Assembly: GCA_016181005.1 (NCBI GenBank) | Contig: JACPAE010000004.1 | Span: 78,646-142,645 of the forward strand | DNA from: Candidatus Aenigmatarchaeota archaeon | GTDB taxonomy: Archaea; Aenigmatarchaeota; Aenigmatarchaeia; CG10238-14; SCSR01 | Length of the DNA: 64,000 nucleotides | Direction: 5' to 3' | Part shown: in pieces, positions 1 to 64,000 of the stretch | How the letters are laid out: every line of letters starts with the position of its first letter | Numbering within the stretch: position 1 is the first letter of the stretch | Position numbers and translations under genes: made by a program | Notes under the pieces: model-generated | Database searches by the model: none | What the model was told of the DNA's origin: nothing | What the model saw: only the letters and a program-made list of their open reading frames with translations

Positions 1-43
1 TCATTCTAGACGGTAGAAATAAGAAATTGCATTTGGAATATAA

Positions 44-130
44 TGGGGAGACTGGGATTTGAACCCAGGTTGCCACCATGCTGTTTAATACCCCAAGGTG
101 GATGCCTAGACCAAGCTAGCAGACCTCCCC
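44..130 (-). tRNA. tRNA with a predicted 12-nt anticodon-loop intron; anticodon GGG (Pro) tentative
   Basis: Reverse complement reads GGGGAGG..CTGGGTTCAAATCCCAG..TCTCCCCA: 7-bp acceptor stem, T-stem CTGGG/CCCAG with TTCAAAT loop, anticodon stem CCACC/GGTGG enclosing a 19-nt loop (7-nt loop plus 12-nt insertion). About 76 nt once the intron is removed. Confidence 0.6.
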
Positions 131-164
131 TATCAATATTTGATATAAAACCAAATTCTTTAAT

Positions 165-1427
165 ATGCGTTACGAGACTATAGTAGGCAGGACAAAAGAC
201 GATTTGGATAAGTTCGGAGTAGAAGCCTCCGGCTACATAGGCAAGCACATCGTGGGCACTGGTGAAGATGCGCATTTGACAACTAAAGTTTATTTAGATT
301 TGCTAAAACCGCATGTAATCCTTGTAGCCGGCAAGCGCGGATCCGGGAAGTCGTATAGCGCAGGCGCCATAATCGAAGAGTTCTGCATGCTGCCGGACAA
401 ATTCAAGCAAAAGATAGCTTTCGTAGTTTTCGATCCCGTCGGCATATACTGGAGCATGAAGGTTCCCAACGACGAGCAGTTGAAAACATTGACTGAATGG
501 GGGTTGCAGCCGAAGGATTTCAACAATATCAAAATTTACGTTCCCGAAAGCCAGATTGCCGAATACGAAAAGGCGGAGATTCCTGTTGACGGGACAATAT
601 CCATAGCATTGAACGAGCTTACTGCAGAGGATTTGGTTCTTGCATTCAACTTTGAAAGGACAAGCGAGCTTGCCGTAGCTTTGGAAAAGAACTTCAACCA
701 GCTTCTGAAGGCGGGAAAAAGTTTCAGCATAGAGGATTTAATCGATTTAATTTCGAGCGACAAGCGGTTGGATAAAGGGACGAAGGACACGCTGGTCAAT
801 TTCCTCGAGCTATTATCTCAGTGGGAGGTAATCAAAAAGGAAGGCACCAAAGTTAGGGATTTGGTCAAGCCCGGCCATGTGATAGTTTTTGATTTCTCTA
901 GACTGAAGTCTCAGGAAGTCAGGACTCTAGTGGCAGGTCTTGTCTCAAGAGAAATAATGCACCAAAGAATTCTGGCAAGAAAGGAGGAGGAAATAGCTAA
1001 GATCACGGGCGAAAAGTCGAAGGCTAAATTCCCAATTACGTGGATAATATACGAAGAAGCCCACGGATTTGTACCGAATGATGGGGAAACAAGCTCTAGT
1101 GCTGATATTAAGCGTATTGCAAAAGAAGGACGTGAACCTGGAGTGGGTCTGATGGTAATTACGCAACAACCAAACAAAGTTCACTCAGATGTTTTAAGCC
1201 AATCTGACATAGTCATATCGTTCAGATTAACCAGTAAAGATGATTTGCAAGCATTGCATAGAGTGCATCAAACTTACATGCAGGAAGAACTTGAGAAAAT
1301 GATTAATAAGCTTCCCAGAGTTCCGGGAGCAAGCTTGATTTTGGATGATGTACTCGAAAAAATATTTCTAGTTAATATAAGGCCACGACTTAGCCATCAT
1401 GCAGGTTCAACTGCTGTCATTATTTAA
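165..1427 (+). CDS. P-loop ATPase, HerA/FtsK-like (DUF87-type)
   Basis: Walker A GKRGSGKS near the N-terminus; 420 aa; a TATA-like tttgatataaaa lies about 20 nt upstream. Confidence 0.5.
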   Translation: MRYETIVGRTKDDLDKFGVEASGYIGKHIVGTGEDAHLTTKVYLDLLKPHVILVAGKRGSGKSYSAGAIIEEFCMLPDKFKQKIAFVVFDPVGIYWSMKVPNDEQLKTLTEWGLQPKDFNNIKIYVPESQIAEYEKAEIPVDGTISIALNELTAEDLVLAFNFERTSELAVALEKNFNQLLKAGKSFSIEDLIDLISSDKRLDKGTKDTLVNFLELLSQWEVIKKEGTKVRDLVKPGHVIVFDFSRLKSQEVRTLVAGLVSREIMHQRILARKEEEIAKITGEKSKAKFPITWIIYEEAHGFVPNDGETSSSADIKRIAKEGREPGVGLMVITQQPNKVHSDVLSQSDIVISFRLTSKDDLQALHRVHQTYMQEELEKMINKLPRVPGASLILDDVLEKIFLVNIRPRLSHHAGSTAVII

Positions 1428-1447
1428 TCTTTTAGACAAAAATAATT

Positions 1448-2590
1448 ATGCCGTTTTCACAAAATGCAAGGCGGAAAATAATAGTTCGAGAAATAAAAGT
1501 TGACAAGGTCCTTGATATTAATGAACATGTGGACGGAGGATGGTTTTGGACAAAATATTCAGCCGCCCCCTACATGGGTTGCCAATACGGCTGTACTTAC
1601 TGTTTTCTCCGTGAAGATATGTATAGATTGAATGTCAAAAATAAAATCACTAAAAATTTAGAAGATCCATTTTCCCAGTTTATCAGAGTAAGAATTAATG
1701 CACCTGAAATCTTAGACAAGGAATTGCCACTAGTACCTAAAGATATCATAGTAACTGGCGATTATCAGCCTATTGAAAATAAGTTTAAACTATCTAGAAA
1801 GATGCTTGAAGTTTGTCTGAAACATGAATTCCCAACTCTCATAATAGCAAAATCACCATTAATCCTAAGAGATCTGGATGTGATCAAAAGGATAAGCGAA
1901 AAGTCATGGGCTTGTGTTGTTTTCAGCATTTCTTCTACGTCAAAAAGTCATCGAGAATCATTCGAACCTTTTGCGTCATCAATAGAAAGCAGATTCATGA
2001 TTATGAAAAGATTTAGTGAAGCTGGAATTTATACAGGAACAGCTCTTATGCCCATATTCCCATTTATTACAGATAGCGATGAAAATCTTGAGACAATCGT
2101 CGGAAAAACAAAAGAAAATGGAGGGAAATTCATTCTAGCTGGTGGGTTGGTACTCAGCGATAGCCAGGCTGAAGCATTTTACATGTCTTTAGAAAAATAT
2201 AATAAAAGTCTAGTTGAAAAGTATAAACTCATATATGGAAACCAATTTTCTCCCCAAGACAATTCCTGGGCTGTAATAGGACGAAAAGTCAGAGAATTAT
2301 GCAAAAAATACGGTTTAGATTATAGAATTAAAAGATTTATTCCAGATACACCGTTACTTGTAAATAAAAGAATAGTGGAACAGTTATTTCTAAAAGTTTA
2401 TGAAATGGAATTGAATGAGGAGAACGAAGAGAGTATTTTTAGATATAGAAAATTAGCTTGGTTTATTGATGAATTTAAAGAACCAATCTCAAATTTGGCA
2501 AGTGGGAAAATATTAATTGATAGGTTAAAAACAGATAAAAATCTAAGTAAAATAGAAAAGATTCTTTCAGAGAGAAGGCTATTTAACTAG
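1448..2590 (+). CDS. Radical SAM protein, SplB-like DNA repair photolyase family
   Basis: CxxxCxxC motif (CQYGCTYC) in the N-terminal third; 380 aa. Confidence 0.5.
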   Translation: MPFSQNARRKIIVREIKVDKVLDINEHVDGGWFWTKYSAAPYMGCQYGCTYCFLREDMYRLNVKNKITKNLEDPFSQFIRVRINAPEILDKELPLVPKDIIVTGDYQPIENKFKLSRKMLEVCLKHEFPTLIIAKSPLILRDLDVIKRISEKSWACVVFSISSTSKSHRESFEPFASSIESRFMIMKRFSEAGIYTGTALMPIFPFITDSDENLETIVGKTKENGGKFILAGGLVLSDSQAEAFYMSLEKYNKSLVEKYKLIYGNQFSPQDNSWAVIGRKVRELCKKYGLDYRIKRFIPDTPLLVNKRIVEQLFLKVYEMELNEENEESIFRYRKLAWFIDEFKEPISNLASGKILIDRLKTDKNLSKIEKILSERRLFN

Positions 2591-2622
2591 TAATTGAGTA
2601 TTGTTCTTAGTCCCCGCAAAAT

Positions 2623-2904
2623 TCATCTTCGATAAAGTTTCCTAATACCTTTCACACCAAGATACAAAGGCAAGTAAACTGTATCCCAAAAGGCTCCAGC
2701 TGCAGTCAAAACTAATCCACCATCATTTGTTTTTTCGTATTTGGTGAAAGCATAAGGATGATCAAAATCATCGCCTGTTCCGGCAGTAATTATTTTCACA
2801 ATCGGTGCGGCGTAAATTTCCATAAGCGGAACAGCTATAGCAAAAATTCCACTCGTTTCTGAATCAAATCTTAGTTTTCCTGGAAATATTTTCGGTATAT
2901 TCAT
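2623..2904 (-). CDS. hypothetical protein
   Basis: 93-aa ORF in an otherwise empty gap; no recognisable motif. Confidence 0.3.
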   Translation of the reverse strand: MNIPKIFPGKLRFDSETSGIFAIAVPLMEIYAAPIVKIITAGTGDDFDHPYAFTKYEKTNDGGLVLTAAGAFWDTVYLPLYLGVKGIRKLYRR

Positions 2905-3011
2905 ATTTACCCTGAGATATAAATAATTAGTTTGTTGTAATCTTTAAATCCTTTCCCATACTGATGCTATTGCTGGATAAGTTTGCAGATGACAGTTTAC
3001 AAGCAACTTAA

Positions 3012-4577
3012 TTAACTCAAAATTCTCGTTACAGTTCCTATACCCTTCGTCTTTCCTTCCCTGAAAACAAACCTGTCCCCCTCTTCCATGTAGTGCGGCG
3101 AATACTTGAAAGTGAACTTGACCTCCCCAGTCTCACCAGCCTTGAGATACTCCCTGCTCATCGAGTCAATCTTCGCAGATTCGGCAACCGTTGCCAAATG
3201 TATCACAGGCTCGTAACCATTTGTTATCCTTGTAGGATGGGTTAAAACTAAAACATCTGCTTCAAAACTTTTTACAGTATGCGGTTTCAATTCTTCATCA
3301 CAAATTATCATCCCACGGCCAACATCATCATAGTTCACTCCTCTTAATGCTGTGCCAACAACAAATCCAGTGTCAGCTTCTGCTATACGGTGATAATGCA
3401 TTTCTATGCTAGCGGCTTTAACTTTTCTAAACTTGCCTGCTGAATCAGGGCCCAATAACAATTCTTTCCCTGTCTTCAATCTGCCTTGTTTAATAGTCCC
3501 CGAAACAACAGTACCGACACCAGTAACATTGTATATCTTGTCGACAAACATCAGAAATGGTTTGTCCAAATTCCTTCTCCTTTCAGGCAATGCAAGCAAT
3601 AATTTATTCAAAATATCATATCCTTCCAATGTAACGGCAGATGTTTTTATTATCGGGACAATTGTATCCAGCTTGTCAATCACGACATTCAGATCATTCC
3701 CATCTTTTACCAGATAAGGAATCCTGCCGACATGCTTCAACAGTTCTTCTATCTGCAGTTCTGCATCCTCCATTTTTTTCTTGCCTACTTTATCAATTTT
3801 TGTCATGCACACTATTACCGGGAGATTGACTGCCAACAACAATCCCAGATGTTCTTTTGTCATGTTCATCACACCGTCATCGACAGCTACAACAAGCAAG
3901 CCATAATCAATATCCTGACCTACAACTCCACGTATAGCAGTCCTGAGAAAGCCCTCATGTCCAGGCGCGTCCACGAAACTAATTAGTTTATCTGATTGCT
4001 CAACAATTCTACTTCTCTCTTTCTTGTCTAAAGGATTTTTGAGGTGCAGCGGTTTGTTATCCTTAAATCCTAATAATGCATAGTGCAAATCTGCCGACAA
4101 GTTTCTTTCTATTTCATGAGGCAATACATCCAGAAAGAGCCAGTTTTTTAATGCTGTGTCAGCTTTGCCTGTCATCAAGGTGCCGAGTAATGTCGACTTG
4201 CCATGGTTTACATGGCCGGATGAGGCAATGACAATATGTGATTTGAATCCATTTGCAAAAGCCTTGTTAATGACAATCTTTCCTAGCAAGTTTCCATTAT
4301 CAGTGAATTTTTCTACTTTAACAATGTTAGCATTGTTTTCTGCTGTAACAACTTTCAAAACATTTAACGTCTCTTCAAATTCCAAGTCACTCAAACCTTT
4401 AGACCTACCGTCGTCATCAACGCCAATGACATAAACAGCAGTACCTTTACCAATCTCAAGCAAATACTTCATCTGCGACGCAAGGTGCTGCTTCTTCACG
4501 TCCTTCAAATGAATGCTCGGCACCAGCTTCTCCTTAAACTCGATGTTCTTGTTTTCCCTGTTTGGAATCGATGGCAT
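3012..4577 (-). CDS. Translational GTPase, EF-Tu/EF-1A superfamily (GTPBP1-like) with an N-terminal extension
   Basis: G1 GHVNHGKST, G3 DAPGH, NKID-like TKID; 521 aa with about 120 aa ahead of the G domain. Confidence 0.6.
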   Translation of the reverse strand: MPSIPNRENKNIEFKEKLVPSIHLKDVKKQHLASQMKYLLEIGKGTAVYVIGVDDDGRSKGLSDLEFEETLNVLKVVTAENNANIVKVEKFTDNGNLLGKIVINKAFANGFKSHIVIASSGHVNHGKSTLLGTLMTGKADTALKNWLFLDVLPHEIERNLSADLHYALLGFKDNKPLHLKNPLDKKERSRIVEQSDKLISFVDAPGHEGFLRTAIRGVVGQDIDYGLLVVAVDDGVMNMTKEHLGLLLAVNLPVIVCMTKIDKVGKKKMEDAELQIEELLKHVGRIPYLVKDGNDLNVVIDKLDTIVPIIKTSAVTLEGYDILNKLLLALPERRRNLDKPFLMFVDKIYNVTGVGTVVSGTIKQGRLKTGKELLLGPDSAGKFRKVKAASIEMHYHRIAEADTGFVVGTALRGVNYDDVGRGMIICDEELKPHTVKSFEADVLVLTHPTRITNGYEPVIHLATVAESAKIDSMSREYLKAGETGEVKFTFKYSPHYMEEGDRFVFREGKTKGIGTVTRILS

Positions 4578-4612
4578 ACAGTTCTATTAAACACATCTTA
4601 TTTTATAAACTT

Positions 4613-5386
4613 TCATTCCGGCACTAGAACGCCCACATACCAGATTACCAATATACCCAAGATTAGCAAGGCAAACTGCATCGCTGACTTGGTGACTTTC
4701 TTTTCCCTATGGGTTTCTGGCAGCAAGTCAGTGCTTGCTATGTAAATAAACCCGCCTGCCGCCAATGAAATCAATATGGAAGTCATGTTTTCGAACAAAG
4801 GAAGGTAGTAGAATCCGACTATAAATCCCAGCACGGCAGTCATTTGCGCGAACAGGCTGTACAGAATTATCTTGGCCCGCCTGAACCTCGCATGGAGAAG
4901 AATCGCAAACTCTCCGATTTCCTGCGGAACTTCATGGAACAGAACTGCAAGGGAAGTGGCAAGCCCGACTCTAAAGTCAATCAAAAATCCAGCAGCTATA
5001 ATCAAACCGTCCATGAAATTGTGCAGGGCATCCCCGAATGTTATCAAGTATCCTACAGGATGCGCCTTCTCGTCCGGATGGTGTTTGTTACGGTGCCATA
5101 TGTGCTCGACTGAATGATGATGGTACAAGAGCAGAGTCTTCTCAAGAAGGTAAAACAGCAAAATGCCTGCAAGAGTGTAGGTCAGGACTGTTTCCGCCTT
5201 GACAACTCCCAAAGCCTCAGGCAGCATATCCAGGAAAACAACGCCCAGCATCGCGCCTATAGCAAAGCTTATCATGTATTTTGAAACGAATTTCGCCCAT
5301 TTCTGCTTGTATATCAGCAACAGCCCGCCGCTCAAGCCAAGAAGGCTTATGAGAAAAACGATGCCAAGTGCAAGGAGGAAAACCAT
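4613..5386 (-). CDS. ZIP family metal transporter (ZupT-like)
   Basis: HNFMDG and HEVPQEIGEFAILL signature motifs; multiple TM helices. Confidence 0.75.
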   Translation of the reverse strand: MVFLLALGIVFLISLLGLSGGLLLIYKQKWAKFVSKYMISFAIGAMLGVVFLDMLPEALGVVKAETVLTYTLAGILLFYLLEKTLLLYHHHSVEHIWHRNKHHPDEKAHPVGYLITFGDALHNFMDGLIIAAGFLIDFRVGLATSLAVLFHEVPQEIGEFAILLHARFRRAKIILYSLFAQMTAVLGFIVGFYYLPLFENMTSILISLAAGGFIYIASTDLLPETHREKKVTKSAMQFALLILGILVIWYVGVLVPE

Positions 5387-5436
5387 ACAAATACATTAAA
5401 AATTCCCTTTTAAATAATAACTATCCAAGTGATTGT

Positions 5437-6204
5437 ATGGCAGCGAAGGATGGAAGGCCGAGGAACGGGGAATTGGTTCTGTGCACTGTCAGGAAGGTCA
5501 GCCAGTTCGCCGCATGGTGCGACGTCGAGGAATACCCCAACAGCGAAGGGATGATACACATCGCCGAAGTCGCGGGCAAATGGGTGCACGACATCAAAAA
5601 GTTCGTCAAGATGGGCAAGCAGTATGTGGTCAAGGTTGTCAGGGCAGACGGCAACACTATTCACTTGAGCCTGAAGAGGGTTTCAAAGAGCGAGGAAAGG
5701 GGCAAATGGAACGAGTTCAGGAAGGGGCAGAGGGCCGACAGCATCTTGAAAATTATTGGAAGAGAAATAAATTTGCCTATCGATCAAGTCTACGAGGATA
5801 TAAAGGCTCCGCTCCAGGAGAATTTCGGCGACCTGTACGCCGCTTTCGAGGAGATAAAGAAATCCCCGGACATTCTGACAGAGTTGAACATCCCGAAAAA
5901 ATGGCACGAGGGAATCGTTAAGGTTCTCAAAAAGGCGCTTGTTGACAAGGAGTATACTATAAAGGTGGAGATGGAGATGCAGAGCTACGACGGGGACGGG
6001 ATAAAAAGGATTAAATCGATATTAGAGAGCCTGGAAAAAGGCGGGATACATGTCGCATACGTATCCGCCCCGAAATACATGCTCGACATCAAAACAAAGA
6101 ATCCGAAGGCGGACAGGAGAAAGCTTGAGCAGCAGGTTGAAAAGGCCATGTCGGACGCTCAAAAGCTCCACCTTGATGCCAAATACAATTTTGTAGAAGG
6201 CTAG
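5437..6204 (+). CDS. eif2a: Translation initiation factor 2 alpha subunit (aIF2-alpha)
   Basis: N-terminal S1-like region (GELVLCTVRKV...GMIHIAEV); conserved aIF2alpha-Nop10-PAC2 gene order. Start chosen at the internal Met that matches family length. Confidence 0.8.
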   Translation: MAAKDGRPRNGELVLCTVRKVSQFAAWCDVEEYPNSEGMIHIAEVAGKWVHDIKKFVKMGKQYVVKVVRADGNTIHLSLKRVSKSEERGKWNEFRKGQRADSILKIIGREINLPIDQVYEDIKAPLQENFGDLYAAFEEIKKSPDILTELNIPKKWHEGIVKVLKKALVDKEYTIKVEMEMQSYDGDGIKRIKSILESLEKGGIHVAYVSAPKYMLDIKTKNPKADRRKLEQQVEKAMSDAQKLHLDAKYNFVEG

Positions 6205-6209
6205 ATTCG

Positions 6210-6380
6210 ATGAAACTGAGGAAATGCGCAAACTGCAATGCATACACTTTTAAGCAGACCTGCACAAAATGTAATAAAGAAACTATAAATCCTCACCCGC
6301 CCAAATATTCTCCTGAGGATGTTTACGGCGAATTTAGGAGAAGGATGAAGGCTGAATCAAATGTCGACAGAGATAATTGA
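6210..6380 (+). CDS. nop10: Ribosome biogenesis protein Nop10 (H/ACA RNP subunit)
   Basis: 56-aa ORF MKLRKCANCNAYTFKQTCTKCNKETINPHPPKYSPEDVYGEFRRRMKAE with a Cys4 zinc ribbon and PHPPKFSPEDxY-type Nop10 signature. It is below the ORF-track size cutoff and overlaps the next gene start by 20 nt. Confidence 0.8.
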   Translation: MKLRKCANCNAYTFKQTCTKCNKETINPHPPKYSPEDVYGEFRRRMKAESNVDRDN

Positions 6381-7158
6381 ACTGGAAAAACCAAAGCTGA
6401 AGAACCCCATTTTCGTAGAAGGGTTGCCAGGAATAGGCCATGTGGGCAGGATTGCGGCAAGCTATCTGGTCGAGGAGCTGAAGGCGAAAAAGTTTGCAGA
6501 GCTAATTTCCTCGCATTTTATGCATTACGTGCTTTTGAAGCAGTCGTCTTCGGTGCATCTGCTGAAGAACGAGTTCTACTACCTGAAGGCGAAGGGAAGC
6601 GGAAGGGACTTGATAATACTTGTAGGCGATTCGCAGAGCGTGGATCCAGAAGGACATTACGAGATTGCGAACAAAATTCTCGAGTATCTGAAAAAATACG
6701 GTGTCAAGGAAATGATAACTCTAGGAGGCTTGGGTATAGGCGAGGTAAAGGACAAGCCAAAAGTTGTTGGAGCTGTGAGCGACGAAGGGATGGGCAAAAA
6801 GTACAAGAGCTACGGGATCGATTTCAACACTGCAAGCAAAGTCGGAACGATTATAGGCGCATCAGGATTGTTGCTGGGTTTAGGCAAGTTGTACGGCATG
6901 AGAGGGTTGTGCTTGCTGGGCGAGACCACAGGATACCCGCTTCTGCCAGATCCTAAAGCTGCAGAAGAAGTGCTAAAGGTCTTGGCAAAGGTTCTGGGTT
7001 TGAAGATGGATACTACAAAGCTTGACAAGAAGATAAAGGAAATGGAAGAGTTCATCAAGAAGATGGAGGACATGCAGAGGAAGGTTATGGGCCAGATGAT
7101 GCAGCAGCAGATGCCGCAGAAAAAGGAAGGCAAGGAAGAACTGAGCTACATAGGATAA
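6361..7158 (+). CDS. PAC2 family protein (proteasome assembly chaperone-like)
   Basis: N-terminal PIFVEGLPGIGHVGRIAASYL motif; conserved neighbour of nop10 in archaea. Confidence 0.7.
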   Translation: MSTEIIELEKPKLKNPIFVEGLPGIGHVGRIAASYLVEELKAKKFAELISSHFMHYVLLKQSSSVHLLKNEFYYLKAKGSGRDLIILVGDSQSVDPEGHYEIANKILEYLKKYGVKEMITLGGLGIGEVKDKPKVVGAVSDEGMGKKYKSYGIDFNTASKVGTIIGASGLLLGLGKLYGMRGLCLLGETTGYPLLPDPKAAEEVLKVLAKVLGLKMDTTKLDKKIKEMEEFIKKMEDMQRKVMGQMMQQQMPQKKEGKEELSYIG

Positions 7159-7193
7159 AATCTTTAAAAGCGTTTTCTGACAATAAGATATTC

Positions 7194-7802
7194 ATGACTA
7201 CAAAGCTTTTGATGTCGCAGGAAGAATATCTGGCTTCAGGAGTTCACATAGGCATGAAGCAGAAGGCCGAGCAGATGAAGCCGTTCATCTACAAGGTAAG
7301 GGAAGACGGGCTTGCAGTAATGAACCTGGGAAAGATTGACGAGAGGATAAAGACTGCGGCAAAGTTCCTGTCAAGCTTGGAAAAGATTCTTGTTGTCACA
7401 AGGAAATCAATTGCATTCAGTTCAATCAAGAAATTCGGCGAGGCTATAGGCGCAGAAGTTGTTACTGGAAGATTTATGCCAGGAACATTGACCAACCCGA
7501 CTTACAAGAGCTTTTTCGAGGCTCAGGCTGTTGTCATTGTCGATCCTGTAAGCGACCACCAGGCGATGGAGGAGGCTGTAAAAGCAAGAGTTCCTGTTGT
7601 CGCCATTTGCGATACTTTCAACGAGACGAAAGACATCGACTTGATTATTCCTGCCAACAACAAGGGAAGAAAGTCAGTCGCGACAATTTTCTGGCTACTT
7701 GCAAGAGAAATCATGAAGGAACGGGGAGGTATCAAGTCTGACAAGGACTTCAAGTACGAGATTAAGGATTTTGAAGGGACGGAAGCGAGTCAGCTTGGAT
7801 AA
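7194..7802 (+). CDS. rps2: 30S ribosomal protein S2 (uS2)
   Basis: EEYLASGVHIGMKQK N-terminal signature; 202 aa. Confidence 0.8.
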   Translation: MTTKLLMSQEEYLASGVHIGMKQKAEQMKPFIYKVREDGLAVMNLGKIDERIKTAAKFLSSLEKILVVTRKSIAFSSIKKFGEAIGAEVVTGRFMPGTLTNPTYKSFFEAQAVVIVDPVSDHQAMEEAVKARVPVVAICDTFNETKDIDLIIPANNKGRKSVATIFWLLAREIMKERGGIKSDKDFKYEIKDFEGTEASQLG

Positions 7803-8263
7803 TAGGTTGGTTCTTCGCCCCTTTTTGGACGTTCTCTACGCCAACCATGTTGTGTGTACTCACTTCCTAAAATATGAGCCACTTCCCATGAAACTGCTAT
7901 ATCAGACGGCTTGACGTAACCTTGTGATATCATGAGCTCTTCAGCTTTATTTATTATGTAAGCTCTGCTAAGCGATCCGCTAGGAATATATACATTAGTC
8001 TTTCTCGGTCTTACAGTTCTATCATAGGCGGATAAAGTATCGGATACGACTCCTCTAAGCTCTTGAATAAATGCATCGGCATCTTCGAACATTTCAATAT
8101 GTCCAGCGTCAGATAATACCCTTCCCTTTAGACTATCTAGTCTTTCCAATTCTTTATTTACTCTTCCCATAAACTGTGTTTTAAGTCTTGAATAGTGCCC
8201 CCTGTTTGCCATACAAGGAATAACGGCAGTTAATTTTAAATATCTGATTAAATGCCGCAACAA
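7790..8263 (-). CDS. hypothetical protein
   Basis: 157-aa ORF convergent with rps2; weak H-x7-H element (VAHILGSEYTQHGW); no confident family. Confidence 0.35.
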   Translation of the reverse strand: MLRHLIRYLKLTAVIPCMANRGHYSRLKTQFMGRVNKELERLDSLKGRVLSDAGHIEMFEDADAFIQELRGVVSDTLSAYDRTVRPRKTNVYIPSGSLSRAYIINKAEELMISQGYVKPSDIAVSWEVAHILGSEYTQHGWRRERPKRGEEPTYYPS

Positions 8264-8364
8264 TTTTCAATAACTACACCAAAGTAATCCCACATCTTTG
8301 GAATATATTTTCATAAACAGAAAAGGGTATTTATACTCAAGCTGAAACCTATATATTGGCCTCA

Positions 8365-8388
8365 AAAACCACAACATATTGTGGTTTT
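8365..8388. promoter_or_regulatory. NrdR-box-like palindrome overlapping the TATA element upstream of nrdR
   Basis: aaaaccacaacatattgtggtttt has perfect 10-bp inverted arms (aaaaccacaa / ttgtggtttt) and an acaCwAtATaTwGtgt-like core. TATA-like ttttataa at 8385-8392 sits about 30 nt upstream of the nrdR ATG. Confidence 0.55.
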
Positions 8389-8418
8389 ATAAGTATGCGA
8401 ACACAATTATAGAAATAC

Positions 8419-8868
8419 ATGAAATGCCCGTATTGCGACAGCGAAGACACAAAGGTTATAGACAAGAGGGCGAGCGACGAAAGGTCGTTCAGAAGGCGTA
8501 GGCAGTGTGAAAAGTGCGAGAAAAGGTTCACAACATACGAACGGGTTGAGATAGTCCCCCTAACCGTGATAAAGAAGGACGGAAGAAGGGAGAACTTTGA
8601 CAGGAACAAGATGCGAGTCGGCATAATGCACGCGTGCGAAAGAAGACCGATAAACCAGGAAAAAATAGAGAAGATCGTGAACGAGATCGAGACTGAAATC
8701 AAAAACATGGACACGGTGGAGATAAAGTCGAAGATTGTTGGTGACATGGCAATGGAAAAATTGAAAGAATTGGACGAAGTCGCTTATATCCGTTTTGCAT
8801 CAGTCTATAAAAAGTTCAGGGACATAGAATCTTTTGAAAAGGAACTGAAGGAATTGAAAAAGGGATAG
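8419..8868 (+). CDS. nrdR: Transcriptional repressor NrdR (zinc ribbon plus ATP-cone)
   Basis: MKCPYCDSEDTKVIDKR...CEKCEKRFTTYE Zn-ribbon followed by an ATP-cone; 149 aa; sits 2 nt upstream of the RNR gene. Confidence 0.85.
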   Translation: MKCPYCDSEDTKVIDKRASDERSFRRRRQCEKCEKRFTTYERVEIVPLTVIKKDGRRENFDRNKMRVGIMHACERRPINQEKIEKIVNEIETEIKNMDTVEIKSKIVGDMAMEKLKELDEVAYIRFASVYKKFRDIESFEKELKELKKG

Positions 8869-8870
8869 AC

Positions 8871-11800
8871 ATGGAATCTGATATCAACCAGAGAGTTGTT
8901 CTTTCCGGAGAACAGAAAGGGTTGAAGGTTCCACGATTTTTCACAAAGGACGGTGACAATGTCTATGAAACCATCGAGTGGGAAAAAAGGACATCGATGA
9001 TAAAAAATCCTGATGGAACTATTGTTTTCAAGATGGACAATATAGAGATTCCGAAATTTTGGTCGCAAATAGCGACGGACATTCTGGCTCAGAAATATTT
9101 AAGAAAGCGTGGCGTTCCGCAAGTCGATGCGGACGGAAACCCAATTCTGGATGCCCATGGAAGGCAAGTACTTGGAAGCGAGACTTCGTTAAAGCAGGTT
9201 GTGCACAGGCTTGCCGGTTGCTGGGCATGGTGGGGAAGCAAGTTCAATTATTTTGCAACACAGGAAGATGCCAAGGCTTTCTATGACGAGATTGCTTTCA
9301 TGCTTATGCATCAGCATTGCGCCCCGAATTCCCCACAATGGTTCAATACAGGACTAAATTTCGCCTACGGGATTACAGGACCGTCGCAAGGACATTGGTA
9401 TGTTGATCCAGAAACAAAAGAGTTGACGCAATCTATAGATGCTTATTCACATCCGCAAGCGCATGCGTGCTTTATTCAGCCTGTAAAAGATGATTTAGTA
9501 AATGACGGAGGAATTTTGGATTTGGCAGTCAGGGAAGCAAGAATTTTCAAGTACGGCTCCGGGACAGGAACGAATTTTTCCAACCTGAGAGCTAAAGGCG
9601 AGCATCTTTCAGGTGGTGGAACTTCGAGCGGTGTAATTTCATTTTTGAAGATCAACGACACAGTCGCAGGCTCTATCAAATCTGGCGGTACCACAAGACG
9701 CGCGGCAAAGATGGTGCTTCTGAACATCGACCATCCGGAGATAGAGGCTTTCATAAGATGGAAGGCTGATGAGGAGAAAAAGTTTGCAGCTCTAGTCGGC
9801 ACAGGATTGGTCAAAGCCGATAGCGTCGAATCTGCAAGCGAGCATGTGTTCGGACAAAACTCGAACAATTCCGTACGCATTACAGATGATTTCATGAAGG
9901 CTGTTGTCGAAGACAAGGATTGGAATTTAACTTGGAGGACTGATGGAAGAACTGCAAAGACTTTAAAGTCTCGCTATCTATGGGATATGATTGCACAGGC
10001 CGCATGGGAATGTGCTGACCCAGGATTGCAGTTTGACACGACATACAATGATTGGCACACGTCTCCAAAATCGGGCAGAATAAATGCAACTAATCCATGT
10101 AGCGAATTTGCTTATCTTGATAACTCGGCTTGTAACTTGGCATCATTGAATTTGGGCAAGTTTATGGAAAATGGTACATTTGATGTTGAAGCATTCAACT
10201 ATGCTACAAGACTGTGGACTATAGTTCTTGAAATCTCTGTTTTAATGGCTCAGCTTCCGAGTAAAGAAATAGCAGATGTGACGTATAAAACAAGAAGTCT
10301 GGGGTTAGGGTATACAAATCTTGGTTCCGTCTTGATGAAGTCAGGAATTGCTTACGACTCCGATAAAGCCAGAGCAATCGCGGCTGCTATAACAGCAATA
10401 ATGACAGGCGAGAGTTATGCTGCAAGTGCCGAGCTTGCAAGCATCCTTGGACCATTCGAAGAATTTGAAAAGAATAAAGAGGATATGTTGCGTGTCATTA
10501 GAAACCATAGAAGAGTGGCATACAATGCGCCGAAAGAGGAATACGAGGGCTTGCATGTCGTGCCCCCTGGAATTGACCATACAGAATGCCCTGATTATTT
10601 GCTCAAGGCAGCACTTGCGTCTTGGGACAATGCACTGATGCTAGGCGAAAGATACGGATATAGAAATGCGCAGTCGACTTTGATCGCACCTACAGGTACG
10701 ATAAGCTTTGTTATGGACGCTGACACAACTGGAATCGAGCCTGATTTTGCTCTCGTGAAATTCAAGAAACTTGTCGGCGGCGGTTACTTTAAGATTATAA
10801 ACAAGACAATCGAGCCTGCGTTGAAGAATCTTGGCTACAGCAAGGAGCAGATTAAAGACATTCTCAGGTATCTTGTAGGAAGCAACTCATTCGAAGGCAC
10901 ACCTTACATAAACACGTTCACATTGACAAGGAAAGGATTTACGGATGCTGAATTGGCAAAGATGGAGAAATTGTTGCATGGCATCCTGAACCTGTCGTTT
11001 GTTTTCAATGTCAATACTCTTGGAAAGGAATGCTTGGAAAGATTAGGATTCAAGGAATCGCAGTACAATTCACCCGAGTTTAATTTGTTGAGGGGGTTGG
11101 GTTTCAGGGACGATGAGATAGAAGCCGCTAACGAATTCATCTGCGGGACACAGACAATTGAGGGCGCTCCACATTTGAAGTCTGAGCATTATCCGATTTT
11201 CGACTGCGCGAACAAGTGCGGTAAGAAGGGGCAGAGATACATTGACTATATGGCACATGTTCATATGATGGCGGCCGTACAACCATTTTTGTCCGGCAGC
11301 ATAAGCAAGACAATCAACATGCCAAATCATGCAACTGTGGAAGAAATAGAAAAAGTTTACACGGAGTCATGGAAGCTTGCTTTGAAGTCGCTTGCATTGT
11401 ATCGCGACGGAAGCAAAGTTGTGCAGCCTTTGGCAGTCTTCAAGCAGAAGGAAGAAGCGGTGGCAACACCGGTAAGAAGAAAGCTGATGCAGGAAAGGAA
11501 AGCGATAGCGCACAAGTTCAGGATTGGGAATCAGGAGGGATACATTCATGTTGGATTGTTCGAGGATGGTGCTCCTGGAGAGTTATTTGTGACAATGGCA
11601 AAGCAGGGCAGCACTTTGTCAGGCTTGATGGACGCTTTTGCATTGACTGTGTCTATAGGTTTGCAGTACGGGGTTCCGCTGAATGTTTTGGTCAGCAAGT
11701 TCATCAACAGCAGGTTCGAGCCGATGGGATGGACGGACAATGAGGACATACCTGTGGCCAAGTCGATTATGGACTACATATTCAGATGGATGGCATTCAA

Positions 11801-12056
11801 GTTCCTTCCGAATGAAGACTTGAAGGAGCTTGGACTGCTCAATGGGGAGAAGATAATTGTTGCTGGCGAGAAGGTGGAGGATGTTGAAAGCCAGAAGCAT
11901 GATGTTGTTAGATTGACTCAGTTTGTGCATGAGAAATCAAGCAAGTATGACATGTCTGGCGATGCGCCTGCTTGCCCAGAGTGCGGCTCGTTGATGGTCA
12001 GGAGCGGTTCTTGCTATGTCTGCACCGGTTGCGGGAGCACTAGCGGTTGTTCTTAG
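8871..12056 (+). CDS. nrdJ: Ribonucleotide reductase, class II (adenosylcobalamin-dependent), long form with C-terminal Cys-rich zinc ribbon
   Basis: 1061 aa; C-terminal CPECGSLMVRSGSCYVCTGCGS; co-operonic with nrdR. Confidence 0.8.
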   Translation: MESDINQRVVLSGEQKGLKVPRFFTKDGDNVYETIEWEKRTSMIKNPDGTIVFKMDNIEIPKFWSQIATDILAQKYLRKRGVPQVDADGNPILDAHGRQVLGSETSLKQVVHRLAGCWAWWGSKFNYFATQEDAKAFYDEIAFMLMHQHCAPNSPQWFNTGLNFAYGITGPSQGHWYVDPETKELTQSIDAYSHPQAHACFIQPVKDDLVNDGGILDLAVREARIFKYGSGTGTNFSNLRAKGEHLSGGGTSSGVISFLKINDTVAGSIKSGGTTRRAAKMVLLNIDHPEIEAFIRWKADEEKKFAALVGTGLVKADSVESASEHVFGQNSNNSVRITDDFMKAVVEDKDWNLTWRTDGRTAKTLKSRYLWDMIAQAAWECADPGLQFDTTYNDWHTSPKSGRINATNPCSEFAYLDNSACNLASLNLGKFMENGTFDVEAFNYATRLWTIVLEISVLMAQLPSKEIADVTYKTRSLGLGYTNLGSVLMKSGIAYDSDKARAIAAAITAIMTGESYAASAELASILGPFEEFEKNKEDMLRVIRNHRRVAYNAPKEEYEGLHVVPPGIDHTECPDYLLKAALASWDNALMLGERYGYRNAQSTLIAPTGTISFVMDADTTGIEPDFALVKFKKLVGGGYFKIINKTIEPALKNLGYSKEQIKDILRYLVGSNSFEGTPYINTFTLTRKGFTDAELAKMEKLLHGILNLSFVFNVNTLGKECLERLGFKESQYNSPEFNLLRGLGFRDDEIEAANEFICGTQTIEGAPHLKSEHYPIFDCANKCGKKGQRYIDYMAHVHMMAAVQPFLSGSISKTINMPNHATVEEIEKVYTESWKLALKSLALYRDGSKVVQPLAVFKQKEEAVATPVRRKLMQERKAIAHKFRIGNQEGYIHVGLFEDGAPGELFVTMAKQGSTLSGLMDAFALTVSIGLQYGVPLNVLVSKFINSRFEPMGWTDNEDIPVAKSIMDYIFRWMAFKFLPNEDLKELGLLNGEKIIVAGEKVEDVESQKHDVVRLTQFVHEKSSKYDMSGDAPACPECGSLMVRSGSCYVCTGCGSTSGCS

Positions 12057-12128
12057 ATAAAATATCATGAGTACAGAAATGTTCTGGAGGAAATTCGCTG
12101 GAAATTCTCATAAAATTTCTATATTAAT

Positions 12129-12854
12129 TTATCCGACACCAACCACATTAGTCCCAAACAATGCGCCCAATCCAATTCCGATAAAGTACCCGCTTATGGC
12201 AGCCAAAGTTCCTATCAATGCCAGCTCCAAACCGCTTCCGAGCCAGTTGCCCACGGTCAACTTCGCCTTAACAACACCTACAGCAAACAGCACTGCAACG
12301 GCAATAATCACCGAAGCTATCATCGCGTTTGAAATAGGCAAGAAAACAAATGGGACAAGCGGCACTATGGAACCTACTAAAGTTGCAACAAAAACAATCA
12401 ACCCATTCTTTATCGGCGATTTACCAAATTTTGGAGAAAGGTTAAGCTCTTCTGACATCATTGTGTCAACCCAAACCTTTTCGTTCGACGTGATAATTTT
12501 AACTATATCATTCAAAAGCCTGCCTTTGAAACCTTTCTTGGCGTATATTTCACGTATTTCTTTTATTTCGTCTTTTGGATTCTCTTTAATTGCATTTTCC
12601 TCTAAAGCTCTTTCAGCTTTGTAGTAGTCCCAATCAGCCTTGGTCGAAGTGTAAGCTACTGCAGCCATTGAAATAGTTTCGGCAAATGTCGCAGCCAATC
12701 CTGCGACGAGAACAATAAAAACATCGTTTGTGGCGCTAGCAACACCCAAAACAACTGCAAGGACGTTAACTAAACCATCCTGGCCCCCGAGAATTATATT
12801 GCCTATTTGTTCACCTCGAAAGTGTTTTTCATATTCAGGCATGCTTTTCTCCAC
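12129..12854 (-). CDS. VIT1/CCC1 family iron/manganese transporter
   Basis: N-terminal GGQDGLVNVLAVVLGVA motif and C-terminal TM bundle typical of VIT/DUF125. Confidence 0.65.
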   Translation of the reverse strand: MEKSMPEYEKHFRGEQIGNIILGGQDGLVNVLAVVLGVASATNDVFIVLVAGLAATFAETISMAAVAYTSTKADWDYYKAERALEENAIKENPKDEIKEIREIYAKKGFKGRLLNDIVKIITSNEKVWVDTMMSEELNLSPKFGKSPIKNGLIVFVATLVGSIVPLVPFVFLPISNAMIASVIIAVAVLFAVGVVKAKLTVGNWLGSGLELALIGTLAAISGYFIGIGLGALFGTNVVGVG

Positions 12855-13104
12855 CCTTTTCCCAATTACCTATCCTAACTTTATCACTATTGTTTTTCAG
12901 CTTGATAAAATAATCAATCAGGCACGCAGCCGTATAGCTGGCAACAACAAGTATCGAAACTTTGGCAATGACACTCGTTTCAAAATATGAAAATATATTA
13001 AATGCAAAATCTGCTATCAATAAAGGTATGCCGAAAACTTTAGCGATAACAATTTTATTTAATGTAATCTTGAAAAATTCCTTAAATCCCATGTCAACCA
13101 GCAA
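12835..13104 (-). CDS. small membrane protein, member of a local paralog trio
   Basis: 89 aa, hydrophobic; LIADFAFNIFS resembles LISFNIFS in the next ORF. Confidence 0.3.
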   Translation of the reverse strand: MLVDMGFKEFFKITLNKIVIAKVFGIPLLIADFAFNIFSYFETSVIAKVSILVVASYTAACLIDYFIKLKNNSDKVRIGNWEKGGEKHA

Positions 13105-13402
13105 CCATCCTGAATAGGAAATCGAATAAAATGAAGACTATCTTCTGCCCCAGCCAAACCGCAGTTATCACAGTCAAGATATTGTTTGAAAAGATGTTGA
13201 ACGAAATCAAAACCATATAGATGCCTGCAAGAATGTCTATCCTGCTCGGCCAGTCATTGATCGCAAATATCAGCCCCTTCAGTATCAGGTAGAATGCATT
13301 GTAGAGAATTGTCTCAGTCGAGAACCAGCCTAATGTTGCATGCAGCACTAGAACAAAGGCTGCTACCAAGTCAAGTACAGTGAGAAGTATGTGGATGACC
13401 AT
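13094..13402 (-). CDS. small membrane protein, paralog
   Basis: 102 aa, three predicted TM helices; similar to 13437-13733 (IDILAGIYMVLISFNIF vs IDILSGLLLIFTFF). Confidence 0.4.
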   Translation of the reverse strand: MVIHILLTVLDLVAAFVLVLHATLGWFSTETILYNAFYLILKGLIFAINDWPSRIDILAGIYMVLISFNIFSNNILTVITAVWLGQKIVFILFDFLFRMVAG

Positions 13403-13436
13403 TTCATAAATTTACTAGTATAGCTTTAATTCTTTG

Positions 13437-13733
13437 CTAAAGCGCGAAGAGGAACGACCAGATGCCCTTGGACAGCAGAAGGACTCCAAATATCCAGACA
13501 AAGCCTGCAGGCAAGCCGAAGAATGTGAAAATTAAAAGCAGGCCTGAGAGAATGTCAATCCCGCCAAGAAAATCCAAGTAAAACCTTTTCTCAAGCCCGT
13601 AAAGTACAGACATGATTCCCTTGAATAGAATAGTAATGCCTAGGTACAAAAGAAAGATGTGAAGAAAGGAAACGAAGTTGAAGAATATCAATAGGCCTCC
13701 GAAAATGTCAATCAAGGACACTACCAATAGCAA
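13437..13733 (-). CDS. small membrane protein, paralog
   Basis: 98 aa, hydrophobic; tandem paralog of the preceding ORF. Confidence 0.4.
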   Translation of the reverse strand: MLLVVSLIDIFGGLLIFFNFVSFLHIFLLYLGITILFKGIMSVLYGLEKRFYLDFLGGIDILSGLLLIFTFFGLPAGFVWIFGVLLLSKGIWSFLFAL

Positions 13734-13782
13734 TGTCGAAAATGGAATTGTTACCGCCTAATTATGAAGACAATAGCAAGAG

Positions 13783-15039
13783 TTATAAGCTTATGTCTGG
13801 TTCCTGCAAATGCTTTATCAGAGAATTCATAAATCTTGTGGCGTAAGCCCCGTCGACAATCCTGTGGTCAAACACCAGCGACAACGGCAGCACTTTCCTA
13901 ATCTCTACTTTCCCAGCGATTGCGAGAGGCTTGTCGTACATCCTTCCCACGCCAAGAATTGCGGCCTCCGGATAGTTGATTATGGGTGTGGCGAATGTCG
14001 CACCCAAGCTTCCGTAGTTGGTTATAGTGAAAGTGCCCCCCTTCAAGTCCTGCAAATCAATCTTCCTCTGTTTAGCCTTTTCTCCAAGCTCCTGAACCTC
14101 CTTTGCTATATCAAAAACATTCTTTATGTCAACGCCTTTAATGACAGGCACAAGAAGCCCCTCACCATCGACATCAACAGCGAATCCGAAGTTGTAATAT
14201 TTCTTTACGACAATCTCCTCCTCTTCTTCTAGGAGGCTGGAATTTAGCAGCGGAAACTCCTTCATTGCCGCCAGGCACGCCTTCATAATAAAAGGCATGT
14301 AAGTAAGGTGAATTCCCTGCTCCTTTGATTTAACCTTTTCTTTCTCTCTTAATTCAAACAGCTTGCTGACATCAGCTTCGTCCATGGCTGTCACATGCGG
14401 TATGTGCTTTACTGACTCTACCATGTGGGTTGCGATAACTTTCCTCAAGCCCCTCAGCGGAATTCTGTCGACATAGCCCCACATGTCGTATTTCTTCTTC
14501 ACAACCAGAGCCTTCTCTTCTTTAACCTCTTTTGTTCCCACAGCGCTTTTGACGTCTTCCTCTGTTATTCTTCCTTCTGGTCCTGTACCAGTGACTTTCG
14601 TTAGATCAACTCCCAATTCCTTAGCCAGATTTCTGACAGCAGGTGCGGCAAGCACTTTTTCACCGACTGCTTTAGGCGGAATTACAGGTCTTGGCTTAAC
14701 TTCCTCCTCATCAGGCGCCTCTTCAAGATAACCAACAGCGCCAGCAGCCTTCATGACAGGCCCTTTAATTTCCTGCCTGGATTCTGGGATATATTTTTCT
14801 CCCACTTCACCTATAACAAACAGAACCTGGCCGACTTTGACAGTTTCGCCCTCCTTGAAGTTAATCTTCAGCACAGCACCTGAATAAGGAGAAGGAATCT
14901 CTGCAACAGCCTTGTCAGTCTCGACCTCTCCGACAACTTGGTGCTCCTCTACCCTGTCGCCCTCCTTGATGAGCCATTTTACTATCTCCCCTTCTTCTAT
15001 GCCTTCGCCAATGTCGGGAAACTTGAACTCTTTCGGCAT
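13783..15039 (-). CDS. Dihydrolipoamide acyltransferase, E2 component of a 2-oxoacid dehydrogenase complex
   Basis: Lipoyl-lysine motif VETDKAVAEIPSP, peripheral subunit-binding domain, catalytic DHRIVDGA. Confidence 0.85.
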   Translation of the reverse strand: MPKEFKFPDIGEGIEEGEIVKWLIKEGDRVEEHQVVGEVETDKAVAEIPSPYSGAVLKINFKEGETVKVGQVLFVIGEVGEKYIPESRQEIKGPVMKAAGAVGYLEEAPDEEEVKPRPVIPPKAVGEKVLAAPAVRNLAKELGVDLTKVTGTGPEGRITEEDVKSAVGTKEVKEEKALVVKKKYDMWGYVDRIPLRGLRKVIATHMVESVKHIPHVTAMDEADVSKLFELREKEKVKSKEQGIHLTYMPFIMKACLAAMKEFPLLNSSLLEEEEEIVVKKYYNFGFAVDVDGEGLLVPVIKGVDIKNVFDIAKEVQELGEKAKQRKIDLQDLKGGTFTITNYGSLGATFATPIINYPEAAILGVGRMYDKPLAIAGKVEIRKVLPLSLVFDHRIVDGAYATRFMNSLIKHLQEPDISL

Positions 15040-15040
15040 T
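14992..15040. repeat. 49-bp direct repeat, copy 1 (covers the functional E2 start)
   Basis: ttcttctatgccttcgccaatgtcgggaaacttgaactctttcggcatt; matches 15535-15583 with one mismatch. Confidence 0.9.
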
Positions 15041-15048
15041 ATATCACA

Positions 15049-15300
15049 TCAATAATGAATTCTCCCCCTTACATCTAACTTAACAACTTCAATTACCCCT
15101 TTATCAAAATAAACATCTATTATAATTCTAAAATCACCCGTCCTAATCCTATAGGTTATTTCCCCAATCTTCTTTACATCCAAACTCTTAGGAAAGCCAG
15201 TTAAAGAATCTAGCTTATTCATTAACTTGTTTTGTAAATCTGAAGGATATTTAGTTATTTTTTTCTTAATTTTTTTAGGAATCACAACCAAAAAGGTCAT
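15049..15300 (-). CDS. RelE/ParE family type II toxin
   Basis: YRIRTGDFRIIIDVYFDKGVIEVVKLDVRGRIHY C-terminal RelE signature; 83 aa; 4-nt overlap with the upstream partner. Confidence 0.65.
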   Translation of the reverse strand: MTFLVVIPKKIKKKITKYPSDLQNKLMNKLDSLTGFPKSLDVKKIGEITYRIRTGDFRIIIDVYFDKGVIEVVKLDVRGRIHY

Positions 15301-15503
15301 TTTCGCAACTCTTTCTTTAGTTGTTCCAGTGTGACATATTGACCTTTCCTTATTTCTTCCCTTGACCTCCTTATTCCCTTCCAGTCTTTGTGTGTCAACT
15401 GATCTTCCGCTAGCATAGACTCGACCCTTATCAAATGCCTTTTAACATCCCTCAGTTCACTCAAAAACTGCTTCATTATGCCGAATTCTTTACCAAGCTT
15501 CAT
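15297..15503 (-). CDS. putative antitoxin partner of the RelE-like toxin
   Basis: 68-aa ORF overlapping the toxin start (ATGA); paralogous to the ORF at 46314-46520. Confidence 0.5.
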   Translation of the reverse strand: MKLGKEFGIMKQFLSELRDVKRHLIRVESMLAEDQLTHKDWKGIRRSREEIRKGQYVTLEQLKKELRK

Positions 15504-15534
15504 AATTAACTATTAGGCATATTATTTAAATAAT

Positions 15535-15583
15535 TTCTTCTATGCCTTCGCCAATGTCCGGAAACTTGAACTCTTTCGGCATT
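15535..15583. repeat. 49-bp direct repeat, copy 2 (remnant E2 start right after the E1-beta stop)
   Basis: ttcttctatgccttcgccaatgtccggaaacttgaactctttcggcatt; encodes a truncated MPKEFKFPDIGEGIEEII* remnant. Confidence 0.9.
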
Positions 15584-16561
15584 TTAAAAACTCATCACAT
15601 TTTCTATAGCTTTATTTATTCTTGTTGCATCAGGAATGTAATAGTTCTCCAGCTTTGGCAGCGGTACAGGAACATCATAACCAGTAACTCTCTGCACAGG
15701 CGCCTCTAAATTTAGTAAAGCTTTTTCATTTATCGTCGCAACCAATTCTGCACCATAACCACATGTCCTTGGCGCTTCCTGCACAACAACACACCTGCCA
15801 GTCTTCTTAACAGAGTCGATAAGAGTTTTCCTATCAACAGGATACAGTGTCAGCAAGTCAACAATCTCCACAGAATACTTTGACTGGGCAACAGCCTCAC
15901 GAACAACCTTCTGCATCGCACCCCAAGCAATAACAGTGATGTCACTCCCCTCCTGCACAACTTCGGCCTTGTTTAGCGGAATTGTATACTCTTCTTCAGG
16001 AACCTCTTCCTTGATTGCGCGGTAGACTCTTTTGGGTTCTAGGAAAACGACTGGATCAGGATCACGGATTGATGAAATCAACAATCCTTTTGCATTGTAA
16101 GGCCCCGATGGTGTAACAACTTTAATCCCGGGCATGTGCGTGAAGAATGCTTCCAATGATTCCGAATGATGTTCCAGTGCTCTGATTCCTCCACCGTGGG
16201 GAACTCGAAAAACTAGAGGCACGTGCCATTTTCCTTGAGACCTCTTCCTCATCCTGCCTGCATGATTGTAAAGCTGGTCGAGCATTGACATTGAAAAGCC
16301 GTCGAACTGAACTTCCGCTATAGGTTTCATTCCCGCAATAGCTAATCCAATCGAAGTGCCAATAATTCCAACTTCTGCCAGTGGAGTGTCAATAACCCTA
16401 TCATCGCCAAACTGTTGCCACAAGCCTTCTGTGACTCTGAAAACACCACCGTCTTTGCCGATGTCTTCTCCTAAAAGGATAACTGAGGGATATTTCTCCA
16501 TCTCCTGCTTTAGTGCAAGATTAATTGCTTGAACTAGGTTCATCTTCATAACATCACTCAA
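15584..16561 (-). CDS. 2-oxoacid dehydrogenase E1 component, beta subunit
   Basis: Transketolase-like C-terminal domain; 325 aa; 8-nt overlap with the E1-alpha gene. Confidence 0.85.
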   Translation of the reverse strand: MSDVMKMNLVQAINLALKQEMEKYPSVILLGEDIGKDGGVFRVTEGLWQQFGDDRVIDTPLAEVGIIGTSIGLAIAGMKPIAEVQFDGFSMSMLDQLYNHAGRMRKRSQGKWHVPLVFRVPHGGGIRALEHHSESLEAFFTHMPGIKVVTPSGPYNAKGLLISSIRDPDPVVFLEPKRVYRAIKEEVPEEEYTIPLNKAEVVQEGSDITVIAWGAMQKVVREAVAQSKYSVEIVDLLTLYPVDRKTLIDSVKKTGRCVVVQEAPRTCGYGAELVATINEKALLNLEAPVQRVTGYDVPVPLPKLENYYIPDATRINKAIENVMSF

Positions 16562-17612
16562 AATCTTTCTTCTGTTCTTCTAATTCTTCGGGCAACTCGG
16601 CATAAACGTCTTCAAACATGTCCGTAGGCTTTGGCGGTTCAACAGCTTCAAACTTTTTCACAGCTTCAGCAACTTTTACCTTCGCCTTTTCCCAAACTCC
16701 CTTTTCATAATTTTCATTCCAAATTCCTTCACTCTCCATATACTTTCTCAGTCTTTCGACAGGGTCCTTCCTCTTCCACATTTCGACTTCAGCAGGGTCC
16801 CGATACTTCTTCCAGTCATCAGCAGTCGTGTGATTTTCCATCCTGTAGGTATAGCACTCGATGAACGTAGGACCCTTGCCTGCTCTTGCCTTGTCAGCGG
16901 CGTCCTTCGTAACTTTGTAAACTGCAAAAACGTCATTGCCGTCAACAAGAACGCCTTCAAAACCATATGAAAATGCCTTTTCAGCCAATGTATCGCTCGC
17001 GCTCTGTCTCTTGCGGGGGACTGAAATCGCCCACTGGTTGTTCTGGCAAATAAAAATACATGGAATCTTGAAAACACCGGCGAAATTCATCCCTTCGTGG
17101 AAGTCACCCTTGCTTGTCGCACCGTCGCCAAAATAAACAACAGCAACAGATTTTTTCCCCTGAAGCTTGCTGGCCCATGCAAGCCCGACAGCATGCGGTA
17201 TTTGCGTCCCTACAGGAACCGCGACAGGCAGCGCATTCATATCCTCAGGAATTGTCATTCCCCTCTCGTCGCCGGCCCAATACTGGTAAAGGGCGTCCAT
17301 CGGGAAGCCGAGGGTTATGAATACTCCATTTTCCCTGAATGACGGGGCAAACCAGTCCTCCTTGTGCATAGCAAGCGCAGAACCAATCTGGGAAGCTTCT
17401 TGTCCTAGCAGCGAAGCATATGTAAGCATTCTCCCTTCTCTCTGCAGCTTCAATGCAACATCGTCAAACGCGCGCGACAAAACCATGTATTCGTACATTG
17501 CCTTAATTTCATCGTTCGTGAGCTTCGGCATGTCCCTTGTGTTTACTATCTTGCCTTCTTCGTTGAGAATCTGGAACATTTCCATTTTCATATACTTGAA
17601 TTTTACATCCAA
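16554..17612 (-). CDS. 2-oxoacid dehydrogenase E1 component, alpha subunit (TPP-binding)
   Basis: TPP-binding GDG..N motif (YFGDGATSKGDFHEGMNFA); 352 aa. Confidence 0.85.
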   Translation of the reverse strand: MDVKFKYMKMEMFQILNEEGKIVNTRDMPKLTNDEIKAMYEYMVLSRAFDDVALKLQREGRMLTYASLLGQEASQIGSALAMHKEDWFAPSFRENGVFITLGFPMDALYQYWAGDERGMTIPEDMNALPVAVPVGTQIPHAVGLAWASKLQGKKSVAVVYFGDGATSKGDFHEGMNFAGVFKIPCIFICQNNQWAISVPRKRQSASDTLAEKAFSYGFEGVLVDGNDVFAVYKVTKDAADKARAGKGPTFIECYTYRMENHTTADDWKKYRDPAEVEMWKRKDPVERLRKYMESEGIWNENYEKGVWEKAKVKVAEAVKKFEAVEPPKPTDMFEDVYAELPEELEEQKKDFE

Positions 17613-17623
17613 CTTTAATAAGG

Positions 17624-18571
17624 TTAAACCTGCGGTCCCGCCATTTTCTTAAAGTCCTTGTCCGGGACTTGCAGGAACAAACAGTAGCCAAGATTCCTCT
17701 TCAAAGGACCGCTCAAATCCTCCCCAGGAATTTCTTCGACTTCTCTCCTTGTGAATGTCGGTTGGTGCCTGTTTATCCAGCGCGGCACGCCATATCGCTG
17801 TTTTAACAATTCCATAGAACGGTCTATGACAGCGTCATTTATAACCCGGCTTTCATAATTACCGCCAGTAACCTCTTTCAATATGGCTTCAGCGACAAGC
17901 CCTCTGAGAGCATAAGGGCTTGTTTGTGGAGGGGCGTTGCCGTCCAGTTCTGTAGAGACAGTTGGGAGATTTCTAAGCGCATCGTATTCTGAATAAACAG
18001 AGTTGCCTATCTTGCGTCGTTGCAACAAAACTCGTGAAGCAATCTTGTCAACATCGTATGGCGTAAGATGAACTAGGCCATGCAATAGAGCACTTTTAAC
18101 ACCCCACCAGATTGCGTGACTTGCTATTACCCTCCCGTTAACATTTATCGTCGATGCCTTGTTGTCTACGTCTACAGCATCTACGCCAATATTAGAAAGT
18201 GCATTTGCAACTTGCGTAGCAAAATACGCACGCATGTCTTCATAATCTCTAAAACTTCCATCGCGAGGCACTACAAAAGAATACGCAATTATGTTAGGGC
18301 CAGTTTGGACATGAGAACCTCCAGTTACCCTCCTAGTAAGATCTACTGACGGGTCCAACTTCTTTAAAACATCCGTGGCTTGGGCATATCCGAGAACTAT
18401 AGAATCTTTTGCAAAACTATAAAATCTCACTGTTGCCAAATGCTTATCTTTTGTTTCTTCTGCAATACGCCTTATTAAAAACTCTTCAAGAGCCATATTT
18501 ATTTGGCTGGGGAATACACCTCTGCCCCAATACTCGTAGTTGAACATTTCAATCTTACTGGTTTTGGACAA
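17624..18571 (-). CDS. lplA: Lipoate-protein ligase A
   Basis: BPL/LPL catalytic domain (RRVTGGSHVQTGPN...); clusters with lipA and the E1/E2 genes. Confidence 0.7.
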   Translation of the reverse strand: MSKTSKIEMFNYEYWGRGVFPSQINMALEEFLIRRIAEETKDKHLATVRFYSFAKDSIVLGYAQATDVLKKLDPSVDLTRRVTGGSHVQTGPNIIAYSFVVPRDGSFRDYEDMRAYFATQVANALSNIGVDAVDVDNKASTINVNGRVIASHAIWWGVKSALLHGLVHLTPYDVDKIASRVLLQRRKIGNSVYSEYDALRNLPTVSTELDGNAPPQTSPYALRGLVAEAILKEVTGGNYESRVINDAVIDRSMELLKQRYGVPRWINRHQPTFTRREVEEIPGEDLSGPLKRNLGYCLFLQVPDKDFKKMAGPQV

Positions 18572-19466
18572 TAGATTTTATAAAGAATTCTCCTGCACGG
18601 TAAGAGCTCCTGACAAAGGGCCCAGAGGCCACATACTTGAATCCCAGCTCCTCACCTTTCTTTTTATAAAATTCAAATTTTTCTGGCGGTACATAAGCTG
18701 TCACTTCTATGTGCTTCAAACTCGGCCTTAGATATTGCCCAACCGTTAGAAAGTCAACGTCGATATCCTTCAAAGCCTCCATGGCCTCTATGACTTCCTC
18801 TTGGTTTTCACCGAAGCCAACTATTATAGAAGATTTTGTGAATATTCTCGGATTCATTTTCTTGACATTCTTCAAAACACCCAACGACTGCTCATAACCA
18901 GCTCTTCTATCACGAACCTTTCCCTGCAATCTTTTTACCGTCTCAACGTTATGTGCAATAACCTGAGGCCCGGCGTCAACAATCTTTTTCAAACATTCTT
19001 CATCGCCTTGGAAGTCAGGTATGAGAACTTCCACTAGGACATTAGGGTCCTGTTCTTTTACAGATCGTATACATTCGGCAAAATGCCCGGATCCTTGGTC
19101 AGGCAAGTCGTCCCGGTCGACTGATGTTATCACGACATAATCCAGTTTCAGCTCTTTAACAGCCATCGCCAGCATCTTCGGTTCCCAAGGATTCAAAGGC
19201 AGAGGATTACGCCCCTTGTCAACATTGCAGAATCTGCAGCCCCTTGTGCAAGTGTCTCCAAGCACCATGAAGGTGGCAGTCCCACCATCCCAACATTCAG
19301 GAATATTCGGGCAGTGAGATTCTTCACATACAGTAACTAGTCCATGCCTTCTAAGAATTTCACGCAATTCCAGTATTCGTTGATTCTTTTCAGGTAGCTT
19401 GATTTTTAACCAAGAAGGTTTTCCTCTGCTGGCTAACGTCATAACATCTTTTAATAAATAAAACAA
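18555..19466 (-). CDS. lipA: Lipoyl synthase
   Basis: N-terminal Cys cluster CEESHCPNIPECW plus radical SAM CTRGCRFC. Confidence 0.9.
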   Translation of the reverse strand: MFYLLKDVMTLASRGKPSWLKIKLPEKNQRILELREILRRHGLVTVCEESHCPNIPECWDGGTATFMVLGDTCTRGCRFCNVDKGRNPLPLNPWEPKMLAMAVKELKLDYVVITSVDRDDLPDQGSGHFAECIRSVKEQDPNVLVEVLIPDFQGDEECLKKIVDAGPQVIAHNVETVKRLQGKVRDRRAGYEQSLGVLKNVKKMNPRIFTKSSIIVGFGENQEEVIEAMEALKDIDVDFLTVGQYLRPSLKHIEVTAYVPPEKFEFYKKKGEELGFKYVASGPFVRSSYRAGEFFIKSIVQNQ

Positions 19467-19478
19467 TAGCAGATAAAT

Positions 19479-20255
19479 ATGAAAACAGCTTATTTGCTGA
19501 ATCTAGGGATTGTAGATTACCGAGAAAGCCTGGATATTCAGGAGCAACTAGCTTATCTAAGGCAGGCCGGAAGAATTGAAGATACTTTGATTCTGTTAGA
19601 ACATCCATCTTGCGTAACGTTTGGCAGACGAGCACATCCTAAGAATAAGAAATCTGAGATGGTTAAAATTCCACTTGAAGAGTTGGAAAGAAGGATTCCT
19701 GTATATGATGTTGGCAGAGGCGGGTTTGTTACTTATCATGAACCTGGTCAGCTAGTCGCATACCCAATTCTAAACTTTTCTAATCTGTCGAATGGTGTAC
19801 ACGTTCCTTTTGTAGATACCCTAAGAACTTTAGTTAGATACGTGAATGGACTAGAAGAAGTTATGATACGGGTTGCAAGATCGTATGGAATAGATTTGGT
19901 ACGAAAAAAGGCATTGGATACAAGAAGTTTGTTTAGGCATGTTGGTGTCTGGAACGATGATTCTATTAAGATGAGGAAAGTGGGGTCTATAGGCGTAGAG
20001 ACAAGATCATATCCTAACATGAAGGTAACTATGCATGGATTCGCCTTTAATGTAAATAATTCTTTGGAACTGAGCAATCTGATTTACCCTTGTGGTTTGG
20101 ATGTGGAAGAGCTTTCGCTTGAAAGAATAGCAGGTTATGCATTGCCTATCGAAGATGTACGGAGAAATGTAGTCGAAAATTTTGCCGACCTGTTTGAATA
20201 TGATATTAAAGAAGTTAAACTAGAAGATATTCTTTTAGAACCTGCTACAGTCTGA
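19479..20255 (+). CDS. lipB: Octanoyltransferase (LipB-like)
   Basis: RGGFVTYHEPGQLVAYPI matches the LipB RGG..TYHGPGQ motif; 258 aa. Confidence 0.65.
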   Translation: MKTAYLLNLGIVDYRESLDIQEQLAYLRQAGRIEDTLILLEHPSCVTFGRRAHPKNKKSEMVKIPLEELERRIPVYDVGRGGFVTYHEPGQLVAYPILNFSNLSNGVHVPFVDTLRTLVRYVNGLEEVMIRVARSYGIDLVRKKALDTRSLFRHVGVWNDDSIKMRKVGSIGVETRSYPNMKVTMHGFAFNVNNSLELSNLIYPCGLDVEELSLERIAGYALPIEDVRRNVVENFADLFEYDIKEVKLEDILLEPATV

Positions 20256-20531
20256 CTATTTCCCTAAAGCCCATTTCTTCAAAACCTCATAGTCAACAGC
20301 GCCGCAAATCTTCTTCCCTGTTTTTGTGTTGTAAAAGAATGGGACGCCTCCACAGAAGCCTTTGTCAATGCCTTCCATGAATCTAGCATTGGCAGCATTG
20401 TGCCAGACTTCTATTCTCTTAACTTTAACACCTTCCTCCTTTTCCAGCCTCTCAACCAAAGGCCTCATCTCGTGGCAATGTACGCACTCTACACCGTAAA
20501 ACTCCAACAGGTCGTCAGCCATTATTCTCAA
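20256..20531 (-). CDS. Glutaredoxin/NrdH-like redoxin (thioredoxin fold)
   Basis: CVHC active-site CxxC; 91 aa. Confidence 0.5.
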   Translation of the reverse strand: MRIMADDLLEFYGVECVHCHEMRPLVERLEKEEGVKVKRIEVWHNAANARFMEGIDKGFCGGVPFFYNTKTGKKICGAVDYEVLKKWALGK

Positions 20532-20583
20532 AATAGTTTTTGTATTAAACCCATAAATATCTTCCTTTTAACAAATCATTGTT

Positions 20584-21699
20584 ATGCGCGTTATAATGCA
20601 TGTTGATATAGATTCCTTTTATGCTTCGATAGAACAGAGAGACAACCTTAGGCTAAGAGGATTGCCGATAGCAGTAAGACTCGGTAAGAGTGAGGTAATA
20701 GCATCGGCAAGCTATGAAGCGAAATCATTTGGTGTGAGGTCAGAAATGGACATTTCTGATGCTGCCTTGTTGTGTCCCGAGTTGCAACTTATAGAAGCTG
20801 ATCTTGAGAAATATGCCGAGGCATCAAGAATATTTCAACAGACTTGTATAGCTAGATGCAGAGAATTCGAGCCCTATTCTGTTTCGGGTATTCCAGAGGA
20901 AGGCTGGTTTGATTATACAGATAAAATAGAGAGTTGGGAAGAAGGGGAGGAAGAAGCAAAATCTCTGAAAACAGATATTAGAAATAATACTGGCTTGACA
21001 TCGTCTGCTGGTGTAGCGTATGCAAAAATACCTGCAAAGATGGCGTCTGATTACGATAAACCTGACGGTCTGACCATTGTTAGAAACAGGGAAGAATTTG
21101 CTTCTTTGTTCCACGATAAAGGCGCAAGGGACTTGTTTGGTGTTGGGCATGCTATAGAGAAAAGATTGAAAGCGTTAGGTATACAAACTATAGGCGATAT
21201 AGCGAAACAAAGTCCGGATTATCTTGTTGAGCATTTCAAAACCGTCAGAGGCACCTATCTATATCTTATTTCTCGGGGTATAGACGAATGGGAAGTTAAC
21301 CCATCCTATAGTCTTGCTCATATTCCAAAATCAATTGGCAGAGGAAAAACAGTAAGAAGAAGAGGCACGAAGAATTTCGATATGATCGCCGATGTTTTGA
21401 GAGAGTTAAGCCGGCAAGTTGGTGCCAGCCTTCGAGGAAATGGCTATTACTTCAAAACAGCTACTGTTGAAATCAGTGGATTTAATTCATATGGGAAAAG
21501 AATAAGATTATCTAGAAATAGAACTTTCGATTATCATACAAATGATTGGAGAGACCTTTACGATGCAGCTGTGAGAATGCTTTATAATGAATCGAACCAG
21601 CAACAGATAAGTGTGATAAAAATAGGCGTGAGAGCTGGGAAAATTACGCAAGAACAGCAACTTACGCTTTTCAATCTAAGAGATTACAAAGTATTGTAA
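20584..21699 (+). CDS. dinB: Y-family DNA polymerase IV (Dpo4/DinB-like)
   Basis: MHVDIDSFYASIEQRDN..LRGLPIAV N-terminal signature; 371 aa. Confidence 0.85.
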   Translation: MRVIMHVDIDSFYASIEQRDNLRLRGLPIAVRLGKSEVIASASYEAKSFGVRSEMDISDAALLCPELQLIEADLEKYAEASRIFQQTCIARCREFEPYSVSGIPEEGWFDYTDKIESWEEGEEEAKSLKTDIRNNTGLTSSAGVAYAKIPAKMASDYDKPDGLTIVRNREEFASLFHDKGARDLFGVGHAIEKRLKALGIQTIGDIAKQSPDYLVEHFKTVRGTYLYLISRGIDEWEVNPSYSLAHIPKSIGRGKTVRRRGTKNFDMIADVLRELSRQVGASLRGNGYYFKTATVEISGFNSYGKRIRLSRNRTFDYHTNDWRDLYDAAVRMLYNESNQQQISVIKIGVRAGKITQEQQLTLFNLRDYKVL

Positions 21700-23045
21700 T
21701 ATTCAACCAGATGCTTGACAGCCTTCACAGCATCCTCTGGAAAGGTGTAAGTCGGAATACCGTTTGCCTCCAGATTCTTCCTCATAACCTCTGTAAACTC
21801 GCCTCCGGCGGAGACAACAACCAGAGGCTTTTTCTTCAGGTCGTTCGCCTCGACCAGCACGTCAATGATATCAGTAGCTATAAGCGGAGTCTGAACAAGC
21901 ACAATTACAAGGAGGACGTCGACATTCTTGTCTTTCATGAATGCATCTATACAGGTCTTGTACATGCCCGAAGTGGCGTCGCCGGCCAAGTCCAGCGGAT
22001 TCCCGACATTGATTATCGGCGACAGCTGCTTCCTCAGCCCTTTCACAGTCTCTCTGCCCAGCTGTGCCATTTCCACGCCATCTTTTGCCGCCTCGTCCAC
22101 CGCAAGGATGCCGTACCCACCGCCGTTGGTTATTACCTGCAGCCTCCCGCCTTTCGGTTTAATACACTTCTCCAACATCTTGGCATAATCAAACATGTCC
22201 TCCAGAGTCTCAGCACGGATGACTCCCGCCTGCTTGAAAGCGCCGAAATAGACATCTGCACTGCCTGCAAGGGAGCCTGTGTGCGATAAAGCAGCTTTTG
22301 CACCAGCCTCAGTCACACCGCCTTTGATAGCTATTATCGGCTTTTTCCTCGAGACCTTCCTGCACGCTTCAAGAAACTTCCTGCCATTCTTGACAGCTTC
22401 GATGTAAAGGCATATGATCTTTGTCTTCTCGTCATTGCCAAGGTACTCGATCAAGTCCGACTCATCAACATCAATGTCGTTGCCGTAGCTGATGAACTTT
22501 GCAAAGCCGTGTCCCTCGCTTGTAGCCAAGTCGACTATGGACGAGCCAACAGCTCCTGACTGGCAGACGAACGAAATCACACCTTCTTTTGGCCTAGTCA
22601 TCCTGTAGCGGGGCAAGAATAAAGAATCTATCTTTGAATATGCGTCAAAAACCCCCAGCGCATTGGGCCCAATAACGCTCAACTTGTGTTTCTTAATTAC
22701 AGCCTCCAATTTCCTCTGCAATCTCATATTTCCGACTTCCTTAAAGCCGGCACTTACAATTATGATGTTATGAATTTTTTTCCTGCCACATTCTTCCAAG
22801 ACCCTGGGAACAAGCTCTGCAGGCACAGCAACAATTGCCAACTCAATACTTTCTTCTATGTCAAGCACTGAAGGATAAGAGTGATAATTCAAAATGCTCT
22901 CTATATTAGGGTTGATAACAAACAATCTCCCGCTGTAACCGCCGTCGATAAAGTTCCTAAATATAACATGACCTACTTTGTTCGGATCCCGTGAGACACC
23001 TATGATTGCTATGCTATTGGCGTTGAAGAACTTGTCCAGGGTCAT
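21684..23045 (-). CDS. Acetyl-CoA synthetase (ADP-forming), alpha subunit (CoA-binding, SCS-alpha-like)
   Basis: N-terminal CoA-binding Rossmann fold (SIAIIGVSRDPNKVGHVIF) followed by a succinyl-CoA-synthetase-like flavodoxin domain; 453 aa. Confidence 0.75.
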   Translation of the reverse strand: MTLDKFFNANSIAIIGVSRDPNKVGHVIFRNFIDGGYSGRLFVINPNIESILNYHSYPSVLDIEESIELAIVAVPAELVPRVLEECGRKKIHNIIIVSAGFKEVGNMRLQRKLEAVIKKHKLSVIGPNALGVFDAYSKIDSLFLPRYRMTRPKEGVISFVCQSGAVGSSIVDLATSEGHGFAKFISYGNDIDVDESDLIEYLGNDEKTKIICLYIEAVKNGRKFLEACRKVSRKKPIIAIKGGVTEAGAKAALSHTGSLAGSADVYFGAFKQAGVIRAETLEDMFDYAKMLEKCIKPKGGRLQVITNGGGYGILAVDEAAKDGVEMAQLGRETVKGLRKQLSPIINVGNPLDLAGDATSGMYKTCIDAFMKDKNVDVLLVIVLVQTPLIATDIIDVLVEANDLKKKPLVVVSAGGEFTEVMRKNLEANGIPTYTFPEDAVKAVKHLVEYYNTL

Positions 23046-23130
23046 TATACCACTAAAGTAATTTGAACTTTTTTAAATAATTAATTCCACTGGTCTGTGA
23101 CCAGTGGTTAAACTGTCATATAAAGTACTT

Positions 23131-23466
23131 TTACGCTTTCAGCGGTATCATCAACACATCCTTTTCTATTTCAGGTTTCTTTACTTTTCCTGTTCTTACC
23201 AAACTCAACAAGCCGTAATTCTCAAGAAGGCCCAAATCTCTCGAGACCGACTCTATAGGGCGTTTAACGAGTCTGGCCAATTCACCAACTGATTTAGGTT
23301 TCTTTTCTCTTATTTCTCTTACTAACTCCATTCTGCTTGGTGTAAGAACTTTCTCTAGAGTGCCCTTGCTTAAATTGATGACTAGGACCCTGCTTGGGGA
23401 TAGTTCAGGCTTTTCCAAAGCAAAGTCTATCATTCTACTCACCATTCTATCGGTTCTATCCATCAT
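23131..23466 (-). CDS. winged-helix transcriptional regulator (putative)
   Basis: SVGELARLVKRPIESVSRDLGLLENYGLLSL resembles an HTH; 4-nt overlap with the upstream ORF. Confidence 0.4.
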   Translation of the reverse strand: MMDRTDRMVSRMIDFALEKPELSPSRVLVINLSKGTLEKVLTPSRMELVREIREKKPKSVGELARLVKRPIESVSRDLGLLENYGLLSLVRTGKVKKPEIEKDVLMIPLKA

Positions 23467-23792
23467 ATATCACCTCTTTTTCTCGCTTCTTTGAAAAGTT
23501 TAATCCATCTTTCATAGTTTTCAAACACCTCTTTCTTCTTTTCTACGAATGCTGAGTTATAGTCCGTCTCTAGTGCTTTCGGCTTGGGTGATATCCAGAA
23601 TCTTTGCTCATGCAGATATTCGTGCTTTGTATCTACTCGGAATACGTCAGTAGACCTCCCGCCTTCCAAAAGGCTGACGTTGATCGCAAAGTCTGTTATC
23701 TTCCCTCTTTTTATCACCCACCTGAAATCAAGTCTCGCCGCATCGCCTTCGGGTATATCTTTTATTTCAGTTATATGGAATTCCTGTTCCAT
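23463..23792 (-). CDS. hypothetical protein, co-operonic with the wHTH regulator
   Basis: 109-aa ORF with ATGA overlap to the next gene; no recognisable motif. Confidence 0.35.
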   Translation of the reverse strand: MEQEFHITEIKDIPEGDAARLDFRWVIKRGKITDFAINVSLLEGGRSTDVFRVDTKHEYLHEQRFWISPKPKALETDYNSAFVEKKKEVFENYERWIKLFKEARKRGDI

Positions 23793-24079
23793 TATATAAC
23801 CTCATATATCAATTAACATGTAGAGTTAAGTATTTAAACTTGATGCCAACCGACTTGTCAAAATTTCAACCTCTCCTGCAACAGAACCCTAAAGTGAACG
23901 TAAACAAAAATAAATGCCGAACTAAAATCCTAAAAATTAGTTTGACACAGAGACGTACATATTCGTATCACCAGATCTTCCAATACGTGTTATTTGTCGT
24001 TCAGCGCCTTTAAAGGTTGCGATGAACACTGTCATCAGAAACCCTAAATAATAAACAGTTCAAAACCAAAATCATCTAT

Positions 24080-24703
24080 ATGAAAGTTCTCCTAGGCAAG
24101 GACGCCGAAAAATTCCTTAAAGGGCTTCCGCTTGCCAAGAGCTTCCTTGTAAAAGACAGCAAGGAACTGGACAAGAACAGGCGATATCCCGTCGTCATGA
24201 AGATAATCTCGCCGCAGGCCATCCACAAAACCGAAATAAAGGGCGTCCAAACAGCCGACACCAAACGAGAAGCGCAAGACATTATCAACAATTTCATGAA
24301 AACAATCAAATCGAAAAGAATTAAGCTGACAGGGATTTTGGTCCAAGAACATGTTAAAGGAAGGGAGTTCATCGTAGGAGTCAAGAAGGACCCGACTTTT
24401 GGCCATGTTATAATGTTCGGTGCCGGCGGAATTTTTGTCGAATCTCTGAAGGACGTAACATTCAGAGTATGTCCTATAAGTGACAGTGATGCAGATTCGA
24501 TGTTAGCAGATTTAAAAAATCAATGGCTAATCTCCGGTGCAAGAGGCCAAAAACCTATTAAAGCTAAATTATTAAAACAGGTTCTCGTTAAAGTTTCAAA
24601 ATTACCGCAAAAAAACAAAAGAATACAAGAGCTTGATATAAACCCTTTGATTGCGAATGAGAAAGAGGCTAAGATAGCAGATGTTAGAATTGTGCTTAGC
24701 TAA
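24080..24703 (+). CDS. Acetyl-CoA synthetase (ADP-forming), beta subunit (ATP-grasp)
   Basis: ATP-grasp features (VVMKIISPQAIHKTEIKGV, GVKKDPTFGHVIMFGAGG); divergent from the alpha subunit gene. Confidence 0.65.
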   Translation: MKVLLGKDAEKFLKGLPLAKSFLVKDSKELDKNRRYPVVMKIISPQAIHKTEIKGVQTADTKREAQDIINNFMKTIKSKRIKLTGILVQEHVKGREFIVGVKKDPTFGHVIMFGAGGIFVESLKDVTFRVCPISDSDADSMLADLKNQWLISGARGQKPIKAKLLKQVLVKVSKLPQKNKRIQELDINPLIANEKEAKIADVRIVLS

Positions 24704-24713
24704 ACTGATGCCG

Positions 24714-25034
24714 TCACAACCTCTGTTCTTGAAGTTCGGCATATTTCACCACTTTTACGCCAGTCATGGCACGCCAATTATCAAATACAGCCCTAGTCAC
24801 ACCAAAACGAGAGTAAACAGGTTGAAAGCCTTCTCTTCCATAATGATTAATTACGACTGCAAGAACTCTTCCCAAAACGCTCGTCTTTTCGCCATCATAA
24901 AGATCGAAATTATAACCTAAATCACCTGGTAGCTCATTTAGGACAGACGACTCTTCTAACTCCCGTCTGAGGTCACCATCCATAGCAGCTTGTATAACAA
25001 ATTTTCTCTGTTGGTCAGTAAGTCCTAATGTCAT
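24714..25034 (-). CDS. hypothetical protein
   Basis: 106-aa ORF; no motif. Confidence 0.3.
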   Translation of the reverse strand: MTLGLTDQQRKFVIQAAMDGDLRRELEESSVLNELPGDLGYNFDLYDGEKTSVLGRVLAVVINHYGREGFQPVYSRFGVTRAVFDNWRAMTGVKVVKYAELQEQRL

Positions 25035-25068
25035 ATTATATGCATGGTAATAAGGGATTTAAAGCCTT

Positions 25069-26199
25069 TTATTTCCTAACTCTTTCCTGCGCTATCCTTA
25101 AAGCAGCATCTCTCGGCTTCACATCCTCTTTCCCAGCTCTGTCCAAAACCAACTTAACATTCTTCTTAATCTTCTTTTCCACGAGTTCAAACATCCTCTT
25201 AGGGTTCTGCCCTCGGTATTCGGCATAGGAAGAAATCACGCCGCCGGCATTTGCAACAAAATCAGGAACTACAAGAACACCTCTTTTATGTAAAATAGCC
25301 TCAATTTCAGGTGTTGTTGGAATATTCCCAGCCTCAACCACAATCCTAGCTTTAATTTTATCCATGTTCTCCTTAGTAATAACATCAGGCAGTGCCGCCG
25401 GGATTAAAACGTCAACAGGCAGTTCGAAGATTTCCTTGTTGCGCAATAATTTTGCAGATTTGTAATTGACCACGCTGCCTGCCCTTTCCTTAACTTTGAC
25501 CAACTTCTTAACATCCAAACCCTTCTCATTGTAAGCAACACCTCTACTGTCACTAACAGCTACAATCTTTGCCCCAAAATCATCTAGGTAACTCGACGCA
25601 AAAGTGCCGACATTCCCGAATCCTTCTATCGCAACTGTCGCACCGTTAATATCCAAACCTATATGCTTCGCAGCTACAACAGTAGCATGCGCGACTCCGA
25701 ATCCGGTAGAGCCATATTCATGCGGTATGCCGCACTTCTCGCCTTTCTTTCCAAATAAATTCATGCAAACATTTGCAGGTTTTCCGGTACATGCCCTCCA
25801 GTCACCATTAGCTTCAAAGAACCACTGCATTTCTTGCTCGCCTGTATTAACATCAGGTCCTGCTATGTAAAGCTTGGGTACAAGAGGCTTCAATGCTCTA
25901 GAAAATGCTTGTATCAGAACCTTCTTTCTTACCTTGTTTTTAATGTCCTCAGGCGAGGCTTTAATCCCAGCTTTCGCCCCACCAAACGGCAGTTCAGCTA
26001 AGGCACATTTCCATGTCATTGTTCGTGCAAGCCGAAAGACTTCAGCAACATCTACAGTAGGAGTCATCCTAATCCCGCCTTTTCCCGGACCTAGGGAGGT
26101 CGAGTCTATAATTAAGATTCCATTCAGGCCGATTTTCTTGTCGTAAACCTCAACAACATACTCAGGGCCAAACTCATCAGCAAACTCTTCAAGTTCCAT
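25069..26199 (-). CDS. Glu/Leu/Phe/Val dehydrogenase family protein
   Basis: Catalytic Lys region GGAKAGI and NAD(P)-binding GFGNVG; 376 aa. Confidence 0.8.
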   Translation of the reverse strand: MELEEFADEFGPEYVVEVYDKKIGLNGILIIDSTSLGPGKGGIRMTPTVDVAEVFRLARTMTWKCALAELPFGGAKAGIKASPEDIKNKVRKKVLIQAFSRALKPLVPKLYIAGPDVNTGEQEMQWFFEANGDWRACTGKPANVCMNLFGKKGEKCGIPHEYGSTGFGVAHATVVAAKHIGLDINGATVAIEGFGNVGTFASSYLDDFGAKIVAVSDSRGVAYNEKGLDVKKLVKVKERAGSVVNYKSAKLLRNKEIFELPVDVLIPAALPDVITKENMDKIKARIVVEAGNIPTTPEIEAILHKRGVLVVPDFVANAGGVISSYAEYRGQNPKRMFELVEKKIKKNVKLVLDRAGKEDVKPRDAALRIAQERVRK

Positions 26200-26230
26200 G
26201 ACATAACTATATATTGCCAGAATAAAAACT

Positions 26231-27391
26231 TTGTATTTAAACGGCGATTTAATGCCTCGATTAAAATATCCGTATGAATTTGATCCGGAAAAAAGGAGAA
26301 TAGCAAAAACCTACAGGAGAGGCCGGCTGCTGATTTTCCTTTTCAGCATCCTGCTTTCAACCAGCCTTATTCTGTTCATTCTTTCAACTGGCTATCACAT
26401 CACACTCAAGCAACTGGTTGCACAGTATCCATCGCAAACAATTTTCTACGCACTTACATTCCTATTTATCATAACCATCTTCAAATTTCCACTCACATTC
26501 TATTCGTCATACATCTACGAGCATAAGTTCAAACTCTCCCGGTATTCAATCCTGTCATGGCTCAAGGACTTTGTTAAGATGACTCTGCTAGGGTACGTCA
26601 TTTCACTAATCCTCATCTACTTCCTCTACACGACAATCAGAACTTTCTCCGCTTGGTGGCTGTTTGCAGGCATGCTATATGCAATCTTCATGACCGTCAT
26701 GAATTACATTTATCCTCTAGTCATCCTGCCGTTCATGTGGAAAGTGGAGCCCTACAAGGACAGTAGAATGAAGCAGAAGATTCTCAAGCTCTGCAGAAGA
26801 CTTGGGGTTACCAGCATCAAGAACATAGTCGTGATAAAGGAGAGCGAGAAATCTGTCCGGCCGAATGCGGTATTTATGGGCTTTGGCAACTCTAGGAAGA
26901 TAGGGTTGTACGACACGCTTTTAGGCAGCTTTACCAAAGACGAGACGGAGACTGTTGTAGGACACGAGCTTGGGCATTACGTGAACAGGGACGTCTGGAA
27001 AGGGTTTGCAATCGAAGCGATTCTGATATTCCCGATGCTTTTTGCAGTAGATTATGTCGTCGATGTTTCCGGGCCTGCTTTTGGAATCTATTCCATAGCA
27101 GATATTTCTTCATTGCCGTTGATTGTTCTAACGTTCGGCATCTTGGACTTTTTGCTTGCGCCCATTGTCAATGCTTACTCCCGCCATAGGGAAGCTATGG
27201 CTGACGAGTTTGCGTTGGAGCATGTTAGGAAGCCTTTTGCCCAAGTCTCTACGGAGAAAAGATTGGCTGATATGGGCTTGTCTGACTCGAAGCCACACTG
27301 GCTTGTGGAGTTCTGGCTGTTCAATCATCCTGCAACGTTCAGGAGGATTAAGATGGCTGAGAGATGGAGGAAGAAGCTGAAAAATAGCTAA
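26231..27391 (+). CDS. M48 family zinc metallopeptidase (Ste24/HtpX-like), membrane
   Basis: HELGHY zinc motif with a downstream E; N-terminal TM helices. Confidence 0.7.
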   Translation: MYLNGDLMPRLKYPYEFDPEKRRIAKTYRRGRLLIFLFSILLSTSLILFILSTGYHITLKQLVAQYPSQTIFYALTFLFIITIFKFPLTFYSSYIYEHKFKLSRYSILSWLKDFVKMTLLGYVISLILIYFLYTTIRTFSAWWLFAGMLYAIFMTVMNYIYPLVILPFMWKVEPYKDSRMKQKILKLCRRLGVTSIKNIVVIKESEKSVRPNAVFMGFGNSRKIGLYDTLLGSFTKDETETVVGHELGHYVNRDVWKGFAIEAILIFPMLFAVDYVVDVSGPAFGIYSIADISSLPLIVLTFGILDFLLAPIVNAYSRHREAMADEFALEHVRKPFAQVSTEKRLADMGLSDSKPHWLVEFWLFNHPATFRRIKMAERWRKKLKNS

Positions 27392-27795
27392 TGAATCTAA
27401 ACTTTACCAACAACTATAAACTATGGTCAATTTACTTGGTTTGTTTGAACCTCGTCGAAAAGGCTGGAATTCAGCCGTTGATTTGTGATTTGGAAGATAT
27501 AATATTTTACTTAAGACACGAAACTAAGGGAAGCGAATCAGTTAGATGTAGAACACCGGGTAGAGTGCCGTTCAGTTATTCCACTTCTTTTTATAATCCT
27601 TCTGATAAAGATGATTTAGAAAATCTTGTTGATTATTTAGCCAGAGACTTTAGTGGATATGTTCCCTCAAATGGGTACGGAATAGGGACATATGAATCTT
27701 GGATAATGCCCAGAAAAAGACTAGAGAGACATAAGATATATTTAAGATCTGGAAGCAAGTCTGCAACTATTGAATGGGAAACCAAGGTTGAGTAA
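27391..27795 (+). CDS. hypothetical protein
   Basis: 134-aa ORF starting at the stop of the M48 gene. Confidence 0.3.
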   Translation: MNLNFTNNYKLWSIYLVCLNLVEKAGIQPLICDLEDIIFYLRHETKGSESVRCRTPGRVPFSYSTSFYNPSDKDDLENLVDYLARDFSGYVPSNGYGIGTYESWIMPRKRLERHKIYLRSGSKSATIEWETKVE

Positions 27796-27796
27796 T

Positions 27797-28804
27797 TCAC
27801 TTCTTTTTCTTCGCAACCCAGTCAGCTACAAACGTAGGCTGCTGCCCAGCAAGATAGTTGTAAGCCTGAAGCGCGGCTTTGCATCCTTCCCCTGCAGAAA
27901 CTACAATCTGCTTGAATGGTGTTTGTGTTATATCACCTGCAGCAAAAATACCAGGTCTAACCTTGTCGCTATCAGGATAATATGTTTCTGCATTATTTGT
28001 AGCTAACACTTGTCCCATTTGATCCAGTTTAACCAAGTGCTTAATGAACTCAGTCTTGGTCACAGATCCAATCTCAACAAAAACTCCAGAAACAGGTATT
28101 TCCTTAGTTTCATTAGTCACAACATTCTGCAGGACAATTGAATGCACAGTCTGCTCACCTTTAATTTCCTTTACAATACTATTAAACAAAATTTCAATAT
28201 TCTCTCTTTTTTTGACCTCTTCAACTAAATACTCAAAACCTCTGAACTGATCTCTTCTGTGTATCAGGTAAACTTTAGGGCATATCTTACTAAGATACTC
28301 TGCACCTTCCAAAGCAGAATTGCCGCCACCAACTACAGCAACCTTCTTCCCTTTAAATAAGGGTCCGTCGCATACAGTGCAGTAAGATACACCCTTAGCT
28401 CCAAACTCACCTTCACCAGGTACATCCAATGTCCTAGGTGTTTTCCCATATGAAAGAATAACTGTTTTAGTTTTGTAAATATTTCCACTAGTCTTTACAG
28501 CAAACATCGGTTTACCATTGTTAGCATTAGGAATTTCTTCTATAACAGTCACCTCTTCATAAATAACTTCAGCCCCAGCTTTGATGGCTTGCTTTAGCAT
28601 CTTATTCATCAAAGGAATCCCGCCAACTGACATAAATCCAGGATAGTTCTCTATAACATCAGTCATCGCAGCCTGCCCACCAATGCTTTTGGCTATAACT
28701 AAAGTCTTCATCGCCCTTCTTGCAGCGTATATCGCGGCAGTCAAGGAAGCAGCCGCACCGCCGATAATGACAGAATCGTAGACAGTGTCAGTAATGTCAT
28801 CCAC
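27797..28804 (-). CDS. trxB: Thioredoxin reductase (NADPH)
   Basis: FAD motif IIGGAAASLTAAIYAAR, redox CTVCDG, NADPH GGGNSALEGA. Confidence 0.85.
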   Translation of the reverse strand: MDDITDTVYDSVIIGGAAASLTAAIYAARRAMKTLVIAKSIGGQAAMTDVIENYPGFMSVGGIPLMNKMLKQAIKAGAEVIYEEVTVIEEIPNANNGKPMFAVKTSGNIYKTKTVILSYGKTPRTLDVPGEGEFGAKGVSYCTVCDGPLFKGKKVAVVGGGNSALEGAEYLSKICPKVYLIHRRDQFRGFEYLVEEVKKRENIEILFNSIVKEIKGEQTVHSIVLQNVVTNETKEIPVSGVFVEIGSVTKTEFIKHLVKLDQMGQVLATNNAETYYPDSDKVRPGIFAAGDITQTPFKQIVVSAGEGCKAALQAYNYLAGQQPTFVADWVAKKKK

Positions 28805-28940
28805 CCTTTGCCTTCAAGATAACATCACACTGGTTGCACACGCCCGGCTTTTTGTAAAGCTTTTTGCATACGGTGCACTCGAAAACAAGCTGAGTATACG
28901 CTCCTACAAGATCATTTTCGTCATCATTTTTTCTCGGCAT
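28797..28940 (-). CDS. small zinc-ribbon protein
   Basis: CTVCKK...CNQCD pair of CxxC; internal Met start chosen to avoid overlapping the upstream glutaredoxin-like gene. Confidence 0.35.
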   Translation of the reverse strand: MPRKNDDENDLVGAYTQLVFECTVCKKLYKKPGVCNQCDVILKAKGG

Positions 28941-28941
28941 C

Positions 28942-29190
28942 TTATTTACCTGTAACGGCGGCAATTGCTTTGTCCTTTGCTGGAATTCCAGTAAACTTGA
29001 CCTTACCATCTACAATTATTGTAGGCACGGACATTATCGAATATTTTGCAACCAGTTTCTGCCCCTCTTGGGACATCGCATCTATCTCCTCATAGTCAAA
29101 TTTGTGGTTCTTCTTCAATTCTTTAAACAGCGCCTTTGAAGCCGGGCAATATATGCAGGTCTTGGTATATACCAACTGAACTTTAACCAT
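28942..29190 (-). CDS. Glutaredoxin-like protein
   Basis: MVKVQLVYTKTCIYCP ... SVPTIIVDG; CxxC plus cis-Pro thioredoxin-fold motifs. Confidence 0.6.
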   Translation of the reverse strand: MVKVQLVYTKTCIYCPASKALFKELKKNHKFDYEEIDAMSQEGQKLVAKYSIMSVPTIIVDGKVKFTGIPAKDKAIAAVTGK

Positions 29191-29245
29191 TTCAACATCC
29201 CTCTTCATAAGCAAAATATTAATTGTCTTTGGTTATTTAAACATT

Positions 29246-29461
29246 TTAACTTGTTTTCGGGAAATGAATAGCATTCTTTGTTATCTGCAGATTACAGCTT
29301 TTATGTTTAGAGCACCAATCTTGGCAGGCTTTGGCTGTAGACTCATCTTTGTAACCAAAACCGCAAATTTCGCATTTGTAAATATTCCTTCCTTTGATTG
29401 TGGTTTTTTCCACCATTATTTTGCACTTCCTTTTGATAATTTTGTACTTTGGGCTAAGCAA
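29246..29461 (-). CDS. small zinc-finger protein
   Basis: CEICGF...CQDWC Cys cluster; 71 aa (start uncertain). Confidence 0.35.
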   Translation of the reverse strand: MLSPKYKIIKRKCKIMVEKTTIKGRNIYKCEICGFGYKDESTAKACQDWCSKHKSCNLQITKNAIHFPKTS

Positions 29462-29793
29462 GCTTCGCTCCTTTCCAAAATTCTATCTATCTCATCTTTC
29501 AATTTTTCTTTTGGCATATATCCTATAGCTTCACCAATAACTTGACCTTTGCAAAACACCTTAATTGTTGGCGTACTCATAATGCCATATTTTTCTGCTA
29601 GATTGGAATTCTCATGGGATTCCAAGATATTTAGTTTAACGAATTTTGCTTTATTTTTATACTCCTTTGAAAGCGTTTCATATAACGGTGCTAATGCTTT
29701 ACACCAAACACATTGATTATGCCAAAAATCAACTACTACAGGGAGTTCTGCTGCAAGCACTTCTTTATTCCAATTTTTTCCATTCACATCCAT
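29416..29793 (-). CDS. trx: Thioredoxin
   Basis: WCVWCK active site, STPTI cis-Pro motif. Start MDVNG sits after GGAGGTGA, with the ATG overlapping the upstream stop (TAATG). Confidence 0.75.
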   Translation of the reverse strand: MDVNGKNWNKEVLAAELPVVVDFWHNQCVWCKALAPLYETLSKEYKNKAKFVKLNILESHENSNLAEKYGIMSTPTIKVFCKGQVIGEAIGYMPKEKLKDEIDRILERSEACLAQSTKLSKGSAK

Positions 29794-30113
29794 TATTTCA
29801 CCTCCTTTTCTATTACACCGCATTTAACAAGATGATCGTGATATTTTTCAACATGCCTGTTTATCGCTTCCAATATAGGCGAAACAGTAGATTTATTTAT
29901 CGAATACATCCGTTTCTTACCTAATTTTTTAGATGTTACAAACCCACAATCTATAAGGCATTTTAGATTATGCGAAACTCTACTCTGTTCAAGATCAAGC
30001 TTTCTATGTATTTCCGATACAGACAAAGACCGCTTTCTAAGAAGTTCTATTATATCCAGCCTTGTCTCTGAACCAAAAGCTTTAACAAACAACTTATATG
30101 AATTACCTTTCAT
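29793..30113 (-). CDS. ArsR/SmtB family transcriptional regulator
   Basis: ETRLDIIELLRKRSLSVSEIHRKLDLEQSRVSHNLKCL HTH; 106 aa. Confidence 0.7.
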   Translation of the reverse strand: MKGNSYKLFVKAFGSETRLDIIELLRKRSLSVSEIHRKLDLEQSRVSHNLKCLIDCGFVTSKKLGKKRMYSINKSTVSPILEAINRHVEKYHDHLVKCGVIEKEVK

Positions 30114-30160
30114 ATGAATTATATATCATATTAAGTATTTAAAGCTTACTTCTCAGCAAT

Positions 30161-31474
30161 CTAAGCACAGACTTCTTTAATCGAATCTTCTAAAATATCC
30201 AAACCTAAATCAGCTTGCTCTTTCGTCAAAATCAATGGCGGGCATATCCTGATTGTGCTGACTCCTGCAGGAAGCATCAAAAGACCCTTTTCACTTGATT
30301 TGCACAGGATATCACTTCTCTCCTCGATGCCATATTCTTTCGTCGACTTGCTTTTCACAATTTCCACACCAATCATCATCCCAATACCTCTCACATCGCC
30401 TATAATCTCATACTCATCTTTCATCTCCTCCAGCCTACTAATCATATAACTCCCAACCTTCTTTGCATTCTCACCAAGCTTCTTCTGCCTCATAAATTTC
30501 AAAGTCGCAAGTCCAGCCGCACATGCCAACAAATTCCCTCCGAAGGTGTTCGCGTGGCTTCCTGCAATCCAGTCCATTGTCTTCTCGTTGGCCACTGTTG
30601 CCCCAAGAGGGACGCCTCCACCAATGGCTTTGCTTAATGCAACGATGTCTGCCTTGACGTCAAAGTTTTCAATGGCCAAAAACTTCCCAGTCCTGTAGCA
30701 ACCAGCCTGAACCTCATCATCGCATAGTAGTACACCATGATCGTCACAAAGCTCTCTGACGCCCTTGACGAAATCTTTCGGCGGCACTAGGTATCCGCCT
30801 TCACCGGAAACAGGCTCGAGAAAAACAGCAGCTACATCTTTATCACACTCGCCCATTTTCTCTTCAAGAACCTCAAGGTAAAGATTGACACAGCCATCGT
30901 GCTCTTTGTTCTTGAAAGGGCAGCGGTAACAGTATGGGTACAAAGCATGCTTTACCGGTAGAAAAGGCCAAAACCTCTCTCTCTGAACCGGCCTAGAATT
31001 TGTCAATGATAAACTACCCATCGTCCGCCCGTGAAAAGACGGCTTGAATGCAATGGCCCATTTTTTGTTCGTATGCCATCGAGCAAGTTTGTAAGCGGCT
31101 TCTACGGCCTCGGTTCCAGAATTGGATAAAAATGCTTTATTCAAGTGCTTAGGGAGGAATGTCAACAAATATTCAACAAACTTTACTGGCAGTTCGGCAT
31201 AAAAATCGGAAAACCCGACATGTACAGCATTCCTTATCTGCCGGCGGACAGCCTTCTCTATTACAGGATTCGTATGTCCTATATTCATCACAGCCACACC
31301 AGCTGCAAAATCCAGATACTTCCTGTTGTCAACATCCCATAAATAGCAACCCTTGCCTTTTTTGAGTACAAACGAGTACTCCCGCGTTAAAGAAGGCGAT
31401 ATGACTTTATTGTCGCGCCCTACAACCTTGAGAGACTTTGGTCCAGGCTTTCTGCACACGAACTTGGGTTTCAT
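30161..31474 (-). CDS. Class III pyridoxal-phosphate aminotransferase
   Basis: GTEAVEAA, DEVQAG and PLP-binding Lys region (ALSKAIGGGVPLGA); 437 aa. Confidence 0.8.
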   Translation of the reverse strand: MKPKFVCRKPGPKSLKVVGRDNKVISPSLTREYSFVLKKGKGCYLWDVDNRKYLDFAAGVAVMNIGHTNPVIEKAVRRQIRNAVHVGFSDFYAELPVKFVEYLLTFLPKHLNKAFLSNSGTEAVEAAYKLARWHTNKKWAIAFKPSFHGRTMGSLSLTNSRPVQRERFWPFLPVKHALYPYCYRCPFKNKEHDGCVNLYLEVLEEKMGECDKDVAAVFLEPVSGEGGYLVPPKDFVKGVRELCDDHGVLLCDDEVQAGCYRTGKFLAIENFDVKADIVALSKAIGGGVPLGATVANEKTMDWIAGSHANTFGGNLLACAAGLATLKFMRQKKLGENAKKVGSYMISRLEEMKDEYEIIGDVRGIGMMIGVEIVKSKSTKEYGIEERSDILCKSSEKGLLMLPAGVSTIRICPPLILTKEQADLGLDILEDSIKEVCA

Positions 31475-31512
31475 ATAATTTAATTACTGGTTTACAAATA
31501 ATTATAGTGGAT

Positions 31513-32532
31513 ATGGAACTGCTCAAGAAGCTGGTAGAGGCCTACGGCGTCAGCGGCAACGAAGGCGAGGTCAGGGAGCTGATCAAAAATGAAATTTCAA
31601 AGTGCGTCGATGAGGTGCATACGGACAAGCTAGGCAATTTAGTTGCACATAAAAAAGGAAAATTGCCACGGGTCATGCTTGCAGCCCACATGGACGAAAT
31701 AGGGCTTATCATTAAAAGAATAAATGAGAGGGGCAAGATTGTTTTCTCCACCGTAGGCGGGATTGAAGTCTCTGCTTTGATCGGGCAGAAAGTTTCCATT
31801 CAAACAAACAAAAAAAACCAGCTTTTAGGAGTTATAACATTGGACCAAATGTCATCCGGAGATTCGATTAAGGAGCTGCCAAGAGTCACTGATTTGTACA
31901 TAGATACTGGATTGGACAGGGAGCAGCTGGCAGAACTGGGAGTCGAGATTGGGAACTATGTCTACTTTTATGACTCGAGATATAGTCTTGCAACAAATGA
32001 ATTTATAATTGGCAAATCCTTGGACAACAGGATAGGATGCTATGTCCTCATCGAGCTCGCCAAGCTTCTGAAAGAGAACAAGAACGAAATTTTTTACGTA
32101 TTCACCGTGCAGGAAGAGATAGGGATGTACGGCGCAAGGACTTCGGCATATACAATAGACCCCTCCTGGGCTATTGCTGTTGACGCGACAACCACGGACG
32201 ACGTCTACGCCACGCCTACAAGATCGCTGAAGGGCGGACCATGCATAACTGTGAAGGACGCCGGCATGCTCGGAAACAAGTGCATAAACGACTGGCTGAG
32301 GGAAATCGCAAAGAAGAGCAACATACCGATTCAGTATGACGTGAGCGAATACGGCGCAACAGACGCCTTGACAATTTCCCTTGCGCGCGGAGGCATACCC
32401 TCGACTACAGTCTCCATACCAGTAAGGAACATCCATACGGCTGTAGGAATGGCGCATGTCAGCGACATAAAGAACACGATAAAGCTTTTGGAATTGCTTT
32501 TGAGAAAGCCGCCGCTGGTTTGCGTAGTTTAA
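31513..32532 (+). CDS. M42 family aminopeptidase (TET/FrvX-like)
   Basis: MELLKKLVEAYGVSGNE N-terminus, AAHMDEIGL, EEIGMYGA metal-ligand motifs. Confidence 0.75.
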   Translation: MELLKKLVEAYGVSGNEGEVRELIKNEISKCVDEVHTDKLGNLVAHKKGKLPRVMLAAHMDEIGLIIKRINERGKIVFSTVGGIEVSALIGQKVSIQTNKKNQLLGVITLDQMSSGDSIKELPRVTDLYIDTGLDREQLAELGVEIGNYVYFYDSRYSLATNEFIIGKSLDNRIGCYVLIELAKLLKENKNEIFYVFTVQEEIGMYGARTSAYTIDPSWAIAVDATTTDDVYATPTRSLKGGPCITVKDAGMLGNKCINDWLREIAKKSNIPIQYDVSEYGATDALTISLARGGIPSTTVSIPVRNIHTAVGMAHVSDIKNTIKLLELLLRKPPLVCVV

Positions 32533-33794
32533 AATTTCTTGAAATAAACCCAGTAAAATACCAATCCTGCCAGCAGCAGTGCAATGCCATATAAGGCAAT
32601 TTCAAACGTGATACTCATCAGCAAAATCGCCGAAGTTATAACACCCAGCAATGGTAAAACTGGGAACTTGCCTATGCTGATAGGAACTTTGAATTCGCGC
32701 TTCATCTTAGGTTTGGTATACCTCAGCTTAATTACAGTAAGGTTGACAATTACGAAAGCTATGAAGATAAGGAAATCTGTAAGGTAGCCTACAGTTTCTA
32801 TACCACCAAGAAAGATAAAAGCAACAGAAATTAAACCCACAATGGCAATTGAAAAGCCTGGTGTTCTTGTTTTATAATTGACATTTGCCAAAAGTCTTGG
32901 CAGCGAACCTTCTGCAGCCATGCCGTATGCAATTCTAGACGCAGACAGAAGAACCAGCAGCACAGTATTGAAAGTTGCAAATAATGCCACTATCGAAAGC
33001 ACGAAGGAGCTCTCCTTTCCAAGAGCACTTCCCATGACATCGGCCAATGGAGAGTTCGATTGTGCAAGCTTGTCAGCACCAATGACGCTGATTGCAGAAA
33101 TTGAAACCAGAACATAAATTACAGTGCTGATAATAATCGCCAAAAGCAGTGCCTTCGGCATAATCTTCTTGGTTCCTTTTGTCTCCTCGGAGAGCCTGAC
33201 CATTTCTTCAAAGCCGATGAATGCAAAGAAGATCAACGCGGCTGCACTAAAGACGCTTGGAAGTGAGTTCACCTCAAAATAATCCACCGATCCGAAGTAA
33301 GGCAGCCCTATAATAATTATCATTAGCAGCCCCAATGACTCGATGATGCTGAAAATTATGGCTAATGTGACCGACTGTTTTATCCCCCAAAAGTTTATTG
33401 CGGAAACCGCGAGAATTACAAAAACTGCAGTCAATGCGATAGGAGTTTTCACTAAAGCATTGAGATAGCCTGCAAACCCCAGCGCAACTGTTGAACCAGC
33501 AATTATTGCGGCGAAAATAAGTATCCAGCCCGTGAACCAAGCAATTTTTTTGCCAAAGCTTGCTCTAGTGTAGACATATTCGGCACCTGCTTTGGGAAAC
33601 ATGCATGACAGTTCGGCATAGCTTAGCCCTGTGAATGCAGCGACAACAGCGGCAAGAAAGAATGAAAGCCACACGGCATTCCCAGCTATCCCGGCAGCTT
33701 TACCAATAAGGACGTAAATTCCGGCACCTAATATGATGCCTATGCCAACTAGCGTCAGCTCAAACAAACCAAGTACCCTTCTAAGTTTGGCCAT
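32529..33794 (-). CDS. APC family amino acid permease
   Basis: 12 TM-like hydrophobic segments; AGIYVLIGKAAGIAG N-terminal motif. Confidence 0.7.
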   Translation of the reverse strand: MAKLRRVLGLFELTLVGIGIILGAGIYVLIGKAAGIAGNAVWLSFFLAAVVAAFTGLSYAELSCMFPKAGAEYVYTRASFGKKIAWFTGWILIFAAIIAGSTVALGFAGYLNALVKTPIALTAVFVILAVSAINFWGIKQSVTLAIIFSIIESLGLLMIIIIGLPYFGSVDYFEVNSLPSVFSAAALIFFAFIGFEEMVRLSEETKGTKKIMPKALLLAIIISTVIYVLVSISAISVIGADKLAQSNSPLADVMGSALGKESSFVLSIVALFATFNTVLLVLLSASRIAYGMAAEGSLPRLLANVNYKTRTPGFSIAIVGLISVAFIFLGGIETVGYLTDFLIFIAFVIVNLTVIKLRYTKPKMKREFKVPISIGKFPVLPLLGVITSAILLMSITFEIALYGIALLLAGLVFYWVYFKKF

Positions 33795-33833
33795 CCATTA
33801 TAGATTAATTCAAGAAAAGATAAAGTTTGATTA

Positions 33834-35150
33834 ATGAAACCTATTAGAACACTCATCATGGGAGCAGCTGGCAGGGACTTCCATAACTTCAACATGGTTT
33901 TCAGAGATAATCCAAAGTACAAAGTTGTTGCTTTCACTGCCACACAAATTCCTGATATTGCGAACAGAAGTTATCCAAATGAATTATCCGGAAAGTTGTA
34001 TCCCAAAGGAATCCCAATATATCCGGAAATAGTTTTAGCCGATTTAATTAAGAAATTAAAGGTCGATTTAGTCGTTTTCGCTTACAGCGATGTTAACCAT
34101 GAGTATGTGATGCACAAGGCTTCGATTGCTTTAGCAAACGGCGCTGATTTTGTTTTACTTGGGCCAAATTCAACAATGCTGAACTCTTCCAAGCCTGTAA
34201 TTTCCGTCACTGCAGTAAGAACTGGTGCTGGCAAAAGTCAGACGTCTAGAGCGATAGCAGAAATTCTTAGAAAACATGGTAAGAAAGTTGTAGCCATTAG
34301 GCACGGGATGCCTTACGGAAATCTCTTAAAACAAAAATGTCAATGGTTTGCAAGTGCGGAAGACTTTAAAAAACATGACACAACAATAGAAGAAGAAGAG
34401 GAGTATCAGCCTTGGATTGATCATGGATTTGTTGTGTATGCTGGTGTGGATTATGGAGAGATATTAAGAGAAGCAGAAAATGAGTCGGATGTCATCATTT
34501 TCGATGGTGGAAATAACGACTGGGGATTTATCAAATCTGATTTGTACATAGTGGTTGCCGATCCACATAGACCGGGTCATGAATTAACTTATTATCCAGG
34601 ATTTGTTAATTTCTTGTCAGCAGATGTAATTGTTATTAATAAAATCGACAGTGCCAAGAAAGAAAATATAGAAATTGTTAGACAACATGCAAAGCAATAC
34701 AATCCGAAAGCAAAGATTATTTTGGCAAAATCACCAGTAACAGTTGACAAACCTGAACTGATTAGAAATAAGCGTGTAATTTTAACTGAAGATGGGCCTT
34801 CTCTTACCCATGGTGGTATGCCTTATGGCGCAGGATCCATTGTTGCAAAGAGATATAAATGTAAAGTGGTTAATGCCCAAAAATATGCTGTCGGCTCTAT
34901 CAAAAAAGTTTACAAAAAATATCCGCATTTAAAGAACGAACTGCCGGCTATGGGATACAGTAGCAAACAAATCAAAGAGTTGGAAAAAACAATAAATTCA
35001 GCAAAATGTGACGCTGTTATCGATGCTACTCCTGCTAATCTTTCACGAATCTTAAAAATCAATAAACCAATCGCCAATGTAACCTACGAAATGGGAAAAG
35101 AAGCTGTTAAAAGTTTGGAAGCAATATTGAAAAAAACAAAGTTTATTTAA
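33834..35150 (+). CDS. P-loop NTPase, COG2403/cyclic 2,3-diphosphoglycerate synthetase-like family
   Basis: N-terminal ILGAAGRDFHNFN and internal P-loop RTGAGKSQTS; 438 aa. Confidence 0.4.
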   Translation: MKPIRTLIMGAAGRDFHNFNMVFRDNPKYKVVAFTATQIPDIANRSYPNELSGKLYPKGIPIYPEIVLADLIKKLKVDLVVFAYSDVNHEYVMHKASIALANGADFVLLGPNSTMLNSSKPVISVTAVRTGAGKSQTSRAIAEILRKHGKKVVAIRHGMPYGNLLKQKCQWFASAEDFKKHDTTIEEEEEYQPWIDHGFVVYAGVDYGEILREAENESDVIIFDGGNNDWGFIKSDLYIVVADPHRPGHELTYYPGFVNFLSADVIVINKIDSAKKENIEIVRQHAKQYNPKAKIILAKSPVTVDKPELIRNKRVILTEDGPSLTHGGMPYGAGSIVAKRYKCKVVNAQKYAVGSIKKVYKKYPHLKNELPAMGYSSKQIKELEKTINSAKCDAVIDATPANLSRILKINKPIANVTYEMGKEAVKSLEAILKKTKFI

Positions 35151-36373
35151 TTATTGAATTTTCTGAATAAATGATTTATCGAATTTGGTGTCACACCTAT
35201 TTTAAAATTATCAAACACGTATTCACTAACATTACCACCAGACACGCCCCTTTTCTTTAAATACATAATCATTTCTTTCACTTTCATATCAATCTCCTCT
35301 ATGCTTTTATAATTTTCGATCATACTAACTAACTTTTTGAGTTTGTTTTTTCTTCCTTTTGCGTATTTGAAAATAGATATTTTTTCGGCAGTCAAAATAC
35401 TTTTCCTATTATGGATGCTAACAGCATCACCATCTAAATAAGCATCTATATTCAATTTTCTCAGAAGCTTGATAATAAACTGTTGGTTTGGTTCACATGA
35501 TAGTTCTATTCTCCAAAAATTATGTGTGCTACCATCCCCATCATAAAGTCCTTGTAAAAACGGTATAATAAAACTTTTTGGACATGAGAAAATCCATTTC
35601 ATTTTAACTTTATCGTATGTGGTTCTTTCATTAATATCAAGACCCAATAGAGATTGAAGTAAATAGCGAATAAAGGGTGATTTTTCGGTTATCCATCTAT
35701 ATTCACCATAAGGAGCTCTTTCTCTATAGTCAACATGATCTTTGATTCTATGAGCAGTTATTCCTAGTGTAATGAAATATTTACATACATTATCACCAAT
35801 ATCCAAATCCCAATCATATCTTCTTGTCAGCGAAATTAAACATTGATTAGAAAATCTATATCCAAGAGGTTTCGAAGTATCACTGACCATCATACCCAAA
35901 ATATACGCCAATGCCTTTTCTTTTAGACCCACGTTTTTATTACGGTTTCCTAACTGTTTTAGTATGAAAATGATTTCATCGTAAAACTTTATTTCCATCG
36001 GTACTTTAATAAAATCAAAGTACGCATGGCCTCCCTTTTTAGAATGAAGGGGCAATAGCTTGTGTCTTATGTTTAGTCTACAGTTAGGTATTGAAGAAGC
36101 AAGAACATACAGATAAGGTTTAGACTTATTGAGATATCTATTAACACAATTTCTAGGTAGTTTGAGCCTTTTTTCTATTGAGATATAAGTGAATCCTTTC
36201 TTTCGTAGTTTATTTACTAGGAAATAATTTTTACATCTTTTCATATGAATTGCATAAAACTCCCCAGAGGTAAGATCACTGTAAAAATAAAGATTCTTCA
36301 ATCTTCTTTCGACATCTTCCCACGAGTTAAACTTGTTCATATGAAACACCTTATAACTTCTATCGTATATCAA
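35147..36373 (-). CDS. Free-standing double-motif LAGLIDADG homing endonuclease-like protein
   Basis: Two LAGLIDADG-type motifs (LAYILGMMVSDTS and FLQGLYDGDGSTH) about 110 aa apart; AT-rich gene; 408 aa. Confidence 0.6.
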   Translation of the reverse strand: MIYDRSYKVFHMNKFNSWEDVERRLKNLYFYSDLTSGEFYAIHMKRCKNYFLVNKLRKKGFTYISIEKRLKLPRNCVNRYLNKSKPYLYVLASSIPNCRLNIRHKLLPLHSKKGGHAYFDFIKVPMEIKFYDEIIFILKQLGNRNKNVGLKEKALAYILGMMVSDTSKPLGYRFSNQCLISLTRRYDWDLDIGDNVCKYFITLGITAHRIKDHVDYRERAPYGEYRWITEKSPFIRYLLQSLLGLDINERTTYDKVKMKWIFSCPKSFIIPFLQGLYDGDGSTHNFWRIELSCEPNQQFIIKLLRKLNIDAYLDGDAVSIHNRKSILTAEKISIFKYAKGRKNKLKKLVSMIENYKSIEEIDMKVKEMIMYLKKRGVSGGNVSEYVFDNFKIGVTPNSINHLFRKFNN

Positions 36374-36447
36374 TTAGTTACGTTACTATATAAAGCTTTC
36401 GGAGGGGTTCATTTCCCACATCATTAACAACATTTAAATCCTTTGCT

Positions 36448-37152
36448 ATGCTCTATTTAACTATGACAACAACCAGCCAGCTATACCTGCCAATAAAAGG
36501 CATGCAATACTCAGTTATACCGGAAGTGTCTCTTCTTGGAAAAGACTTGTGGGAAGCGCAATTATACGCCCAGGATAATGGACTGGTAGTCTTGTCTTCT
36601 CCTGACATAAACAGGCTGGCAAGAGCCGTAAAGGGCGACAATCCAGACAGGCAATTCCTAAGATACGCAAGGGAACAGGCTGAAAAGCAAGGAACTTCAT
36701 TAAACGACAACGACGCAAAAGACGGATATAAACGGCTTCATGACGGATTATGGAAACAATACGTTGCTATAGCAAGGGAAATTCTTGTATGGACAAGAGA
36801 CGCACAACCTATTAATCACCCCATGATTGTTTTGAAAGATATGCCTGTAACGTCCCATCTAATAACGGACTATAGAGTTGAAAAGCAGGGCGACGGCTAT
36901 AGAATAGTCGAAGCTGTTGTAACGTCAGCCAACTGGATGAAAGAGGACGGGGCAATAACTCCTGAAATGGCACAATTGTTAGGCGCCGAACCCAATACAC
37001 ATGTCTGGACAAATCCAAATCCTGATTATGAAAATGGACTGAGGGCTCTCGGGTGGGACTTCAGGGGCCGTGAGAGGCCGTACCTGGTCTCGGACTGGGA
37101 GCCTTGGGACAGGAACTCCTATGGGGGTTCGCTTTTGGGTAGAAGGCTGTAA
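36448..37152 (+). CDS. DGR target (variable) protein; VR occupies the last 33 or so codons
   Basis: 3' end (37045-37143) matches the template repeat at all non-adenine positions; higher GC than neighbouring genes. Confidence 0.75.
   Translation: MLYLTMTTTSQLYLPIKGMQYSVIPEVSLLGKDLWEAQLYAQDNGLVVLSSPDINRLARAVKGDNPDRQFLRYAREQAEKQGTSLNDNDAKDGYKRLHDGLWKQYVAIAREILVWTRDAQPINHPMIVLKDMPVTSHLITDYRVEKQGDGYRIVEAVVTSANWMKEDGAITPEMAQLLGAEPNTHVWTNPNPDYENGLRALGWDFRGRERPYLVSDWEPWDRNSYGGSLLGRRL
37045..37143 (+). repeat. DGR variable repeat (VR)
   Basis: Aligns to TR 37389-37517; all 16 internal mismatches fall where TR has A. TR AAC/AAT codons correspond to GAC/TAC/GTC/TAT/GGT in VR. Confidence 0.8.
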
Positions 37153-37244
37153 GCTGTAAATGAAACATTAACAATTAGATTTATTCTATAAATCATAATT
37201 CTATATTCCTGGGCTATTGCTGGACAATGATGAAGGCAATGTCT

Positions 37245-37342
37245 GGGCTACACGCCTGTCCATAGCGCATTAGGGCTTTTTCCGTTTGGCCATGAAATAC
37301 AGAGGCGACAGATAGTAGCTATGACGGATGACATGACTAGTG
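37245..37342. repeat. Conserved ~98-nt element, copy A (between VR and TR); possible structured ncRNA or cis element
   Basis: About 95% identical to 47348-47446 (4 differences counted by eye). Confidence 0.6.
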
Positions 37343-37388
37343 CGAAACCTGAAGCTTCAGTGAAAACTTGGTGGATGGGCTAAGATAA

Positions 37389-37517
37389 GCTCTCAGGTGG
37401 AACTTCAGGGACCGTGAGAATATGTATCACGAAAGGCCGAACCTGAACTCGAACAGGGAGCCTTGGAACAGGAAATCCAACGACCTGATCTCCAATAGGG
37501 GTTCGCTTTTGAATAAC
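37389..37517 (+). repeat. DGR template repeat (TR)
   Basis: Intergenic, ends 20 nt upstream of the RT start. Rich in AAC/AAT codons in the VR frame. Carries two in-frame 15-nt segments absent from VR. Confidence 0.8.
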
Positions 37518-37537
37518 CCAGACCGCCCAGGATTTTT

Positions 37538-38503
37538 ATGAAGACGTACAATAAAATCTTTAACAAACTATGCTCCTTAGAGAATCTTAAACTGGCATTC
37601 AAAAAAGCCAAGAAAGGCAAAAGCAAGAAATGGTACGTAAAGGAATTTGAATGCAATTTGGATAATGAATTGACGAAATTAAAAATGGAACTGGATAATC
37701 AAACCTACAGACCACAGACATTAAAGAGATTCATAGTAAGAGATCCGAAAACAAGGGTCGTTCACGCATCAGCTTTCAGAGACAGAGTAGTTCATCATGC
37801 TATATGCAACATAATAGAACCTGTATTCGAGAAGATTTTCATTAATGACAGCTATGCCAACAGGAAGAAAAAAGGAACTCTTTCGGGATTAAATAGATTC
37901 GACAAATTCAAACATAAAGTTACTAGAAATCGTGAGTTATTAAGGAGTGCTAAAGACGGCAATATGACTGTAGGTTATGCCCTAAAAGCAGATATAAGGC
38001 ATTATTTTGATACTGTTGATTTGGAAATCCTAATGGAAATCATCCAAAAGAAGATAATCGACAGCAAAGTCCTGCGGTTAATAAAAGCAATTCTGGACAA
38101 CCATGATTTCAAAACTAAAGGAAAGGGAATGCCTCTTGGAAATTTAACGAGCCAGTTTTTCGCTAATGTCTATCTTAATGAGTTGGATTATTACGTGAAG
38201 CACAAACTCAAGGTAAAATATTATATTCGATATGTGGATGATTTTGTTATTCTGCACAGGTCTAAAGAAAAACTAGCGCTGTACAGGTGGATGATAGACA
38301 ACTTTCTAAAGCAGAGACTTAAGCTCGAATTGCATCCTGAGAAATCGAAAATCGTCCCCTTACATTATGGCGTAAAGTTACTAGGTTTTCGTGTGTTCTA
38401 CTACTATAAGCTACCACGGAAAAGCAATCTAAGGATTTTTGAAAAGAAATTAAGTATCTATACATTGACACCCAGAGAGAGAGAGAGCATATTGAAAAAC
38501 TGA
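37538..38503 (+). CDS. DGR reverse transcriptase
   Basis: RT motifs including YVDDFVIL (YxDD) and the DGR-specific motif-4 variant PLGNLTSQ (cf. IGNLTSQ of Bordetella Brt); 321 aa without a maturase or endonuclease domain. Confidence 0.85.
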   Translation: MKTYNKIFNKLCSLENLKLAFKKAKKGKSKKWYVKEFECNLDNELTKLKMELDNQTYRPQTLKRFIVRDPKTRVVHASAFRDRVVHHAICNIIEPVFEKIFINDSYANRKKKGTLSGLNRFDKFKHKVTRNRELLRSAKDGNMTVGYALKADIRHYFDTVDLEILMEIIQKKIIDSKVLRLIKAILDNHDFKTKGKGMPLGNLTSQFFANVYLNELDYYVKHKLKVKYYIRYVDDFVILHRSKEKLALYRWMIDNFLKQRLKLELHPEKSKIVPLHYGVKLLGFRVFYYYKLPRKSNLRIFEKKLSIYTLTPRERESILKN

Positions 38504-38613
38504 ATAAAATACTTGAAGGGGTGGTTTGGTTACGCTGCACAAGGAAATACTTACAAATTGAGAAAGAGAATTGTTAAAAGAACCAATAATATGATTCGAA
38601 ATCAAATAAAATT

Positions 38614-39459
38614 ATGAAGTTAGCTGTTGTTGCTTTAGGCGGTAATTCTTTGATTCACCCCAAAGAACGAGGAACTGCCGAAAAACAGATCAAACGTGTT
38701 AATAAGACAATTAGCCATCTTAAACCTCTTGCAAGAAAATTTACCCTAGTTTTAACACACGGCTCGGGACCTCAAGTGGGCAATCTATTGTTTCAGCAAA
38801 AGCTTTCTAAGAAAACTTTGCCAGAAATGCCTTTAGACACCTTAGATTCTATGGTGCAGGGCCAGCTCGGTTATTGGATACAGCAAGCTGTTGAAAATGT
38901 TCTGCATAAGAATGCCGTCACTATCATTACACGTGTGCTAGTTGACAAAAGCGACAATGCATTCAAACATCCTACCAAGCCAATAGGTCAGAAGAGCTGG
39001 AAAAAAATGGTAGCATCCCCCATACCAATTCAAATAATTGATGTGGAAAAAATCAAAGCTCTAGTAAAAAATAATTTTGTTGTTATCGCTTGTGGCGGCG
39101 GCGGCATCCCGGTAATTAAAAAGGTTGGAAAGTTCAGCGGTGTAGAAGCCGTGGTGGACAAAGATCATGCCACACAAAAACTTGCATCGCAATTGAAAGC
39201 CGATACAATAATCTTCCTTACTGATGTGCAATATGTTTTTTACAATTATGGGAAATCAAGCCAAAAGCCTCTTAGGAAGTTGTCAATTGAAAATGCTATA
39301 AAATATCTCAAGGATAACCAGTTCGAGGAAGGGTCTATGAAGCCTAAAATTGAGGCAAGTGTGGAATTCCTGAAGAAAGGCGGAAAGAAAGTCTTGATTA
39401 CTTCTCCTGAGAAATTAAATTTAGCACTAAAGGGAAAGGCAGGAACAGTGGTTGAATGA
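38614..39459 (+). CDS. arcC: Carbamate kinase
   Basis: MKLAVVALGGNSL N-terminus, amino-acid-kinase fold; 281 aa. Confidence 0.75.
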   Translation: MKLAVVALGGNSLIHPKERGTAEKQIKRVNKTISHLKPLARKFTLVLTHGSGPQVGNLLFQQKLSKKTLPEMPLDTLDSMVQGQLGYWIQQAVENVLHKNAVTIITRVLVDKSDNAFKHPTKPIGQKSWKKMVASPIPIQIIDVEKIKALVKNNFVVIACGGGGIPVIKKVGKFSGVEAVVDKDHATQKLASQLKADTIIFLTDVQYVFYNYGKSSQKPLRKLSIENAIKYLKDNQFEEGSMKPKIEASVEFLKKGGKKVLITSPEKLNLALKGKAGTVVE

Positions 39460-40325
39460 AGAAGGATTTGTTGTCGATCAATGATCTGTCTAAAGCCGAT
39501 GTAGAAAAGATTTTTAAATTGGCTGATAAATTGAGAAATAAAAGGACGAATTATCTGAAAGGGAAAAATGTCGCATTAATATTCCAAAAACCATCCACTC
39601 GGACAAAAGTTTCTTTTGAAGTTGCTATTAATCACTTGGGTGGCAATGCAATAAGTTTGAATTGGAACGAACTTCAACTTGGCAGAGGAGAAACAATCGA
39701 AGACACTGCTAAAGTTTTAGAAAGGTATGTCGACGCCATAGTCATAAGGGACTTTTACCATGACCATATAGTTAATATGGCCAAGATTGCAAAGATACCT
39801 GTAATTAACGCCTTATCCCATCTGGAGCATCCTTGCCAGGCTTTAGCTGACTTGTACACTATAAGACAAAAGAAGAAAAGCTTGAAAGGCAAAAAAATAG
39901 TTCTTCTAGGGGACGGCTCAAACAATACTTTTCATTCATTGGTTTTATCATCCGAAAAATTCGGCATGGAGGTAGTTGTATCATGTTCAAAGAATTACAA
40001 ACCTAAAGTTAAAGCAAATTATAAAATCGTAGAAAATCCGAAGGAAGCAGTTAAAGGCGCTGATGTTCTTTATGTGGACAGTTTTGTTAGCATGGGAGAG
40101 GAGGCTGAACAAGAGAAAAGATTAAGGGAATTGAGGAATTACCAATTAAACTCAGATTTGGTCAAGTTAGCAAAAAAGGATGTTATTGTGCTTCATCCGT
40201 TACCAGCCCATCGTGGACAGGAAATATCTTCTAAAGTCATTGATGGTAAGAGTTCTGTTGTGTTTGACCAATCTGAGAATAGATTACATACGGAAAAAGC
40301 CATTTTGCAATTGCTAGTAAGATGA
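39456..40325 (+). CDS. argF: Ornithine carbamoyltransferase
   Basis: STRTKVSFEVA carbamoyl-phosphate binding motif and HPLPAHRGQE; 4-nt overlap with arcC. Confidence 0.75.
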   Translation: MKKDLLSINDLSKADVEKIFKLADKLRNKRTNYLKGKNVALIFQKPSTRTKVSFEVAINHLGGNAISLNWNELQLGRGETIEDTAKVLERYVDAIVIRDFYHDHIVNMAKIAKIPVINALSHLEHPCQALADLYTIRQKKKSLKGKKIVLLGDGSNNTFHSLVLSSEKFGMEVVVSCSKNYKPKVKANYKIVENPKEAVKGADVLYVDSFVSMGEEAEQEKRLRELRNYQLNSDLVKLAKKDVIVLHPLPAHRGQEISSKVIDGKSSVVFDQSENRLHTEKAILQLLVR

Positions 40326-40354
40326 ATTTAATAAAGTAAAAGAATTATTTATTA

Positions 40355-41830
40355 ATGGCTGTTGCAACCTACAAAATGTATATAGATGGCAAATGGGGTT
40401 CAAGCAATTCTGGTGAGACCTATACACGTGTCAACCCGGCCAACTACAACCAAGTTCTTGGCAGATTCCAGCAAGGCAATAAAGAGGACGTTAACAAAGC
40501 TGTAGATGCTGCTGAAGATGCTTTTGAAAAATGGAGGAATGTACCACCGCCAAAAAGAGGAGAGATTCTTTTGCGAGTTGCACAATTGCTTAAAGAGCAT
40601 AAAGAAGAGTTGGCACGAACAATGACTCGGGAGATGGGAAAAGTTCTTATGGAAACTCGCGGGGATGTTCAAGAGGCAATAGATACATGCGAGTTGATGG
40701 CTGGAGAAGGTAGGAGATTGTTCGGAAGAACTACAACAAGCGAATTGCGAGACAAATTTGCAATGACTGTTCGTTTGCCTTTAGGTGTTGTCGCATGCAT
40801 AACACCGTGGAACTTTCCTATTGCTATACCTGCATGGAAAATTACAGCGGCACTGATTTGTGGAAATACAGTAGTCTTCAAACCTTCCAGTGACACTCCG
40901 ATTTGCGCAACTAAATTCATTGAAATTCTAGAGAAAGCCGGTGTGCCAAAAGGTGTAGTTAATATGGTAACTGGTCCTGGTGGAACTGTAGGCACTCACT
41001 TGGTCAAGCATAAGAAAGTCAGAGCAGTGTCGTTCACCGGCCACAAGGATACAGGTGCACAAATCTTGAAAGATGCCGGAATAGGGAAGAAAATTGGCTT
41101 GGAGATGGGAAGCAAGAATCCAATAATTATTATGGACGACGCTGACTTGGAGCTGGCGTTGGACGGAGTTGTTTGGGGTGCGTTCGGCACATGCGGGCAA
41201 AGATGCACCGCAGCCAGCCGTGTTATTGTCCACAAGAAAGTTAAGGAAAAGTTTCAGAGAATGTTAATAGAACGTGCAAAAAAGCTGAGAATGGGAGACG
41301 GTTTGCATCCGAAAACAGATGTTGGGCCGCTGGTAAACAAGGCAGCGCAAGAGAAAGTTGCAAAATACATTGAGCTAGGAAAGAATGAAGGCGCCAAATT
41401 ATCTTATGGAGGTAAAGTTCCAAAATTGAAGGGGTGGTTTGTAGAGCCGACAATATTCACAGGCGCATCACCAGACATGAAAATTTTCCAGGACGAGATA
41501 TTCGGTCCTGTTACAAGCTTGACAGAAGCCAGAAATTTGGACCATGCAATCGAGCTTGCCAATGCTGTAGAATACGGGCTCAGTTCGTCCATTTACACTA
41601 GCAATATACAGAATGCAATGAAGGCGATAAAATATCTTGAATATGGACTCACCTACGTCAATTCATCGACGATAGGTTCAGAGGTTCATTTACCATTCGG
41701 AGGGACGAAAGCTTCAGGCTCAGGGCATAAAGAAGTTGGTTGGACTGGCATAGAGTTCTTTACTGATGAAAAGACTGTGTACATCGACTATTCCGGCAAA
41801 TTGCAAAGGGCGCAAATCGATATAGAATAA
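40355..41830 (+). CDS. NAD(P)-dependent aldehyde dehydrogenase
   Basis: ALDH catalytic region (LEMGSKNP, GQRCTAASR); 491 aa. Confidence 0.85.
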   Translation: MAVATYKMYIDGKWGSSNSGETYTRVNPANYNQVLGRFQQGNKEDVNKAVDAAEDAFEKWRNVPPPKRGEILLRVAQLLKEHKEELARTMTREMGKVLMETRGDVQEAIDTCELMAGEGRRLFGRTTTSELRDKFAMTVRLPLGVVACITPWNFPIAIPAWKITAALICGNTVVFKPSSDTPICATKFIEILEKAGVPKGVVNMVTGPGGTVGTHLVKHKKVRAVSFTGHKDTGAQILKDAGIGKKIGLEMGSKNPIIIMDDADLELALDGVVWGAFGTCGQRCTAASRVIVHKKVKEKFQRMLIERAKKLRMGDGLHPKTDVGPLVNKAAQEKVAKYIELGKNEGAKLSYGGKVPKLKGWFVEPTIFTGASPDMKIFQDEIFGPVTSLTEARNLDHAIELANAVEYGLSSSIYTSNIQNAMKAIKYLEYGLTYVNSSTIGSEVHLPFGGTKASGSGHKEVGWTGIEFFTDEKTVYIDYSGKLQRAQIDIE

Positions 41831-42026
41831 CTAGCAGCAGTCTTTCCCGCATGCGCACATCTGTTCCTTGCTTTCCTTTTTCCTCGATTTCATAACATCA
41901 ATTCAGGGTCTATACTTAAATCTTTAACAGCATCTCTTATTATTCGAGTGCCATGGAACCTGTTGAAGCATTGAGGTATGAATAACAAGTCCGATAACAA
42001 CACAGATTAATTTTTATCGTCACCTA

Positions 42027-43038
42027 ATGTTACATAGCGGTATAATGTACAATCTCGGAGCAATAGGCTTGGGTCATTGGGTAAAGAGATTGCATCATGT
42101 GCTTGAAAAAGGAAACAAGATGAAGCTTCTCAAGGCTGTTGCACTCAAAACTTACGAAGAAAGGAAGGACGAATTGGAATCTTACGGGATAGCAAAAGAC
42201 AGATATTTTAATGTGAACTCAGACGGTAAAATTCCAACCGGGTTTTTCAGAGATATCGACGTCGTGCAGATAGCAAGCCACAATAAGTTCCATTTCAACC
42301 AACTGCTCCAGTGCCTCTCAAATAGAAAACTCACTATAGTAGAAAAGACTTTAGCTGTTAATAGAGACGAGTTCAACCAAGTCATGGAGAATAACAAATT
42401 TTGACACAGTTTTTCTTGAGAAAGCCGATGAGGAAGACACTAGAAGAGGATGGGTTTTTTCGCCTGAACACGGCGGCATATTCATGGACTTGATACATCC
42501 GGTAGAGATTCTAGTCCAGATATTGAAAGCGGATTTGGACGAACTGACTGACGCCAGGACATATATAGTGAAACCTGAATACGACAGCAAGAATCCGAGC
42601 GCAGTGCAAGTCATCTATAAAGTTAGTGGTAGTAAATTTGCAAAGGACGCAGTCGCAACAATAAAGCTCGGCAAAGGCTTTGATATGGCTTCAGACAAGA
42701 AAATCATGCGACTGTATTTTGAAGACGGCACGTTTATCGAGTTCGAATATCTAAACACAGAAGAAGAGCTTGCGACAGGCAAAAGAGGAAGTTGGAAGCT
42801 GTTCAAGAGCGAAGAAGGCGGTGCCAAATTGTTGGAAAGCAAGGAGGTGCAAGGCCTTTTGTCCTACGAGACTCTGATAAACGAGGTTGTAAAAATTCTT
42901 CAAGGCGGAGAGATGCCTCTGACGTTGGACGAGATAAAACGCATGTACGAGTCCGAGTGGCAGTTCCAGGAAATCTCAAAAGATTTGAAGCCGATTACAG
43001 ACAAGGAAGAGATTAAAAAACTCACTGAGGGTATTTAA
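42027..43038 (+). pseudogene. Gfo/Idh/MocA family oxidoreductase disrupted by a +1 frameshift in a T-run (or sequencing error)
   Basis: ORF 42027-42404 carries the NAD-binding N-domain with the EKTLA motif and stops at aaattttga. Frame +1 is open from 42403 into ORF 42484-43038. Removing one T from tttt gives ...NNKFDTVFLEKADEED... read-through. Confidence 0.55.
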
Positions 43039-43063
43039 ATTCTTAATCGACTCTTAATAAAAT

Positions 43064-43774
43064 ATGCCAACTATAGTTGTAGCCACCTCTATCGAGGAAG
43101 CTTTACACGAATTAGCAAACTATCTAGTCCCTATAGAGCAATCCAAATTTTCCCAATTAGGGTGTTACGGAGAGCCGTTAAGATCCAACAGGCAAGTTGA
43201 ACTTAAAGGCAGGGGATCTCTTGTAGGAGACGATGGTACAATTAGACTTAACCTGCCGGAACAGATACTATTTTTCAACTTACTAGACTCAAAATACGGT
43301 CCTCTAGAGCACGGCAATCTGGAACGGCAATTAAGAGCAGCCTATTCTCCAGAAGGGCAATCCTACAAAGACAATGTTCTGGCTCTTTTCTGGGTGTATA
43401 CAGGCGAGGTTGGAATAAAATTAGAAAATGGTCATGTGTTTGGAAGAGCTGTTAAAGTTGAGCCTATACCAACAGGTATATCAACAGGTACTGTTGTTTT
43501 TGAAGACGAATCACAAGCTCAGCCCAGCCCAGGGGACTACAAATTTACTCTAAACAGATCGGGAGTTTATGTGCCTACTGACATAGGTCGATTTGATCAA
43601 ATAGGAGAAGCAGAAGGCAATGGTTATTGGCATGGTGTTTATCCAGACAGCCAAGGCAGGTCTGTTGTCAGGTGCGGCTGGGACTCTGGCGATGGGGGGT
43701 TTGGCGCGGATGCGTACGGGCTGTTGGTCAGGGCCGTCGCTACCACTCTGGGTACGTGGAGAAAGGCAGCTTAA
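43064..43774 (+). CDS. hypothetical protein, Gly/Trp-rich C-terminus (paralog family with 36448 and 46688)
   Basis: GNGYWHGVYPDSQGRSVVRCGWDSGDGG tail resembles the C-termini of the DGR target and ORF 46688; GC-rich. Confidence 0.4.
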   Translation: MPTIVVATSIEEALHELANYLVPIEQSKFSQLGCYGEPLRSNRQVELKGRGSLVGDDGTIRLNLPEQILFFNLLDSKYGPLEHGNLERQLRAAYSPEGQSYKDNVLALFWVYTGEVGIKLENGHVFGRAVKVEPIPTGISTGTVVFEDESQAQPSPGDYKFTLNRSGVYVPTDIGRFDQIGEAEGNGYWHGVYPDSQGRSVVRCGWDSGDGGFGADAYGLLVRAVATTLGTWRKAA

Positions 43775-43828
43775 TCACTCTTTTGTTTATTTGAAATATC
43801 TTTTTGACAATGTACGAGATTGATTATT

Positions 43829-44776
43829 ATGAAAGTTGGACTTGTAGGCTTGGGAAGAATGGGAACAGACATAGCCAAACGGCTTGTTAATGGCGGTCAT
43901 GAAGTTTTTGTCTGGGGAAGAAGTGATAAAGTTTTCAAGAATGCCGAAGAAGTAGGAGCTAGGGGAACAACAGACATGCAAGAATTCTTTAACCAGTTGC
44001 CCTCACCCAGAATTATATGGTTGATGGTTACTTCTGACGCGGTCGATGAAGTGTTGCAAAAGACAATGCCATATTTGAGCAAAGGCGATATAGTTGTTGA
44101 CGGCGGCAACTCTTTTTTCAAAGACTCCATAAGGCGTGCAAGCGAATTGAAAGACAAGGGAATTAATTTTCTTGATGTGGGCACGAGCGGCGGAATCGAG
44201 GGCGAGGAAATCGGCTATTGCATCATGGTCGGCGGCGAAAAAGAAATATTCCATAAAATCGAGCCGATACTGCAGAAGATTGCTACCAAAGACGGCTATG
44301 GCTATGTCGGCAAGTCCGGCGCCGGCCATTTCGCCAAGATGGTGCACAACGGAATCGAATACGGCATGATGGAATCGATAGGCGAAGGGGCGGCTATGCT
44401 GAAAAATTCCCAGTTTGATTTTGACCTCCGCGAAGTTTTCAGAATATACAGCGCGAAATCAATCATCGACTCGAGGCTTGTGAGCTGGACTTTGAATGAA
44501 TTAAGGGAAAATCCGGATCTTTCCGGCATCTCCTCGATAATAGGCTCTGGAGGAAGCGGAGAAAAAATTGTTGGCGAAGGCCACTGGACTGTTCAGACAG
44601 CTAAAGAGATGGGCATAGACGTGCCGGCCATAGAGGCTGCAGTCAGGGTAAGGGATTCGTCCGACAAGGATTCTGAAAGCTCGCCGTCCGGCTTTAGAAA
44701 CAAGGTAGTTGCTGCTATGCGCTGGCAATTCGGCCAGCATCCTGTTAAAAAGGATAAGCCGAAGGAAAACGAATGA
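43829..44776 (+). CDS. 6-phosphogluconate dehydrogenase-like NAD(P)-binding protein (short, decarboxylating-type)
   Basis: MKVGLVGLGRMGTDIAKRL Rossmann N-terminus; HNGIEYGMM motif. Confidence 0.7.
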   Translation: MKVGLVGLGRMGTDIAKRLVNGGHEVFVWGRSDKVFKNAEEVGARGTTDMQEFFNQLPSPRIIWLMVTSDAVDEVLQKTMPYLSKGDIVVDGGNSFFKDSIRRASELKDKGINFLDVGTSGGIEGEEIGYCIMVGGEKEIFHKIEPILQKIATKDGYGYVGKSGAGHFAKMVHNGIEYGMMESIGEGAAMLKNSQFDFDLREVFRIYSAKSIIDSRLVSWTLNELRENPDLSGISSIIGSGGSGEKIVGEGHWTVQTAKEMGIDVPAIEAAVRVRDSSDKDSESSPSGFRNKVVAAMRWQFGQHPVKKDKPKENE

Positions 44777-44783
44777 ATAAAGC

Positions 44784-46022
44784 ATGGTAGCGCTTGACCC
44801 AATCGTGCCTGTGATAGCAATCTTTACGCTAGTTGTTCTTGTGCTCGGCGTGATACTGCGGTATCTCGGCCAGCCTTATGTCATAGCATACATAGTCGCA
44901 GGCCTGCTGCTTGGAGCCAACGGCCTTGGGTTGAGCAATGATTTCATACTTTCCCAGCTAGGCACAGTAGGAATAATTCTCCTCCTCTTTTTTATCGGGA
45001 TGGAAGTGTCGTTGCCCCGGCTGGTCTCGAACTGGAGGGTGGCGATAGTCGGCACGACCCTGCAAATAATACTCAGCGTCATACTCATTGTGATTCTTGG
45101 CACGCTACTTAGCTGGCCTTTGGAGCGCAGCATTCTCTTCGGCTTTGTAATCAGCCTAAGCAGCACCGCAGTGGTGCTCAAGATACTGGAGGACAGGAAT
45201 GAGCTGAACACAAAAGTCGGCCAGAACATGCTCGGAGTCCTTCTGGTTCAGGATCTGGCCGTTATTCCCATGCTGATAATTCTCAGCATGTTCGGTGGCA
45301 AGTCCCTTTCGGGCGGCGAACTTGCACTGCCATTGATAGGAACTATCCTGATAATAGGCACTGTTTCTTGGATAGTCAAGCGCGGAGGGATATCTCTTCC
45401 GTTCGGCGAGGCAATAAGACAGGATCATGAGACGCAAGTGTTTGTCGCGCTTGTCATAGCATTCGGCTTTGCGTTGGTGACCGCGTTGTTCGGCCTTTCT
45501 TCAGCATTCGGCGCTTTCGTCGCAGGAATTCTTGTAGCAGCCACGCGGGAGACCCACTGGATACACATGAACCTTAATCCTTTCAGAATAGTCTTCGTCG
45601 CGCTTTTCTTCGTCTACATCGGCATGCTGATAAGCATAGATTTCCTGCTTGAGAACCTGCTCATGATAGGCGTCTTAACCGTCGCAGTATTTGTGGTTAA
45701 CACGGTGGCAAATGCCGTGATATTTAGGTTCTTGGGAGACGGCTGGAAGGAGAGCTTCTATTCCGGCGCACTGCTTTCGCAGATAGGTGAGTTCAGTTTC
45801 GTTCTTGTTTCCGTAGGCTTGCACCAAGGACTTGTCGCCGAGTTCGGCTACAACATCACAATCTCAATTATAGCTCTGACACTGCTCCTTAGCCCGTTCT
45901 GGATTTACTTCATGAAGAGGGTAACCCAGGCAGACTTTAAGAAGTATACGATACCTGTAATAACTCTGCCGGATTTTCCCGGTAGGGGGAAGTCCAAGTA
46001 CAGCTACAAGCCGAAGAAATGA
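44784..46022 (+). CDS. Cation:proton antiporter (CPA family)
   Basis: About 12 TM segments; 412 aa. Confidence 0.65.
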   Translation: MVALDPIVPVIAIFTLVVLVLGVILRYLGQPYVIAYIVAGLLLGANGLGLSNDFILSQLGTVGIILLLFFIGMEVSLPRLVSNWRVAIVGTTLQIILSVILIVILGTLLSWPLERSILFGFVISLSSTAVVLKILEDRNELNTKVGQNMLGVLLVQDLAVIPMLIILSMFGGKSLSGGELALPLIGTILIIGTVSWIVKRGGISLPFGEAIRQDHETQVFVALVIAFGFALVTALFGLSSAFGAFVAGILVAATRETHWIHMNLNPFRIVFVALFFVYIGMLISIDFLLENLLMIGVLTVAVFVVNTVANAVIFRFLGDGWKESFYSGALLSQIGEFSFVLVSVGLHQGLVAEFGYNITISIIALTLLLSPFWIYFMKRVTQADFKKYTIPVITLPDFPGRGKSKYSYKPKK

Positions 46023-46061
46023 GCATAGAGCAATTGCTATTTCACCTTTAGTAAAAACTTC

Positions 46062-46313
46062 TCATTCGTAAATGCTCTCTCTTTGCCCGATTTTGTAAAC
46101 AATTATATCCTTACCTTCCAAATAAAACAGTATCCTAAGCTTCCCCACTCTTAATCTATAATGGTTCTGATAACCTTTCAATTTCCTAATGTCTAAAGCA
46201 TAGGAAAAGCCCCCTTCCAAAATCTTCAATTTACCGGTTATGCTTTCTTTCAACTTTTTGGGTAATTTCTCCAATTCCTTAGAAACCTTTTTCTCAAGAA
46301 GTATATTAAACAT
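46062..46313 (-). CDS. RelE/ParE family toxin (paralog of 15049-15300)
   Basis: HYRLRVGKLRILFYLEGKDIIVYKIGQR C-terminal signature. Confidence 0.6.
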   Translation of the reverse strand: MFNILLEKKVSKELEKLPKKLKESITGKLKILEGGFSYALDIRKLKGYQNHYRLRVGKLRILFYLEGKDIIVYKIGQRESIYE

Positions 46314-46520
46314 TTACTTCAGCTTGCTTAAAGGAACCAGTTTTAGTTTTCCTTCCCTTCTTTTGTTTTCAAAGCCTCTTATTGCAACAATATCTTCTCT
46401 GGTAGGCGCTTCAACACCAACGACCCTGCTTTCAACCAGCATAGACACCTTTCTCAATTCATTTCTTATTTCTTTCAGCTCATCCATCAAGTATCTTGGT
46501 TTCAATTTTTCATGTCTCAT
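46314..46520 (-). CDS. putative antitoxin (paralog of 15297-15503)
   Basis: MDELKEIRNELRKVSMLVES resembles LSELRDVKRHLIRVESMLAE of the other antitoxin; abuts the toxin start. Start codon uncertain (ORF track extends to 46580). Confidence 0.45.
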   Translation of the reverse strand: MRHEKLKPRYLMDELKEIRNELRKVSMLVESRVVGVEAPTREDIVAIRGFENKRREGKLKLVPLSKLK

Positions 46521-46687
46521 GTTAACTAATTGTTTCTCTTGTTTTATAAATATTCGCCCGACGATTTTCCATCGCTTCACGCACTGGCTTTCTATAAGCT
46601 ATACTTACATGAATTAATAATATTTAAATCCTTTCCTGTCACTATTAAATTAGATTATAATGACCACGGCCAGACAGCTTAGTTTCA

Positions 46688-47299
46688 GTGCCGGAAGAGC
46701 AAGAATTGTATACTGTAAAGGTCCGAACGGGTATGAACGCAGGAGTATGGCGAGTTGGCAGACAACTTGTCAGAACACCAAATGGCATCTTTATACCATA
46801 TAATGAAGGATTGACTGTAGTACAAGCTTATGACGCAGTACAAAATGATCCGGCCTTGCTTGAAGCATGTCTTGAACTTGTTCCAGTAACAGTTTTGTTA
46901 TACGGCATACAGCATGATGGAGATTTTTATAAAATGCTGAGAGGAACTTACCAGTTGACTGGAAGCGGCGTTGTTGACTCCCGCCTTTTGGGAACGCCAA
47001 ATGTGACCAGAGGCGATCTGCAATACCATGGATTAAGAAATGACCGCCCTATTGCCAGAATCGAACCCCAAAATGGACGTGTAGAAAAACTCGATAAAAC
47101 TGCTTTATGGGGCGTTGGAAAAGGCTCTAAGGTAGAATCTGAAAATCCAACACATCCAACATACATGTATAATGCTGATGGTAATAGATTTGTTGGCTTG
47201 GGCTTCGGGTACGGCGACGCCGTCGGCGTGAACGCGGACTGGAATCCGTTGAGTCGGGCCTTCGATTGGGGCGCCCGGTTGGCAAAGAAGGCAGAATAA
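46688..47299 (+). CDS. hypothetical protein, Gly/Trp-rich C-terminus (paralog of the DGR target family)
   Basis: C-terminal NPTHPTYMYNADGNRFVGLGFGY resembles PNTHVWTNPNPDYENGLRALGWDF of the DGR target; followed by a second copy of the ~98-nt element. Confidence 0.4.
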   Translation: MPEEQELYTVKVRTGMNAGVWRVGRQLVRTPNGIFIPYNEGLTVVQAYDAVQNDPALLEACLELVPVTVLLYGIQHDGDFYKMLRGTYQLTGSGVVDSRLLGTPNVTRGDLQYHGLRNDRPIARIEPQNGRVEKLDKTALWGVGKGSKVESENPTHPTYMYNADGNRFVGLGFGYGDAVGVNADWNPLSRAFDWGARLAKKAE

Positions 47300-47347
47300 A
47301 AACTTATCCTTGAAAATCAAATTTTTTATTTGTCCTGGCGAAAGCAT

Positions 47348-47446
47348 GGGATACACGCCTGTCCATAGTGCATTAGGGCTTTTCCGTTTGGCCATGAAAT
47401 ACAGGGGCGACAGATAGTAGCTATGACGGATGACATGACTAGTGAG
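47348..47446. repeat. Conserved ~98-nt element, copy B
   Basis: Near-identical to 37245-37342; lies in a convergent intergenic region. Confidence 0.6.
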
Positions 47447-48386
47447 TCGCGAGATAATCCTTGATGTGGTCAATCATGCTCGTCCCGTAAGGGTCTATGC
47501 TGTTCTTCTCGGCCATGTAGTAGGAGACAAAATCGCCTAAAATTATCATGTGCAGAATCCTTTCCAGCCTAGTCTCGCCCTCCCCAAACACTTCATGAAC
47601 ACCCGTCCTCTTGCTCAGCAGTTTCTTGTCCACGTCAAAGCTGTTCTTCACGTCCCTGTCCTCGTGCGATTCCCGCAGGAAAATCACCGAGAAGTTGCTG
47701 TCAAGCCTATGCCATGACTCGACGTCATTGTGGTGTATCTCCGGCAGTATCTCGTCCTTTGCCAGCAACTTGGAGTTCTCATTCAACTGCGTCTTGAACC
47801 TGAGTGCCGGGGACGGATAGTGGGACACTATAATCGGCATGGTTCCGTTGATTTTATCCACCAGCTGCTTGGCCTCGTTCTCTATCCTGTTCATGTTCTT
47901 CGACAAAGTCCTGAACTCCGGCACCTTTACAAGCTTCAGGCTTTCGAAAACCGACAAGGATGCGGCAAGCAGGTAAGGGAATGCGACCCTGGGCATCAGG
48001 CCCTCGTTGAGCTTGACGCAAGGCAGCTTCTTCTTCACTGCCAACTCCCTCATCTTTCCCCCTGACGTTATGCAGACTGTCTTGCACTTTCTCTTTACAG
48101 CCTGCTCCAGCTGCGCCAGAGTCTCCCATGTGTTGCCCGAATAACTGGCAGCTATCACAAGAGTGTTCGAGCCGGCATAACCCGGCAATTTGTGGTTCCT
48201 GGAGACCTCGATTGGCACGTGCAATGCGTCCTTGAAAGAATCCTTTATGACATCCCCGGATATGGCCGAGCCCCCCATGCCGCAAATGACTATGTTGCTG
48301 AACTGCCTATAGTCGGCAGGAAGCTTTACGTCAGAACTAAGAACGTCCTTGACATACTTGAGAGAATTTCTTATGTCCGCAAGCAT
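47439..48386 (-). CDS. Bifunctional phosphoglucose/phosphomannose isomerase (SIS domain)
   Basis: NIVICGMGGSAISG SIS motif near the N-terminus; 315 aa. Confidence 0.65.
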   Translation of the reverse strand: MLADIRNSLKYVKDVLSSDVKLPADYRQFSNIVICGMGGSAISGDVIKDSFKDALHVPIEVSRNHKLPGYAGSNTLVIAASYSGNTWETLAQLEQAVKRKCKTVCITSGGKMRELAVKKKLPCVKLNEGLMPRVAFPYLLAASLSVFESLKLVKVPEFRTLSKNMNRIENEAKQLVDKINGTMPIIVSHYPSPALRFKTQLNENSKLLAKDEILPEIHHNDVESWHRLDSNFSVIFLRESHEDRDVKNSFDVDKKLLSKRTGVHEVFGEGETRLERILHMIILGDFVSYYMAEKNSIDPYGTSMIDHIKDYLATH

Positions 48387-48420
48387 TAAATCTAATTACA
48401 AACGTATATTTTTAAAGAAA

Positions 48421-48708
48421 ATGAGGTATAGTCTTATGAAAAGAGTTTTTGCCAAGATTCATGGCATTGTCCAGCACGTTGGATTCAGGAATTTTGTCCG
48501 GGGAAATGCCAGAAAGCTCGGGATAACAGGCTGGGTCAAGAACAGCCTTGACGGAACCGTGGAGGCAGTCTTTGAAGGGGAGGAGCAGGCAGTATCCGAG
48601 CTGGTGGAGAAGTGCAAGCAGGGGCCTATGCTGGCCATGGTCGAGAAGGTCGAGGTAAGGGAGCACGAGCCCGTAAAAGAGTTCGAGGAATTCCTCGTAC
48701 TTAAATAA
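48421..48708 (+). CDS. acyP: Acylphosphatase
   Basis: VQHVGFRNFV and GWVKNSLDGTVE signature motifs; start chosen at an internal Met to fit family length and avoid overlapping the PGI/PMI gene. Confidence 0.7.
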   Translation: MRYSLMKRVFAKIHGIVQHVGFRNFVRGNARKLGITGWVKNSLDGTVEAVFEGEEQAVSELVEKCKQGPMLAMVEKVEVREHEPVKEFEEFLVLK

Positions 48709-48771
48709 AAGCTTTTCCCTCCTCCTTTACACAGGTGTAACCTTTAAAAGCAGGCTTTCTTAAGTTATTTT

Positions 48772-49143
48772 ATGGCACAATCAAAGGGAAGATCCCTGGC
48801 CGGCCCAAAAGTCGGTGAGTGGTCGTTCCTTGTTGGAGTATTGCTAGCAATAGTTCTTGGGTTGTTCCCACAACCTGGATGGCAGTCTACGGTAACATTG
48901 GTCCTAGTGGTCCTAGGTATCATAGTTGCCCTGGTCAATGTCACGTCCAAGGAGACATCCACATTCCTTGTCGCTGCAATAGCATTGTTGGTGGCGGCAT
49001 CGGCAGGTGGGGCTGGAGGCTTTGGAAGTCTGCCAGTTGTAGGAGCATACTTGATAAACATCTTCGACAACTTGGTGGTGTTCGTCGCGCCTGCAGCTGT
49101 AATAGTAGGGCTCAAGGCGATCTATGCGCTAGCAAAGGACTAG
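48772..49143 (+). CDS. small membrane protein
   Basis: Three or four hydrophobic helices; 123 aa. Preferred over the antisense ORF because of regular codon usage. Confidence 0.4.
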   Translation: MAQSKGRSLAGPKVGEWSFLVGVLLAIVLGLFPQPGWQSTVTLVLVVLGIIVALVNVTSKETSTFLVAAIALLVAASAGGAGGFGSLPVVGAYLINIFDNLVVFVAPAAVIVGLKAIYALAKD

Positions 49144-49265
49144 GCAAAGAATTAAACTTGTCTTTTCTTTGATTTTTTCTTTGCCCTTTCTTTTTTATAC
49201 AGCTTCTTGAGGGAATGTGTACCATTACAAATTTACATCAAAAGCTAAAATTCAAATAGTCTGTA

Positions 49266-50135
49266 ATGGTAAATAAAGATATGAGAATAATTAAAAGAAG
49301 GAAAGGCCGGATTGAATATTTCTACTTGCAGCACTCGTTCAGAGACAATGGAAAAGTCATCACGAAGGAGAAATATCTGGGAAAAGACATACCCAAAAAC
49401 ATCGAAGCCGTTAAAGAGAAATTTCAGCTAGAAGCCCAAAAAAATCTTTATGGAAAATTAGAAAGAGTAAAGGAGAACTTTCAGAAAGAATGGAGGAAAT
49501 ACCCCGAGTCTGCAAAAGAAAAAGAGCTGGAAGAAATAGCTATAGCCTTTACTTATAATACAAATGCGATAGAAGGTTCAACAATAACCCTTGAAGAGGC
49601 AAGAGAAATCATACACAACAAAGTCGCTCCAAACAAATCTTTGAAGGATATAAGGGAAACAGAGTCCCACGCCAAGGTTTTCTTTGACATGCTGAACAAG
49701 AAAGAGAAGATATCCAACGGGCTTCTATTGAGATGGCATAAAGAGATATTCGGTGAAACAAAGCCCGACATTGCAGGAAAATTTCGAAACTATCTTGTTA
49801 GAGTGGGAAATTACATAGCTCCAGACTGGCAAGATGTTGTGAAGCTAATGAATGAGCTTGTTAAGTTTGCCGAAGTCAAATTGAACCCAGTTGAACTTGC
49901 TGCAAGAGCACATTACAGGTTTGAAAAAATACATCCTTTTGGCGATGGGAATGGAAGAATTGGCAGATTGATAATGAACCGTATTTTATGGCACAGCGGT
50001 TATCCTATGATAATTATAGAATACAAAAAAAGGAAGTTCTACTATAAAGCTTTGCAAAAAGGAGAAGAAGGATTTTTAAATTATTTCATAAAAAAATATA
50101 TTCGTATTCATAAAAGACATCTTTATGGTGCATAA
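49266..50135 (+). CDS. Fic/DOC family protein
   Basis: HPFGDGNGRIGR core Fic motif; 289 aa. Confidence 0.8.
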   Translation: MVNKDMRIIKRRKGRIEYFYLQHSFRDNGKVITKEKYLGKDIPKNIEAVKEKFQLEAQKNLYGKLERVKENFQKEWRKYPESAKEKELEEIAIAFTYNTNAIEGSTITLEEAREIIHNKVAPNKSLKDIRETESHAKVFFDMLNKKEKISNGLLLRWHKEIFGETKPDIAGKFRNYLVRVGNYIAPDWQDVVKLMNELVKFAEVKLNPVELAARAHYRFEKIHPFGDGNGRIGRLIMNRILWHSGYPMIIIEYKKRKFYYKALQKGEEGFLNYFIKKYIRIHKRHLYGA

Positions 50136-50167
50136 AGGTTTCTGACAATAAGCCAGTTTATCAGAAA

Positions 50168-50740
50168 TTACTTCTTACGCTTCTTCCCACCCTTCTTATA
50201 CAGCTTCTTGTAGCCTATCCAGACCACTATCAAAAGCTCAGCCAGAACTATAATGACTCTTAGGAGCTTGTCGGCGTCGCTAAAGTACCTGACAGTGGCG
50301 TAGAACAAGAGAAGTATCCCGCCGAACATCAGGCCTGTGCCAAGGAATTCAATGCCCCATAAGGTGCCGGCAAAGATGGCAATTACACCGATAGCGCCTG
50401 TTATTAGGAAAACATTTCTATTGTACTCCTTCGTTGCCTGGTCGAAATCCTTGTTGCAGGTGCTGCAGCTTTCGTAAATCGGGCAGCCGGATGAATAGTT
50501 GAAAACAGGCGTGGCACCTTCATTAATGCATTGCTGGTAGTCGGAGCTGTTCTGGTATTCGTATCCGCATTTATCGACAGGTTCTGGAAAAAGTGGAAAA
50601 GGACGAGCCTTGTTAAAGATGTCCTCGCAGAAATCGTTATAGTTTGGTTGCGGATATACCAACTCTGTCAACAGAGCTATGAAAACTGCGAAGAGAATGG
50701 CTACTGCAGCAGCGACTGCTATCTGCTTGAGGTCGACCAT
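50168..50740 (-). CDS. membrane protein, Cys-rich extracytoplasmic segment
   Basis: N- and C-terminal TM helices flank a Cys-containing loop (CEDIF..CGYEY..CINE..CPIYESCSTC). Confidence 0.4.
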   Translation of the reverse strand: MVDLKQIAVAAAVAILFAVFIALLTELVYPQPNYNDFCEDIFNKARPFPLFPEPVDKCGYEYQNSSDYQQCINEGATPVFNYSSGCPIYESCSTCNKDFDQATKEYNRNVFLITGAIGVIAIFAGTLWGIEFLGTGLMFGGILLLFYATVRYFSDADKLLRVIIVLAELLIVVWIGYKKLYKKGGKKRKK

Positions 50741-50824
50741 TAGAATAATTTGTTAGGAAGGATTAAAAGGATTTGGGTCTAGTAAACTCAAATTAACATT
50801 CTAAAAAGCAAATAACTAATTGGT

Positions 50825-51034
50825 TCACGTTCTTAGAGCATGTTTAACATCATCGCAAACACTATTAGGGACATTTGTGAAATGAGGCCTATAACCTTGA
50901 TAATGCGTAAGCCTTCTTAGAAGCCTACTTCCACTTAAAGGACCTTCACTATGGGTGCCAACTCTATAATAATATTCCATCGAACCTTTTTCCCTCGACC
51001 CTCTGATATAAACTATCTTTTCTGCAGTTTCCAT
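50825..51034 (-). CDS. hypothetical protein
   Basis: 69-aa ORF. Confidence 0.25.
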   Translation of the reverse strand: METAEKIVYIRGSREKGSMEYYYRVGTHSEGPLSGSRLLRRLTHYQGYRPHFTNVPNSVCDDVKHALRT

Positions 51035-51065
51035 ATCTAAAAATAGCTCAAAAAAGTATTTAAAT

Positions 51066-51350
51066 TTACTTGTTGACTTCCCTGTTCAGCTCCGCAGAAA
51101 TATAATGCCCACTCATGTTCAATTTGACCGACTTTACTCCAGGAATCTGCAGTACAACGCCCTTGATGTCATAAGCCATCTTTAATGCCAGCATAGGGGG
51201 GCAGTAGGGCGCTGTTAGATGAAAATCGATAGAAACTTCCCCGTCTTTAATCTCTACCTTGTCCACAAGCTCCATTTCAGTTATTGGTACACCTAACTCT
51301 GGATCCATTACTTTCTCCAACTCCTTCATGATAGTTTTTTTGTCTAGCAT
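51066..51350 (-). CDS. DUF59/MIP18-like Fe-S cluster assembly protein
   Basis: VMDPELGVPITEMELV ... LTAPYCPP motifs. Confidence 0.65.
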   Translation of the reverse strand: MLDKKTIMKELEKVMDPELGVPITEMELVDKVEIKDGEVSIDFHLTAPYCPPMLALKMAYDIKGVVLQIPGVKSVKLNMSGHYISAELNREVNK

Positions 51351-51370
51351 CAGAAGTACCTCTTTTTATT

Positions 51371-51577
51371 TTACTCTAGCTTCCGTTCAAATTCTTCTCT
51401 AGAAAAATGTCTTCCTTTCTCAATCTTTTTTATTTTTCTGATGTAATCTGGTCTGACTTCGTAGATTTCAACATCAAGCGAAGTTAGGTTTTTTAACTGA
51501 GACTTCACTTCTTGCAAATCACTTCTGAGCAGGCCTATTTCTTTGGTGATCTGTTTAAATCTATCTCCAGCACTCAT
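51371..51577 (-). CDS. hypothetical protein
   Basis: 68-aa ORF, coiled-coil-like. Confidence 0.25.
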   Translation of the reverse strand: MSAGDRFKQITKEIGLLRSDLQEVKSQLKNLTSLDVEIYEVRPDYIRKIKKIEKGRHFSREEFERKLE

Positions 51578-51710
51578 TTTATCACTAAAATCATTTAGTT
51601 GTTTTTGAACTTAAGTTGCACATTTGCTAGGATAATATAACCCTTACCACTACATCACAATTTTCTTAAGCACGACTTCTTATTTATACAGTCGGGACAA
51701 AATATTTATA

Positions 51711-51893
51711 ATGGCGAAAGTCCTGTCCTGGAAGGAGACAAAGCTCGAGAAATGCTATGAATGCGGCAAAGTTCTTCATCCGAAAAAGCAGGTCCATCTG
51801 CACAAGAGGCTGTTCTGTTGCGCAAAGTGTGCGGAGCACTACAAGAAGCACAAGGGAAAGAAAAAGAAAGCCGAGGTATGCGAGTTTTGTTGA
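51711..51893 (+). CDS. small zinc-binding protein
   Basis: CYECGK...CCAKCAEH...CEFC; 60 aa. Confidence 0.35.
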   Translation: MAKVLSWKETKLEKCYECGKVLHPKKQVHLHKRLFCCAKCAEHYKKHKGKKKKAEVCEFC

Positions 51894-52588
51894 GAGCCAT
51901 GAAAGCTGCAATGATTTTGCTAGTTCTTCTGCTGTTGCCAGCAGCTGTCCTTGGGCACGAAGAAGTAGCTCATGAAGAATCAAACGACAGGATAGCCGAA
52001 GAAATAGTACATTTCTTGAACGTGCCGAAATACTGGCTTCTGGCGCCAATTGCCATAATCTCAGCATGCATCGCGGCGATAATATACGGGGAGACGCTGA
52101 GCGAAAACAAGCGAATAATAATTTTTTCTGTCATAGCAATATCGACTGTTTCGGCGACCGCATTTCTCGTTGGACAGACAATCTACATGAGCATGACGTC
52201 ATGGAGCAATGGGATAGTGCATTGGCATGCCGATTTTGAGCTTTGGATTTGCGGCGAGAAGCAAACATTGCCAGATCCTGCAGGGCTTGCAAACAGGGTG
52301 GGAACACAAGACGTGCACCATCACGGCGATTACAGGATTCACATAGAAGGCGTGATTGTTGACATGGAAGAGGCAACCTTGGGGCACTTTTTCGACGTTA
52401 TAGAAGTGCCGTTCAGCAACAGCCAGTTAATGGAAAAGAAGAACGGAGACTTTTGCCCGGACGGAAATCCGGGAATTGTCAGGATGTACGTTAACGGCAA
52501 GGACTATATCGGGGATTATCGAGACTATGTGATAGCGCCTTATTCAAATGTGCCGCCAGGGGATTTCATAAAAATAGTTTTCGGTTGA
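51878..52588 (+). CDS. secreted/membrane-anchored protein with His-rich domain (paralog 1 of 3)
   Basis: Signal-peptide-like N-terminus, then HWHADFELWICGEK...HHHGDYRIHIEG...YVIAPYSNVPPGDFIKIVFG; paralogous to 57748-58263 and 60993-61667. Confidence 0.5.
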   Translation: MRVLLRAMKAAMILLVLLLLPAAVLGHEEVAHEESNDRIAEEIVHFLNVPKYWLLAPIAIISACIAAIIYGETLSENKRIIIFSVIAISTVSATAFLVGQTIYMSMTSWSNGIVHWHADFELWICGEKQTLPDPAGLANRVGTQDVHHHGDYRIHIEGVIVDMEEATLGHFFDVIEVPFSNSQLMEKKNGDFCPDGNPGIVRMYVNGKDYIGDYRDYVIAPYSNVPPGDFIKIVFG

Positions 52589-52592
52589 TTTT

Positions 52593-53303
52593 ATGGCAGT
52601 TGAGACAGCATTACCGACACTGGGAATCGTGGTGACAACGGCTATTGTGGACTCTATCAATCCATGCGCCATAGGTGTCTTAATCGTCCTATTATCAGCT
52701 TTGCTGGTGCTCAGGGAAAGCAAGAAGAGGATGATTATTTTCGGCATTACTTACATAGCAGCAGTGTTCGTAGCCTACCTGCTTGCCGGGCTCGGCCTGA
52801 TATTCTTCCTACAGAGGATACCTCTTGCAATTGCCGAATACATATCAATAGCGGTCGCGTCCCTGCTGATGGTCGCTGGCCTGCTGGAGATAAAGGACTT
52901 TTTCTGGTACGGCCGGTGGTTTTCGCTCAGCATTTCCGGCGCCAATGCAAAAAGAATCGAGAGGTACGCGAAAAGAATTTCCCTCCCCAGCCTGATTTTC
53001 CTTGGATTTTTCGTGGCTGCAGTCGAGCTTCCGTGCACAGGCGGGCCCTATCTTGCAATCACGCTCCTGCTTTCCCAAAGCTTCAATGCCACGGCGTTCG
53101 CAATGCTAGTGTTATACAACATAATCTTCATTATTCCTCTAGTTGCAATTCTTGCGGTAGTAATGCTGGGCGCAAGGGTTGATGTTGTCAAAAAGTGGAA
53201 GCAAAGGACCAAGGCTTACATGCGGCTTGCAACAGGTCTGATATTAATCGTCCTTAGCTGGCTTTTGATACTGATTGCCAATGGCACGATAAACTTTGGA
53301 TAA
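52593..53303 (+). CDS. ccdA: Cytochrome c biogenesis protein CcdA/DsbD-like membrane thiol-disulfide transporter
   Basis: Conserved NPCA and LPCTGGP Cys motifs in TM helices. Confidence 0.7.
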   Translation: MAVETALPTLGIVVTTAIVDSINPCAIGVLIVLLSALLVLRESKKRMIIFGITYIAAVFVAYLLAGLGLIFFLQRIPLAIAEYISIAVASLLMVAGLLEIKDFFWYGRWFSLSISGANAKRIERYAKRISLPSLIFLGFFVAAVELPCTGGPYLAITLLLSQSFNATAFAMLVLYNIIFIIPLVAILAVVMLGARVDVVKKWKQRTKAYMRLATGLILIVLSWLLILIANGTINFG

Positions 53304-53320
53304 CCCTGCAAGAAAGTTGT

Positions 53321-53830
53321 CTACCTTTTTCTTTTCTGCCTTGTCAGGTACAAGACAAGTGTGATTATGAAAAGAACCCAGCCGAGAGCACCGACCAAAA
53401 ACAAAGTATTGTAATCGGCAAAATAACCCGGGTAGTAGTTTCCCATCATCCTCATCATCATAGGCATCATATTCACATTCATCATTCCAGATACAGTTCC
53501 GCACCCTAGCCAGTTCTTGCCCATAATAATGTGCATCTGTTTCAAGCTTTCAGACCCTTCGCCGCCCATCATTGCGTCCATCTGCTCATGAAGCTCATGG
53601 TCGCCAGCCATCTTCTCCATCACGGAATCACCAAGCCCTTCAAGTTCTTGGCCGGATACGTTATTGCAGCTCAGCTCTCCCACAGTGCTGACGCCCTGTT
53701 CCGCCATCATGCTTGCCATAATGTCGTTAACGTCGGCAGAGCTAGACGTCATGTGTGCATAAGAAAATGGTGCGATAACGCTGACTGCAAATATAAACAA
53801 AACTATCGTTTGCAGTTTCATATTTGACAA
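53321..53830 (-). CDS. Met-rich secreted/membrane protein (putative Cu(I)-binding)
   Basis: Signal peptide, then Met-rich stretches (MMNVNMMPMMMRMMGNYYPG) and a C-terminal TM; adjacent to copA. Confidence 0.5.
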   Translation of the reverse strand: MSNMKLQTIVLFIFAVSVIAPFSYAHMTSSSADVNDIMASMMAEQGVSTVGELSCNNVSGQELEGLGDSVMEKMAGDHELHEQMDAMMGGEGSESLKQMHIIMGKNWLGCGTVSGMMNVNMMPMMMRMMGNYYPGYFADYNTLFLVGALGWVLFIITLVLYLTRQKRKR

Positions 53831-53851
53831 TTCAAACTCATAGCTTAAATA

Positions 53852-55918
53852 CTATTTTATCCTAGGTTTATAGCCCCTCATCAACAGAGAATTCCCGACA
53901 ACAGAAAATGAGCTGAACGCCATCGCAGCCCCCGCGATGATGGGCGACAGCAGCAAGCCGAAGAAAGGATATAACAACCCGGCGGCTATCGGTATTCCGA
54001 CTGTGTTGTATGCAAATGCCCAAAATAAGTTCTGCTTTATCTTCCGAACAGTATACCTGCTCAAATCTATGGACGTAATTACATCTCTTATATCACTTTT
54101 GATAAGAACAATCTTTCCTGTCTCAAGTGCAACATCTGTACCGGAACCTATTGCAATTCCTAGATGCGCCTGAGCCAGCATGGGCGCGTCATTAATGCCG
54201 TCCCCTACGGTTGCAACTACTTTTTTCTTCCTCTGGAGTTCTTTCACTTTCTCCGCCTTCTCTTCCGGCAAAACTTGAGCCATAACGTTTTCGATTCCAA
54301 GTTGTTTGGCAATAGTTTTAGCAGTTCTTTCGTTATCCCCCGTAATCATCCAAACTTCTATTCCCATTCTCTTCAGCTGTTCAATTGCTTCTTTGGAAAA
54401 TTCCTTCAAAGTATCAGCGACCGCAATTAAACCAATGGCCTCCCCACCATATGCAACTGCAACTGCAGTTTTGCCCTCGTTTTCTAATTTCTGAAGTTCA
54501 GACTCAAACTTTGTCACGTCAACCTTGTTTTCTTTCAAGAAAGTTCTGGTTCCCACAAGAATTTGTTTTTTCAGGTATGTTGCCTTAATTCCTTTACCTG
54601 AAACCGCTTCGTATTTTTCCGCGCTTGGTATCCTAGTCTTCATTTCCCTAGCCTTTTGTACAATCGCCTGCCCTATTGGATGTTCAGAGCCAGCTTCAGC
54701 GACAGACGCCAGCCTGAGAACCTCGTCTTCCTTAACATTAGACAAACGAACTATATCCGTGACAACTGGCTGACCTTTTGTCAACGTCCCAGTTTTATCA
54801 AGAACAATGGTATCAATTTTGTGTGCAACCTCTAAAGCTTCTCCGCCCTTTATTAAAATTCCATTCTTGGCTCCCAAGCCTGTGCCAACTAAAATTGCTG
54901 TTGGTGTCGCAATTCCCAAGGCGCATGGACATGCAATTATCAGAACTGTGATGAAGATTGTTAAAGCAAAAATGAAACTTTGCCCCAGAATATACCATAA
55001 AATACCGGATAATATCGCAACGGCGATGACGCTAGGCGTGAAAATAGCCGAGACTTTATCAGCCAGCCTCTGGATAGGCGCCCTTCCTGTCTGAGCTTCT
55101 TGCACAACCTTGATTATCTGTTGCAATACAGTGTCGCTACCTATTTTTGTGGCCTTGAATTTGACCAGTCCCGTCTTGTTGATAGTAGAGCCTATGACTT
55201 CGTCGCCGACCCTTTTTGTAACAGGCAATGACTCTCCCGTAATCATGCTCTCATCAACAGACGATTCTCCTTCAACAACCACACCGTCAACAGGAAACTT
55301 TTCACCCGGCCTAACAGCGATTATGTCACCAATCTGAAGCTCCTCTATAGGAATCTCGACCTCTCTCTTGTTCTTGATAACCATTGCAGTTTTAGGCTGC
55401 AGTCCCATCAGCGCCTTGATGGATTCGGAAGCCTTGGCTTTTGCAGATTCCTCCAAGAACTTTCCCAACAATATTAGAGCTATTATGATCACAGAAGCGT
55501 CAAAATAAGTCTCGCCAATAAATGTTTCTGGAAAGAATGTTACAAGAGTGCTGTATAGCCAGGCCGCAGAAGTGCCTGTTGCAATCAGCGTGTCCATGTT
55601 GGCGATTCTGGCTCTCAAACCGTCCCATGCGCCTTTGTAGAATCTCCAGCCTGCATAGAACTGGACTGGCGTAGCCAGAAGTAACAAAATCAAATTGTTG
55701 TTCGGCAGCTTGTAAAAGAAAGAAAGGACAACGACCGGTATAGCTATCAAGCCGCTGAATATGGCAAGGAACCGCAGTTTCTTAAGCTCGACCTCAGGAG
55801 ATTCATAAGTTTTCAGGCAGACTTCGCTGCAAAAGTAGATTGTTTTGCCGTCGACTTGCTTCTTGTAGACTGCATTCTTCTCATCCACGTGCATGCCACA
55901 GACAGTGTCTATCGCCAT
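53852..55918 (-). CDS. copA: Copper-translocating P1B-type ATPase with N-terminal TRASH/YHS domain
   Basis: N-terminal [10 protein letters not shown]...YYFCSEVC, TM CPC (IACPCALG), [15 protein letters not shown]. Confidence 0.9.
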
Positions 55919-55933
55919 AATTAATTATAAATT

Positions 55934-56071
55934 TTATTTAACAAATTTATTAGGATCTATCATGAATTCAGCTTGACAATTGCTACTGCAGAAATAATAG
56001 GTTTTGCCTTTATGTTGAGCTTTAATTTTACCTTCATTAATTTCCATTTTGCAAATAGGGTCCATGGCCAT
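55934..56071 (-). CDS. TRASH/YHS-domain small metallochaperone
   Basis: MAMDPICKMEI...YYFCSSNC; Met start chosen within the longer ORF. Confidence 0.6.
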   Translation of the reverse strand: MAMDPICKMEINEGKIKAQHKGKTYYFCSSNCQAEFMIDPNKFVK

Positions 56072-56094
56072 AACAATCCATTGAAGTTTAAAGT

Positions 56095-56937
56095 TCATTT
56101 TGGGAAAAGCAAGATCACAAATTCCTTTACGAATATTGACGAAAGAAACAAATAAAGACCAACTAAAATCAAAATTACTGCACTCCATTTCCTTATCTTT
56201 GGTGTAATATTAGTCAACTTTTCTATAGTTTCCCTCTTTACTAAACCAACAAGGAAAGATAATACTATCATTAGAAAAGCCATTGTTAGTGAAAAAACAA
56301 TGAAAGCGGTTAATGCAGATATAAAACCACCTGTACTGAAAGCAAATAGTATTAGCCCAGCAAGTATAGGACCTACACATCCAATTCCAATTATATTATA
56401 AGCAAAACCATAGGTGAATGCTTTAGCTGATGAATTCTGTCGAATAATCAGTCTATTGCTATACTCAGCTATTCTGTGAAAGAATCCTAATCCAGTGAAA
56501 TATTGTGAGAATCCAAATAAGATTAAAACAGAACCTACAACTCCTCTGAAGATTCTAACATACAAGTTTGGCTGGTCTGTTGATAATGCAAACGATTTAG
56601 CAAAGTTTTCGCCTAAAATTCCGATCAAACTCCCGAAGATAATGTTAAAAACAATTATACCTAACGCTGTTAGTACACCATAATAAACTATTTTGGATAT
56701 ACCCTTTCTTCTTGCACCATAAAAGCTAGTTAAATAAGCCGGTAATACAGGAAATGAACAGGGATTAAAAAATGTAGCAATTCCAGCAACAATAGCTAAA
56801 AATAACAAGCTGTATACCTCAAAAGTTTTGGTAACAGTAATAACAAAATATCTGAATGTTAAATAACCAAATAAAATAACAAAAGCTAGCAAAATTAAAC
56901 TTATCAGTAAACTAAAATTTTGAGTTCTATTTTTCAT
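56095..56937 (-). CDS. CcdA/DsbD-family membrane thiol-disulfide transporter (second copy)
   Basis: NPCSFPVLPAYL motif; multiple TM segments. Confidence 0.6.
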   Translation of the reverse strand: MKNRTQNFSLLISLILLAFVILFGYLTFRYFVITVTKTFEVYSLLFLAIVAGIATFFNPCSFPVLPAYLTSFYGARRKGISKIVYYGVLTALGIIVFNIIFGSLIGILGENFAKSFALSTDQPNLYVRIFRGVVGSVLILFGFSQYFTGLGFFHRIAEYSNRLIIRQNSSAKAFTYGFAYNIIGIGCVGPILAGLILFAFSTGGFISALTAFIVFSLTMAFLMIVLSFLVGLVKRETIEKLTNITPKIRKWSAVILILVGLYLFLSSIFVKEFVILLFPK

Positions 56938-57371
56938 CTTATCACAATTCGGATTTTATTTAATAACAAACCATAAGACAACAAAATTGTTGCAAAAGAA
57001 ATTGCTATTACTCCTAAAGAATTTATAACATACATTCCCAAATAAAAGAGACTTCCGCCTATTATCATTAACAAAAAAGAAAGTTTATTTCTATAAGCAC
57101 CAATTGCTGCTAAAATTATTGATAATATCAAAATTATTGGACCATAAGGAGGAGTACCTAGTGTTATCCAAAAGTTTAACAAGTATCCTAAAGGTGAATT
57201 ATCAACAACTCCTAAAGTTTGACTCGACGCCATAATACCTGTATGAGAAAGTGTTTGTGATCCTATAAGAATTGTTATCGGAAGGAGAGGAACTATAACC
57301 ATACCCGAGCAACTTACAAACCCTACTCCACCTAATGCACTAAAATATTTTCTTAGATTTTTTACCATCAT
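56934..57371 (-). CDS. membrane protein
   Basis: Four hydrophobic helices; overlaps the next gene by 4 nt. Confidence 0.4.
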   Translation of the reverse strand: MMVKNLRKYFSALGGVGFVSCSGMVIVPLLPITILIGSQTLSHTGIMASSQTLGVVDNSPLGYLLNFWITLGTPPYGPIILILSIILAAIGAYRNKLSFLLMIIGGSLFYLGMYVINSLGVIAISFATILLSYGLLLNKIRIVIR

Positions 57372-57413
57372 TTTACTCGCAACCGAATTAATTTTACATA
57401 TCCCCAGTTTTCA

Positions 57414-57710
57414 TTATCTACCACACAAATATTTACAGTATTTGTTAGTGTGTTTATCGATTAATTTCAATAGAGGCAATATAGTTTCTTTGTTTAGGGA
57501 ATAGATACTGTGTTTACCTTTTCTAGTATTATGGACAAATCTACATGTTGTTAGGCGTTTCAGACTTTTAGAAATAGTTGTCTGATCATAACCTAGTTCA
57601 TTAGTTAGTTGCGTAACATTCTTAGGTTTCTTCATTAAGGCATGCAGTATTTCTAGTCTAATTTCGTTGCTCAATGTACCAAAGAATAGTGCATATGGCA
57701 TTTTAGTCAT
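57414..57710 (-). CDS. ArsR/SmtB family metalloregulator
   Basis: NEIRLEILHALMKKPKNVTQLTNELGYDQTTISKSLKRL HTH; C-terminal Cys pair. Confidence 0.7.
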   Translation of the reverse strand: MTKMPYALFFGTLSNEIRLEILHALMKKPKNVTQLTNELGYDQTTISKSLKRLTTCRFVHNTRKGKHSIYSLNKETILPLLKLIDKHTNKYCKYLCGR

Positions 57711-57747
57711 ATGATATATTTGCCATATTTAGTATTTAAGTTTAACT

Positions 57748-58263
57748 TCATTCGAAGATTATCACTATTTCATCCCCATCTCTAATAACATATTTTTCAA
57801 AGTCGTTATTTAATTTGTTATTTACAAACATTTTCACGCTTCCTTCAGGACCATTGCAAAATTCGAAAATACAGTTCTTGTTAAAAGTCTTTCCCCAAAC
57901 TTGGAAGAAATTACCCAGATACATATCCTGTGATGTTGGTGCATGCATCATAACTTCCCAATGTAGCGTGCCAGTAGCATCGTGAGTATGCATATTCGTC
58001 ATGTCCATCATACTGTCATAAAAGGGGCTGCTTGCATATTCGCTACCTATCCCTATATTGGCGGGTATAGCAACTTTCTCACCTTTTATTATTATTTCAA
58101 GATTAGGATGCCAGTGTATAGGTTTATTGGGTAAAACAACATTGTCGGTTATTTTTGAAAAAGAAAACAAAGAGTATAGGCCCATCAATAAGCCAATAGA
58201 ACCCAAAACAACGACAAAAATTACTATTATGTTTTCATTTCTTTTCATACTATCTCGTTGCAT
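57748..58263 (-). CDS. secreted protein with His-rich domain (paralog 2 of 3)
   Basis: TM/signal, then IHWHPNLEIIIKGEKVAIP...NMHTHDATGTLHWEV...YVIRDGDEIVIIFE. Confidence 0.5.
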   Translation of the reverse strand: MQRDSMKRNENIIVIFVVVLGSIGLLMGLYSLFSFSKITDNVVLPNKPIHWHPNLEIIIKGEKVAIPANIGIGSEYASSPFYDSMMDMTNMHTHDATGTLHWEVMMHAPTSQDMYLGNFFQVWGKTFNKNCIFEFCNGPEGSVKMFVNNKLNNDFEKYVIRDGDEIVIIFE

Positions 58264-59053
58264 TGACTACCTTATTCTGATCGAGATCCTTATAAGTTCC
58301 CATCAGTTCCGTGCTCCTGAAAACATACCAGCCGTCATCCTCGACAGTTCCGACATCATTCCAAATGCCAACTAAAGACGGATATACGGAAGCATCAGGG
58401 GAAAGAATTATCGTAGGCACTTTTGTTATGCTGTACTTTTGCAGCAGTTCTTTCCCTGCAGTCGACGATACATCATAAGTCAGAGACTTGTCTACATAAA
58501 TGCCGAAGTTTGGAAGTACCTGCATATGGTTCTCCACATCATAGCACTCCAGACAAGAGTTATCCGTGAGCCTTATCACTTCAACGAGGCCGACAACACG
58601 CTCTGTGTCCAGCCTGTAATATGGCGGGATGTGGTCGATAACAACAACATTGTCAACAGCCTCCACACCAATCCTCGCCCACAAATGGGCAATATTTGCC
58701 TGTGAAACCTCTCCGGTGATGACTAGAGCCGGGAGACTTGCTATACCGTTCTTCGCAATTATGTCCTGCGCTTCATCGCCCTTATAATCCAAATTCTTTT
58801 CCTGGACAACATTAACATTCTGGTCCTTGATGAACTCAGCAACTCGCGACATGTCATAACAGTTTTCGCAATCGGCAGCCGTTATCAAGGCGAAATGCAA
58901 GTTTGCAGGCCTCTCCTGCTGGAGCTTCGACCTGATCGGCTCAAGCGCACTATTTGTAAGGAAAATGTTTATGCCATAAATAATAACCAAGGCTATTGCA
59001 AGCCCTACGAATGCATTGCGCACCAGTTCATTGTGCCTCTTGCGTTTTCTCAA
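58250..59053 (-). CDS. membrane-anchored protein with two thioredoxin-like repeats
   Basis: N-terminal TM, then two repeats each with CxxC (CENC, CLEC) and cis-Pro-like motifs (LPALVITGE, VPTIILSPD). Confidence 0.5.
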   Translation of the reverse strand: MRKRKRHNELVRNAFVGLAIALVIIYGINIFLTNSALEPIRSKLQQERPANLHFALITAADCENCYDMSRVAEFIKDQNVNVVQEKNLDYKGDEAQDIIAKNGIASLPALVITGEVSQANIAHLWARIGVEAVDNVVVIDHIPPYYRLDTERVVGLVEVIRLTDNSCLECYDVENHMQVLPNFGIYVDKSLTYDVSSTAGKELLQKYSITKVPTIILSPDASVYPSLVGIWNDVGTVEDDGWYVFRSTELMGTYKDLDQNKVVNATR

Positions 59054-59089
59054 CTAGACAACTCCTTTAAAAATGAAGAAAAGGAAAGC

Positions 59090-59278
59090 TTACCCGCAAC
59101 CGCCAACTTGCGAAGCCTGCGACAACTGGGAAAGCACGCCAGACTGAGAACTTACGGCAGCCGTTCCTACCACACCGCTGGATATGGCCTGGGTCAATGT
59201 AACAAGCTGTATCGCCTGCACACCTGCCATTAGCACCAATATTCCCATCAGCGCAAGCAGCACCATGTTCGTGTTCAT
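59090..59278 (-). CDS. small secreted low-complexity peptide ending in GGCG
   Basis: Signal/TM MVLLALMGILVLMAGVQA, then a Ser/Gln/Val-rich tail with a C-terminal Cys. Confidence 0.3.
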   Translation of the reverse strand: MNTNMVLLALMGILVLMAGVQAIQLVTLTQAISSGVVGTAAVSSQSGVLSQLSQASQVGGCG

Positions 59279-59299
59279 CTAACAACCTCCTTAATTAAT

Positions 59300-59575
59300 T
59301 TAATCATTATCTAATAAATGCCCTTTGCAGCCATGCTCTATGCTGCATTGCACCAATTCCCCGAACTTTGGAACGCCTTCAAACATCTTCCTGCCGTTTC
59401 CAACTATTGTCGGAATTGTTCTGACATTGTATTTTTTTGCCTCTTTCATGCCCTGGCTTTTGGCAAGATCGTATATCCGCAGAGAGCATTTCGCGCCCAT
59501 AACTTTTCTTACCATGTCCTCTGTTTTTGTGCAAAGATGGCAACCGCTTACGAATAACTCAATATCCATTGGCAT
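59300..59575 (-). CDS. thioredoxin/glutaredoxin-like protein
   Basis: CHLC CxxC and TIPTIV cis-Pro motif; 91 aa. Confidence 0.55.
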   Translation of the reverse strand: MPMDIELFVSGCHLCTKTEDMVRKVMGAKCSLRIYDLAKSQGMKEAKKYNVRTIPTIVGNGRKMFEGVPKFGELVQCSIEHGCKGHLLDND

Positions 59576-59579
59576 TTAC

Positions 59580-60974
59580 TCACAACCCCAGGCCCTGCAG
59601 ATACTGCTTAACGGCATAAGAGCCTGATAAGGATGAATATTGCTTTCCGGCAACCAGTTCTCTATCCACATCGTTCCAATCTTTGTTTTCCGCCAATTTA
59701 AAGTACAGTGCGTCCTGTATGTATGTTGCGGGGAACCAGTATGAGTTGAACTTGACGAATGCATCAAACATCTCCTCCTCACTGTAGCCTTGATGAGCCA
59801 TGAGCTCAACCAATCCAAGTGCAGAGAACCCGTGCGAGCAGTCTGGCGCAGACGTAGGATTGCCGCAGCACGGCCTGTACGAGTTCTTCGCGACCTTCTC
59901 GGCTTTAGCCTGCTGTTCAGGCGTCAGCTCAATGAGACTTGTGTCGCCGTAGCCTGCCTTGCCTACGCCTATATCATAATCGCCAAAATACTGCGCAAAC
60001 GGGCTGTCGTGCAGAATCTGGTTGTCGTTGTGCTTGCCCAGCGTCCAGAGTACGTACATCATAAAGACGCCATTGTCTGAATTGATCGTAAGCTTTTCGT
60101 CCGAATAGTCCGATGTCAGCAATGTTTTTTGTTCAGTTGTCAGGGGCTTGCCATACCTTTTCGTCATTATATCGTCCAGCTTGTCCACGTCAAGAACGCC
60201 CGCCTTGACCATCTTGCTCACAGAATCTCCCCATTTAGCGTCTATTGTGAAACCTTTCTCCGGCAGAACCTCCAGGGCAACCGAGTCTACATCAACCTTT
60301 CCATCTGTGCTTGTAGCAGAGCCCGTTGTGCTGACTGCGTTCCCTGTGACGATTGGCATTAACTGATAGCCGAAAATCAGCAAGGCCGCGACAGTAATGC
60401 CGATGAAGGCGTATGTCTGCAAAGGAGTTAGTTCATCGCTGAAAGAATGCCTGGATCTCTTTAAAGCAGCTTCTGTTGTGGTGCATGCTATGCAAATGTT
60501 GTCGTATGAAAATCTTACCGTAAGCAAAACTCCAACGGCCAGCAGGGCAAGTCCGGCAATCTGTATCCAAATCAGGTATGGTATAACTGAGACAAGCGGA
60601 ATGGTTATGAAACTGCCAAGGACAAGAAAGTTCACGCCAAGGCACACCGGGCACACTGCAGCGAACGCTCCTGCGGCCATTCCCAAGAACGACGTGCCTC
60701 TTGAAATAGCCTTGTTCTGAATGGAGTATCTAGTCAGCGTGACAATCAGCGAGGCCATTAAAGACGCTGCTGCAATGTAGAAATAATCAAACAGCCCTGG
60801 TTTCACATCCTTGAAAAATCCCAGCTCGATAATAGGGATTACAAAAATCCCATAGAAGAAAGAGTACAGCAACAAAAATCCAACTAGGGCAGCGAGAAAA
60901 AACTTTAGGTTCTTTTTTGCGACCACGGTTAAAGTGTTTGAAAAGACTTGTTTAATAGAAGATTTTTTCCTCAT
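59580..60974 (-). CDS. polytopic membrane protein with intramembrane CxxC pairs and Cys-rich extracytoplasmic C-terminal domain
   Basis: CPVCLG and CIAC within hydrophobic segments; C-terminal YRPCCGNPTSAPDCSHGF; 464 aa. Confidence 0.45.
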   Translation of the reverse strand: MRKKSSIKQVFSNTLTVVAKKNLKFFLAALVGFLLLYSFFYGIFVIPIIELGFFKDVKPGLFDYFYIAAASLMASLIVTLTRYSIQNKAISRGTSFLGMAAGAFAAVCPVCLGVNFLVLGSFITIPLVSVIPYLIWIQIAGLALLAVGVLLTVRFSYDNICIACTTTEAALKRSRHSFSDELTPLQTYAFIGITVAALLIFGYQLMPIVTGNAVSTTGSATSTDGKVDVDSVALEVLPEKGFTIDAKWGDSVSKMVKAGVLDVDKLDDIMTKRYGKPLTTEQKTLLTSDYSDEKLTINSDNGVFMMYVLWTLGKHNDNQILHDSPFAQYFGDYDIGVGKAGYGDTSLIELTPEQQAKAEKVAKNSYRPCCGNPTSAPDCSHGFSALGLVELMAHQGYSEEEMFDAFVKFNSYWFPATYIQDALYFKLAENKDWNDVDRELVAGKQYSSLSGSYAVKQYLQGLGL

Positions 60975-60992
60975 AATACCATTATTCTGTCG

Positions 60993-61667
60993 TTACCTAT
61001 TTAATACCATTGTCCTTCCGGAGTTGTCCTTGGAAAAGTCTGTGACATTGTTTTGCTGCAATGCAATCTCCTCGTCAGTTTCATCGCCGTAAGTAATAAG
61101 AATCTTGTCCAAGTCCTTGAAGACATACTTTTCATATTCAGAGTTCTGTTCCCACGCGCCGTCAGCATGCTTGATGTACATCTTCAAAGTCGCGGAGCCA
61201 GAGTTGCAGTATTTTTTGGCGCCAGTGACTTCGAAGCATTCCAAATTAAACCTCATCCCCAAGCTGTCGAAGAACATCTTTAGCGGTACTCCTGTGGAGT
61301 GTATGTGTGTGACAGTGCCTGCTCCAGGACCTTCTTCTATATGCACGTAAGAACTCCTGACATAGAATTGCGGGGGCAGAGGCGTTATTTCTTCACCGTT
61401 CAAGTGTATTCCAATGTCCGCATGGATGTGAGTTGAGCCTACGGGTCCTATATTCGGGGAATTCGATAACGACCAGTAAATTCCGTATCCGACAGCGCCC
61501 ACAACAAGCAAAGGTATCAGGATTAGCAGAATCTTGCCCTTAGTTATTTTGCTTTTCCTCTGATGATGGTGGACAGGCTGCTCCTTATGCGCGTCATTCC
61601 TATGCTGGCTAAGGGCTTCGTTGGTTTTGAATTTCCTGCCGCATACGTCGCACGAAACCTTTTCCAT
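60993..61667 (-). CDS. C2H2 zinc finger-TM-His-rich domain protein (paralog 3 of 3)
   Basis: N-terminal CDVCGRKFKTNEALSQHRNDAH, His-rich linker, TM, then THIHADIGIHLNGEEI...VTHIHSTG domain. Confidence 0.5.
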   Translation of the reverse strand: MEKVSCDVCGRKFKTNEALSQHRNDAHKEQPVHHHQRKSKITKGKILLILIPLLVVGAVGYGIYWSLSNSPNIGPVGSTHIHADIGIHLNGEEITPLPPQFYVRSSYVHIEEGPGAGTVTHIHSTGVPLKMFFDSLGMRFNLECFEVTGAKKYCNSGSATLKMYIKHADGAWEQNSEYEKYVFKDLDKILITYGDETDEEIALQQNNVTDFSKDNSGRTMVLNR

Positions 61668-61675
61668 GAACCTTA

Positions 61676-62167
61676 TTGTTTAAATCTGCTTTAAATAAAT
61701 ATCGTTTAATGGCAAAGAAAAAATTTGTCTGGCACGAGCCTAAGAGTGTGCCAAAGCCTGTTATCGACATGATAATAGAAAAGGGCGGCAAGATGCTGCT
61801 GTACAAGCGCGACATATACCCGTTCAAGGGGAAGTATTGCGTCATCGGCGGCTTTGTGGAAGATGGCGAGGCTGTTGAAGAGACTGCCTTGAGGGAAGTA
61901 AAGGAAGAGACAGGCCTGAAAGTAAAGCTCACTCACATACTCGGAGTTTATTCGGACAAGAAGCGGGATCCAAGGTTCCACACTATAAGCACGGTCTTTA
62001 TCGGGAAAGTTGTTGGTGGTAGGCTGAGAAGCAGCTACGAGGGCAAAGTTGAATGGGTGGAAATAGGCAAAATAGATGTTAACAATATGGGATTTGACCA
62101 TGGCACGATGGTAAGAGATTATATTAGATGGAAAAGGAAGAAGGGGACTTACTGGAGCACGAAATAA
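61676..62167 (+). CDS. NUDIX hydrolase
   Basis: Nudix box GGFVEDGEAVEETALREVKEETGL. Confidence 0.8.
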   Translation: MFKSALNKYRLMAKKKFVWHEPKSVPKPVIDMIIEKGGKMLLYKRDIYPFKGKYCVIGGFVEDGEAVEETALREVKEETGLKVKLTHILGVYSDKKRDPRFHTISTVFIGKVVGGRLRSSYEGKVEWVEIGKIDVNNMGFDHGTMVRDYIRWKRKKGTYWSTK

Positions 62168-62800
62168 CTAGAATCTTTTGTCAATCTCTTTCTGGATTCT
62201 TTTGGCGCACCTTGTGGCGATTTCGTCTGGGCTGTCATTGGCATCTATGTATTCGACGTTGAACTCATTGGCAAAATCCTTAGGCAGGTTGTAGTAAACC
62301 TTCAGCTCTTCCTCTAGATGCTCCTTCGTCTCAAACCTGTCGAACTCCTTCTTGCCAAGCTGGCTCCTTTTATGGACTTCATTTCCAAGAACTCTCAATA
62401 TAAGCGTCAGGTCAGGCACATTCTTGTTGAACTTGTTTATCTGCCTCATCCAGGCCAAGTCAGACTTTCCTATAAGGCTCTGGTAGATGTAGGTGGAAAG
62501 AAGAGACCTCTCCTGGATGACCACAAAGTTATCCTTCGACTCTTTCAAAGGCTTTATAACGCTCTCATAATGGTGAAGGTGGTCTGCGGCGAATGCAAGA
62601 GAAAACACATTGGAAGAGACTTGATCGGCAGAGTTGGCAAGAATTCTCGTGAAAAATCCCGTTGAAGAATTGCTGGGGAGCTGGGTTCTCTTGAAAATTA
62701 TCTTCTTGTTCTCATTTCTGAGTATTTCTACAATCAGGTTTGATACAGTTGACTTGCCTGAAAAGTCAGGTCCGTCTATGCTGATTACAAGCGCTGGCAT
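62168..62800 (-). CDS. Thymidylate kinase-like P-loop nucleotide kinase
   Basis: ISIDGPDFSGKST P-loop, as in dTMP kinases; 210 aa. Confidence 0.5.
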   Translation of the reverse strand: MPALVISIDGPDFSGKSTVSNLIVEILRNENKKIIFKRTQLPSNSSTGFFTRILANSADQVSSNVFSLAFAADHLHHYESVIKPLKESKDNFVVIQERSLLSTYIYQSLIGKSDLAWMRQINKFNKNVPDLTLILRVLGNEVHKRSQLGKKEFDRFETKEHLEEELKVYYNLPKDFANEFNVEYIDANDSPDEIATRCAKRIQKEIDKRF

Positions 62801-62831
62801 AATTGATTATTGAAAGTTTTGTTTTAAATCT

Positions 62832-63992
62832 TCAAACAGCCCAAAACCTTTTCGTCCTTGCGAACTGTTTCTCAGCTTCGAGAATGTCCTTCATGAAAGC
62901 ATCCTCATCCTTGTGATACTTCGCCAAAATCCTTTTTGCAGTAGTAGCGCCCACGCCTTTTCCTGCAAGGGCCTTGACAGCCTTGGCACGATAATACATA
63001 AACAAATCAGCCCTACTCTTCATGTTTTCATACCTCTTCTTCTCCTCTTCCGTCAGTCCGCTCTTCCTCAAAGCCTTCTTCACAATCTTCCCTCCACCGA
63101 TCCACTGCTTGTTCAATGCCGCTAAAAGCTTTGAATCGCACTTGCCACACTTCAACCTATCCCCAACTTCCTTCACATAATAGATCTGGTCCCAATTGCC
63201 ACAATTGATGCAAACCAATCTAAGCTGAGTATTCAACAGCCTCTGCTTGAACAATTCAAAAATCTCCATCTCCGGCTTGGCAGGCCCGACAATTTCCGCA
63301 TACTTGTGCTTAATCCCAATCTTCCCCAAGTGCGACAAGCCGTTCTTGAAGACAACATTAATCTCCTTCTTCTGTATCTTCTTCAGAATATCCACAGCCT
63401 TCTCAACATCAAACTTTTCAGTCAGCAACTCCTTTATGGTCTCCTTGTAAATCGGCGTGCCTGCAAAATCCTCAATCACCTTCTTCATCCTCACCTTTCC
63501 AAAGTCGGCATCCCTAGTTATCGCTCCAAACCTCTTCGCCACATGCACAAACTTCCACGCAAACAACTCGCTATTGCTCAACGACAATTCTAGATAGCTC
63601 TGCAAGTGCTCCGGATTCGTGCCGAAAAGAATCTCCTTAACAAGCTCTACATTCTTCTTCTGGAACTCTATCATTATCCTGTACGGATCTGTCTTGAATC
63701 CGACAGAGCCAATCCTGCTGGTGAGCAATGCAACAATGAACCTGCCCAAAGTCTCGTTAACAGTGTTTCCAGCACATGTATGAATAATAACCAAGTTCTC
63801 AAAATCCTCCACCAGAATAGTCTTGTCGTCAGGAACGATTCCGAACTGCTTCTGCTTCTTGATGACGTCAATCATTTCTTTTGCACAGTTGTCGTCAACA
63901 GGGTACTTGTTCTGTATTTCTTTCACAAGACTCGATTTCTTCTCCAACTCTTGTTTAATAAATCTCCTAAGCTGTCCGACCTCCCGCGTCAC
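62832..63992 (-). CDS. hypothetical protein, probably 5'-truncated by the window edge
   Basis: ORF begins with GTG at 63990-63992 and the frame stays open to the window end; contains a CINCGNW...CGKCD Zn-ribbon-like element. Confidence 0.3.
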   Translation of the reverse strand: MTREVGQLRRFIKQELEKKSSLVKEIQNKYPVDDNCAKEMIDVIKKQKQFGIVPDDKTILVEDFENLVIIHTCAGNTVNETLGRFIVALLTSRIGSVGFKTDPYRIMIEFQKKNVELVKEILFGTNPEHLQSYLELSLSNSELFAWKFVHVAKRFGAITRDADFGKVRMKKVIEDFAGTPIYKETIKELLTEKFDVEKAVDILKKIQKKEINVVFKNGLSHLGKIGIKHKYAEIVGPAKPEMEIFELFKQRLLNTQLRLVCINCGNWDQIYYVKEVGDRLKCGKCDSKLLAALNKQWIGGGKIVKKALRKSGLTEEEKKRYENMKSRADLFMYYRAKAVKALAGKGVGATTAKRILAKYHKDEDAFMKDILEAEKQFARTKRFWAV

Positions 63993-64000
63993 ATCATGCA

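Follow-up and report, generated by a model that had tools for sequence, protein, structure and literature searches.

An intact and, to judge from its sequence, self-promoted type II toxin-antitoxin (TA) cassette of the archaeal RelE family sits exactly between the E1-beta and E2 genes in a lipoate-dependent 2-oxoacid dehydrogenase operon of a Candidatus Aenigmarchaeota (DPANN) genome from groundwater. The cassette is located within a 64-kb stretch of DNA, here called the window, with a 49-52 nt direct repeat on either side that duplicates the junction between the E1-beta stop codon and the E2 start. The arrangement is old and not transposon-like: the left copy of the repeat is the resident tight junction, and the cassette and the second copy come after it. 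Taken as a whole, the explanation towards which we lean, with modest confidence, is an old TA insertion that had a homology-anchored origin and whose repeats have been kept by gene conversion. The cassette is best classed as an integrase-less, repeat-flanked TA module. It is not a new kind of system, but it is a clear example of how selfish gene pairs lodge and persist. Every dataset used in the analysis consists of metagenome-assembled genomes (MAGs).

A predicted RelE-family toxin between E1-beta and E2

All features of the locus are encoded on the reverse strand. The host operon includes the genes for E1-alpha (16554..17612; Pfam E1_dh, E=6.9e-87) and E1-beta (15584..16561; Pfam Transket_pyr and Transketolase_C), the latter ending in a TAA stop codon at 15586-15584 and encoding a protein 85-91% identical to its Aenigmarchaeota homologues. 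The gene for E2, the dihydrolipoamide acyltransferase (13783..15039), is intact, with full-length matches to Pfam Biotin_lipoyl, E3_binding and 2-oxoacid_dh. The interval between the repeats, previously put at about 494 bp, is exactly 494 nt (15041..15534) and is made up of a putative promoter, the antitoxin and toxin genes, and a 9-nt spacer that places the E2 ATG 9 nt downstream of the toxin stop codon. As first described, the interval holds an overlapping pair of open reading frames (ORFs), of 68 codons (15297-15503) and 83 codons (15049-15300), that share 4 nt. The cassette stands out by its recurrence at tRNA 3' ends in relatives and by its GC content, which is 32.6% versus 42.2% for the window and is among the lowest 4.6% of 494-nt windows.

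The downstream gene (15049..15300, 83 aa) had been described as encoding a RelE-type toxin, and several lines of evidence bear this out. A family profile of the toxin matched Pyrococcus horikoshii aRelE (1wmi_A) over its full length (E=5.4e-7) and Methanocaldococcus jannaschii RelE3 with E=0.069. An AF2 model of the toxin (pLDDT 84.6) has the element order E-H-H-E-E-E-E, in line with the strand, paired helices and antiparallel sheet of the RelE fold, and a Foldseek search with the model returned RelE, YoeB and HigB structures as the top matches, the best being 1wmi_A (TM 0.80, E=1.6e-6). Against Pfam PF05016 the single toxin sequence scored 18.9 bits, under the 23-bit cut-off, which was passed by 9 of its 10 nearest profile relatives. 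The catalytic C-terminal arginine of aRelE, R85, has its E. coli RelE counterpart in R81. In the alignment, R78 of the toxin (motif VRGRIHY) falls on R85 of aRelE (PRGRAY), which is the catalytic residue of that protein (PMC3581365), and R78, G79 and R80 are invariant across 14 toxin homologues. By profile, modelled fold and predicted catalytic arginine, the toxin belongs to the archaeal RelE family, within the aRelE subgroup.

The toxin has evolved with a dN/dS of 0.04-0.09, where dS between lineages ranges from 0.9 to more than 2 (saturated) and is not computable for the window versus L009, one of the related loci. The subfamily is narrow, forming one cluster at 50% identity, and all copies were seen in Aenigmarchaeota-type contigs. 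A viral or plasmid vector for the cassette was considered and set aside; the toxin is not encoded on any IMG/VR contig. From what is generally held of the family, the predicted toxin would presumably cleave mRNA on the ribosome, and the putative antitoxin would neutralise it.

The putative antitoxin and the cassette promoter

The preliminary description treated the upstream gene (15297..15503, 68 aa) as the antitoxin half of the pair, but its product has no detectable homology to any antitoxin family. Searches of Pfam and NCBIfam gave no match, the best hit of its profile against the PDB (E=0.4) was to unrelated helical proteins, and all eight of its homologues are annotated 'hypothetical'. 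The product is charged and predicted to be helical, and its assignment as a putative antitoxin is purely positional. The gene is always upstream of the toxin gene with a 4-nt overlap, the family is narrow and conserved, and the two genes are kept together in every context.

A TATA box, TTTAAATA (15523..15530), consistent with archaeal promoter architecture, may provide the cassette with its own promoter. A TATA-like element occurs at a constant distance from the antitoxin start in every copy of the cassette, whatever the context. In the window it begins 27 nt upstream of the antitoxin ATG, a spacing that suggests a leaderless or near-leaderless transcript. With its small upstream partner, translational link, co-conservation and putative promoter, the pair has the features of a type II TA operon.

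The flanking direct repeats

A repeat search of the window identified 14992-15043 and 15535-15586 as a 52-nt direct repeat with 96% identity. Its core is the 49-nt repeat with a single mismatch that had been noted earlier (14992-15040 and 15535-15583); the copies differ at 15016 (G) versus 15559 (C), which on the coding strand is CCC versus CCG, both Pro and hence synonymous. The core had been called the first 49 nt of E2. The repeat itself is as described, but it does not fall wholly within the gene, being composed of 48 coding nt and 1 nt upstream. A 23-mer of the repeat occurs exactly twice in the window versus no expected occurrences (100 shuffles). The pair is the longest local direct repeat in the 64 kb, where one other repeat family of at least 26 nt was found.

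The left, or upstream, copy (15535..15586) carries the native E1-beta-stop/E2-start junction and E2 codons 1-16, in the layout seen at the empty sites of the related loci L006, L020 and L024. Direct reading of the sequence upheld what had been said of its coding content: the ATG (15582-15580) lies 1 nt past the E1-beta stop codon and opens an 18-codon remnant ORF (15526..15582) that reads MPKEFKFPDIGEGIEEII and then stops. The right, or downstream, copy (14992..15043) is the start of the functional E2 gene. In the source population no empty allele was found, and all contigs with an identical E2 or toxin carry the full arrangement.

The arrangement is shared by diverged lineages

The preliminary description held that the cassette was inserted into a tight operon junction and expected related genomes to lack both the cassette and one of the repeats. 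In L006, L020, L024 and most of the distant relatives, only 0-25 nt separate the E1-beta stop from the E2 ATG, and both the cassette and the second repeat are indeed absent; L006, whose junction is empty and tight, has an E1-beta 91% identical to that of the window. The tight E1-beta/E2 junction of close relatives thus identifies the cassette as an insertion. The expectation failed, however, for L009 and L109, in which the duplication is present and ends at the same point (...GAAGAA) as in the window. The duplication is therefore ancestral to a subclade, though not general among the relatives, and the event was not a recent insertion with a fresh target duplication.

The junction between the cassette and E2 is common to at least four diverged Aenigmarchaeota lineages, with 9-14 nt between the cassette and the downstream E2 gene in the window, L009, L086/87 and L088-90. 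The left junction, in which E2 nt 48 is joined to a point ~31 nt upstream of the antitoxin ATG, is common to three lineages. Equivalent 19-codon remnant ORFs are present in L009 and L109, where the left copy is 3.1 kb from E1-beta, and the cassettes of these two loci differ from that of the window by ~26% at the DNA level, with synonymous sites saturated. L086 and L088 have the cassette-E2 junction and no left repeat. In L088, the cassette separates the E2 ATG from the gene's native promoter region and there is no duplication, and L086 has yet another left flank; a candidate degenerate left copy in L086 (4485-4507, score 12.5) was not above background. A neighbour-joining tree (458 nt) split the E2-context from the tRNA-context cassettes with 100% bootstrap and did not resolve the branching within the E2 group. 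The sample of junctions is small because a metagenome scan with the toxin profile gave three loci, each of which was already known or matched a locus found in other searches.

A possible disturbance of coupling between E1-beta and E2 had been raised in the preliminary description. Among the 12 closest relatives with both genes co-oriented, 9 have E2 more than 300 nt from E1-beta, so translational coupling between the two genes is evidently dispensable in this clade. The E1-beta/E2 gaps of L022, L023, L029, L034 and L057 hold other TA pairs, and no E2-start duplication was found beside them.

Sister cassettes, 72-86% identical, are found at the 3' ends of tRNA genes, where they are flanked by 28-45 nt repeats of tRNA fragments. 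The tRNA and E2 targets have one geometry in common (repeat, 31-47 nt, antitoxin, toxin, 3-14 nt, repeat), and the left boundary of the cassette shifts by up to ~15 nt between contexts. The MAG CAYITO has a cassette at tRNA-Leu (L097), and nothing occupies the 54 nt of its own E1-beta/E2 gap (L016). In L101, L102 and L105, a further TA pair (ParE/MazE) has been added at the same tRNA remnant.

Near-identity of the repeats within genomes

The left and right copies of the repeat differ by 1 nt in the window and likewise by 1 nt in L009. Between the repeats of the window and those of L009 there are 3-5 substitutions and a codon indel, and these are common to both copies within each genome. The three left copies vary at six sites, each of which is a third codon position in the frame of E2 and synonymous. 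Taken together, the identity within genomes, the saturation of toxin sites between lineages and the restriction of variation to synonymous changes indicate continuing gene conversion between the repeats, an argument that draws on three left copies and two complete repeat pairs and thus on few sites. The near-identity of the copies is therefore no sign of youth; the repeats look young only because they have been homogenised within each genome.

Origin and maintenance of the cassette

One possibility that accounts for these features, and the one that we prefer, is that the duplication arose by one-sided recombination anchored in E2, from a donor in which the cassette already adjoined E2. The first crossover would have been homologous and within E2, and the second would have been illegitimate, joining E2 nt 48 to the cassette promoter; all this probably took place without a dedicated transposase. 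In each genome, the repeats would then have been kept near-identical by repeated gene conversion from the E2 copy, which is under selection. Crossover between the repeats would delete the cassette and is probably counter-selected through addiction, because loss of the antitoxin gene would free the toxin. E2 has remained intact, and ribosomes leaving E1-beta would start on the 18-codon ORF, which may act as a decoy. Expression of E2 probably relies on read-through from the operon and cassette promoters together with re-initiation 9 nt past the toxin stop codon. Members of the family are also found at tRNA 3' ends, flanked by duplicated tRNA fragments, so the cassette may usually land at conserved gene ends. 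The tRNA-site repeats are decaying (3 mismatches in 28 nt in L097) versus the cleaner E2 repeats, which we count against this explanation.

A broader proposal, which we put forward as speculation and consider rather unlikely, is that TA pairs of ~0.5 kb such as these make up a class of their own in DPANN archaea, mobile modules that need no integrase. Members of such a class would use the homology of a highly conserved gene end (a tRNA 3' end or the lipoyl-domain 5' end of E2) as an anchor when passing from one genome to another, duplicate ~30-50 nt at each arrival, be maintained by conversion and penalise deletion through the toxin.

An alternative mechanism is that the cassette is a non-autonomous integrative element whose repeats are attL and attR, with a tyrosine recombinase supplied from elsewhere joining a short site on the circular cassette to a conserved gene end. 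We likened such an element to cis-mobilisable elements, Xer-dependent dif modules and integron cassettes. A trans-acting recombinase stays a serious alternative for the origin of the repeats because tRNA 3' ends are classic integrase targets and because the repeat lengths resemble those of archaeal att sites. The lengths of 28-49 nt fall in the att range of 29-69 bp reported for archaea (PMC6563490). As expected of attL and attR, the direct repeats duplicate the end of the target gene and relatives have empty sites; moreover, the sister cassettes are flanked by duplicated tRNA fragments of 28-45 nt, the geometry is identical at the tRNA and E2 targets, and the ParE/MazE pair has accreted at the same tRNA remnant in three loci. 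We nevertheless think this mechanism less probable than E2-anchored recombination, though far from negligible. The 494 bp hold the two TA genes only, leaving almost no space for recombinase arm sites, and no integrase or other recombinase Pfam match was found among the called genes within 4-6 kb of any copy in the contexts examined. The left boundary varies by up to ~15 nt, and L086 and L088 have the right junction without the left repeat. No core site common to the element and its targets was found by shuffle test or, in the window, L009 and L109, by inspection of the sequences for a conserved dyad-symmetric core in the E2 repeat. Similarity between the E2 and tRNA repeats was at the level of chance (p=0.10-0.93). 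By eye, the E2 start resembles a tRNA 3' end (ATGC, TTCxA and CGAAGGCA), an idea that was dropped when local alignments scored like shuffles over the same range of p.

It is improbable that the left copy has been kept by selection for a function of its own, as a leader peptide coupled to E1-beta, an operator or promoter of the cassette, or a structured RNA, rather than by conversion. The left copies vary only at synonymous sites and three lineages have kept the mini-ORF whole, as selection on a peptide would have it, but such selection leaves unexplained why synonymous codons and a codon indel are shared within genomes. Coupling to E1-beta is not conserved, the left copy being 3.1 kb away in L009 and L109. 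A perfect 7-bp inverted repeat (AGGCATA...TATGCCT) sits astride the TATA box of the window with one arm in the repeat, as might befit an operator, but it is missing from L009. A structured RNA in or around the repeats was rejected, as z scores of -0.55, +1.17 and +1.07 gave no signal. Moreover, L086 and L088 retain the cassette without the left copy.

Still less credible is a literal reading of the preliminary description as a recent transposition-like insertion in which 49-nt staggered cuts were filled in as a target-site duplication. The near-identical copies (1 mismatch in 49), the empty tight junction of the closest E1-beta relative and the atypical GC content of the cassette fit this idea, but L009 and L109 have the same duplication and junctions despite ~26% divergence of the cassette and saturated synonymous sites. 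To our knowledge, prokaryotic transposases duplicate ~2-15 bp, and 49 nt is far longer. No transposase was found, and terminal inverted repeats at the cassette ends scored at background (8.0 against 7.4 for the null mean, p=0.38). It is therefore unlikely that a transposase made the target duplication, and a DNA transposon or insertion sequence was rejected as an identity for the element. An integron gene cassette was also rejected, there being no inverted repeat at the cassette ends and only 9 nt between the toxin stop and E2.

The chance that the structure is an assembly artefact, a chimeric join or collapsed repeat, is negligible. The source is an uncultured MAG, and short repeats can lead assemblers astray, but six sequencing runs assembled independently (L001-L005, L108) all give this arrangement unchanged, as does the NCBI MAG. 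Homologous structures are also found in further MAGs that other studies produced, and the mismatch breaks the repeat into exact matches that fall short of the k-mers used by the assemblers.

Comparison with known systems

The closest characterised relative of the pair is aRelE-aRelB of P. horikoshii (PHS013/PHS014, PDB 1WMI). The toxins are similar in size (83 versus 90 aa) and 32% identical, and the C-terminal RGR..Y motif with the predicted catalytic Arg is conserved. In both systems the small upstream partner gene lacks a recognised DNA-binding domain, the DNA-binding fold of aRelB being given as 'unknown' in a review (PMC4803016). No sequence similarity could be detected, however, between the putative antitoxin described here and aRelB or any other protein of solved structure.

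The cassette also resembles archaeal att elements at tRNA genes and integrase-less CIMEs in that direct repeats of 28-52 nt duplicate a conserved gene end and leave the target intact, relatives have empty sites, and one site has gained a second cassette in tandem. Unlike those elements, it is ~0.5 kb in size, has no integrase and offers almost no arm-site space. In addition, its left boundary varies, and the E2 repeats would be kept identical by gene conversion instead of decaying. One of its targets is the 5' end of a protein-coding gene, whereas the protein-gene integrations reported in a survey of archaeal elements were all in 3'-distal regions (PMC6563490).

Further parallels are found among small modules that often consist of one self-promoted TA pair. 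TA cassettes of chromosomal integrons are small recombinase-less modules between short recombination sites. The Xer-dependent dif modules of Acinetobacter plasmids have no recombinase of their own, end in short recombination sites and have been found in several contexts (PMC6449649, PMC13141974). Both have defined sites (28-bp inverted pdif sites or attC), whereas the repeats described here are copies of the end of the adjoining target gene, are in direct orientation and have no common motif.

With respect to mechanism, the nearest precedent is homology-facilitated illegitimate recombination, in which naturally transformable bacteria join DNA through one homologous anchor and one illegitimate joint. 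Such a process would account for the common right junction (cassette-E2) and the differing left junctions, and the length of the duplication would reflect where the illegitimate joint fell. Unlike in the bacterial cases, the anchors here (the E2 5' region or a tRNA) would be short, and we propose the process for DPANN archaea by analogy.

Implications for the spread of TA pairs

Chromosomal TA pairs are called mobile, but the way they move can seldom be seen. The cassette family described here can be traced at two types of landing site, the 3' ends of tRNA genes and the 5' end of a protein-coding gene, with the cassette ends defined to within a few bases, empty sites in relatives and repeats that bear a long-term signature of gene conversion. 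If the pattern holds in more genomes, it will become testable whether homology-anchored recombination or a borrowed recombinase is responsible, and whether addiction protects a repeat-flanked insert from deletion. The locus also demonstrates that a tight E1-beta/E2 junction can stay split for long periods in DPANN archaea with E2 intact. Should the proposed class of integrase-free modules prove real, it would offer a concrete mechanism by which chromosomal TA pairs that carry no mobility genes spread and persist, and it might explain why unrelated TA pairs are repeatedly found in the E1-beta/E2 gap of DPANN 2-oxoacid dehydrogenase operons.

A conserved neighbouring ORF of 69 aa gave a weak match to Cas2 (E=0.54) in a PDB profile search.

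The E2-start repeat at the E1-beta/E2 junction

The duplication at the start of E2 is real, and it has more structure than a simple insertion would leave. The locus is an old, repeat-bracketed minicassette of the toxin-antitoxin (TA) type of Pyrococcus horikoshii RelE (aRelE) and belongs to a small family that is also found at tRNA 3' ends. Sequence comparisons give a strong indication that its flanking repeats are kept alike by gene conversion.

The operon encodes the usual E1-alpha, E1-beta, and E2 components of a 2-oxoacid dehydrogenase, and all genes of interest at the locus lie on the minus strand. E1-alpha (16554-17612) precedes E1-beta (15584-16561), which shares 85-91% identity with its homologues in MAGs of groundwater Candidatus Aenigmarchaeota, and E2 (13783-15039) is full length with all three domains. 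Upstream of the operon are two LplA/B-family lipoate ligase-like genes and one radical-SAM gene, which probably encodes lipoyl synthase. A repeat search of the window matched 14992-15043 to 15535-15586 as a direct repeat of 52 nt (96% identity), and no local direct repeat in the 64 kb is longer; a 23-mer taken from it occurs twice in the window versus zero expected. The sequence and this search confirmed the preliminary description of a single mismatch in 49 nt (15016/15559, CCC versus CCG, proline in both), an overlapping ORF pair, and a remnant ORF whose ATG (15582-15580) lies 1 nt past the E1-beta stop (TAA, 15586-15584). The remnant, MPKEFKFPDIGEGIEEII followed by a stop, has 18 codons and ends at 15526. 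An assembly artefact was ruled out, as independent assemblies of six sequencing runs have base-for-base the same structure.

The cassette between the repeats has a GC content of 32.6% versus 42% for the window. Its 68-aa putative antitoxin ORF (15297-15503) overlaps the 83-aa toxin ORF (15049-15300) by 4 nt, and 9 nt separate the toxin ORF from E2. NCBI records list toxin and antitoxin as hypothetical proteins HYT70_04415 and HYT70_04420 of Ca. Aenigmarchaeota archaeon. The cassette has its own predicted promoter: a TATA box, TTTAAATA (15523-15530), begins 27 nt ahead of the antitoxin ATG, and all cassette copies, whatever their context, have an equivalent element.

Alone, the 83-aa protein scores just below the Pfam ParE_toxin threshold (18.9 versus 23 bits). 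The proposed RelE-type assignment is borne out by a 14-homologue profile with a full-length match to P. horikoshii aRelE (PDB 1wmi_A; E=5.4e-7), by an AlphaFold model (pLDDT 84.6) whose best structural match is again 1wmi_A (TM 0.80, 32% identity), followed by RelE, YoeB, and HigB structures, and by the 9 of 10 nearest profile relatives that pass PF05016. An exhaustive profile search gathered 705 cluster representatives of 80-90 aa. The RGR motif of the toxin is invariant, and R78 within it aligns with aRelE R85, described as the catalytic residue (PMC3581365). With a dN/dS of 0.04-0.09, the toxin gene is maintained by selection. The expected antitoxin-family homology did not materialize, as searches of Pfam, NCBIfam, and PDB gave no match to the 68-aa protein, which belongs to a narrow family of eight members, all labelled hypothetical. 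Three features mark it as the putative antitoxin: where it lies, the 4-nt overlap, and the fact that it always accompanies the toxin. For aRelB, too, the DNA-binding fold is listed as unknown (PMC4803016).

Age of the insertion and homogenisation of the repeats

In comparison locus L006, whose E1-beta is 91% identical to that of the window, in L020 and L024, and in most more distant loci, the E2 ATG lies 0-25 nt past the E1-beta stop. This empty junction agrees with the earlier proposal of insertion into a tight junction, and the cassette is such an insertion. The left (upstream) repeat reproduces the native junction (TAA-A-ATG), so the left copy is the resident E2 start, and the cassette and a second E2 start come after it.

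The proposal of a fresh target duplication made by a recent insertion did not hold up. Four diverged lineages (the window, L009, L086/L087, and L088-L090) have the cassette directly upstream of E2, at 9-14 nt, and the spacer between the two is recognisably homologous. Neighbour-joining of antitoxin and toxin DNA splits E2-linked from tRNA-linked cassettes with 100% bootstrap, so the E2 association arose once. The E2-start duplication recurs in L009 and in its close relative L109, a 583-bp contig, and in all three lineages, the window included, it ends at the same base (immediately after ATAGAAGAA) and abuts the cassette 31-33 nt upstream of the antitoxin ATG. These comparisons show that the insertion is not recent. 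In L009 the left copy is set apart from E1-beta by an extra 3.1 kb that holds unrelated genes. The left copy is absent from L086 and L088, and the L088 cassette has lodged between the E2 ATG and the native E2 promoter region, which is alignable with L007, L012, and L013. In L086 (5265-6418; MAG JACPJU) the E2 downstream of the cassette matches as two pieces in different frames, with no gene called; a pseudogene or a sequencing error may be the cause.

Cassette DNA is 74% identical between the window and L009, and synonymous sites of the toxin are saturated (dS 0.9 to >2 across pairs; not computable for window versus L009). Within the window the two repeat copies are one base apart, and so are those of L009, and 3-5 substitutions plus a CCG codon indel, common to both copies of each genome, separate the repeats of the two. 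Six sites vary among the three left copies, each of them a synonymous third-codon position of the E2 frame, for which simple probability gives (1/3)^6, or about 0.001; a non-coding remnant should not vary in this way. Selection on the mini-ORF peptide alone could maintain the left copy, but it would not make left and right copies share synonymous codons. The simplest reading is that recurrent gene conversion, with the selected E2 copy as donor, homogenised the repeats, a strong indication rather than proof, given a small sample of three left copies and two full pairs.

The same cassette at tRNA genes and how it may move

Cassette homologues 72-86% identical occur in other Aenigmarchaeota-type contigs, each adjoining a tRNA gene or tRNA remnant, with surrounding genes that differ between loci: ParA genes (L091-L093), an M50 peptidase gene on one side and tRNA-Leu(CAG) on the other (L097-L100), NifU upstream (L101-L103, L105), and further contexts (L104, L110). 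In each of these loci the 3' end of a tRNA gene on the minus strand, or of its remnant, comes 3-47 nt after the toxin, and a variably decayed 28-45 nt copy of that 3' end lies 31-47 nt upstream of the antitoxin ATG, the same geometry as at E2. MAG CAYITO has the cassette at tRNA-Leu (L097) and, in the same MAG, an empty E1-beta/E2 gap of 54 nt (L016); the cassette has thus changed site at least once and acts as a discrete unit of ~0.5 kb. ARAGORN and Rfam found no tRNA genes in the 64-kb window. Several tRNAs in related loci were detected by Rfam only, and their lengths of 96-120 nt suggest introns. L091 and L092 are otherwise near-identical, and a 355-aa Cas12f1-like/TnpB gene (L091:6069-7136), ~0.8 kb downstream of the cassette, is present in L091 only, which suggests an insertion-sequence polymorphism.

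No integrase or transposase Pfam matches lie within 4-6 kb of any cassette copy. The cassette ends are not inverted repeats, and no dyad core is conserved in the E2 repeat, which resembles the tRNA repeat no more than expected by chance. The left cassette boundary shifts by about 15 nt between contexts. The tentatively preferred model is one-sided homologous recombination, with one crossover in a conserved gene (E2 or tRNA) and an illegitimate joint on the other side. Such events would naturally give one conserved right junction and several different left junctions, with the duplication length fixed by the position of the joint.

A serious though less likely alternative is a recombinase supplied in trans and acting on att-like repeats; the tRNA targets, repeats no shorter or longer than archaeal att sites (29-69 bp; PMC6563490), and tandem accretion speak for it. 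As to the last, L101 (4285-4820), L102 (1315-1862), and L105 (3758-4733) have a second TA pair, a ParE toxin and MazE-type antitoxin, on the opposite strand directly after the RelE cassette, at the same 14-nt tRNA remnant. The RelE cassette of L105 is reduced to fragments of 45 and 53 aa, and the ParE/MazE pair there is intact. Under one-sided recombination or a trans-acting recombinase alike, homologous recombination between the repeats would account for their homogenisation. Cassette loss by that route would remove the antitoxin gene, a plausible cause of persistence.

Consequences for the operon

Ribosomes leaving E1-beta in the window would start the 18-codon remnant ORF, and E2 is probably expressed by read-through transcription and by re-initiation 9 nt past the toxin stop codon. 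The sequence around the repeats gave no signal of RNA structure. Among the 12 closest relatives with co-oriented genes, 9 have more than 300 nt between E1-beta and E2, versus 6 of 54 other loci, so translational coupling of E1-beta to E2 is not essential in the clade.

Gaps of other DPANN-type loci hold unrelated TA or toxin-like genes: MazE and PemK overlapping the E2 start (L057:2602-3235), a PIN protein (L029:6064-6681), a 392-aa ORF with DUF4411 (L023:6389-8067), Fic (L022:6313-7188), and a weak HicB-like ORF (L034:6657-6893). With the long gaps in relatives, these make the junction look like a recurrent landing place. Both the RelE-type TA pair and target-end duplications resembling those of integrated elements are of known kinds. 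The novelty lies in the combination of a minimal unit without an integrase, a target at the 5' end of a protein-coding gene, long-term homogenisation of the repeats, and an operon gap that recurrently houses unrelated TA pairs in DPANN genomes.

The gap of many Aenigmarchaeota relatives also contains a conserved ORF of 68-72 aa, read from the opposite strand, next to E2 (L007:6848-7057, L012:6904-7113, L013:7438-7647), next to E1-beta (L018:1764-1970, L022:5972-6190), or just upstream of the TA cassette (L086:4211-4423, L088:803-1012). It has no Pfam match, and its single PDB profile match, to Cas2, is weak (7kft_B, E=0.54). Between this ORF and the native E2-upstream region, L007, L012, L013, and L088 share a palindrome with compensating changes (ATGTNANACGTNTNACAT), which looks like a candidate operator.

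Contigs L020, L021, L023, L069, and L079, labelled Saccharibacteria, 'bacterium', or Planctomycetes, have an E1-beta 65-73% identical to the Aenigmarchaeota gene and archaeal-type neighbours, and may be mis-binned in public MAGs. Elsewhere in the window, 36448-38503 holds a retroelement of DGR-like appearance, with a 234-aa ORF (36448-37152; no Pfam match), a 30-nt direct repeat (37108-37137 and 37482-37511; 83% identical) whose first copy lies at the 3' end of that ORF, an Rfam RT-16 RNA (37208-37388; 89.5 bits), and a reverse-transcriptase gene (37538-38503; Pfam RVT_1, E=1.1e-22).

Follow-up and report, generated by a model that had tools for sequence, protein, structure and literature searches.

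A free-standing double-LAGLIDADG gene beside an arcE-like gene in a Ca. Aenigmarchaeota genome: a candidate homing endonuclease with flanking HTH domains

Background

What is a LAGLIDADG gene doing between an arginine synthetase-like gene and a DGR in an archaeal chromosome? LAGLIDADG enzymes are the classic meganucleases, and most of those known in archaea belong to rRNA introns and inteins. The window analyzed here, a 64,000-nt stretch of DNA, derives from a MAG of Ca. Aenigmarchaeota. A sequence-only reading of it had described a 408-aa ORF with two LAGLIDADG motifs and had left open whether the product was an active homing endonuclease or a domesticated DNA-binding derivative, while assigning gene and DGR to one small mobile or accessory island. 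We report the predicted fold of the protein, the conservation of its putative active site, the family to which it belongs and the neighborhoods in which that family occurs, and we weigh the explanations that these data allow.

Results

A free-standing, AT-rich gene

The minus-strand ORF at 35147..36373, with its TTG start, exists as first described and is a real gene, with homologs reaching E = 1e-135. Its reading frame stands, although its length of 408 aa probably does not. The TTG at 36373 adds 11 codons to the version that begins at an ATG at 36340, and the latter is most likely the true start, giving a protein of 397 aa, because the NCBI model (P0001) uses it, because ortholog alignments begin at that Met, and because a GGTG and the TATA-box-like TTTATATA lie roughly 7 nt and 50 nt upstream of it, respectively. 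These two elements are a candidate ribosome-binding site and promoter of the gene's own, as read from the DNA. The features of the locus are as follows.

33834..35150, plus strand: arcE-like gene (arginine synthetase family), the conserved convergent partner, its stop codon overlapping that of the endonuclease gene
35147..36340, minus strand: endonuclease gene, stop codon included, for the 397-aa HTH / double-LAGLIDADG / HTH protein
35153..35287, minus strand: predicted C-terminal three-helix HTH domain (MKVKEMIMYLKKRGVSGGNVSEYVF...HLFRKFN), from model helices 352-396 and the translation
35381..35932, minus strand: predicted double LAGLIDADG core, from AlphaFold (AF2) secondary structure, Foldseek and LAGLIDADG_3 matches in 19 of 28 relatives
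35522..35560, minus strand: LAGLIDADG motif 2, FLQGLYDGDGSTH, from the translation; family alignment with Asp at this position in 109 of 111
35873..35911, minus strand: LAGLIDADG motif 1, LAYILGMMVSDTS, from the translation; family alignment with Asp at this position in 109 of 111
36095..36256, minus strand: predicted N-terminal helical HTH module (YAIHMKRCKNYF...KPYLYVLAS), from model helices, homolog matches and the translation
36387..36394, minus strand: TATA-box-like TTTATATA, read from the sequence

The stop codons of the arcE-like and endonuclease genes overlap in TTAA (35147-35150), and the opposite side of the endonuclease gene is intergenic spacer. The arcE-like gene is a candidate carrier of, or anchor for, a homing site. 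Pfam and NCBIfam searches and a scan of the family profile found no Hint/intein domain in the endonuclease protein, an RNA family scan found no intron or rRNA family across 33000-39000, and no tRNA was found across 28000-44000. Since it has no Hint/intein domain, no accompanying intron RNA family and an intergenic position, the gene is free-standing, in agreement with the sequence-only reading, rather than a resident of a self-splicing intron or intein. The description of the gene as AT-rich was likewise borne out by a GC content of 30.9%, compared with 42.5% in the rest of the window (11.6 points lower); family genes have a GC content below that of their flanks at 17 of 21 loci. The window contains one copy of the gene, as do the orthologous loci. 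Two further roles were considered and rejected for the window copy, namely that of a maturase (no intron) and an origin from an intein (no Hint domains).

Predicted fold and domain architecture

A phmmer search of PDB with the window protein as a single sequence gave no match, and a profile of 28 sequences gave weak HTH matches and sub-significant intein matches. Sequence methods alone were insufficient to assign the fold, and it was therefore established by structure prediction and Foldseek. The AF2 model is compact (pLDDT 95, pTM 0.92), and its top 40 PDB matches in Foldseek are all LAGLIDADG enzymes (probability 1.00, E 6e-6 to 9e-4), among them I-DmoI, PI-SceI, PI-PfuI, the TliVMA intein, I-SceI and E-DreI. 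The match to I-DmoI spans approximately 196-216 aligned columns with a TM of approximately 0.65-0.70 normalized to I-DmoI, 0.67 being the value for the core. Structural matches among viral proteins are intein and phage LAGLIDADG endonucleases. As predicted by this model, the window protein has the double-motif, monomeric fold of the LAGLIDADG superfamily.

Pfam misses the window protein as a LAGLIDADG member: LAGLIDADG_3 matches it only in the motif 2 region, at E = 0.031 and 15 bits (cutoff 22.5). The same profile is matched by the 19 relatives mentioned above at E <= 0.01 (best 1.3e-8), several of them above the cutoff, so that judged from profiles, membership appears to hold for the family by transitivity, not for the window sequence alone.

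Two predicted HTH domains flank the core. The N-terminal module shows HTH_23, Sigma70_r4 and HTH_7 matches in homologs and a weak profile match to the HTH of IS21-type transposases, and in longer family members it is repeated in tandem, in one to four copies. The C-terminal domain shows Sigma70_r4_2, HTH_7 and HTH_SB matches in homologs and a weak profile match to the HTH of the Sleeping Beauty transposase. The architecture predicted by the model is HTH, double LAGLIDADG core, HTH, that of a monomeric two-domain endonuclease.

Conservation of the putative active site

Both LAGLIDADG motifs are present where they had been described, 117 residues apart. Each helix closes with an acidic residue, which by inspection of the sequence lies at G+5 in the two motifs. 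The candidate catalytic residue of motif 1 is D154 (D165 in the 408-aa numbering; codon 35879-35881) and that of motif 2 is D269 (D280; codon 35534-35536). I-DmoI D20/21 and E117 and I-CreI D20 served as comparison positions. In the family alignment, at 22-56% identity, each Asp is kept in 98% of sequences; at least one member (P0047) lacks both. Neither outcome that the sequence-only reading had named as a refutation, absence of a LAGLIDADG fold or loss of both acidic residues as a mark of domestication, is thus seen in the window protein.

Motif 1 is non-canonical in that SDT stands where GDG is expected, and S-D is the family consensus at this position (S in 91 of 111), the family form being S-D-[GAST] versus G-D-G. 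Basic residues near the active sites of I-DmoI are K42/43 and K120/130 (PMC3384342). In domain 1 of the family, a basic pair after beta2 (K/R in 87/111 and 70/111) falls, by sequence register only, at I-DmoI Q42/K43. By the same kind of register, no Lys is clearly conserved where domain 2 would be expected to have one, and N296 in the 408-aa numbering, N285 of the 397-aa protein, is kept instead, in 101 of the 111.

A large family with subfamily-specific neighbors

The window protein belongs to a mainly archaeal family of at least 270 clusters at 50% identity, for whose members no annotation was found in any source. Neither this family nor the flanking HTH domains had been noticed in the sequence-only reading. 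Two word-indexed alignment searches recovered almost nothing beyond close orthologs. For neighborhood analysis, 134 other family and comparison loci were fetched.

Orthologs in five other lineages abut the 3' end of an arcE-like gene, giving, with the window, six lineages at 44-64% identity. These orthologs sit in a conserved arginine-catabolism cluster (OTCase, carbamate kinase, aminotransferase and aldehyde dehydrogenase), and all of those with gene ends present are intact and full length; a 238-aa protein on a short contig (P0008) was left out of this count. They have diverged about as far as the neighboring arcE-like enzyme has, and monophyly and congruence tests revealed only mild incongruence between endonuclease and enzyme.

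Other subfamilies have other neighbors. At eight loci, family members adjoin kae1 on its 5' side, and further neighbors include eIF2alpha, carboxyltransferases and OTCase (3' end). In one case a family member interrupts the otherwise tight S12-S7-EF-2 gene order, lying precisely between S7 and EF-2. Each subfamily tracks its own neighbor gene, and the linkage is one-sided, the opposite flank being variable. EF-2, Kae1 and eIF2alpha are constitutive housekeeping genes without a common pathway.

Presence is patchy. The same arcE-like enzyme, at 58-63% identity, occurs without the endonuclease gene at 80 loci, including the closest comparators (L018 and L010), all of which belong to other lineages with a different local gene order. 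The sequence-only reading had proposed a presence/absence comparison at this locus in related genomes; patchiness was found, while the compared loci included no true empty site and no empty-site allele from a close relative. Nor did a target site emerge from the analysis. One contig carries two family copies at a distance of 10 kb, and among 40 metagenomic copies approximately 5 have a frameshift or are truncated, assembly error being a possible cause of the frameshifts. Two apparent signs of disruption were discarded: a 1-kb gap after arcE in the Woesearchaeota locus L010, examined as a degraded remnant, holds two unrelated genes, and Kae1, which adjoins a family member in L109, is intact.

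A scan of viral contigs turned up no family member (its one match, of 25 residues, was spurious), PHROGs gave no match to the endonuclease protein, and PADLOC matched no DGR accessory or defense model. With all three empty, an origin in a phage or defense system is not supported.

Independence from the adjacent DGR

The DGR itself is real. All differences between its VR (37072-37119) and TR (37431-37478) fall at A positions of the TR, and its RT matches RVT_1 at 1.1e-22. With the ATG at 36340 as start, the divergently oriented endonuclease gene lies 107 bp from the DGR target gene, not 75 bp as first given. The two could in principle act together, with the endonuclease as a DGR accessory or as part of one mobile island with it, for example by targeting or integrating the retroelement. 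Only physical adjacency speaks for this, together with an AT content that in both exceeds that of the flanking metabolic genes. Against it, neither an RT nor a DGR target gene is present in the set of 134 other loci, which takes in every orthologous and distant family locus, the orthologs hold their arcE linkage without any DGR, and no DGR accessory or defense model fits the protein. The endonuclease family has no link to the neighboring DGR, which is a window-specific insertion beside the endonuclease gene. The proposed 35.1-38.5 kb island is effectively refuted, and we consider any functional tie between the two extremely improbable.

Discussion

Comparison with known systems

The closest structural relatives are I-DmoI and other monomeric double-motif enzymes (LAGLIDADG_3; the inteins PI-SceI, PI-PfuI and TliVMA), with which the window protein has its predicted core fold in common; as in the I-DmoI group, two helices end in a conserved acidic residue and the host is archaeal. 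The window protein differs from this group in lying outside any intron or intein, in an N-terminal extension of approximately 130 residues that comprises the HTH module and a beta-hairpin, in an approximately 70-residue C-terminal HTH, in a sequence similarity too low for profile search of PDB sequences, and in its S-D-[GAST] motif 1 and the absence of an obvious conserved Lys from domain 2.

In location, the family resembles the free-standing homing endonucleases of T4, which occupy intergenic regions between conserved genes, and segD of T4-like phages has an orientation opposite to its neighbors (PMC2988022). Both the T4-like seg/mob genes and the family are intergenic beside conserved genes, combine a nuclease core with DNA-binding modules and are sporadic, the mobility of the family being presumed. 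The seg/mob enzymes are GIY-YIG or HNH proteins of phage genomes, whereas the family is LAGLIDADG, occupies archaeal chromosomes and has no viral relatives among the contigs scanned or in PHROGs.

WhiA (DUF199) offers a different parallel, being a free-standing chromosomal gene at a conserved position that, like the family, joins a double-LAGLIDADG region to a C-terminal HTH. In WhiA both the acidic and the basic residues of the active site are gone, and the protein is unable to cleave DNA (PMC3384342). It is bacterial, universal in Gram-positives and degenerate, whereas the family is patchy and retains both Asp almost throughout. The window protein is not a member of WhiA/DUF199: it has the C-terminal HTH but keeps both Asp, and WhiA did not match it in Pfam, NCBIfam or the top 50 Foldseek results. 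Yeast HO is a LAGLIDADG protein that descends from a homing endonuclease associated with an intein (PMC3384342). Like the family, it is a free-standing LAGLIDADG protein with an added DNA-binding domain, retained by its host at a fixed locus; unlike the family, it is eukaryotic and keeps intein remnants. HO uses zinc fingers.

Homing, domestication or decay

The explanation we favor, at somewhat better than an even chance, is that the gene encodes a free-standing homing endonuclease, a selfish, site-specific DNA cutter. Varied conserved neighbors, subfamilies that track them, one-sided linkage, patchiness, low GC, nearby copies and decay are most likely the signatures of such an element. We infer that the window protein is able to cleave DNA, that it has a target site and that its gene is actually mobile. 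The mechanism is proposed on the basis of established LAGLIDADG enzymology. The two beta-sheet saddles and the flanking HTH domains would read a long asymmetric DNA site, and D154 and D269, at the base of the paired LAGLIDADG helices, would bind divalent metal and cut both strands. In intronless homing, genomes without the endonuclease gene would be cut by the enzyme within or close to the conserved neighbor (arcE-like in this case), and recombinational repair from a carrier genome would copy the gene to the intergenic spot at the neighbor's end. Each subfamily would have its own site (arcE 3' end, kae1 5' side, eIF2alpha region, OTCase 3' end, or between S7 and EF-2).

A less likely but serious alternative is that the protein is a domesticated LAGLIDADG factor with sequence-specific DNA binding, which would regulate the arginine-catabolism cluster or serve another host function, reading DNA through its HTH domains and saddle. 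WhiA is a precedent for a LAGLIDADG protein with a C-terminal HTH (PMC3384342), and a host-recruited nuclease such as yeast HO would be another analogue. The two HTH domains or HTH arrays, the single copy in the window and at orthologous loci, and the intact copies kept on the arcE side in six lineages all suit such a factor, and paralogous regulator families commonly lie beside different target genes. Conserved synteny, which had been offered as pointing to domestication, cannot separate the two readings, since a homing element specific for one site would likewise occupy that site every time. What argues against domestication is that both Asp and the domain 1 basic residues, which WhiA lost (PMC3384342), are conserved family-wide, that convergence with arcE and overlapping stops are an unusual geometry for a local regulator, that the upstream side of the gene is not conserved, that EF-2, Kae1 and eIF2alpha are constitutive and share no pathway, and that most genomes with the same arginine cluster (e.g., that of L010) lack the gene. 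Low GC and the decayed copies also count against it.

Low GC, the disrupted copies and the non-canonical motif 1 would suit a once-mobile endonuclease gene that is now fixed and drifting without activity or function. We regard such a decaying relic as improbable, as the 397-aa frame is intact with a very confident and compact AF2 model and both Asp in place, the S-D of motif 1 is the family consensus and no private lesion, and orthologs as divergent as 44-64% identity are all full length, which argues for purifying selection.

Several observations weigh against homing. Neither a target site nor an empty-site allele from a close relative was found, and the comparators without the gene come from other lineages. 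Divergence like that of the neighboring enzyme, together with intact orthologs, would also be expected if gene and neighbor had long been inherited vertically together, with selection acting at the host level; domain 2 lacks a clearly conserved Lys, and the incongruence with the enzyme is mild. No vector for horizontal spread is evident from the viral contigs or PHROGs, both of which were empty.

Significance

Beyond the single gene, we tentatively suggest, at rather less than an even chance, that the family is an undescribed class of archaeal chromosomal meganucleases in which a LAGLIDADG core carries expandable HTH arrays (one to four N-terminal and one C-terminal), which would home without introns between cellular genomes and be placed at the ends of genes that are essential or strongly conserved (arcE, kae1, EF-2 and eIF2alpha). 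If true, it would be the first cellular, non-phage, non-organellar free-standing homing endonuclease system with subfamily-specific harbor genes, and would exemplify a natural, modular way of extending meganuclease specificity. The family would extend LAGLIDADG lifestyles to free-standing genes in archaeal chromosomes. Its tandem HTH modules may be a natural route to extended target recognition, of relevance to meganuclease engineering, and the tiny DPANN genomes provide a test case for the persistence of selfish endonuclease genes and their possible co-option by the host. For annotation of this locus, the analysis treats the endonuclease gene and the DGR next to it as separate units and draws attention to the cluster of the arcE-like arginine synthetase.

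Gene model and genomic setting

The ORF at 35147-36373 is a real gene, since an identical 397-aa protein has been deposited (P0001, annotated as hypothetical, from a Candidatus Aenigmarchaeota MAG) and homologs were found with E-values down to 1e-135. The ORF listing of the window gives it 408 aa from a TTG on the minus strand, and the sequence-only reading was exact both on this ORF and on its two LAGLIDADG motifs. Their separation, 117 residues, is typical of LAGLIDADG proteins with two domains. The start probably needs revision: translation most likely begins at the ATG at 36340, yielding 397 aa, because the NCBI model and the orthologs start at the residue it encodes, a GGTG lies ~7 nt 5' of it, and TTTATATA lies ~50 nt 5' of it. 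The spacer to the target gene of the adjoining diversity-generating retroelement (DGR) is then 107 bp and not the 75 bp originally given.

Features of the endonuclease region (coordinates, strand, description)
33834-35150, plus strand: arcE-like gene, 438 aa
35147-36340, minus strand: endonuclease gene, 397 aa
35522-35560, minus strand: LAGLIDADG motif 2, FLQGLYDGDGSTH, from translation
35873-35911, minus strand: LAGLIDADG motif 1, LAYILGMMVSDTS, from translation
36448-37152: DGR target gene
37072-37119: variable repeat (VR)
37208-37388: Rfam RT-16 RNA, 89.5 bits
37431-37478: template repeat (TR)
37538-38503: reverse transcriptase (RT) gene, from profile matches

GC content is 30.9% in the gene versus 42.5% in the rest of the window, bearing out its description as AT-rich. 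Its stop codon shares a palindromic TTAA with the stop of the convergent arcE-like gene, no Hint or intein domain was detected in the protein or its relatives by Pfam and other domain profile scans, an RNA family search gave no intron or rRNA match in 33000-39000, and no tRNA was found in 28000-44000. The gene is thus free-standing, and its placement between genes, outside any intron, intein or rRNA gene, had been read correctly.

Fold, architecture and active site

Taken alone, the window protein matched Pfam LAGLIDADG_3 below threshold (E 0.031, motif 2 only) and had no phmmer match in PDB, but its relatives and its predicted structure both identify a LAGLIDADG fold. An exhaustive HMMER search returned at least 270 family clusters at E ≤ 0.001, and for 62 of these E was below 1e-30. 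LAGLIDADG_3 was matched by 19 of the 28 aligned relatives (best 1.3e-8), and HTH families by several of them. The AlphaFold model built on this 28-relative alignment (pLDDT 95, pTM 0.92) has as its best 40 PDB structure matches only LAGLIDADG enzymes, including PI-SceI, the TliVMA intein, I-DmoI (TM ~0.67 normalised to the target, ~196 aligned columns), PI-PfuI, E-DreI, I-SceI and the bI3 maturase; WhiA was not among the top 50 structural matches. Among viruses, the matches were giant-virus intein endonucleases and LAGLIDADG endonucleases of phages.

Architecture of the protein
N-terminal, ~130 residues: helical HTH module and beta-hairpin
Central part: double LAGLIDADG core
C-terminal: HTH of three helices

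In longer relatives (500-1500 aa) this whole module is C-terminal, and the N-terminal HTH module is present ahead of it in one to four tandem copies. Three family proteins (P0010, P0017 and P0018) carry an extra conserved C-terminal extension of ~75 aa, …YNTxYDWxxRxxIPxDVKRKLxxGYxP… (columns ~525-600 of the family alignment A1). The N-terminus of P0010, MNKFNSWKDAERRLK, is nearly identical to that of the window protein, at an overall identity of only 34%.

Conservation of the active site was scored in a 111-sequence family alignment, using the catalytic-site residues set out as criteria for activity by Taylor and Stoddard (PMC3384342), all of which are lost in WhiA, a domesticated regulator that does not cut DNA (PMC3384342). 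Both candidate catalytic Asp residues of the window protein are present, and D165 and D280 (408-aa numbering) are each kept in 109/111 sequences; one member, P0047, lacks both. Motif 1 is non-canonical, S-D-[GAST], which is the family consensus. In domain 1, the two positions that follow beta2 hold K/R in 87/111 and 70/111 sequences, and domain 2 has a conserved Asn (101/111) and no clear Lys. The active site therefore looks maintained; its second half-site is uncertain.

The arcE-like neighbour and the DGR

All close orthologs (44-64% identity, five further lineages) share one ~430-aa gene as their tail-to-tail neighbour, with gene ends ranging from 2 nt apart to a 15-nt overlap. The other flank varies by lineage (DGR, Rieske protein, unknown ORFs or OTCase). 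The arcE-like protein is distantly homologous to cyclic 2,3-diphosphoglycerate synthetase (9sxb, E 1e-6) and shares 58-63% identity with proteins from a range of archaea and bacteria, Thermococcus among them. Its gene clusters with OTCase, carbamate kinase, class-III aminotransferase, aldehyde dehydrogenase and M42 peptidase. By published description and gene context, rather than by direct comparison with TK2200, it fits the arginine synthetase ArcE (Michimori et al., PMC11032458), and the cluster suggests that this DPANN archaeon catabolises arginine by a pathway that yields ATP. In the window the cluster (33834-35150, with 38614-41830 and 30161-32532) also includes an amino-acid permease. 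At one orthologous locus (L003, 1-594) the class-III aminotransferase is called at 774 aa with weak precomputed Intein_splicing and LAGLIDADG_3 matches; the cluster would then also contain an intein endonuclease of the classical type, with no relation to the free-standing gene. The orthologous arginine-catabolism regions are dotted with toxin-antitoxin pairs (PIN/MazE-like, HicA/HicB; L001 3390-3982, L003 613-1216 and 15134-15582), so this neighbourhood tolerates small selfish modules.

The DGR at 36448-38503, between the endonuclease gene and carbamate kinase, is real, complete and specific to the window; its VR and TR are 83% identical and differ where TR has A. In the orthologous loci L006 and L093/L094, OTCase lies directly at its position. 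The proposal that endonuclease and DGR form one mobile island fails, since neither an RT nor a DGR target gene was present at the 134 other fetched loci; the constant partner of the orthologs is the arcE-like gene.

Wider family and patchy presence

Distant members adjoin highly conserved housekeeping genes. They lie directly upstream of kae1 in eight loci and near eIF2alpha in four, and others adjoin carboxyltransferase genes, a metallo-beta-lactamase-fold gene and an SdhB-like gene or lie tail-to-tail with OTCase. One sits exactly between ribosomal protein S7 and EF-2, its stop overlapping the EF-2 start; the archaeal S12-S7-EF-2 order is normally uninterrupted. The lineages are site-specific, with subfamilies tracking the neighbour gene in a neighbour-joining tree. 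Contig VAPC010602568.1 (loci L103/L126) holds two members of different subclades ~10 kb apart, an 878-aa protein upstream of a carboxyltransferase gene and a 592-aa protein upstream of a PYC_OADA carboxylase gene; some genomes therefore carry several site-specific copies.

Presence at the arcE-like locus is patchy: when the 80 top-ranking genomic loci of the enzyme were examined, none had a family member within 8 kb. Those 80 include the two most similar enzymes, both woesearchaeal: that of L018 shares 69% identity with the L006 enzyme, and that of L010 shares 63% with the enzyme of the window. L010 has the same metabolic cluster, but the gap that follows its enzyme gene is occupied by two unrelated genes. 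Family-gene GC is below that of the flanks in 17/21 loci. Frameshifts or truncations affect about 5 of 40 copies from metagenomes. Searches of viral contigs, PHROGs and PADLOC gave no viral, PHROG or defence-system relatives.

Proposed homing and alternative explanations

On balance, we lean towards a free-standing homing endonuclease that acts through intronless homing. The mechanism would be that of the T4 seg and mob genes, which lie in the gaps between conserved genes, cleave a site in a conserved gene close by in genomes that lack them and are copied there when the break is repaired (PMC2988022). The LAGLIDADG core would bind and cut a long asymmetric site, the HTH modules would extend its recognition, and the site may be carried or anchored by the arcE-like gene or its 3' junction.

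The main rival, a domesticated DNA-binding factor or host-recruited nuclease, is a rather unlikely explanation. It would suit the HTH domains, the intact orthologs at a fixed site and divergence comparable with that of the adjacent arcE-like enzyme, but the active site is retained, the geometry is convergent with overlapping stops, the neighbours of other subfamilies are unrelated housekeeping genes, and the gene is absent from most genomes with the same cluster. Conserved synteny cannot separate homing from domestication, because a site-specific element is always at its site. Two other readings are unlikely: a drifting relic is improbable, and a role as accessory of the DGR is very improbable.

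The fold and enzyme class of the proposed homing endonuclease are already well known. The architecture of tandem HTH modules, double LAGLIDADG core and HTH, the chromosomal free-standing lifestyle in archaea and the subfamily-specific harbour genes were not found in the literature searched, nor was any annotation of the family in the sequence sources searched. In our assessment the gene family is solid and well supported, and its mobility is an attractive hypothesis.

At L091 (5056-5501; also L092), the 5' end of EF-2 beside the distant family protein P0098 is broken in its GTP-binding region by two frameshifts into ORFs of 35, 78 and 613 aa, and the break is seen in an NCBI MAG as well as in a Logan assembly. 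It may reflect an error of assembly, the gene may be a pseudogene, or it may have been damaged close to an endonuclease site.

Follow-up and report, generated by a model that had tools for sequence, protein, structure and literature searches.

The locus described here, in a Candidatus Aenigmarchaeota genome, represents the DPANN-archaeal clade of diversity-generating retroelements (DGRs) and is chromosomal. It is very probably best explained as a DGR of this clade whose reverse transcriptase (RT) is off here, whose template repeat (TR) contains segments with bulge-helix-bulge (BHB)-like geometry, and whose GA tract serves across the clade as an on/off switch. The repeat statistics, homologies, RNA covariation, frame states and rewriting of the variable repeat (VR) in a relative are established.

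Locus layout and repeat pair

The host is represented by a metagenome-assembled genome (MAG) of a tiny groundwater archaeon, and because it is a DPANN archaeon the element belongs to the known DPANN DGR clade. An archaeal DGR had been predicted from the sequence, in agreement with the host, the clade-typical IMH/IMH* pair and an RT closest to that of Bordetella phage (bRT). Within the window (the whole 64,000-nt stretch analyzed), the order is target gene, RT-16 RNA, TR and RT, without Avd (Table 1). The TATA-like box ahead of the target gene is, by its sequence, a candidate archaeal promoter, and the same box also precedes the target of a second cassette, at ~46624. No conserved neighbor gene was found across the related loci compared. 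Avd is present in ~74% of DGRs and is not universal. There is no Avd ORF between target and TR, as had been claimed, and none between target and RT; the RT-16 RNA fills the space where avd could lie. This absence is compatible with DGR membership, given that lack of Avd is normal in ~29% of DGRs and defines a recognized class, “architecture A” (Wu 2018; PMC5758913).

Table 1. Features of the retroelement and of the second cassette, in window coordinates
Feature	Position	Strand	Remarks
TATA-like box ATTTAAATCCTTT	36432..36444	+	~20-30 nt 5' of target start codon; read from sequence
DGR target gene, 229 aa	36463..37152	+	C-type-lectin fold (predicted); VR at C-terminus
Variable repeat (VR)	37044..37141	+	target C-terminus; 14 mismatches to TR, all at TR adenines
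IMH-like invariant VR end GGGGTTCGCTTTTGGGTA	37124-37141	+	last ~18 nt of VR
RT-16 RNA (Rfam RF03019)	37208..37388	+	structured non-coding, directly 5' of TR
Strand a, CCTGGGC	37208..37214	+	outer long-range helix; pairs with 37525-37531
Strand b, GTCTGGG	37241..37247	+	just 5' of conserved CUACACGCC; pairs with 37517-37523
Template repeat (TR)	37388..37515	+	exons 37388-37418, 37434-37474, 37490-37515; 3' end IMH*-like GAATA
TR-only segment 1, BHB-like, 15 nt	37419..37433	+	missing from VR
TR-only segment 2, BHB-like, 15 nt	37475..37489	+	missing from VR
Strands b' CCCAGAC (37517-23) and a' GCCCAGG (37525-31)	37517..37531	+	right after TR
Reverse transcriptase ORF as it stands, 321 aa, truncated	37538..38503	+	Pfam RVT_1, 1.1e-22
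(AG)7 tract	38474..38487	+	encodes RERE; frameshift site
Out-of-frame linker	38488..38521	+	HIEKLNKILEG in frame +2; TGA 38501-38503
Untranslated RT C-terminus remnant IKYLKGWFGYAAQGNTYKLRKRIV...	38504..38617	+	back in frame 0
Second-cassette target gene, other family	46660..47299	+	213 aa in homologs; VR-like C-terminus 47195-47285
RT-16 core copy, truncated	47347..47444	+	96% identical to 37244-37342

The target was originally taken to span 36448-37152; the gene itself stands, but its start is more likely the ATG at 36463, as in NCBI MBI2084848.1 and homologs. A Pfam search of the target proteins returned no matches. The target, whose C-terminus had been singled out for modeling, is predicted with high confidence to adopt a C-type-lectin fold, nearest to the DGR variable proteins TaqVP and AvpA, and the VR occupies its C-terminal end, as is typical for DGR targets.

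VR and TR align in three blocks with 98 core positions. When tabulated by TR base, all 14 core mismatches fall at TR adenines (11 A>G, 3 A>T) and none at other bases, in line with the original claim that every mismatch lies at a TR adenine; adenines make up ~28 of the 98 aligned TR positions, and thus the chance of 14/14 is ~(28/98)^14, or ~2e-8. The homology continues 5' into the RT-16 tail (37034-37043 vs. 37375-37387). This extension contributes one more A-site mismatch, for an overall 11 A>G and four A>T, and also the single mismatch at a non-A base, where the VR has A (37038) and the TR has G (37379); the latter falls beyond the repeat limits first proposed. The last two core mismatches, GG (VR) versus AA (TR) at 37138-9, coincide with a clade-wide IMH/IMH* difference and are not necessarily due to mutagenesis. 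Here the VR reads TTGGGTA and the TR TTGAATA, the GGGTA/GAATA contrast recurs in loci L001, L003 and L005-L007, and it matches the IMH/IMH* of Paul 2015 (PMC4372165). The VR is 13% A and 41% G, compared with 35% A in the remainder of the gene. Read in the VR frame, the spliced TR has eight AAC, two AAT and six AGG codons, a coding potential of ~1e13 protein variants with the two IMH codons left out. We found no further VRs for this TR (TR1) on either strand of the window, allowing up to four non-A mismatches per block.

The RT has bRT (8ub7) as its best PDB match (E 5e-43), and group II and retron-type RTs match only at E 2e-19 or weaker. Both motifs originally highlighted, YVDDFVIL and PLGNLTSQ, are present, the latter as the [LI]GxxxSQ form of motif 4 alongside YxDD. 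Homologs with 60-79% identity are mostly annotated as Aenigmarchaeota, plus one Nanoarchaeota and one Methanosarcinales, and related loci also come from Woesearchaeota and Nanoarchaeota MAGs.

A second cassette, 10 kb downstream, is a decayed DGR relic. Its target is frameshifted near the 5' end (MTTARQLSF / VPEEQELY), and homologs (65-73% identical) have a hypervariable C-terminus. In the VR-like stretch, A accounts for 12% and G for 42%, and the last 43 aa can be aligned with the VR module of the target of family 1; templating of this VR2 by TR1 was rejected given its many non-A mismatches. The accompanying RT-16 copy is cut off at the end of a convergent gene for a SIS-domain sugar isomerase (47439-48386, minus strand), and no TR or RT follows it. 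Two other candidates in the window were set aside. ORF 43064-43774 has a GC-rich C-terminus, yet is unrelated to the target family (hhalign probability 0.2%) and is not a third target; a DNA hairpin or cruciform downstream of the VR would rest on a 7-nt AT-rich inverted repeat at 37178-37194, which is unconvincing.

Template RNA and TR-only segments

The RT-16 match spans the full covariance model (positions 1-158 of 158) with a score of 89.5 bits (gathering score 50; E 8.5e-13). Of 25 related archaeal RT loci, 22 have RT-16 immediately 5' of the TR; none of five bacterial loci does. Strands a' and b' close the RT-16 plus TR domain 6 nt ahead of the RT start codon, and the long-range helix is predicted by MFE folds of both the window and L064; the pairing was also assessed by a matched versus mismatched-locus test. 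Helix b:b' has 7/7 Watson-Crick pairs in 15 of 20 loci, with 14 distinct sequences, 89.5% of cells paired and double (compensatory) changes at all seven pairs. Its covariation is 0.717 versus 0.307 for shuffles (0/500), slid controls reaching at most 0.27. Judged from these sequence comparisons, the long-range helix covaries and encloses both RT-16 and the TR. For the 5'-terminal strands of RT-16, pairing with the sequence just past the TR is better in most loci (6.1/7 Watson-Crick pairs) than the mutual pairing of the Rfam P1 stem (4.55/7). It should be noted that the helix and intron examples come from related loci and are not fully independent.

The two 15-nt TR segments absent from the VR exist as originally described, but their being in frame is incidental: homologs of 16, 17, 23, 26 and 31 nt occur in relatives, which disposes of a “multiples of 3” rule. 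In segment 1, a helix of CGTG (37413-16) with CACG (37428-31) is accompanied by bulges AGA (37417-19) and AAA (37432-34); in segment 2, the helix is CAGG (37469-72) with CCTG (37484-87) and the bulges are AAA (37473-75) and ATC (37488-90). A cut after the second nucleotide of each bulge yields CGTGAG+AGGCC and CAGGAA+CTCC, respectively, which is the VR sequence. The segment 1 helix covaries by lineage (CGUG:CACG, CACG:CGUG, GGUG:CAUC, GAUG:CAUC, CGCG:CGCG, AAUG:CAUU), and the segment 2 homolog is 21 nt long in L001, L063 and L027.

BHB-like geometry recurs among the 19 TR-only segments of at least 10 nt found in 11 loci. The 4-bp helix at the center shows 92% pairing (perfect in 14 of 17 evaluable segments, 3/4 in the rest), the bulges are 3 nt and A-rich, and the covariation is 0.697 versus 0.217 (0/500). 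The same cut rule reproduces every observed segment length, including those that are not multiples of 3. As for the flanking helices, the inner one (h') is 89.5% paired and the outer, exon-exon one (h) is weak (51%), which would correspond to a relaxed form. The A-richness of the bulges lets the splice junction slide by a few nucleotides; given this and the weak outer helix, the canonical cut position is compatible with the data, not uniquely fixed by them. A model in which the RT hops across a 5-bp hairpin (skipped length equal to hairpin length minus 4) is superseded by the BHB geometry, which explains the same numbers.

RT reading frame and GA tract

What was originally described as a 321-aa reverse transcriptase is indeed an RT, but its length reflects truncation at an in-frame TGA. 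Past this stop, in the same frame, lie 37 codons that include the conserved thumb motif GWFGY..GNTYKLRK, which all intact homologs carry in frame. The (AG)7 tract and one extra G, in the GGGG run at the end of the linker (38518-38521), put 11 codons out of frame, the TGA among them; owing to this stop the thumb motif is untranslated. The linker frame was called by three-frame translation against intact homologs such as P0003, RERESIEKINKMLEGWFGY. As read from the sequence, the RT of this genome is off, and the broken sequence is identical in three further independent assemblies. The element is thus not “complete,” as had been proposed.

The 14 adenine-site differences between VR and TR show that the element worked in the past. 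In this genome, to judge by the VR and whole target protein being identical in at least five assemblies, the VR appears frozen, and the suggestion that the element is a candidate for active hypervariation here finds no support with a disrupted RT. Contigs with the exact RT (L013-L015) are uninformative about VR variation, as none contains VR1; their assemblies end within the RT-16 repeat, at 37345 and 47435 of the window.

The clade as a whole is active, as far as can be read from one strain sequenced in two datasets (L063 and L064; 99.7% identical over 5.8 kb). These differ by one SNP, a 4-nt indel in the GA tract and 12 substitutions confined to the VR, 11 of which are at TR adenines. L064 and L063 also form an ON/OFF pair, with tracts of 15 and 19 nt, respectively; L065 and L066 (14 vs. 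16 nt, 96% identity) form another. The tract is 12-19 nt long in relatives, (AG)6-9.5. The thumb motif is missing (truncated RT) in 14 of 21 tract-bearing homologs versus at most 16 of 99 without the tract, and the tract-less clade RTs examined all reach a normal-length stop except L047 (truncated at 195 aa). Exactly at the AG tract, the frame changes in the window RT and in L001, L002, L003, L024, L063, L066, L070 and L071. L070 and L071, which are the closest relatives, share the (AG)7 tract and are likewise off, so the ON length would be (AG)6. Off alleles keep the out-of-frame thumb motif through many synonymous changes. They need a +1 shift in some lineages and −1 in others which, with lengths of 12-19 nt, disfavors a single programmed ribosomal frameshift. 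Across the clade, by these comparisons, the GA tract behaves as a hypermutable RT on/off switch, presumably a reversible one. Restoring the window RT requires two events, loss of one GA unit and of one G, and this fits decay as well as a switch.

Alternatives, working cycle and related systems

That the locus is no DGR, only a chance repeat beside a group II intron, retron or other RT, might be suggested by the generic Pfam RVT_1 match and the “retron-type” labels that some sources give to homologs; set against the adenine-only mismatches, the affinity of the RT to bRT, the C-type-lectin model and VR rewriting in relatives, its probability is negligible. It is also quite improbable that the element is complete and currently active, with a 321-aa RT that works without its C-terminal helices, or with TGA 38501 read through to give a full-length RT with an altered 11-residue linker. 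The first 320 RT codons are intact, the two indels total +3 nt and so return the thumb motif to frame 0 after the stop, and the VR/TR differences attest to past activity. However, TGA is an ordinary stop that closes 14 of the 49 long ORFs in the window (an altered genetic code or leaky TGA is thus unsupported), the thumb is in frame in every intact homolog and the target protein is the same in at least five assemblies. Moreover, bRT residues past ~287 are the thumb, which contacts RNA in the solved complex (bioRxiv 10.1101/2023.10.23.563531). Ordinary pseudogene decay, in which the DGRs of this genome are dying and the GA tract is a mere mutational weak spot with no regulatory role, is a more substantial but still unlikely reading. 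It would account for the two lesions in the window RT and for a second cassette without TR and RT whose target is frameshifted and, there being three frames, neutral slippage predicts that two-thirds of tract-bearing homologs are off. Against it, the 14 off alleles retain ~320 intact upstream codons, synonymous conservation of their thumb motif implies continuing selection on the full protein, the GA tract remains perfect among RTs only 70-79% identical, and near-identical strains differ in both tract length and VR content.

With something short of even confidence, we propose that the host tRNA-splicing machinery excises the TR segments as BHB mini-introns before the RT copies the template, so that only spliced RNA rewrites the target, and that in a subclade the GA tract adds a stochastic RT switch. 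Possible, if somewhat doubtful, is that the segments are not spliced and that the RT skips them, by template jumping over small stem-loops or by slippage at A-rich microhomologies. RT slippage or jumping has been offered for TR/VR indels beside AAC repeats, and 7% of DGRs are known to have a TR and VR of different length (Wu et al. 2018; PMC5758913); here, too, the two junctions are rich in A and have 3-4 nt of adenine-tolerant microhomology (e.g., GAGA/GAAA). However, microhomology jumping predicts direct repeats, not a covarying 4-bp inverted repeat equally offset from both junctions, and it predicts neither the 3-nt bulges nor the adjacent inner helix; the observed geometry is the one that defines an endonuclease substrate (PMC6379350, PMC7714728). 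Segments of at least 10 nt were seen solely in archaeal loci (11 of 18), none of the nine bacterial DGR loci with a confident TR/VR pair having one. The omission is also exact and reproducible: the VRs of L063 and L064, rewritten independently and differently, both lack the same two segments, with substitutions flanking each on both sides.

The working cycle proposed for this clade would begin with one transcript in which the RT-16 domain precedes the TR; a pair of long-range helices, both covarying, would join the 5' part of RT-16 to the 15 nt right after the TR. Because these helices pair across the TR, it would form a closed loop. The TR-only segments would be removed, most likely by the archaeal tRNA-splicing endonuclease and an RNA ligase, before or independent of reverse transcription (RT bypass would give the same product). 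The RT would copy the template, misincorporating opposite adenines, and the cDNA would replace the VR at the C-terminal ligand-binding face of the C-type-lectin-fold protein, with GGGTA (VR) versus GAATA (TR) giving the direction.

Among the closest known systems are the Nanoarchaeota/DPANN DGRs (DUSEL4 elements, AvpA; Paul 2015; Handa 2016; “clade 5” of Roux 2021). The present target is only 12% identical to AvpA, with its VR at the very C-terminus, and the locus differs from these DGRs in having no Avd-like ORF, in the BHB-like mini-introns of its TR and in the GA tract of its RT; for DPANN DGRs, we found no mention of the latter two in the literature searched. The DGR of Bordetella phage BPP-1 (mtd-avd-TR-brt) shares adenine-specific TR-to-VR transfer, a C-type-lectin-fold target, a homologous RT (E 5e-43) with the I/LGxxxSQ motif, and a TR looped out by an upstream:downstream RNA duplex (the “cPRT Stop” avd:Sp duplex in BPP-1; bioRxiv 10.1101/2023.10.23.563531). 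Unlike BPP-1, the present locus lacks Avd, has RT-16 5' of the TR instead of an Sp region 3' of it, and has a TR with segments that are never transferred; as the RT start codon follows the TR by only ~20 nt, the priming element must presumably be elsewhere than in BPP-1. The RNA matches Rfam RT-16 (RF03019) at full length above the gathering score and adjoins an RT gene, as the family was defined. RT-16 was published with no function assigned, only RT-10 being tied to a DGR (Weinberg 2017), whereas here it would be the 5' domain of a DGR template RNA.

The TR segments (15-39 nt) resemble archaeal BHB introns (tRNA, rRNA processing stems, cbf5 pre-mRNA, HVO_1309 5' UTR) in the 4-bp helix, two 3-nt bulges on opposite strands, the adjacent inner helix and a cut after the second bulge nucleotide that gives the observed junctions. 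They differ in residing in a retroelement template and in having a weak outer, exon-exon helix (relaxed form), and their cleavage is predicted from geometry. The GA tract, in turn, resembles bacterial SSR contingency loci (Haemophilus, Neisseria, Campylobacter): a perfect short tandem repeat lies in an ORF and alters the reading frame when its length changes, some two-thirds of the alleles are off, and close strains differ in repeat number. Unlike those, it belongs to an archaeal host, consists of a dinucleotide in only 6-9.5 units, and controls a mutator (the DGR RT), not a surface structure; its reversibility is presumed.

As an expected member of the DPANN clade, the DGR adds little on its own. 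In the literature searched we found no description of four features of the clade, namely RT-16 5' of the TR, the bracketing helix, TR segments with BHB geometry and RT frameshifting at a GA tract. DGR-finding pipelines that require ungapped TR/VR repeats or full-length RTs miss or mis-score such elements, and clade RTs of ~320 aa are best read as off alleles. With a conserved RT-16 domain and closing helix that bracket the TR, it becomes testable how the template RNA of an Avd-less DGR is organized. The same applies to a possible dependence of a retroelement template on RNA splicing by the host. Should the endonuclease indeed remove the TR-only segments, nature would have provided its own version of the classic experiment in which intron loss proved an RNA intermediate; the archaeal splicing endonuclease would gain a class of substrate, and TR/VR length differences that surveys ascribe to RT slippage would be explained. 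How cells restrain a targeted hypermutator also becomes testable: a repeat-driven frame switch in the RT, if true, would act as a second-order evolvability device and count among the rare candidates for archaeal phase variation.

A retroelement of the DPANN clade

A stretch of ~100 nt at the 3' end of the ORF that terminates at 37152 is repeated 344 nt downstream. In a gapped alignment, this variable repeat (VR) and the template repeat (TR) share three blocks of 31, 41, and 26 nt, between which lie two segments present only in the TR (see the table). When the window was scanned allowing mismatches only at TR adenines, each TR block was found once elsewhere, at the VR. The mismatches within the blocks number 4 + 6 + 4 = 14, all at TR adenines and none at other bases, which bears out the original prediction of a repeat with adenine-only mismatches. 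Adenine occupies ~28 of the 98 aligned TR positions, and 14 of 14 would arise by chance with a probability of ~2e-8. That VR and TR differ at these 14 adenines indicates that the element worked in the past. The homology extends ~10 nt further 5', into the tail of an upstream RNA (RT-16, Rfam RF03019), and the sole non-adenine mismatch is found there.

Read in the VR frame without the two extra segments, the TR is a run of AAC, AAT, and AGG codons, with the potential for roughly 1e13 protein variants. The VR contains 13% A and 41% G, and the remainder of the target gene 35% A. In the VR/TR pairs of the window and of related loci (L001–L007, L025–L037), substitutions at TR adenines are strongly biased toward G, with C rare (11 G and 4 T in the window, 13/13 G in L005, 18/18 G in L037), and as a result the VRs are G-rich (41%–42% G).

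The ORF downstream from the TR matches Pfam RVT_1. Its closest solved structure is the Bordetella phage diversity-generating retroelement (DGR) reverse transcriptase (RT) 8ub7 (E 5e-43; ~1e-19 for group II and retron-type RTs), and its motif GMPLGNLTSQFFANVY aligns with GIPIGSLTSQLFANVY of that enzyme. The target is 100% identical to MBI2084848.1 from a Candidatus Aenigmarchaeota MAG. RT homologs with 60%–79% identity and a named source are mostly from Aenigmarchaeota, plus one from Nanoarchaeota and one from Methanosarcinales, and further related loci occur in Woesearchaeota and Nanoarchaeota MAGs. The repeats end in TTGGGTA (VR) and TTGAATA (TR), a GGGTA/GAATA contrast common to six related loci, and one that agrees with the pair TGGGGT/TGGAAT reported from DGRs of Nanoarchaeota (PMC4372165). 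Based on RT affinity, host, and this pair of repeat ends, the element is a genuine DGR of a known clade, carried by a DPANN archaeon.

Directly upstream of the target, an ORF with LAGLIDADG-like motifs (…YILGMMVSD…, …LQGLYDGDGS…) and a sub-threshold match to Pfam LAGLIDADG_3 (E 0.031) may encode a homing-endonuclease-like protein.

Features of the window and related loci (window positions unless a locus is named)
Feature	Positions	Strand	Remark
ORF with LAGLIDADG-like motifs	35147-36373	-	408 aa
First target gene	36463-37152
Conserved GLRAL codons of target	37034-37050
Non-adenine VR/TR mismatch	37038/37379
VR	37044-37141
RT-16	37208-37388		ends where TR starts
Covarying helices	37208-37247 with 37517-37531
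Contig ends in public assemblies	37318-37345 and 47435		within both RT-16 copies
RT-16 3' tail and TR start	37375-37393
TR	37388-37515
TR-only segments, window	37419-37433 and 37475-37489		15 nt each
RT ORF	37538-38503		stop codon TGA 38501-38503
GA tract AGAGAGAGAGAGAG	38474-38487	+	three-frame reading
Region compared for GA tract	38474-38521
Run GGGG	38518-38521		frame 0 restored
Deletion site	42382-42388		L013 5045-5159
Relic of second cassette	46660-47444
Second target ORF	46688-47299
RT-16 core copy	47347-47444
Stand-alone target homolog, L019	5095-5793
Stand-alone target homolog, L067	3549-4181
Stand-alone target homolog, L068	4001-4642
TR-only segments, L001			24 + 21 nt
TR-only segment, L003			15 nt
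TR-only segments, L004			30, 39, 21 nt
TR-only segment, L005			24 nt
TR-only segments, L063			15 + 21 nt
TR-only segments, L025			16 + 31 nt
TR-only segments, L027			26 + 21 nt
TR-only segments, L028			30 + 17 nt
TR-only segment, L030			24 nt
TR-only segment, L032			23 nt

The RT reading frame and its GA tract

The RT ORF ends at a TGA, an ordinary stop codon in the window, after which 37 further codons in the same frame read IKYLKGWFGYAAQGNTYKLRKRIV..., the C-terminal motif of full-length homologs. Only frame +2 of the 33 nt that follow a GA tract near the ORF end yields HIEKLNKILEG, the linker expected there, and frame 0 is restored at a GGGG run. The nearest relatives (L070, L071) also carry (AG)7 and have everything downstream of the tract in frame +2, thus the ON state of this sublineage (thumb motif in frame) is (AG)6. 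Beyond the tract change, the window RT has one inserted G. An assembly error is excluded by three assemblies made independently from this population, all 100% identical to the window over the region. At least five assemblies from one study encode the identical target protein, including its VR. In this genome the RT is out of frame and the VR appears fixed, and the DGR is most likely off at present. The complete and potentially active element originally proposed is not supported, given that the RT stops before its C-terminal motif and the VR does not vary among those assemblies.

A GA tract encoding RERE occurs in 21 of the 120 best RT homologs, and the thumb motif is absent from 14 of these 21, versus at most 16 of the 99 tractless homologs. 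At the DNA level (window, L001, L002, L003, L024, L063–L066, L070, L071), the frame changes exactly within the tract, which ranges from 12 to 19 nt, in every off allele retrieved. Two pairs are decisive for the tract being a frameshift hot spot. An NCBI MAG (L064) and a Logan assembly (L063) are 99.7% identical over 5.8 kb and differ by one SNP, 12 substitutions clustered in the VR, and a 4-nt GA indel (L064 has 15 nt and an RT of 350 aa, L063 has 19 nt and an RT of 319 aa). In the other pair, 96% identical, L065 has (AG)7 and is ON, whereas L066 has (AG)8 and is OFF (14 vs. 16 nt).

Off alleles need shifts in differing directions, which is evidence against a single programmed ribosomal frameshift. 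Although out of frame in off alleles, GWFGY.MHGNTYKLRK is conserved through many synonymous changes (L001 and L002 differ by 10 synonymous and six nonsynonymous codons), which points to continuing selection on the full-length protein. From these comparisons of sequence, we read the GA tract as a probable switch of the contingency type that acts on the RT. The window RT would need two steps to return to ON, and for it simple decay is a serious alternative. We found no link of DGRs to repeat-mediated phase variation in the literature searched.

RT-16, its closing helices, and further targets

Rfam RT-16 matches between target and TR with 89.5 bits (gathering score, 50). Among related RT loci, 22 of 25 from archaea and none of five from bacteria have RT-16 in this position. 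In Weinberg 2017, RT-1 to RT-19 are motifs that occur near RT genes, with a DGR link for RT-10 only, and later papers merely list RT-16. In minimum free energy folds of the window and L064, the 5' part of RT-16 pairs with the 15 nt after the TR. The pairing was tested between two strands set by conserved landmarks, namely the 7 nt that precede CUACACG and the 7 nt that follow the TR-terminal GAAUA(A/G); all seven Watson-Crick pairs form in 15 of 20 loci (14 distinct sequences). In the window these strands are 37241-37247 and 37517-37523. Overall, 89.5% of cells are paired, compensatory changes occur at 7/7 pairs, and the covariation score is 0.717 versus 0.307 in shuffles (0/500) and ≤0.27 in slid controls. 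The first 7 nt of RT-16 form a second helix with 7 nt that lie just ahead of the RT start codon. The TR is therefore the loop that these helices close. This resembles Bordetella phage DGR RNA, in which an avd:Sp duplex, reported to be widespread, brackets the TR (bioRxiv 10.1101/2023.10.23.563531), but the window element differs in having a large structured domain 5' of the TR and no Avd. Pairing in the covarying helices is in competition with P1, a local stem in the Rfam model.

From the RT-16 3' tail into the TR start, the sequence GGGCTAAGATAAGCTCTC reads G L R * A L and parallels the conserved GLRAL codons of the target, with a 3-nt insertion. The TR/VR homology thus reaches GGGCUA, the conserved terminus of RT-16, and cDNA synthesis may stop at this point. 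Public short-read assemblies of this population (L013–L018) break inside both RT-16 copies of the window, so that VR and RT never share a contig, and a survey relying on contigs of this kind would overlook the element.

The other RT-16 copy, a 96% identical core, directly follows an ORF whose protein (~213 aa) belongs to another family than the first target; members share 65%–73% identity, apart from their C-termini, which are hypervariable. Like the first VR, the VR-like stretch of this target is poor in A and rich in G, and it aligns with the VR module of the first family. In the window, a frameshift lies close to the start of this target, the RT-16 copy is incomplete, and there is neither a TR nor an RT after it; the region is a relic of a second DGR cassette. 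Homologs of the second target in other genomes stand alone with no adjoining RT, as does one homolog of the first (L019, L067, and L068 are examples from other DPANN genomes, each with the target at a distance from every RT). Remote targets thus seem common in the clade, and their placement suggests that they may be served in trans.

Separately, L013, an independent assembly of the same population, contains ~115 nt that are missing from the window. Their absence leaves two ORFs in place of a GFO/IDH/MocA-type oxidoreductase gene that encodes 375 aa in L013. GAATA microhomology borders the deletion, which reflects either true variation or an error in assembling the MAG.

Segments present only in the TR

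The lengths of TR-only segments are not all multiples of three. Of the 12 VR differences between L063 and L064, 11 are at TR adenines, and they flank both segments on both sides; neither VR contains the segments. These VRs were rewritten around the segments, so omission is a reproducible property of transfer. The segments share an order: 4 nt, a 3-nt A-rich bulge (AGA/AAA), an inner part usually bounded by a helix of its own, 4 nt that pair with the first four, and a second 3-nt bulge (AAA, AAU, AUU, AAC, or AUC). If both bulges are cut behind their second nucleotide, the product has the sequence of the VR, and all observed lengths are accounted for. In 14 of 17 evaluable segments, the two junctions are equally offset from a perfect 4-bp helix, compared with zero to three at other offset combinations, save the +2 diagonal (seven to nine). 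Across 19 aligned segments (the two of the window and 17 in the ten other loci of the table), pairing is 92% in the central helix, 89.5% in the inner, and only 51% in the outer, exon-exon helix; covariation is 0.697 versus 0.217 (0/500).

The archaeal splicing endonuclease recognizes a bulge-helix-bulge, two 3-nt bulges with a 4-bp helix between them; its substrates also include rRNA precursors and a few mRNAs, and relaxed forms are tolerated in ARMAN and crenarchaeal lineages (PMC6379350, PMC7714728). It cuts between the second and third bulge nucleotides (PMC12397907). TR-only segments of ≥10 nt occur in none of nine bacterial DGR loci with confident TR/VR pairs. Given the geometry, the cut rule, and this absence from bacterial loci, we favor the reading that the host splicing machinery may excise the segments from the TR RNA. 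It is possible that the RT instead bypasses them, as the junctions are A-rich and can slide. Wu 2018 (PMC5758913) ascribed TR/VR indels to slippage at AAC repeats. No paper joining DGRs with a bulge-helix-bulge or the splicing endonuclease was found in the literature searched.

The value of the finding lies in the family comparison. Pending read-level and biochemical tests, RT-16 as a DGR RNA scaffold, its closing helix, the intron-like TR segments, and the repeat-driven RT switch would be new aspects of a known DGR clade.
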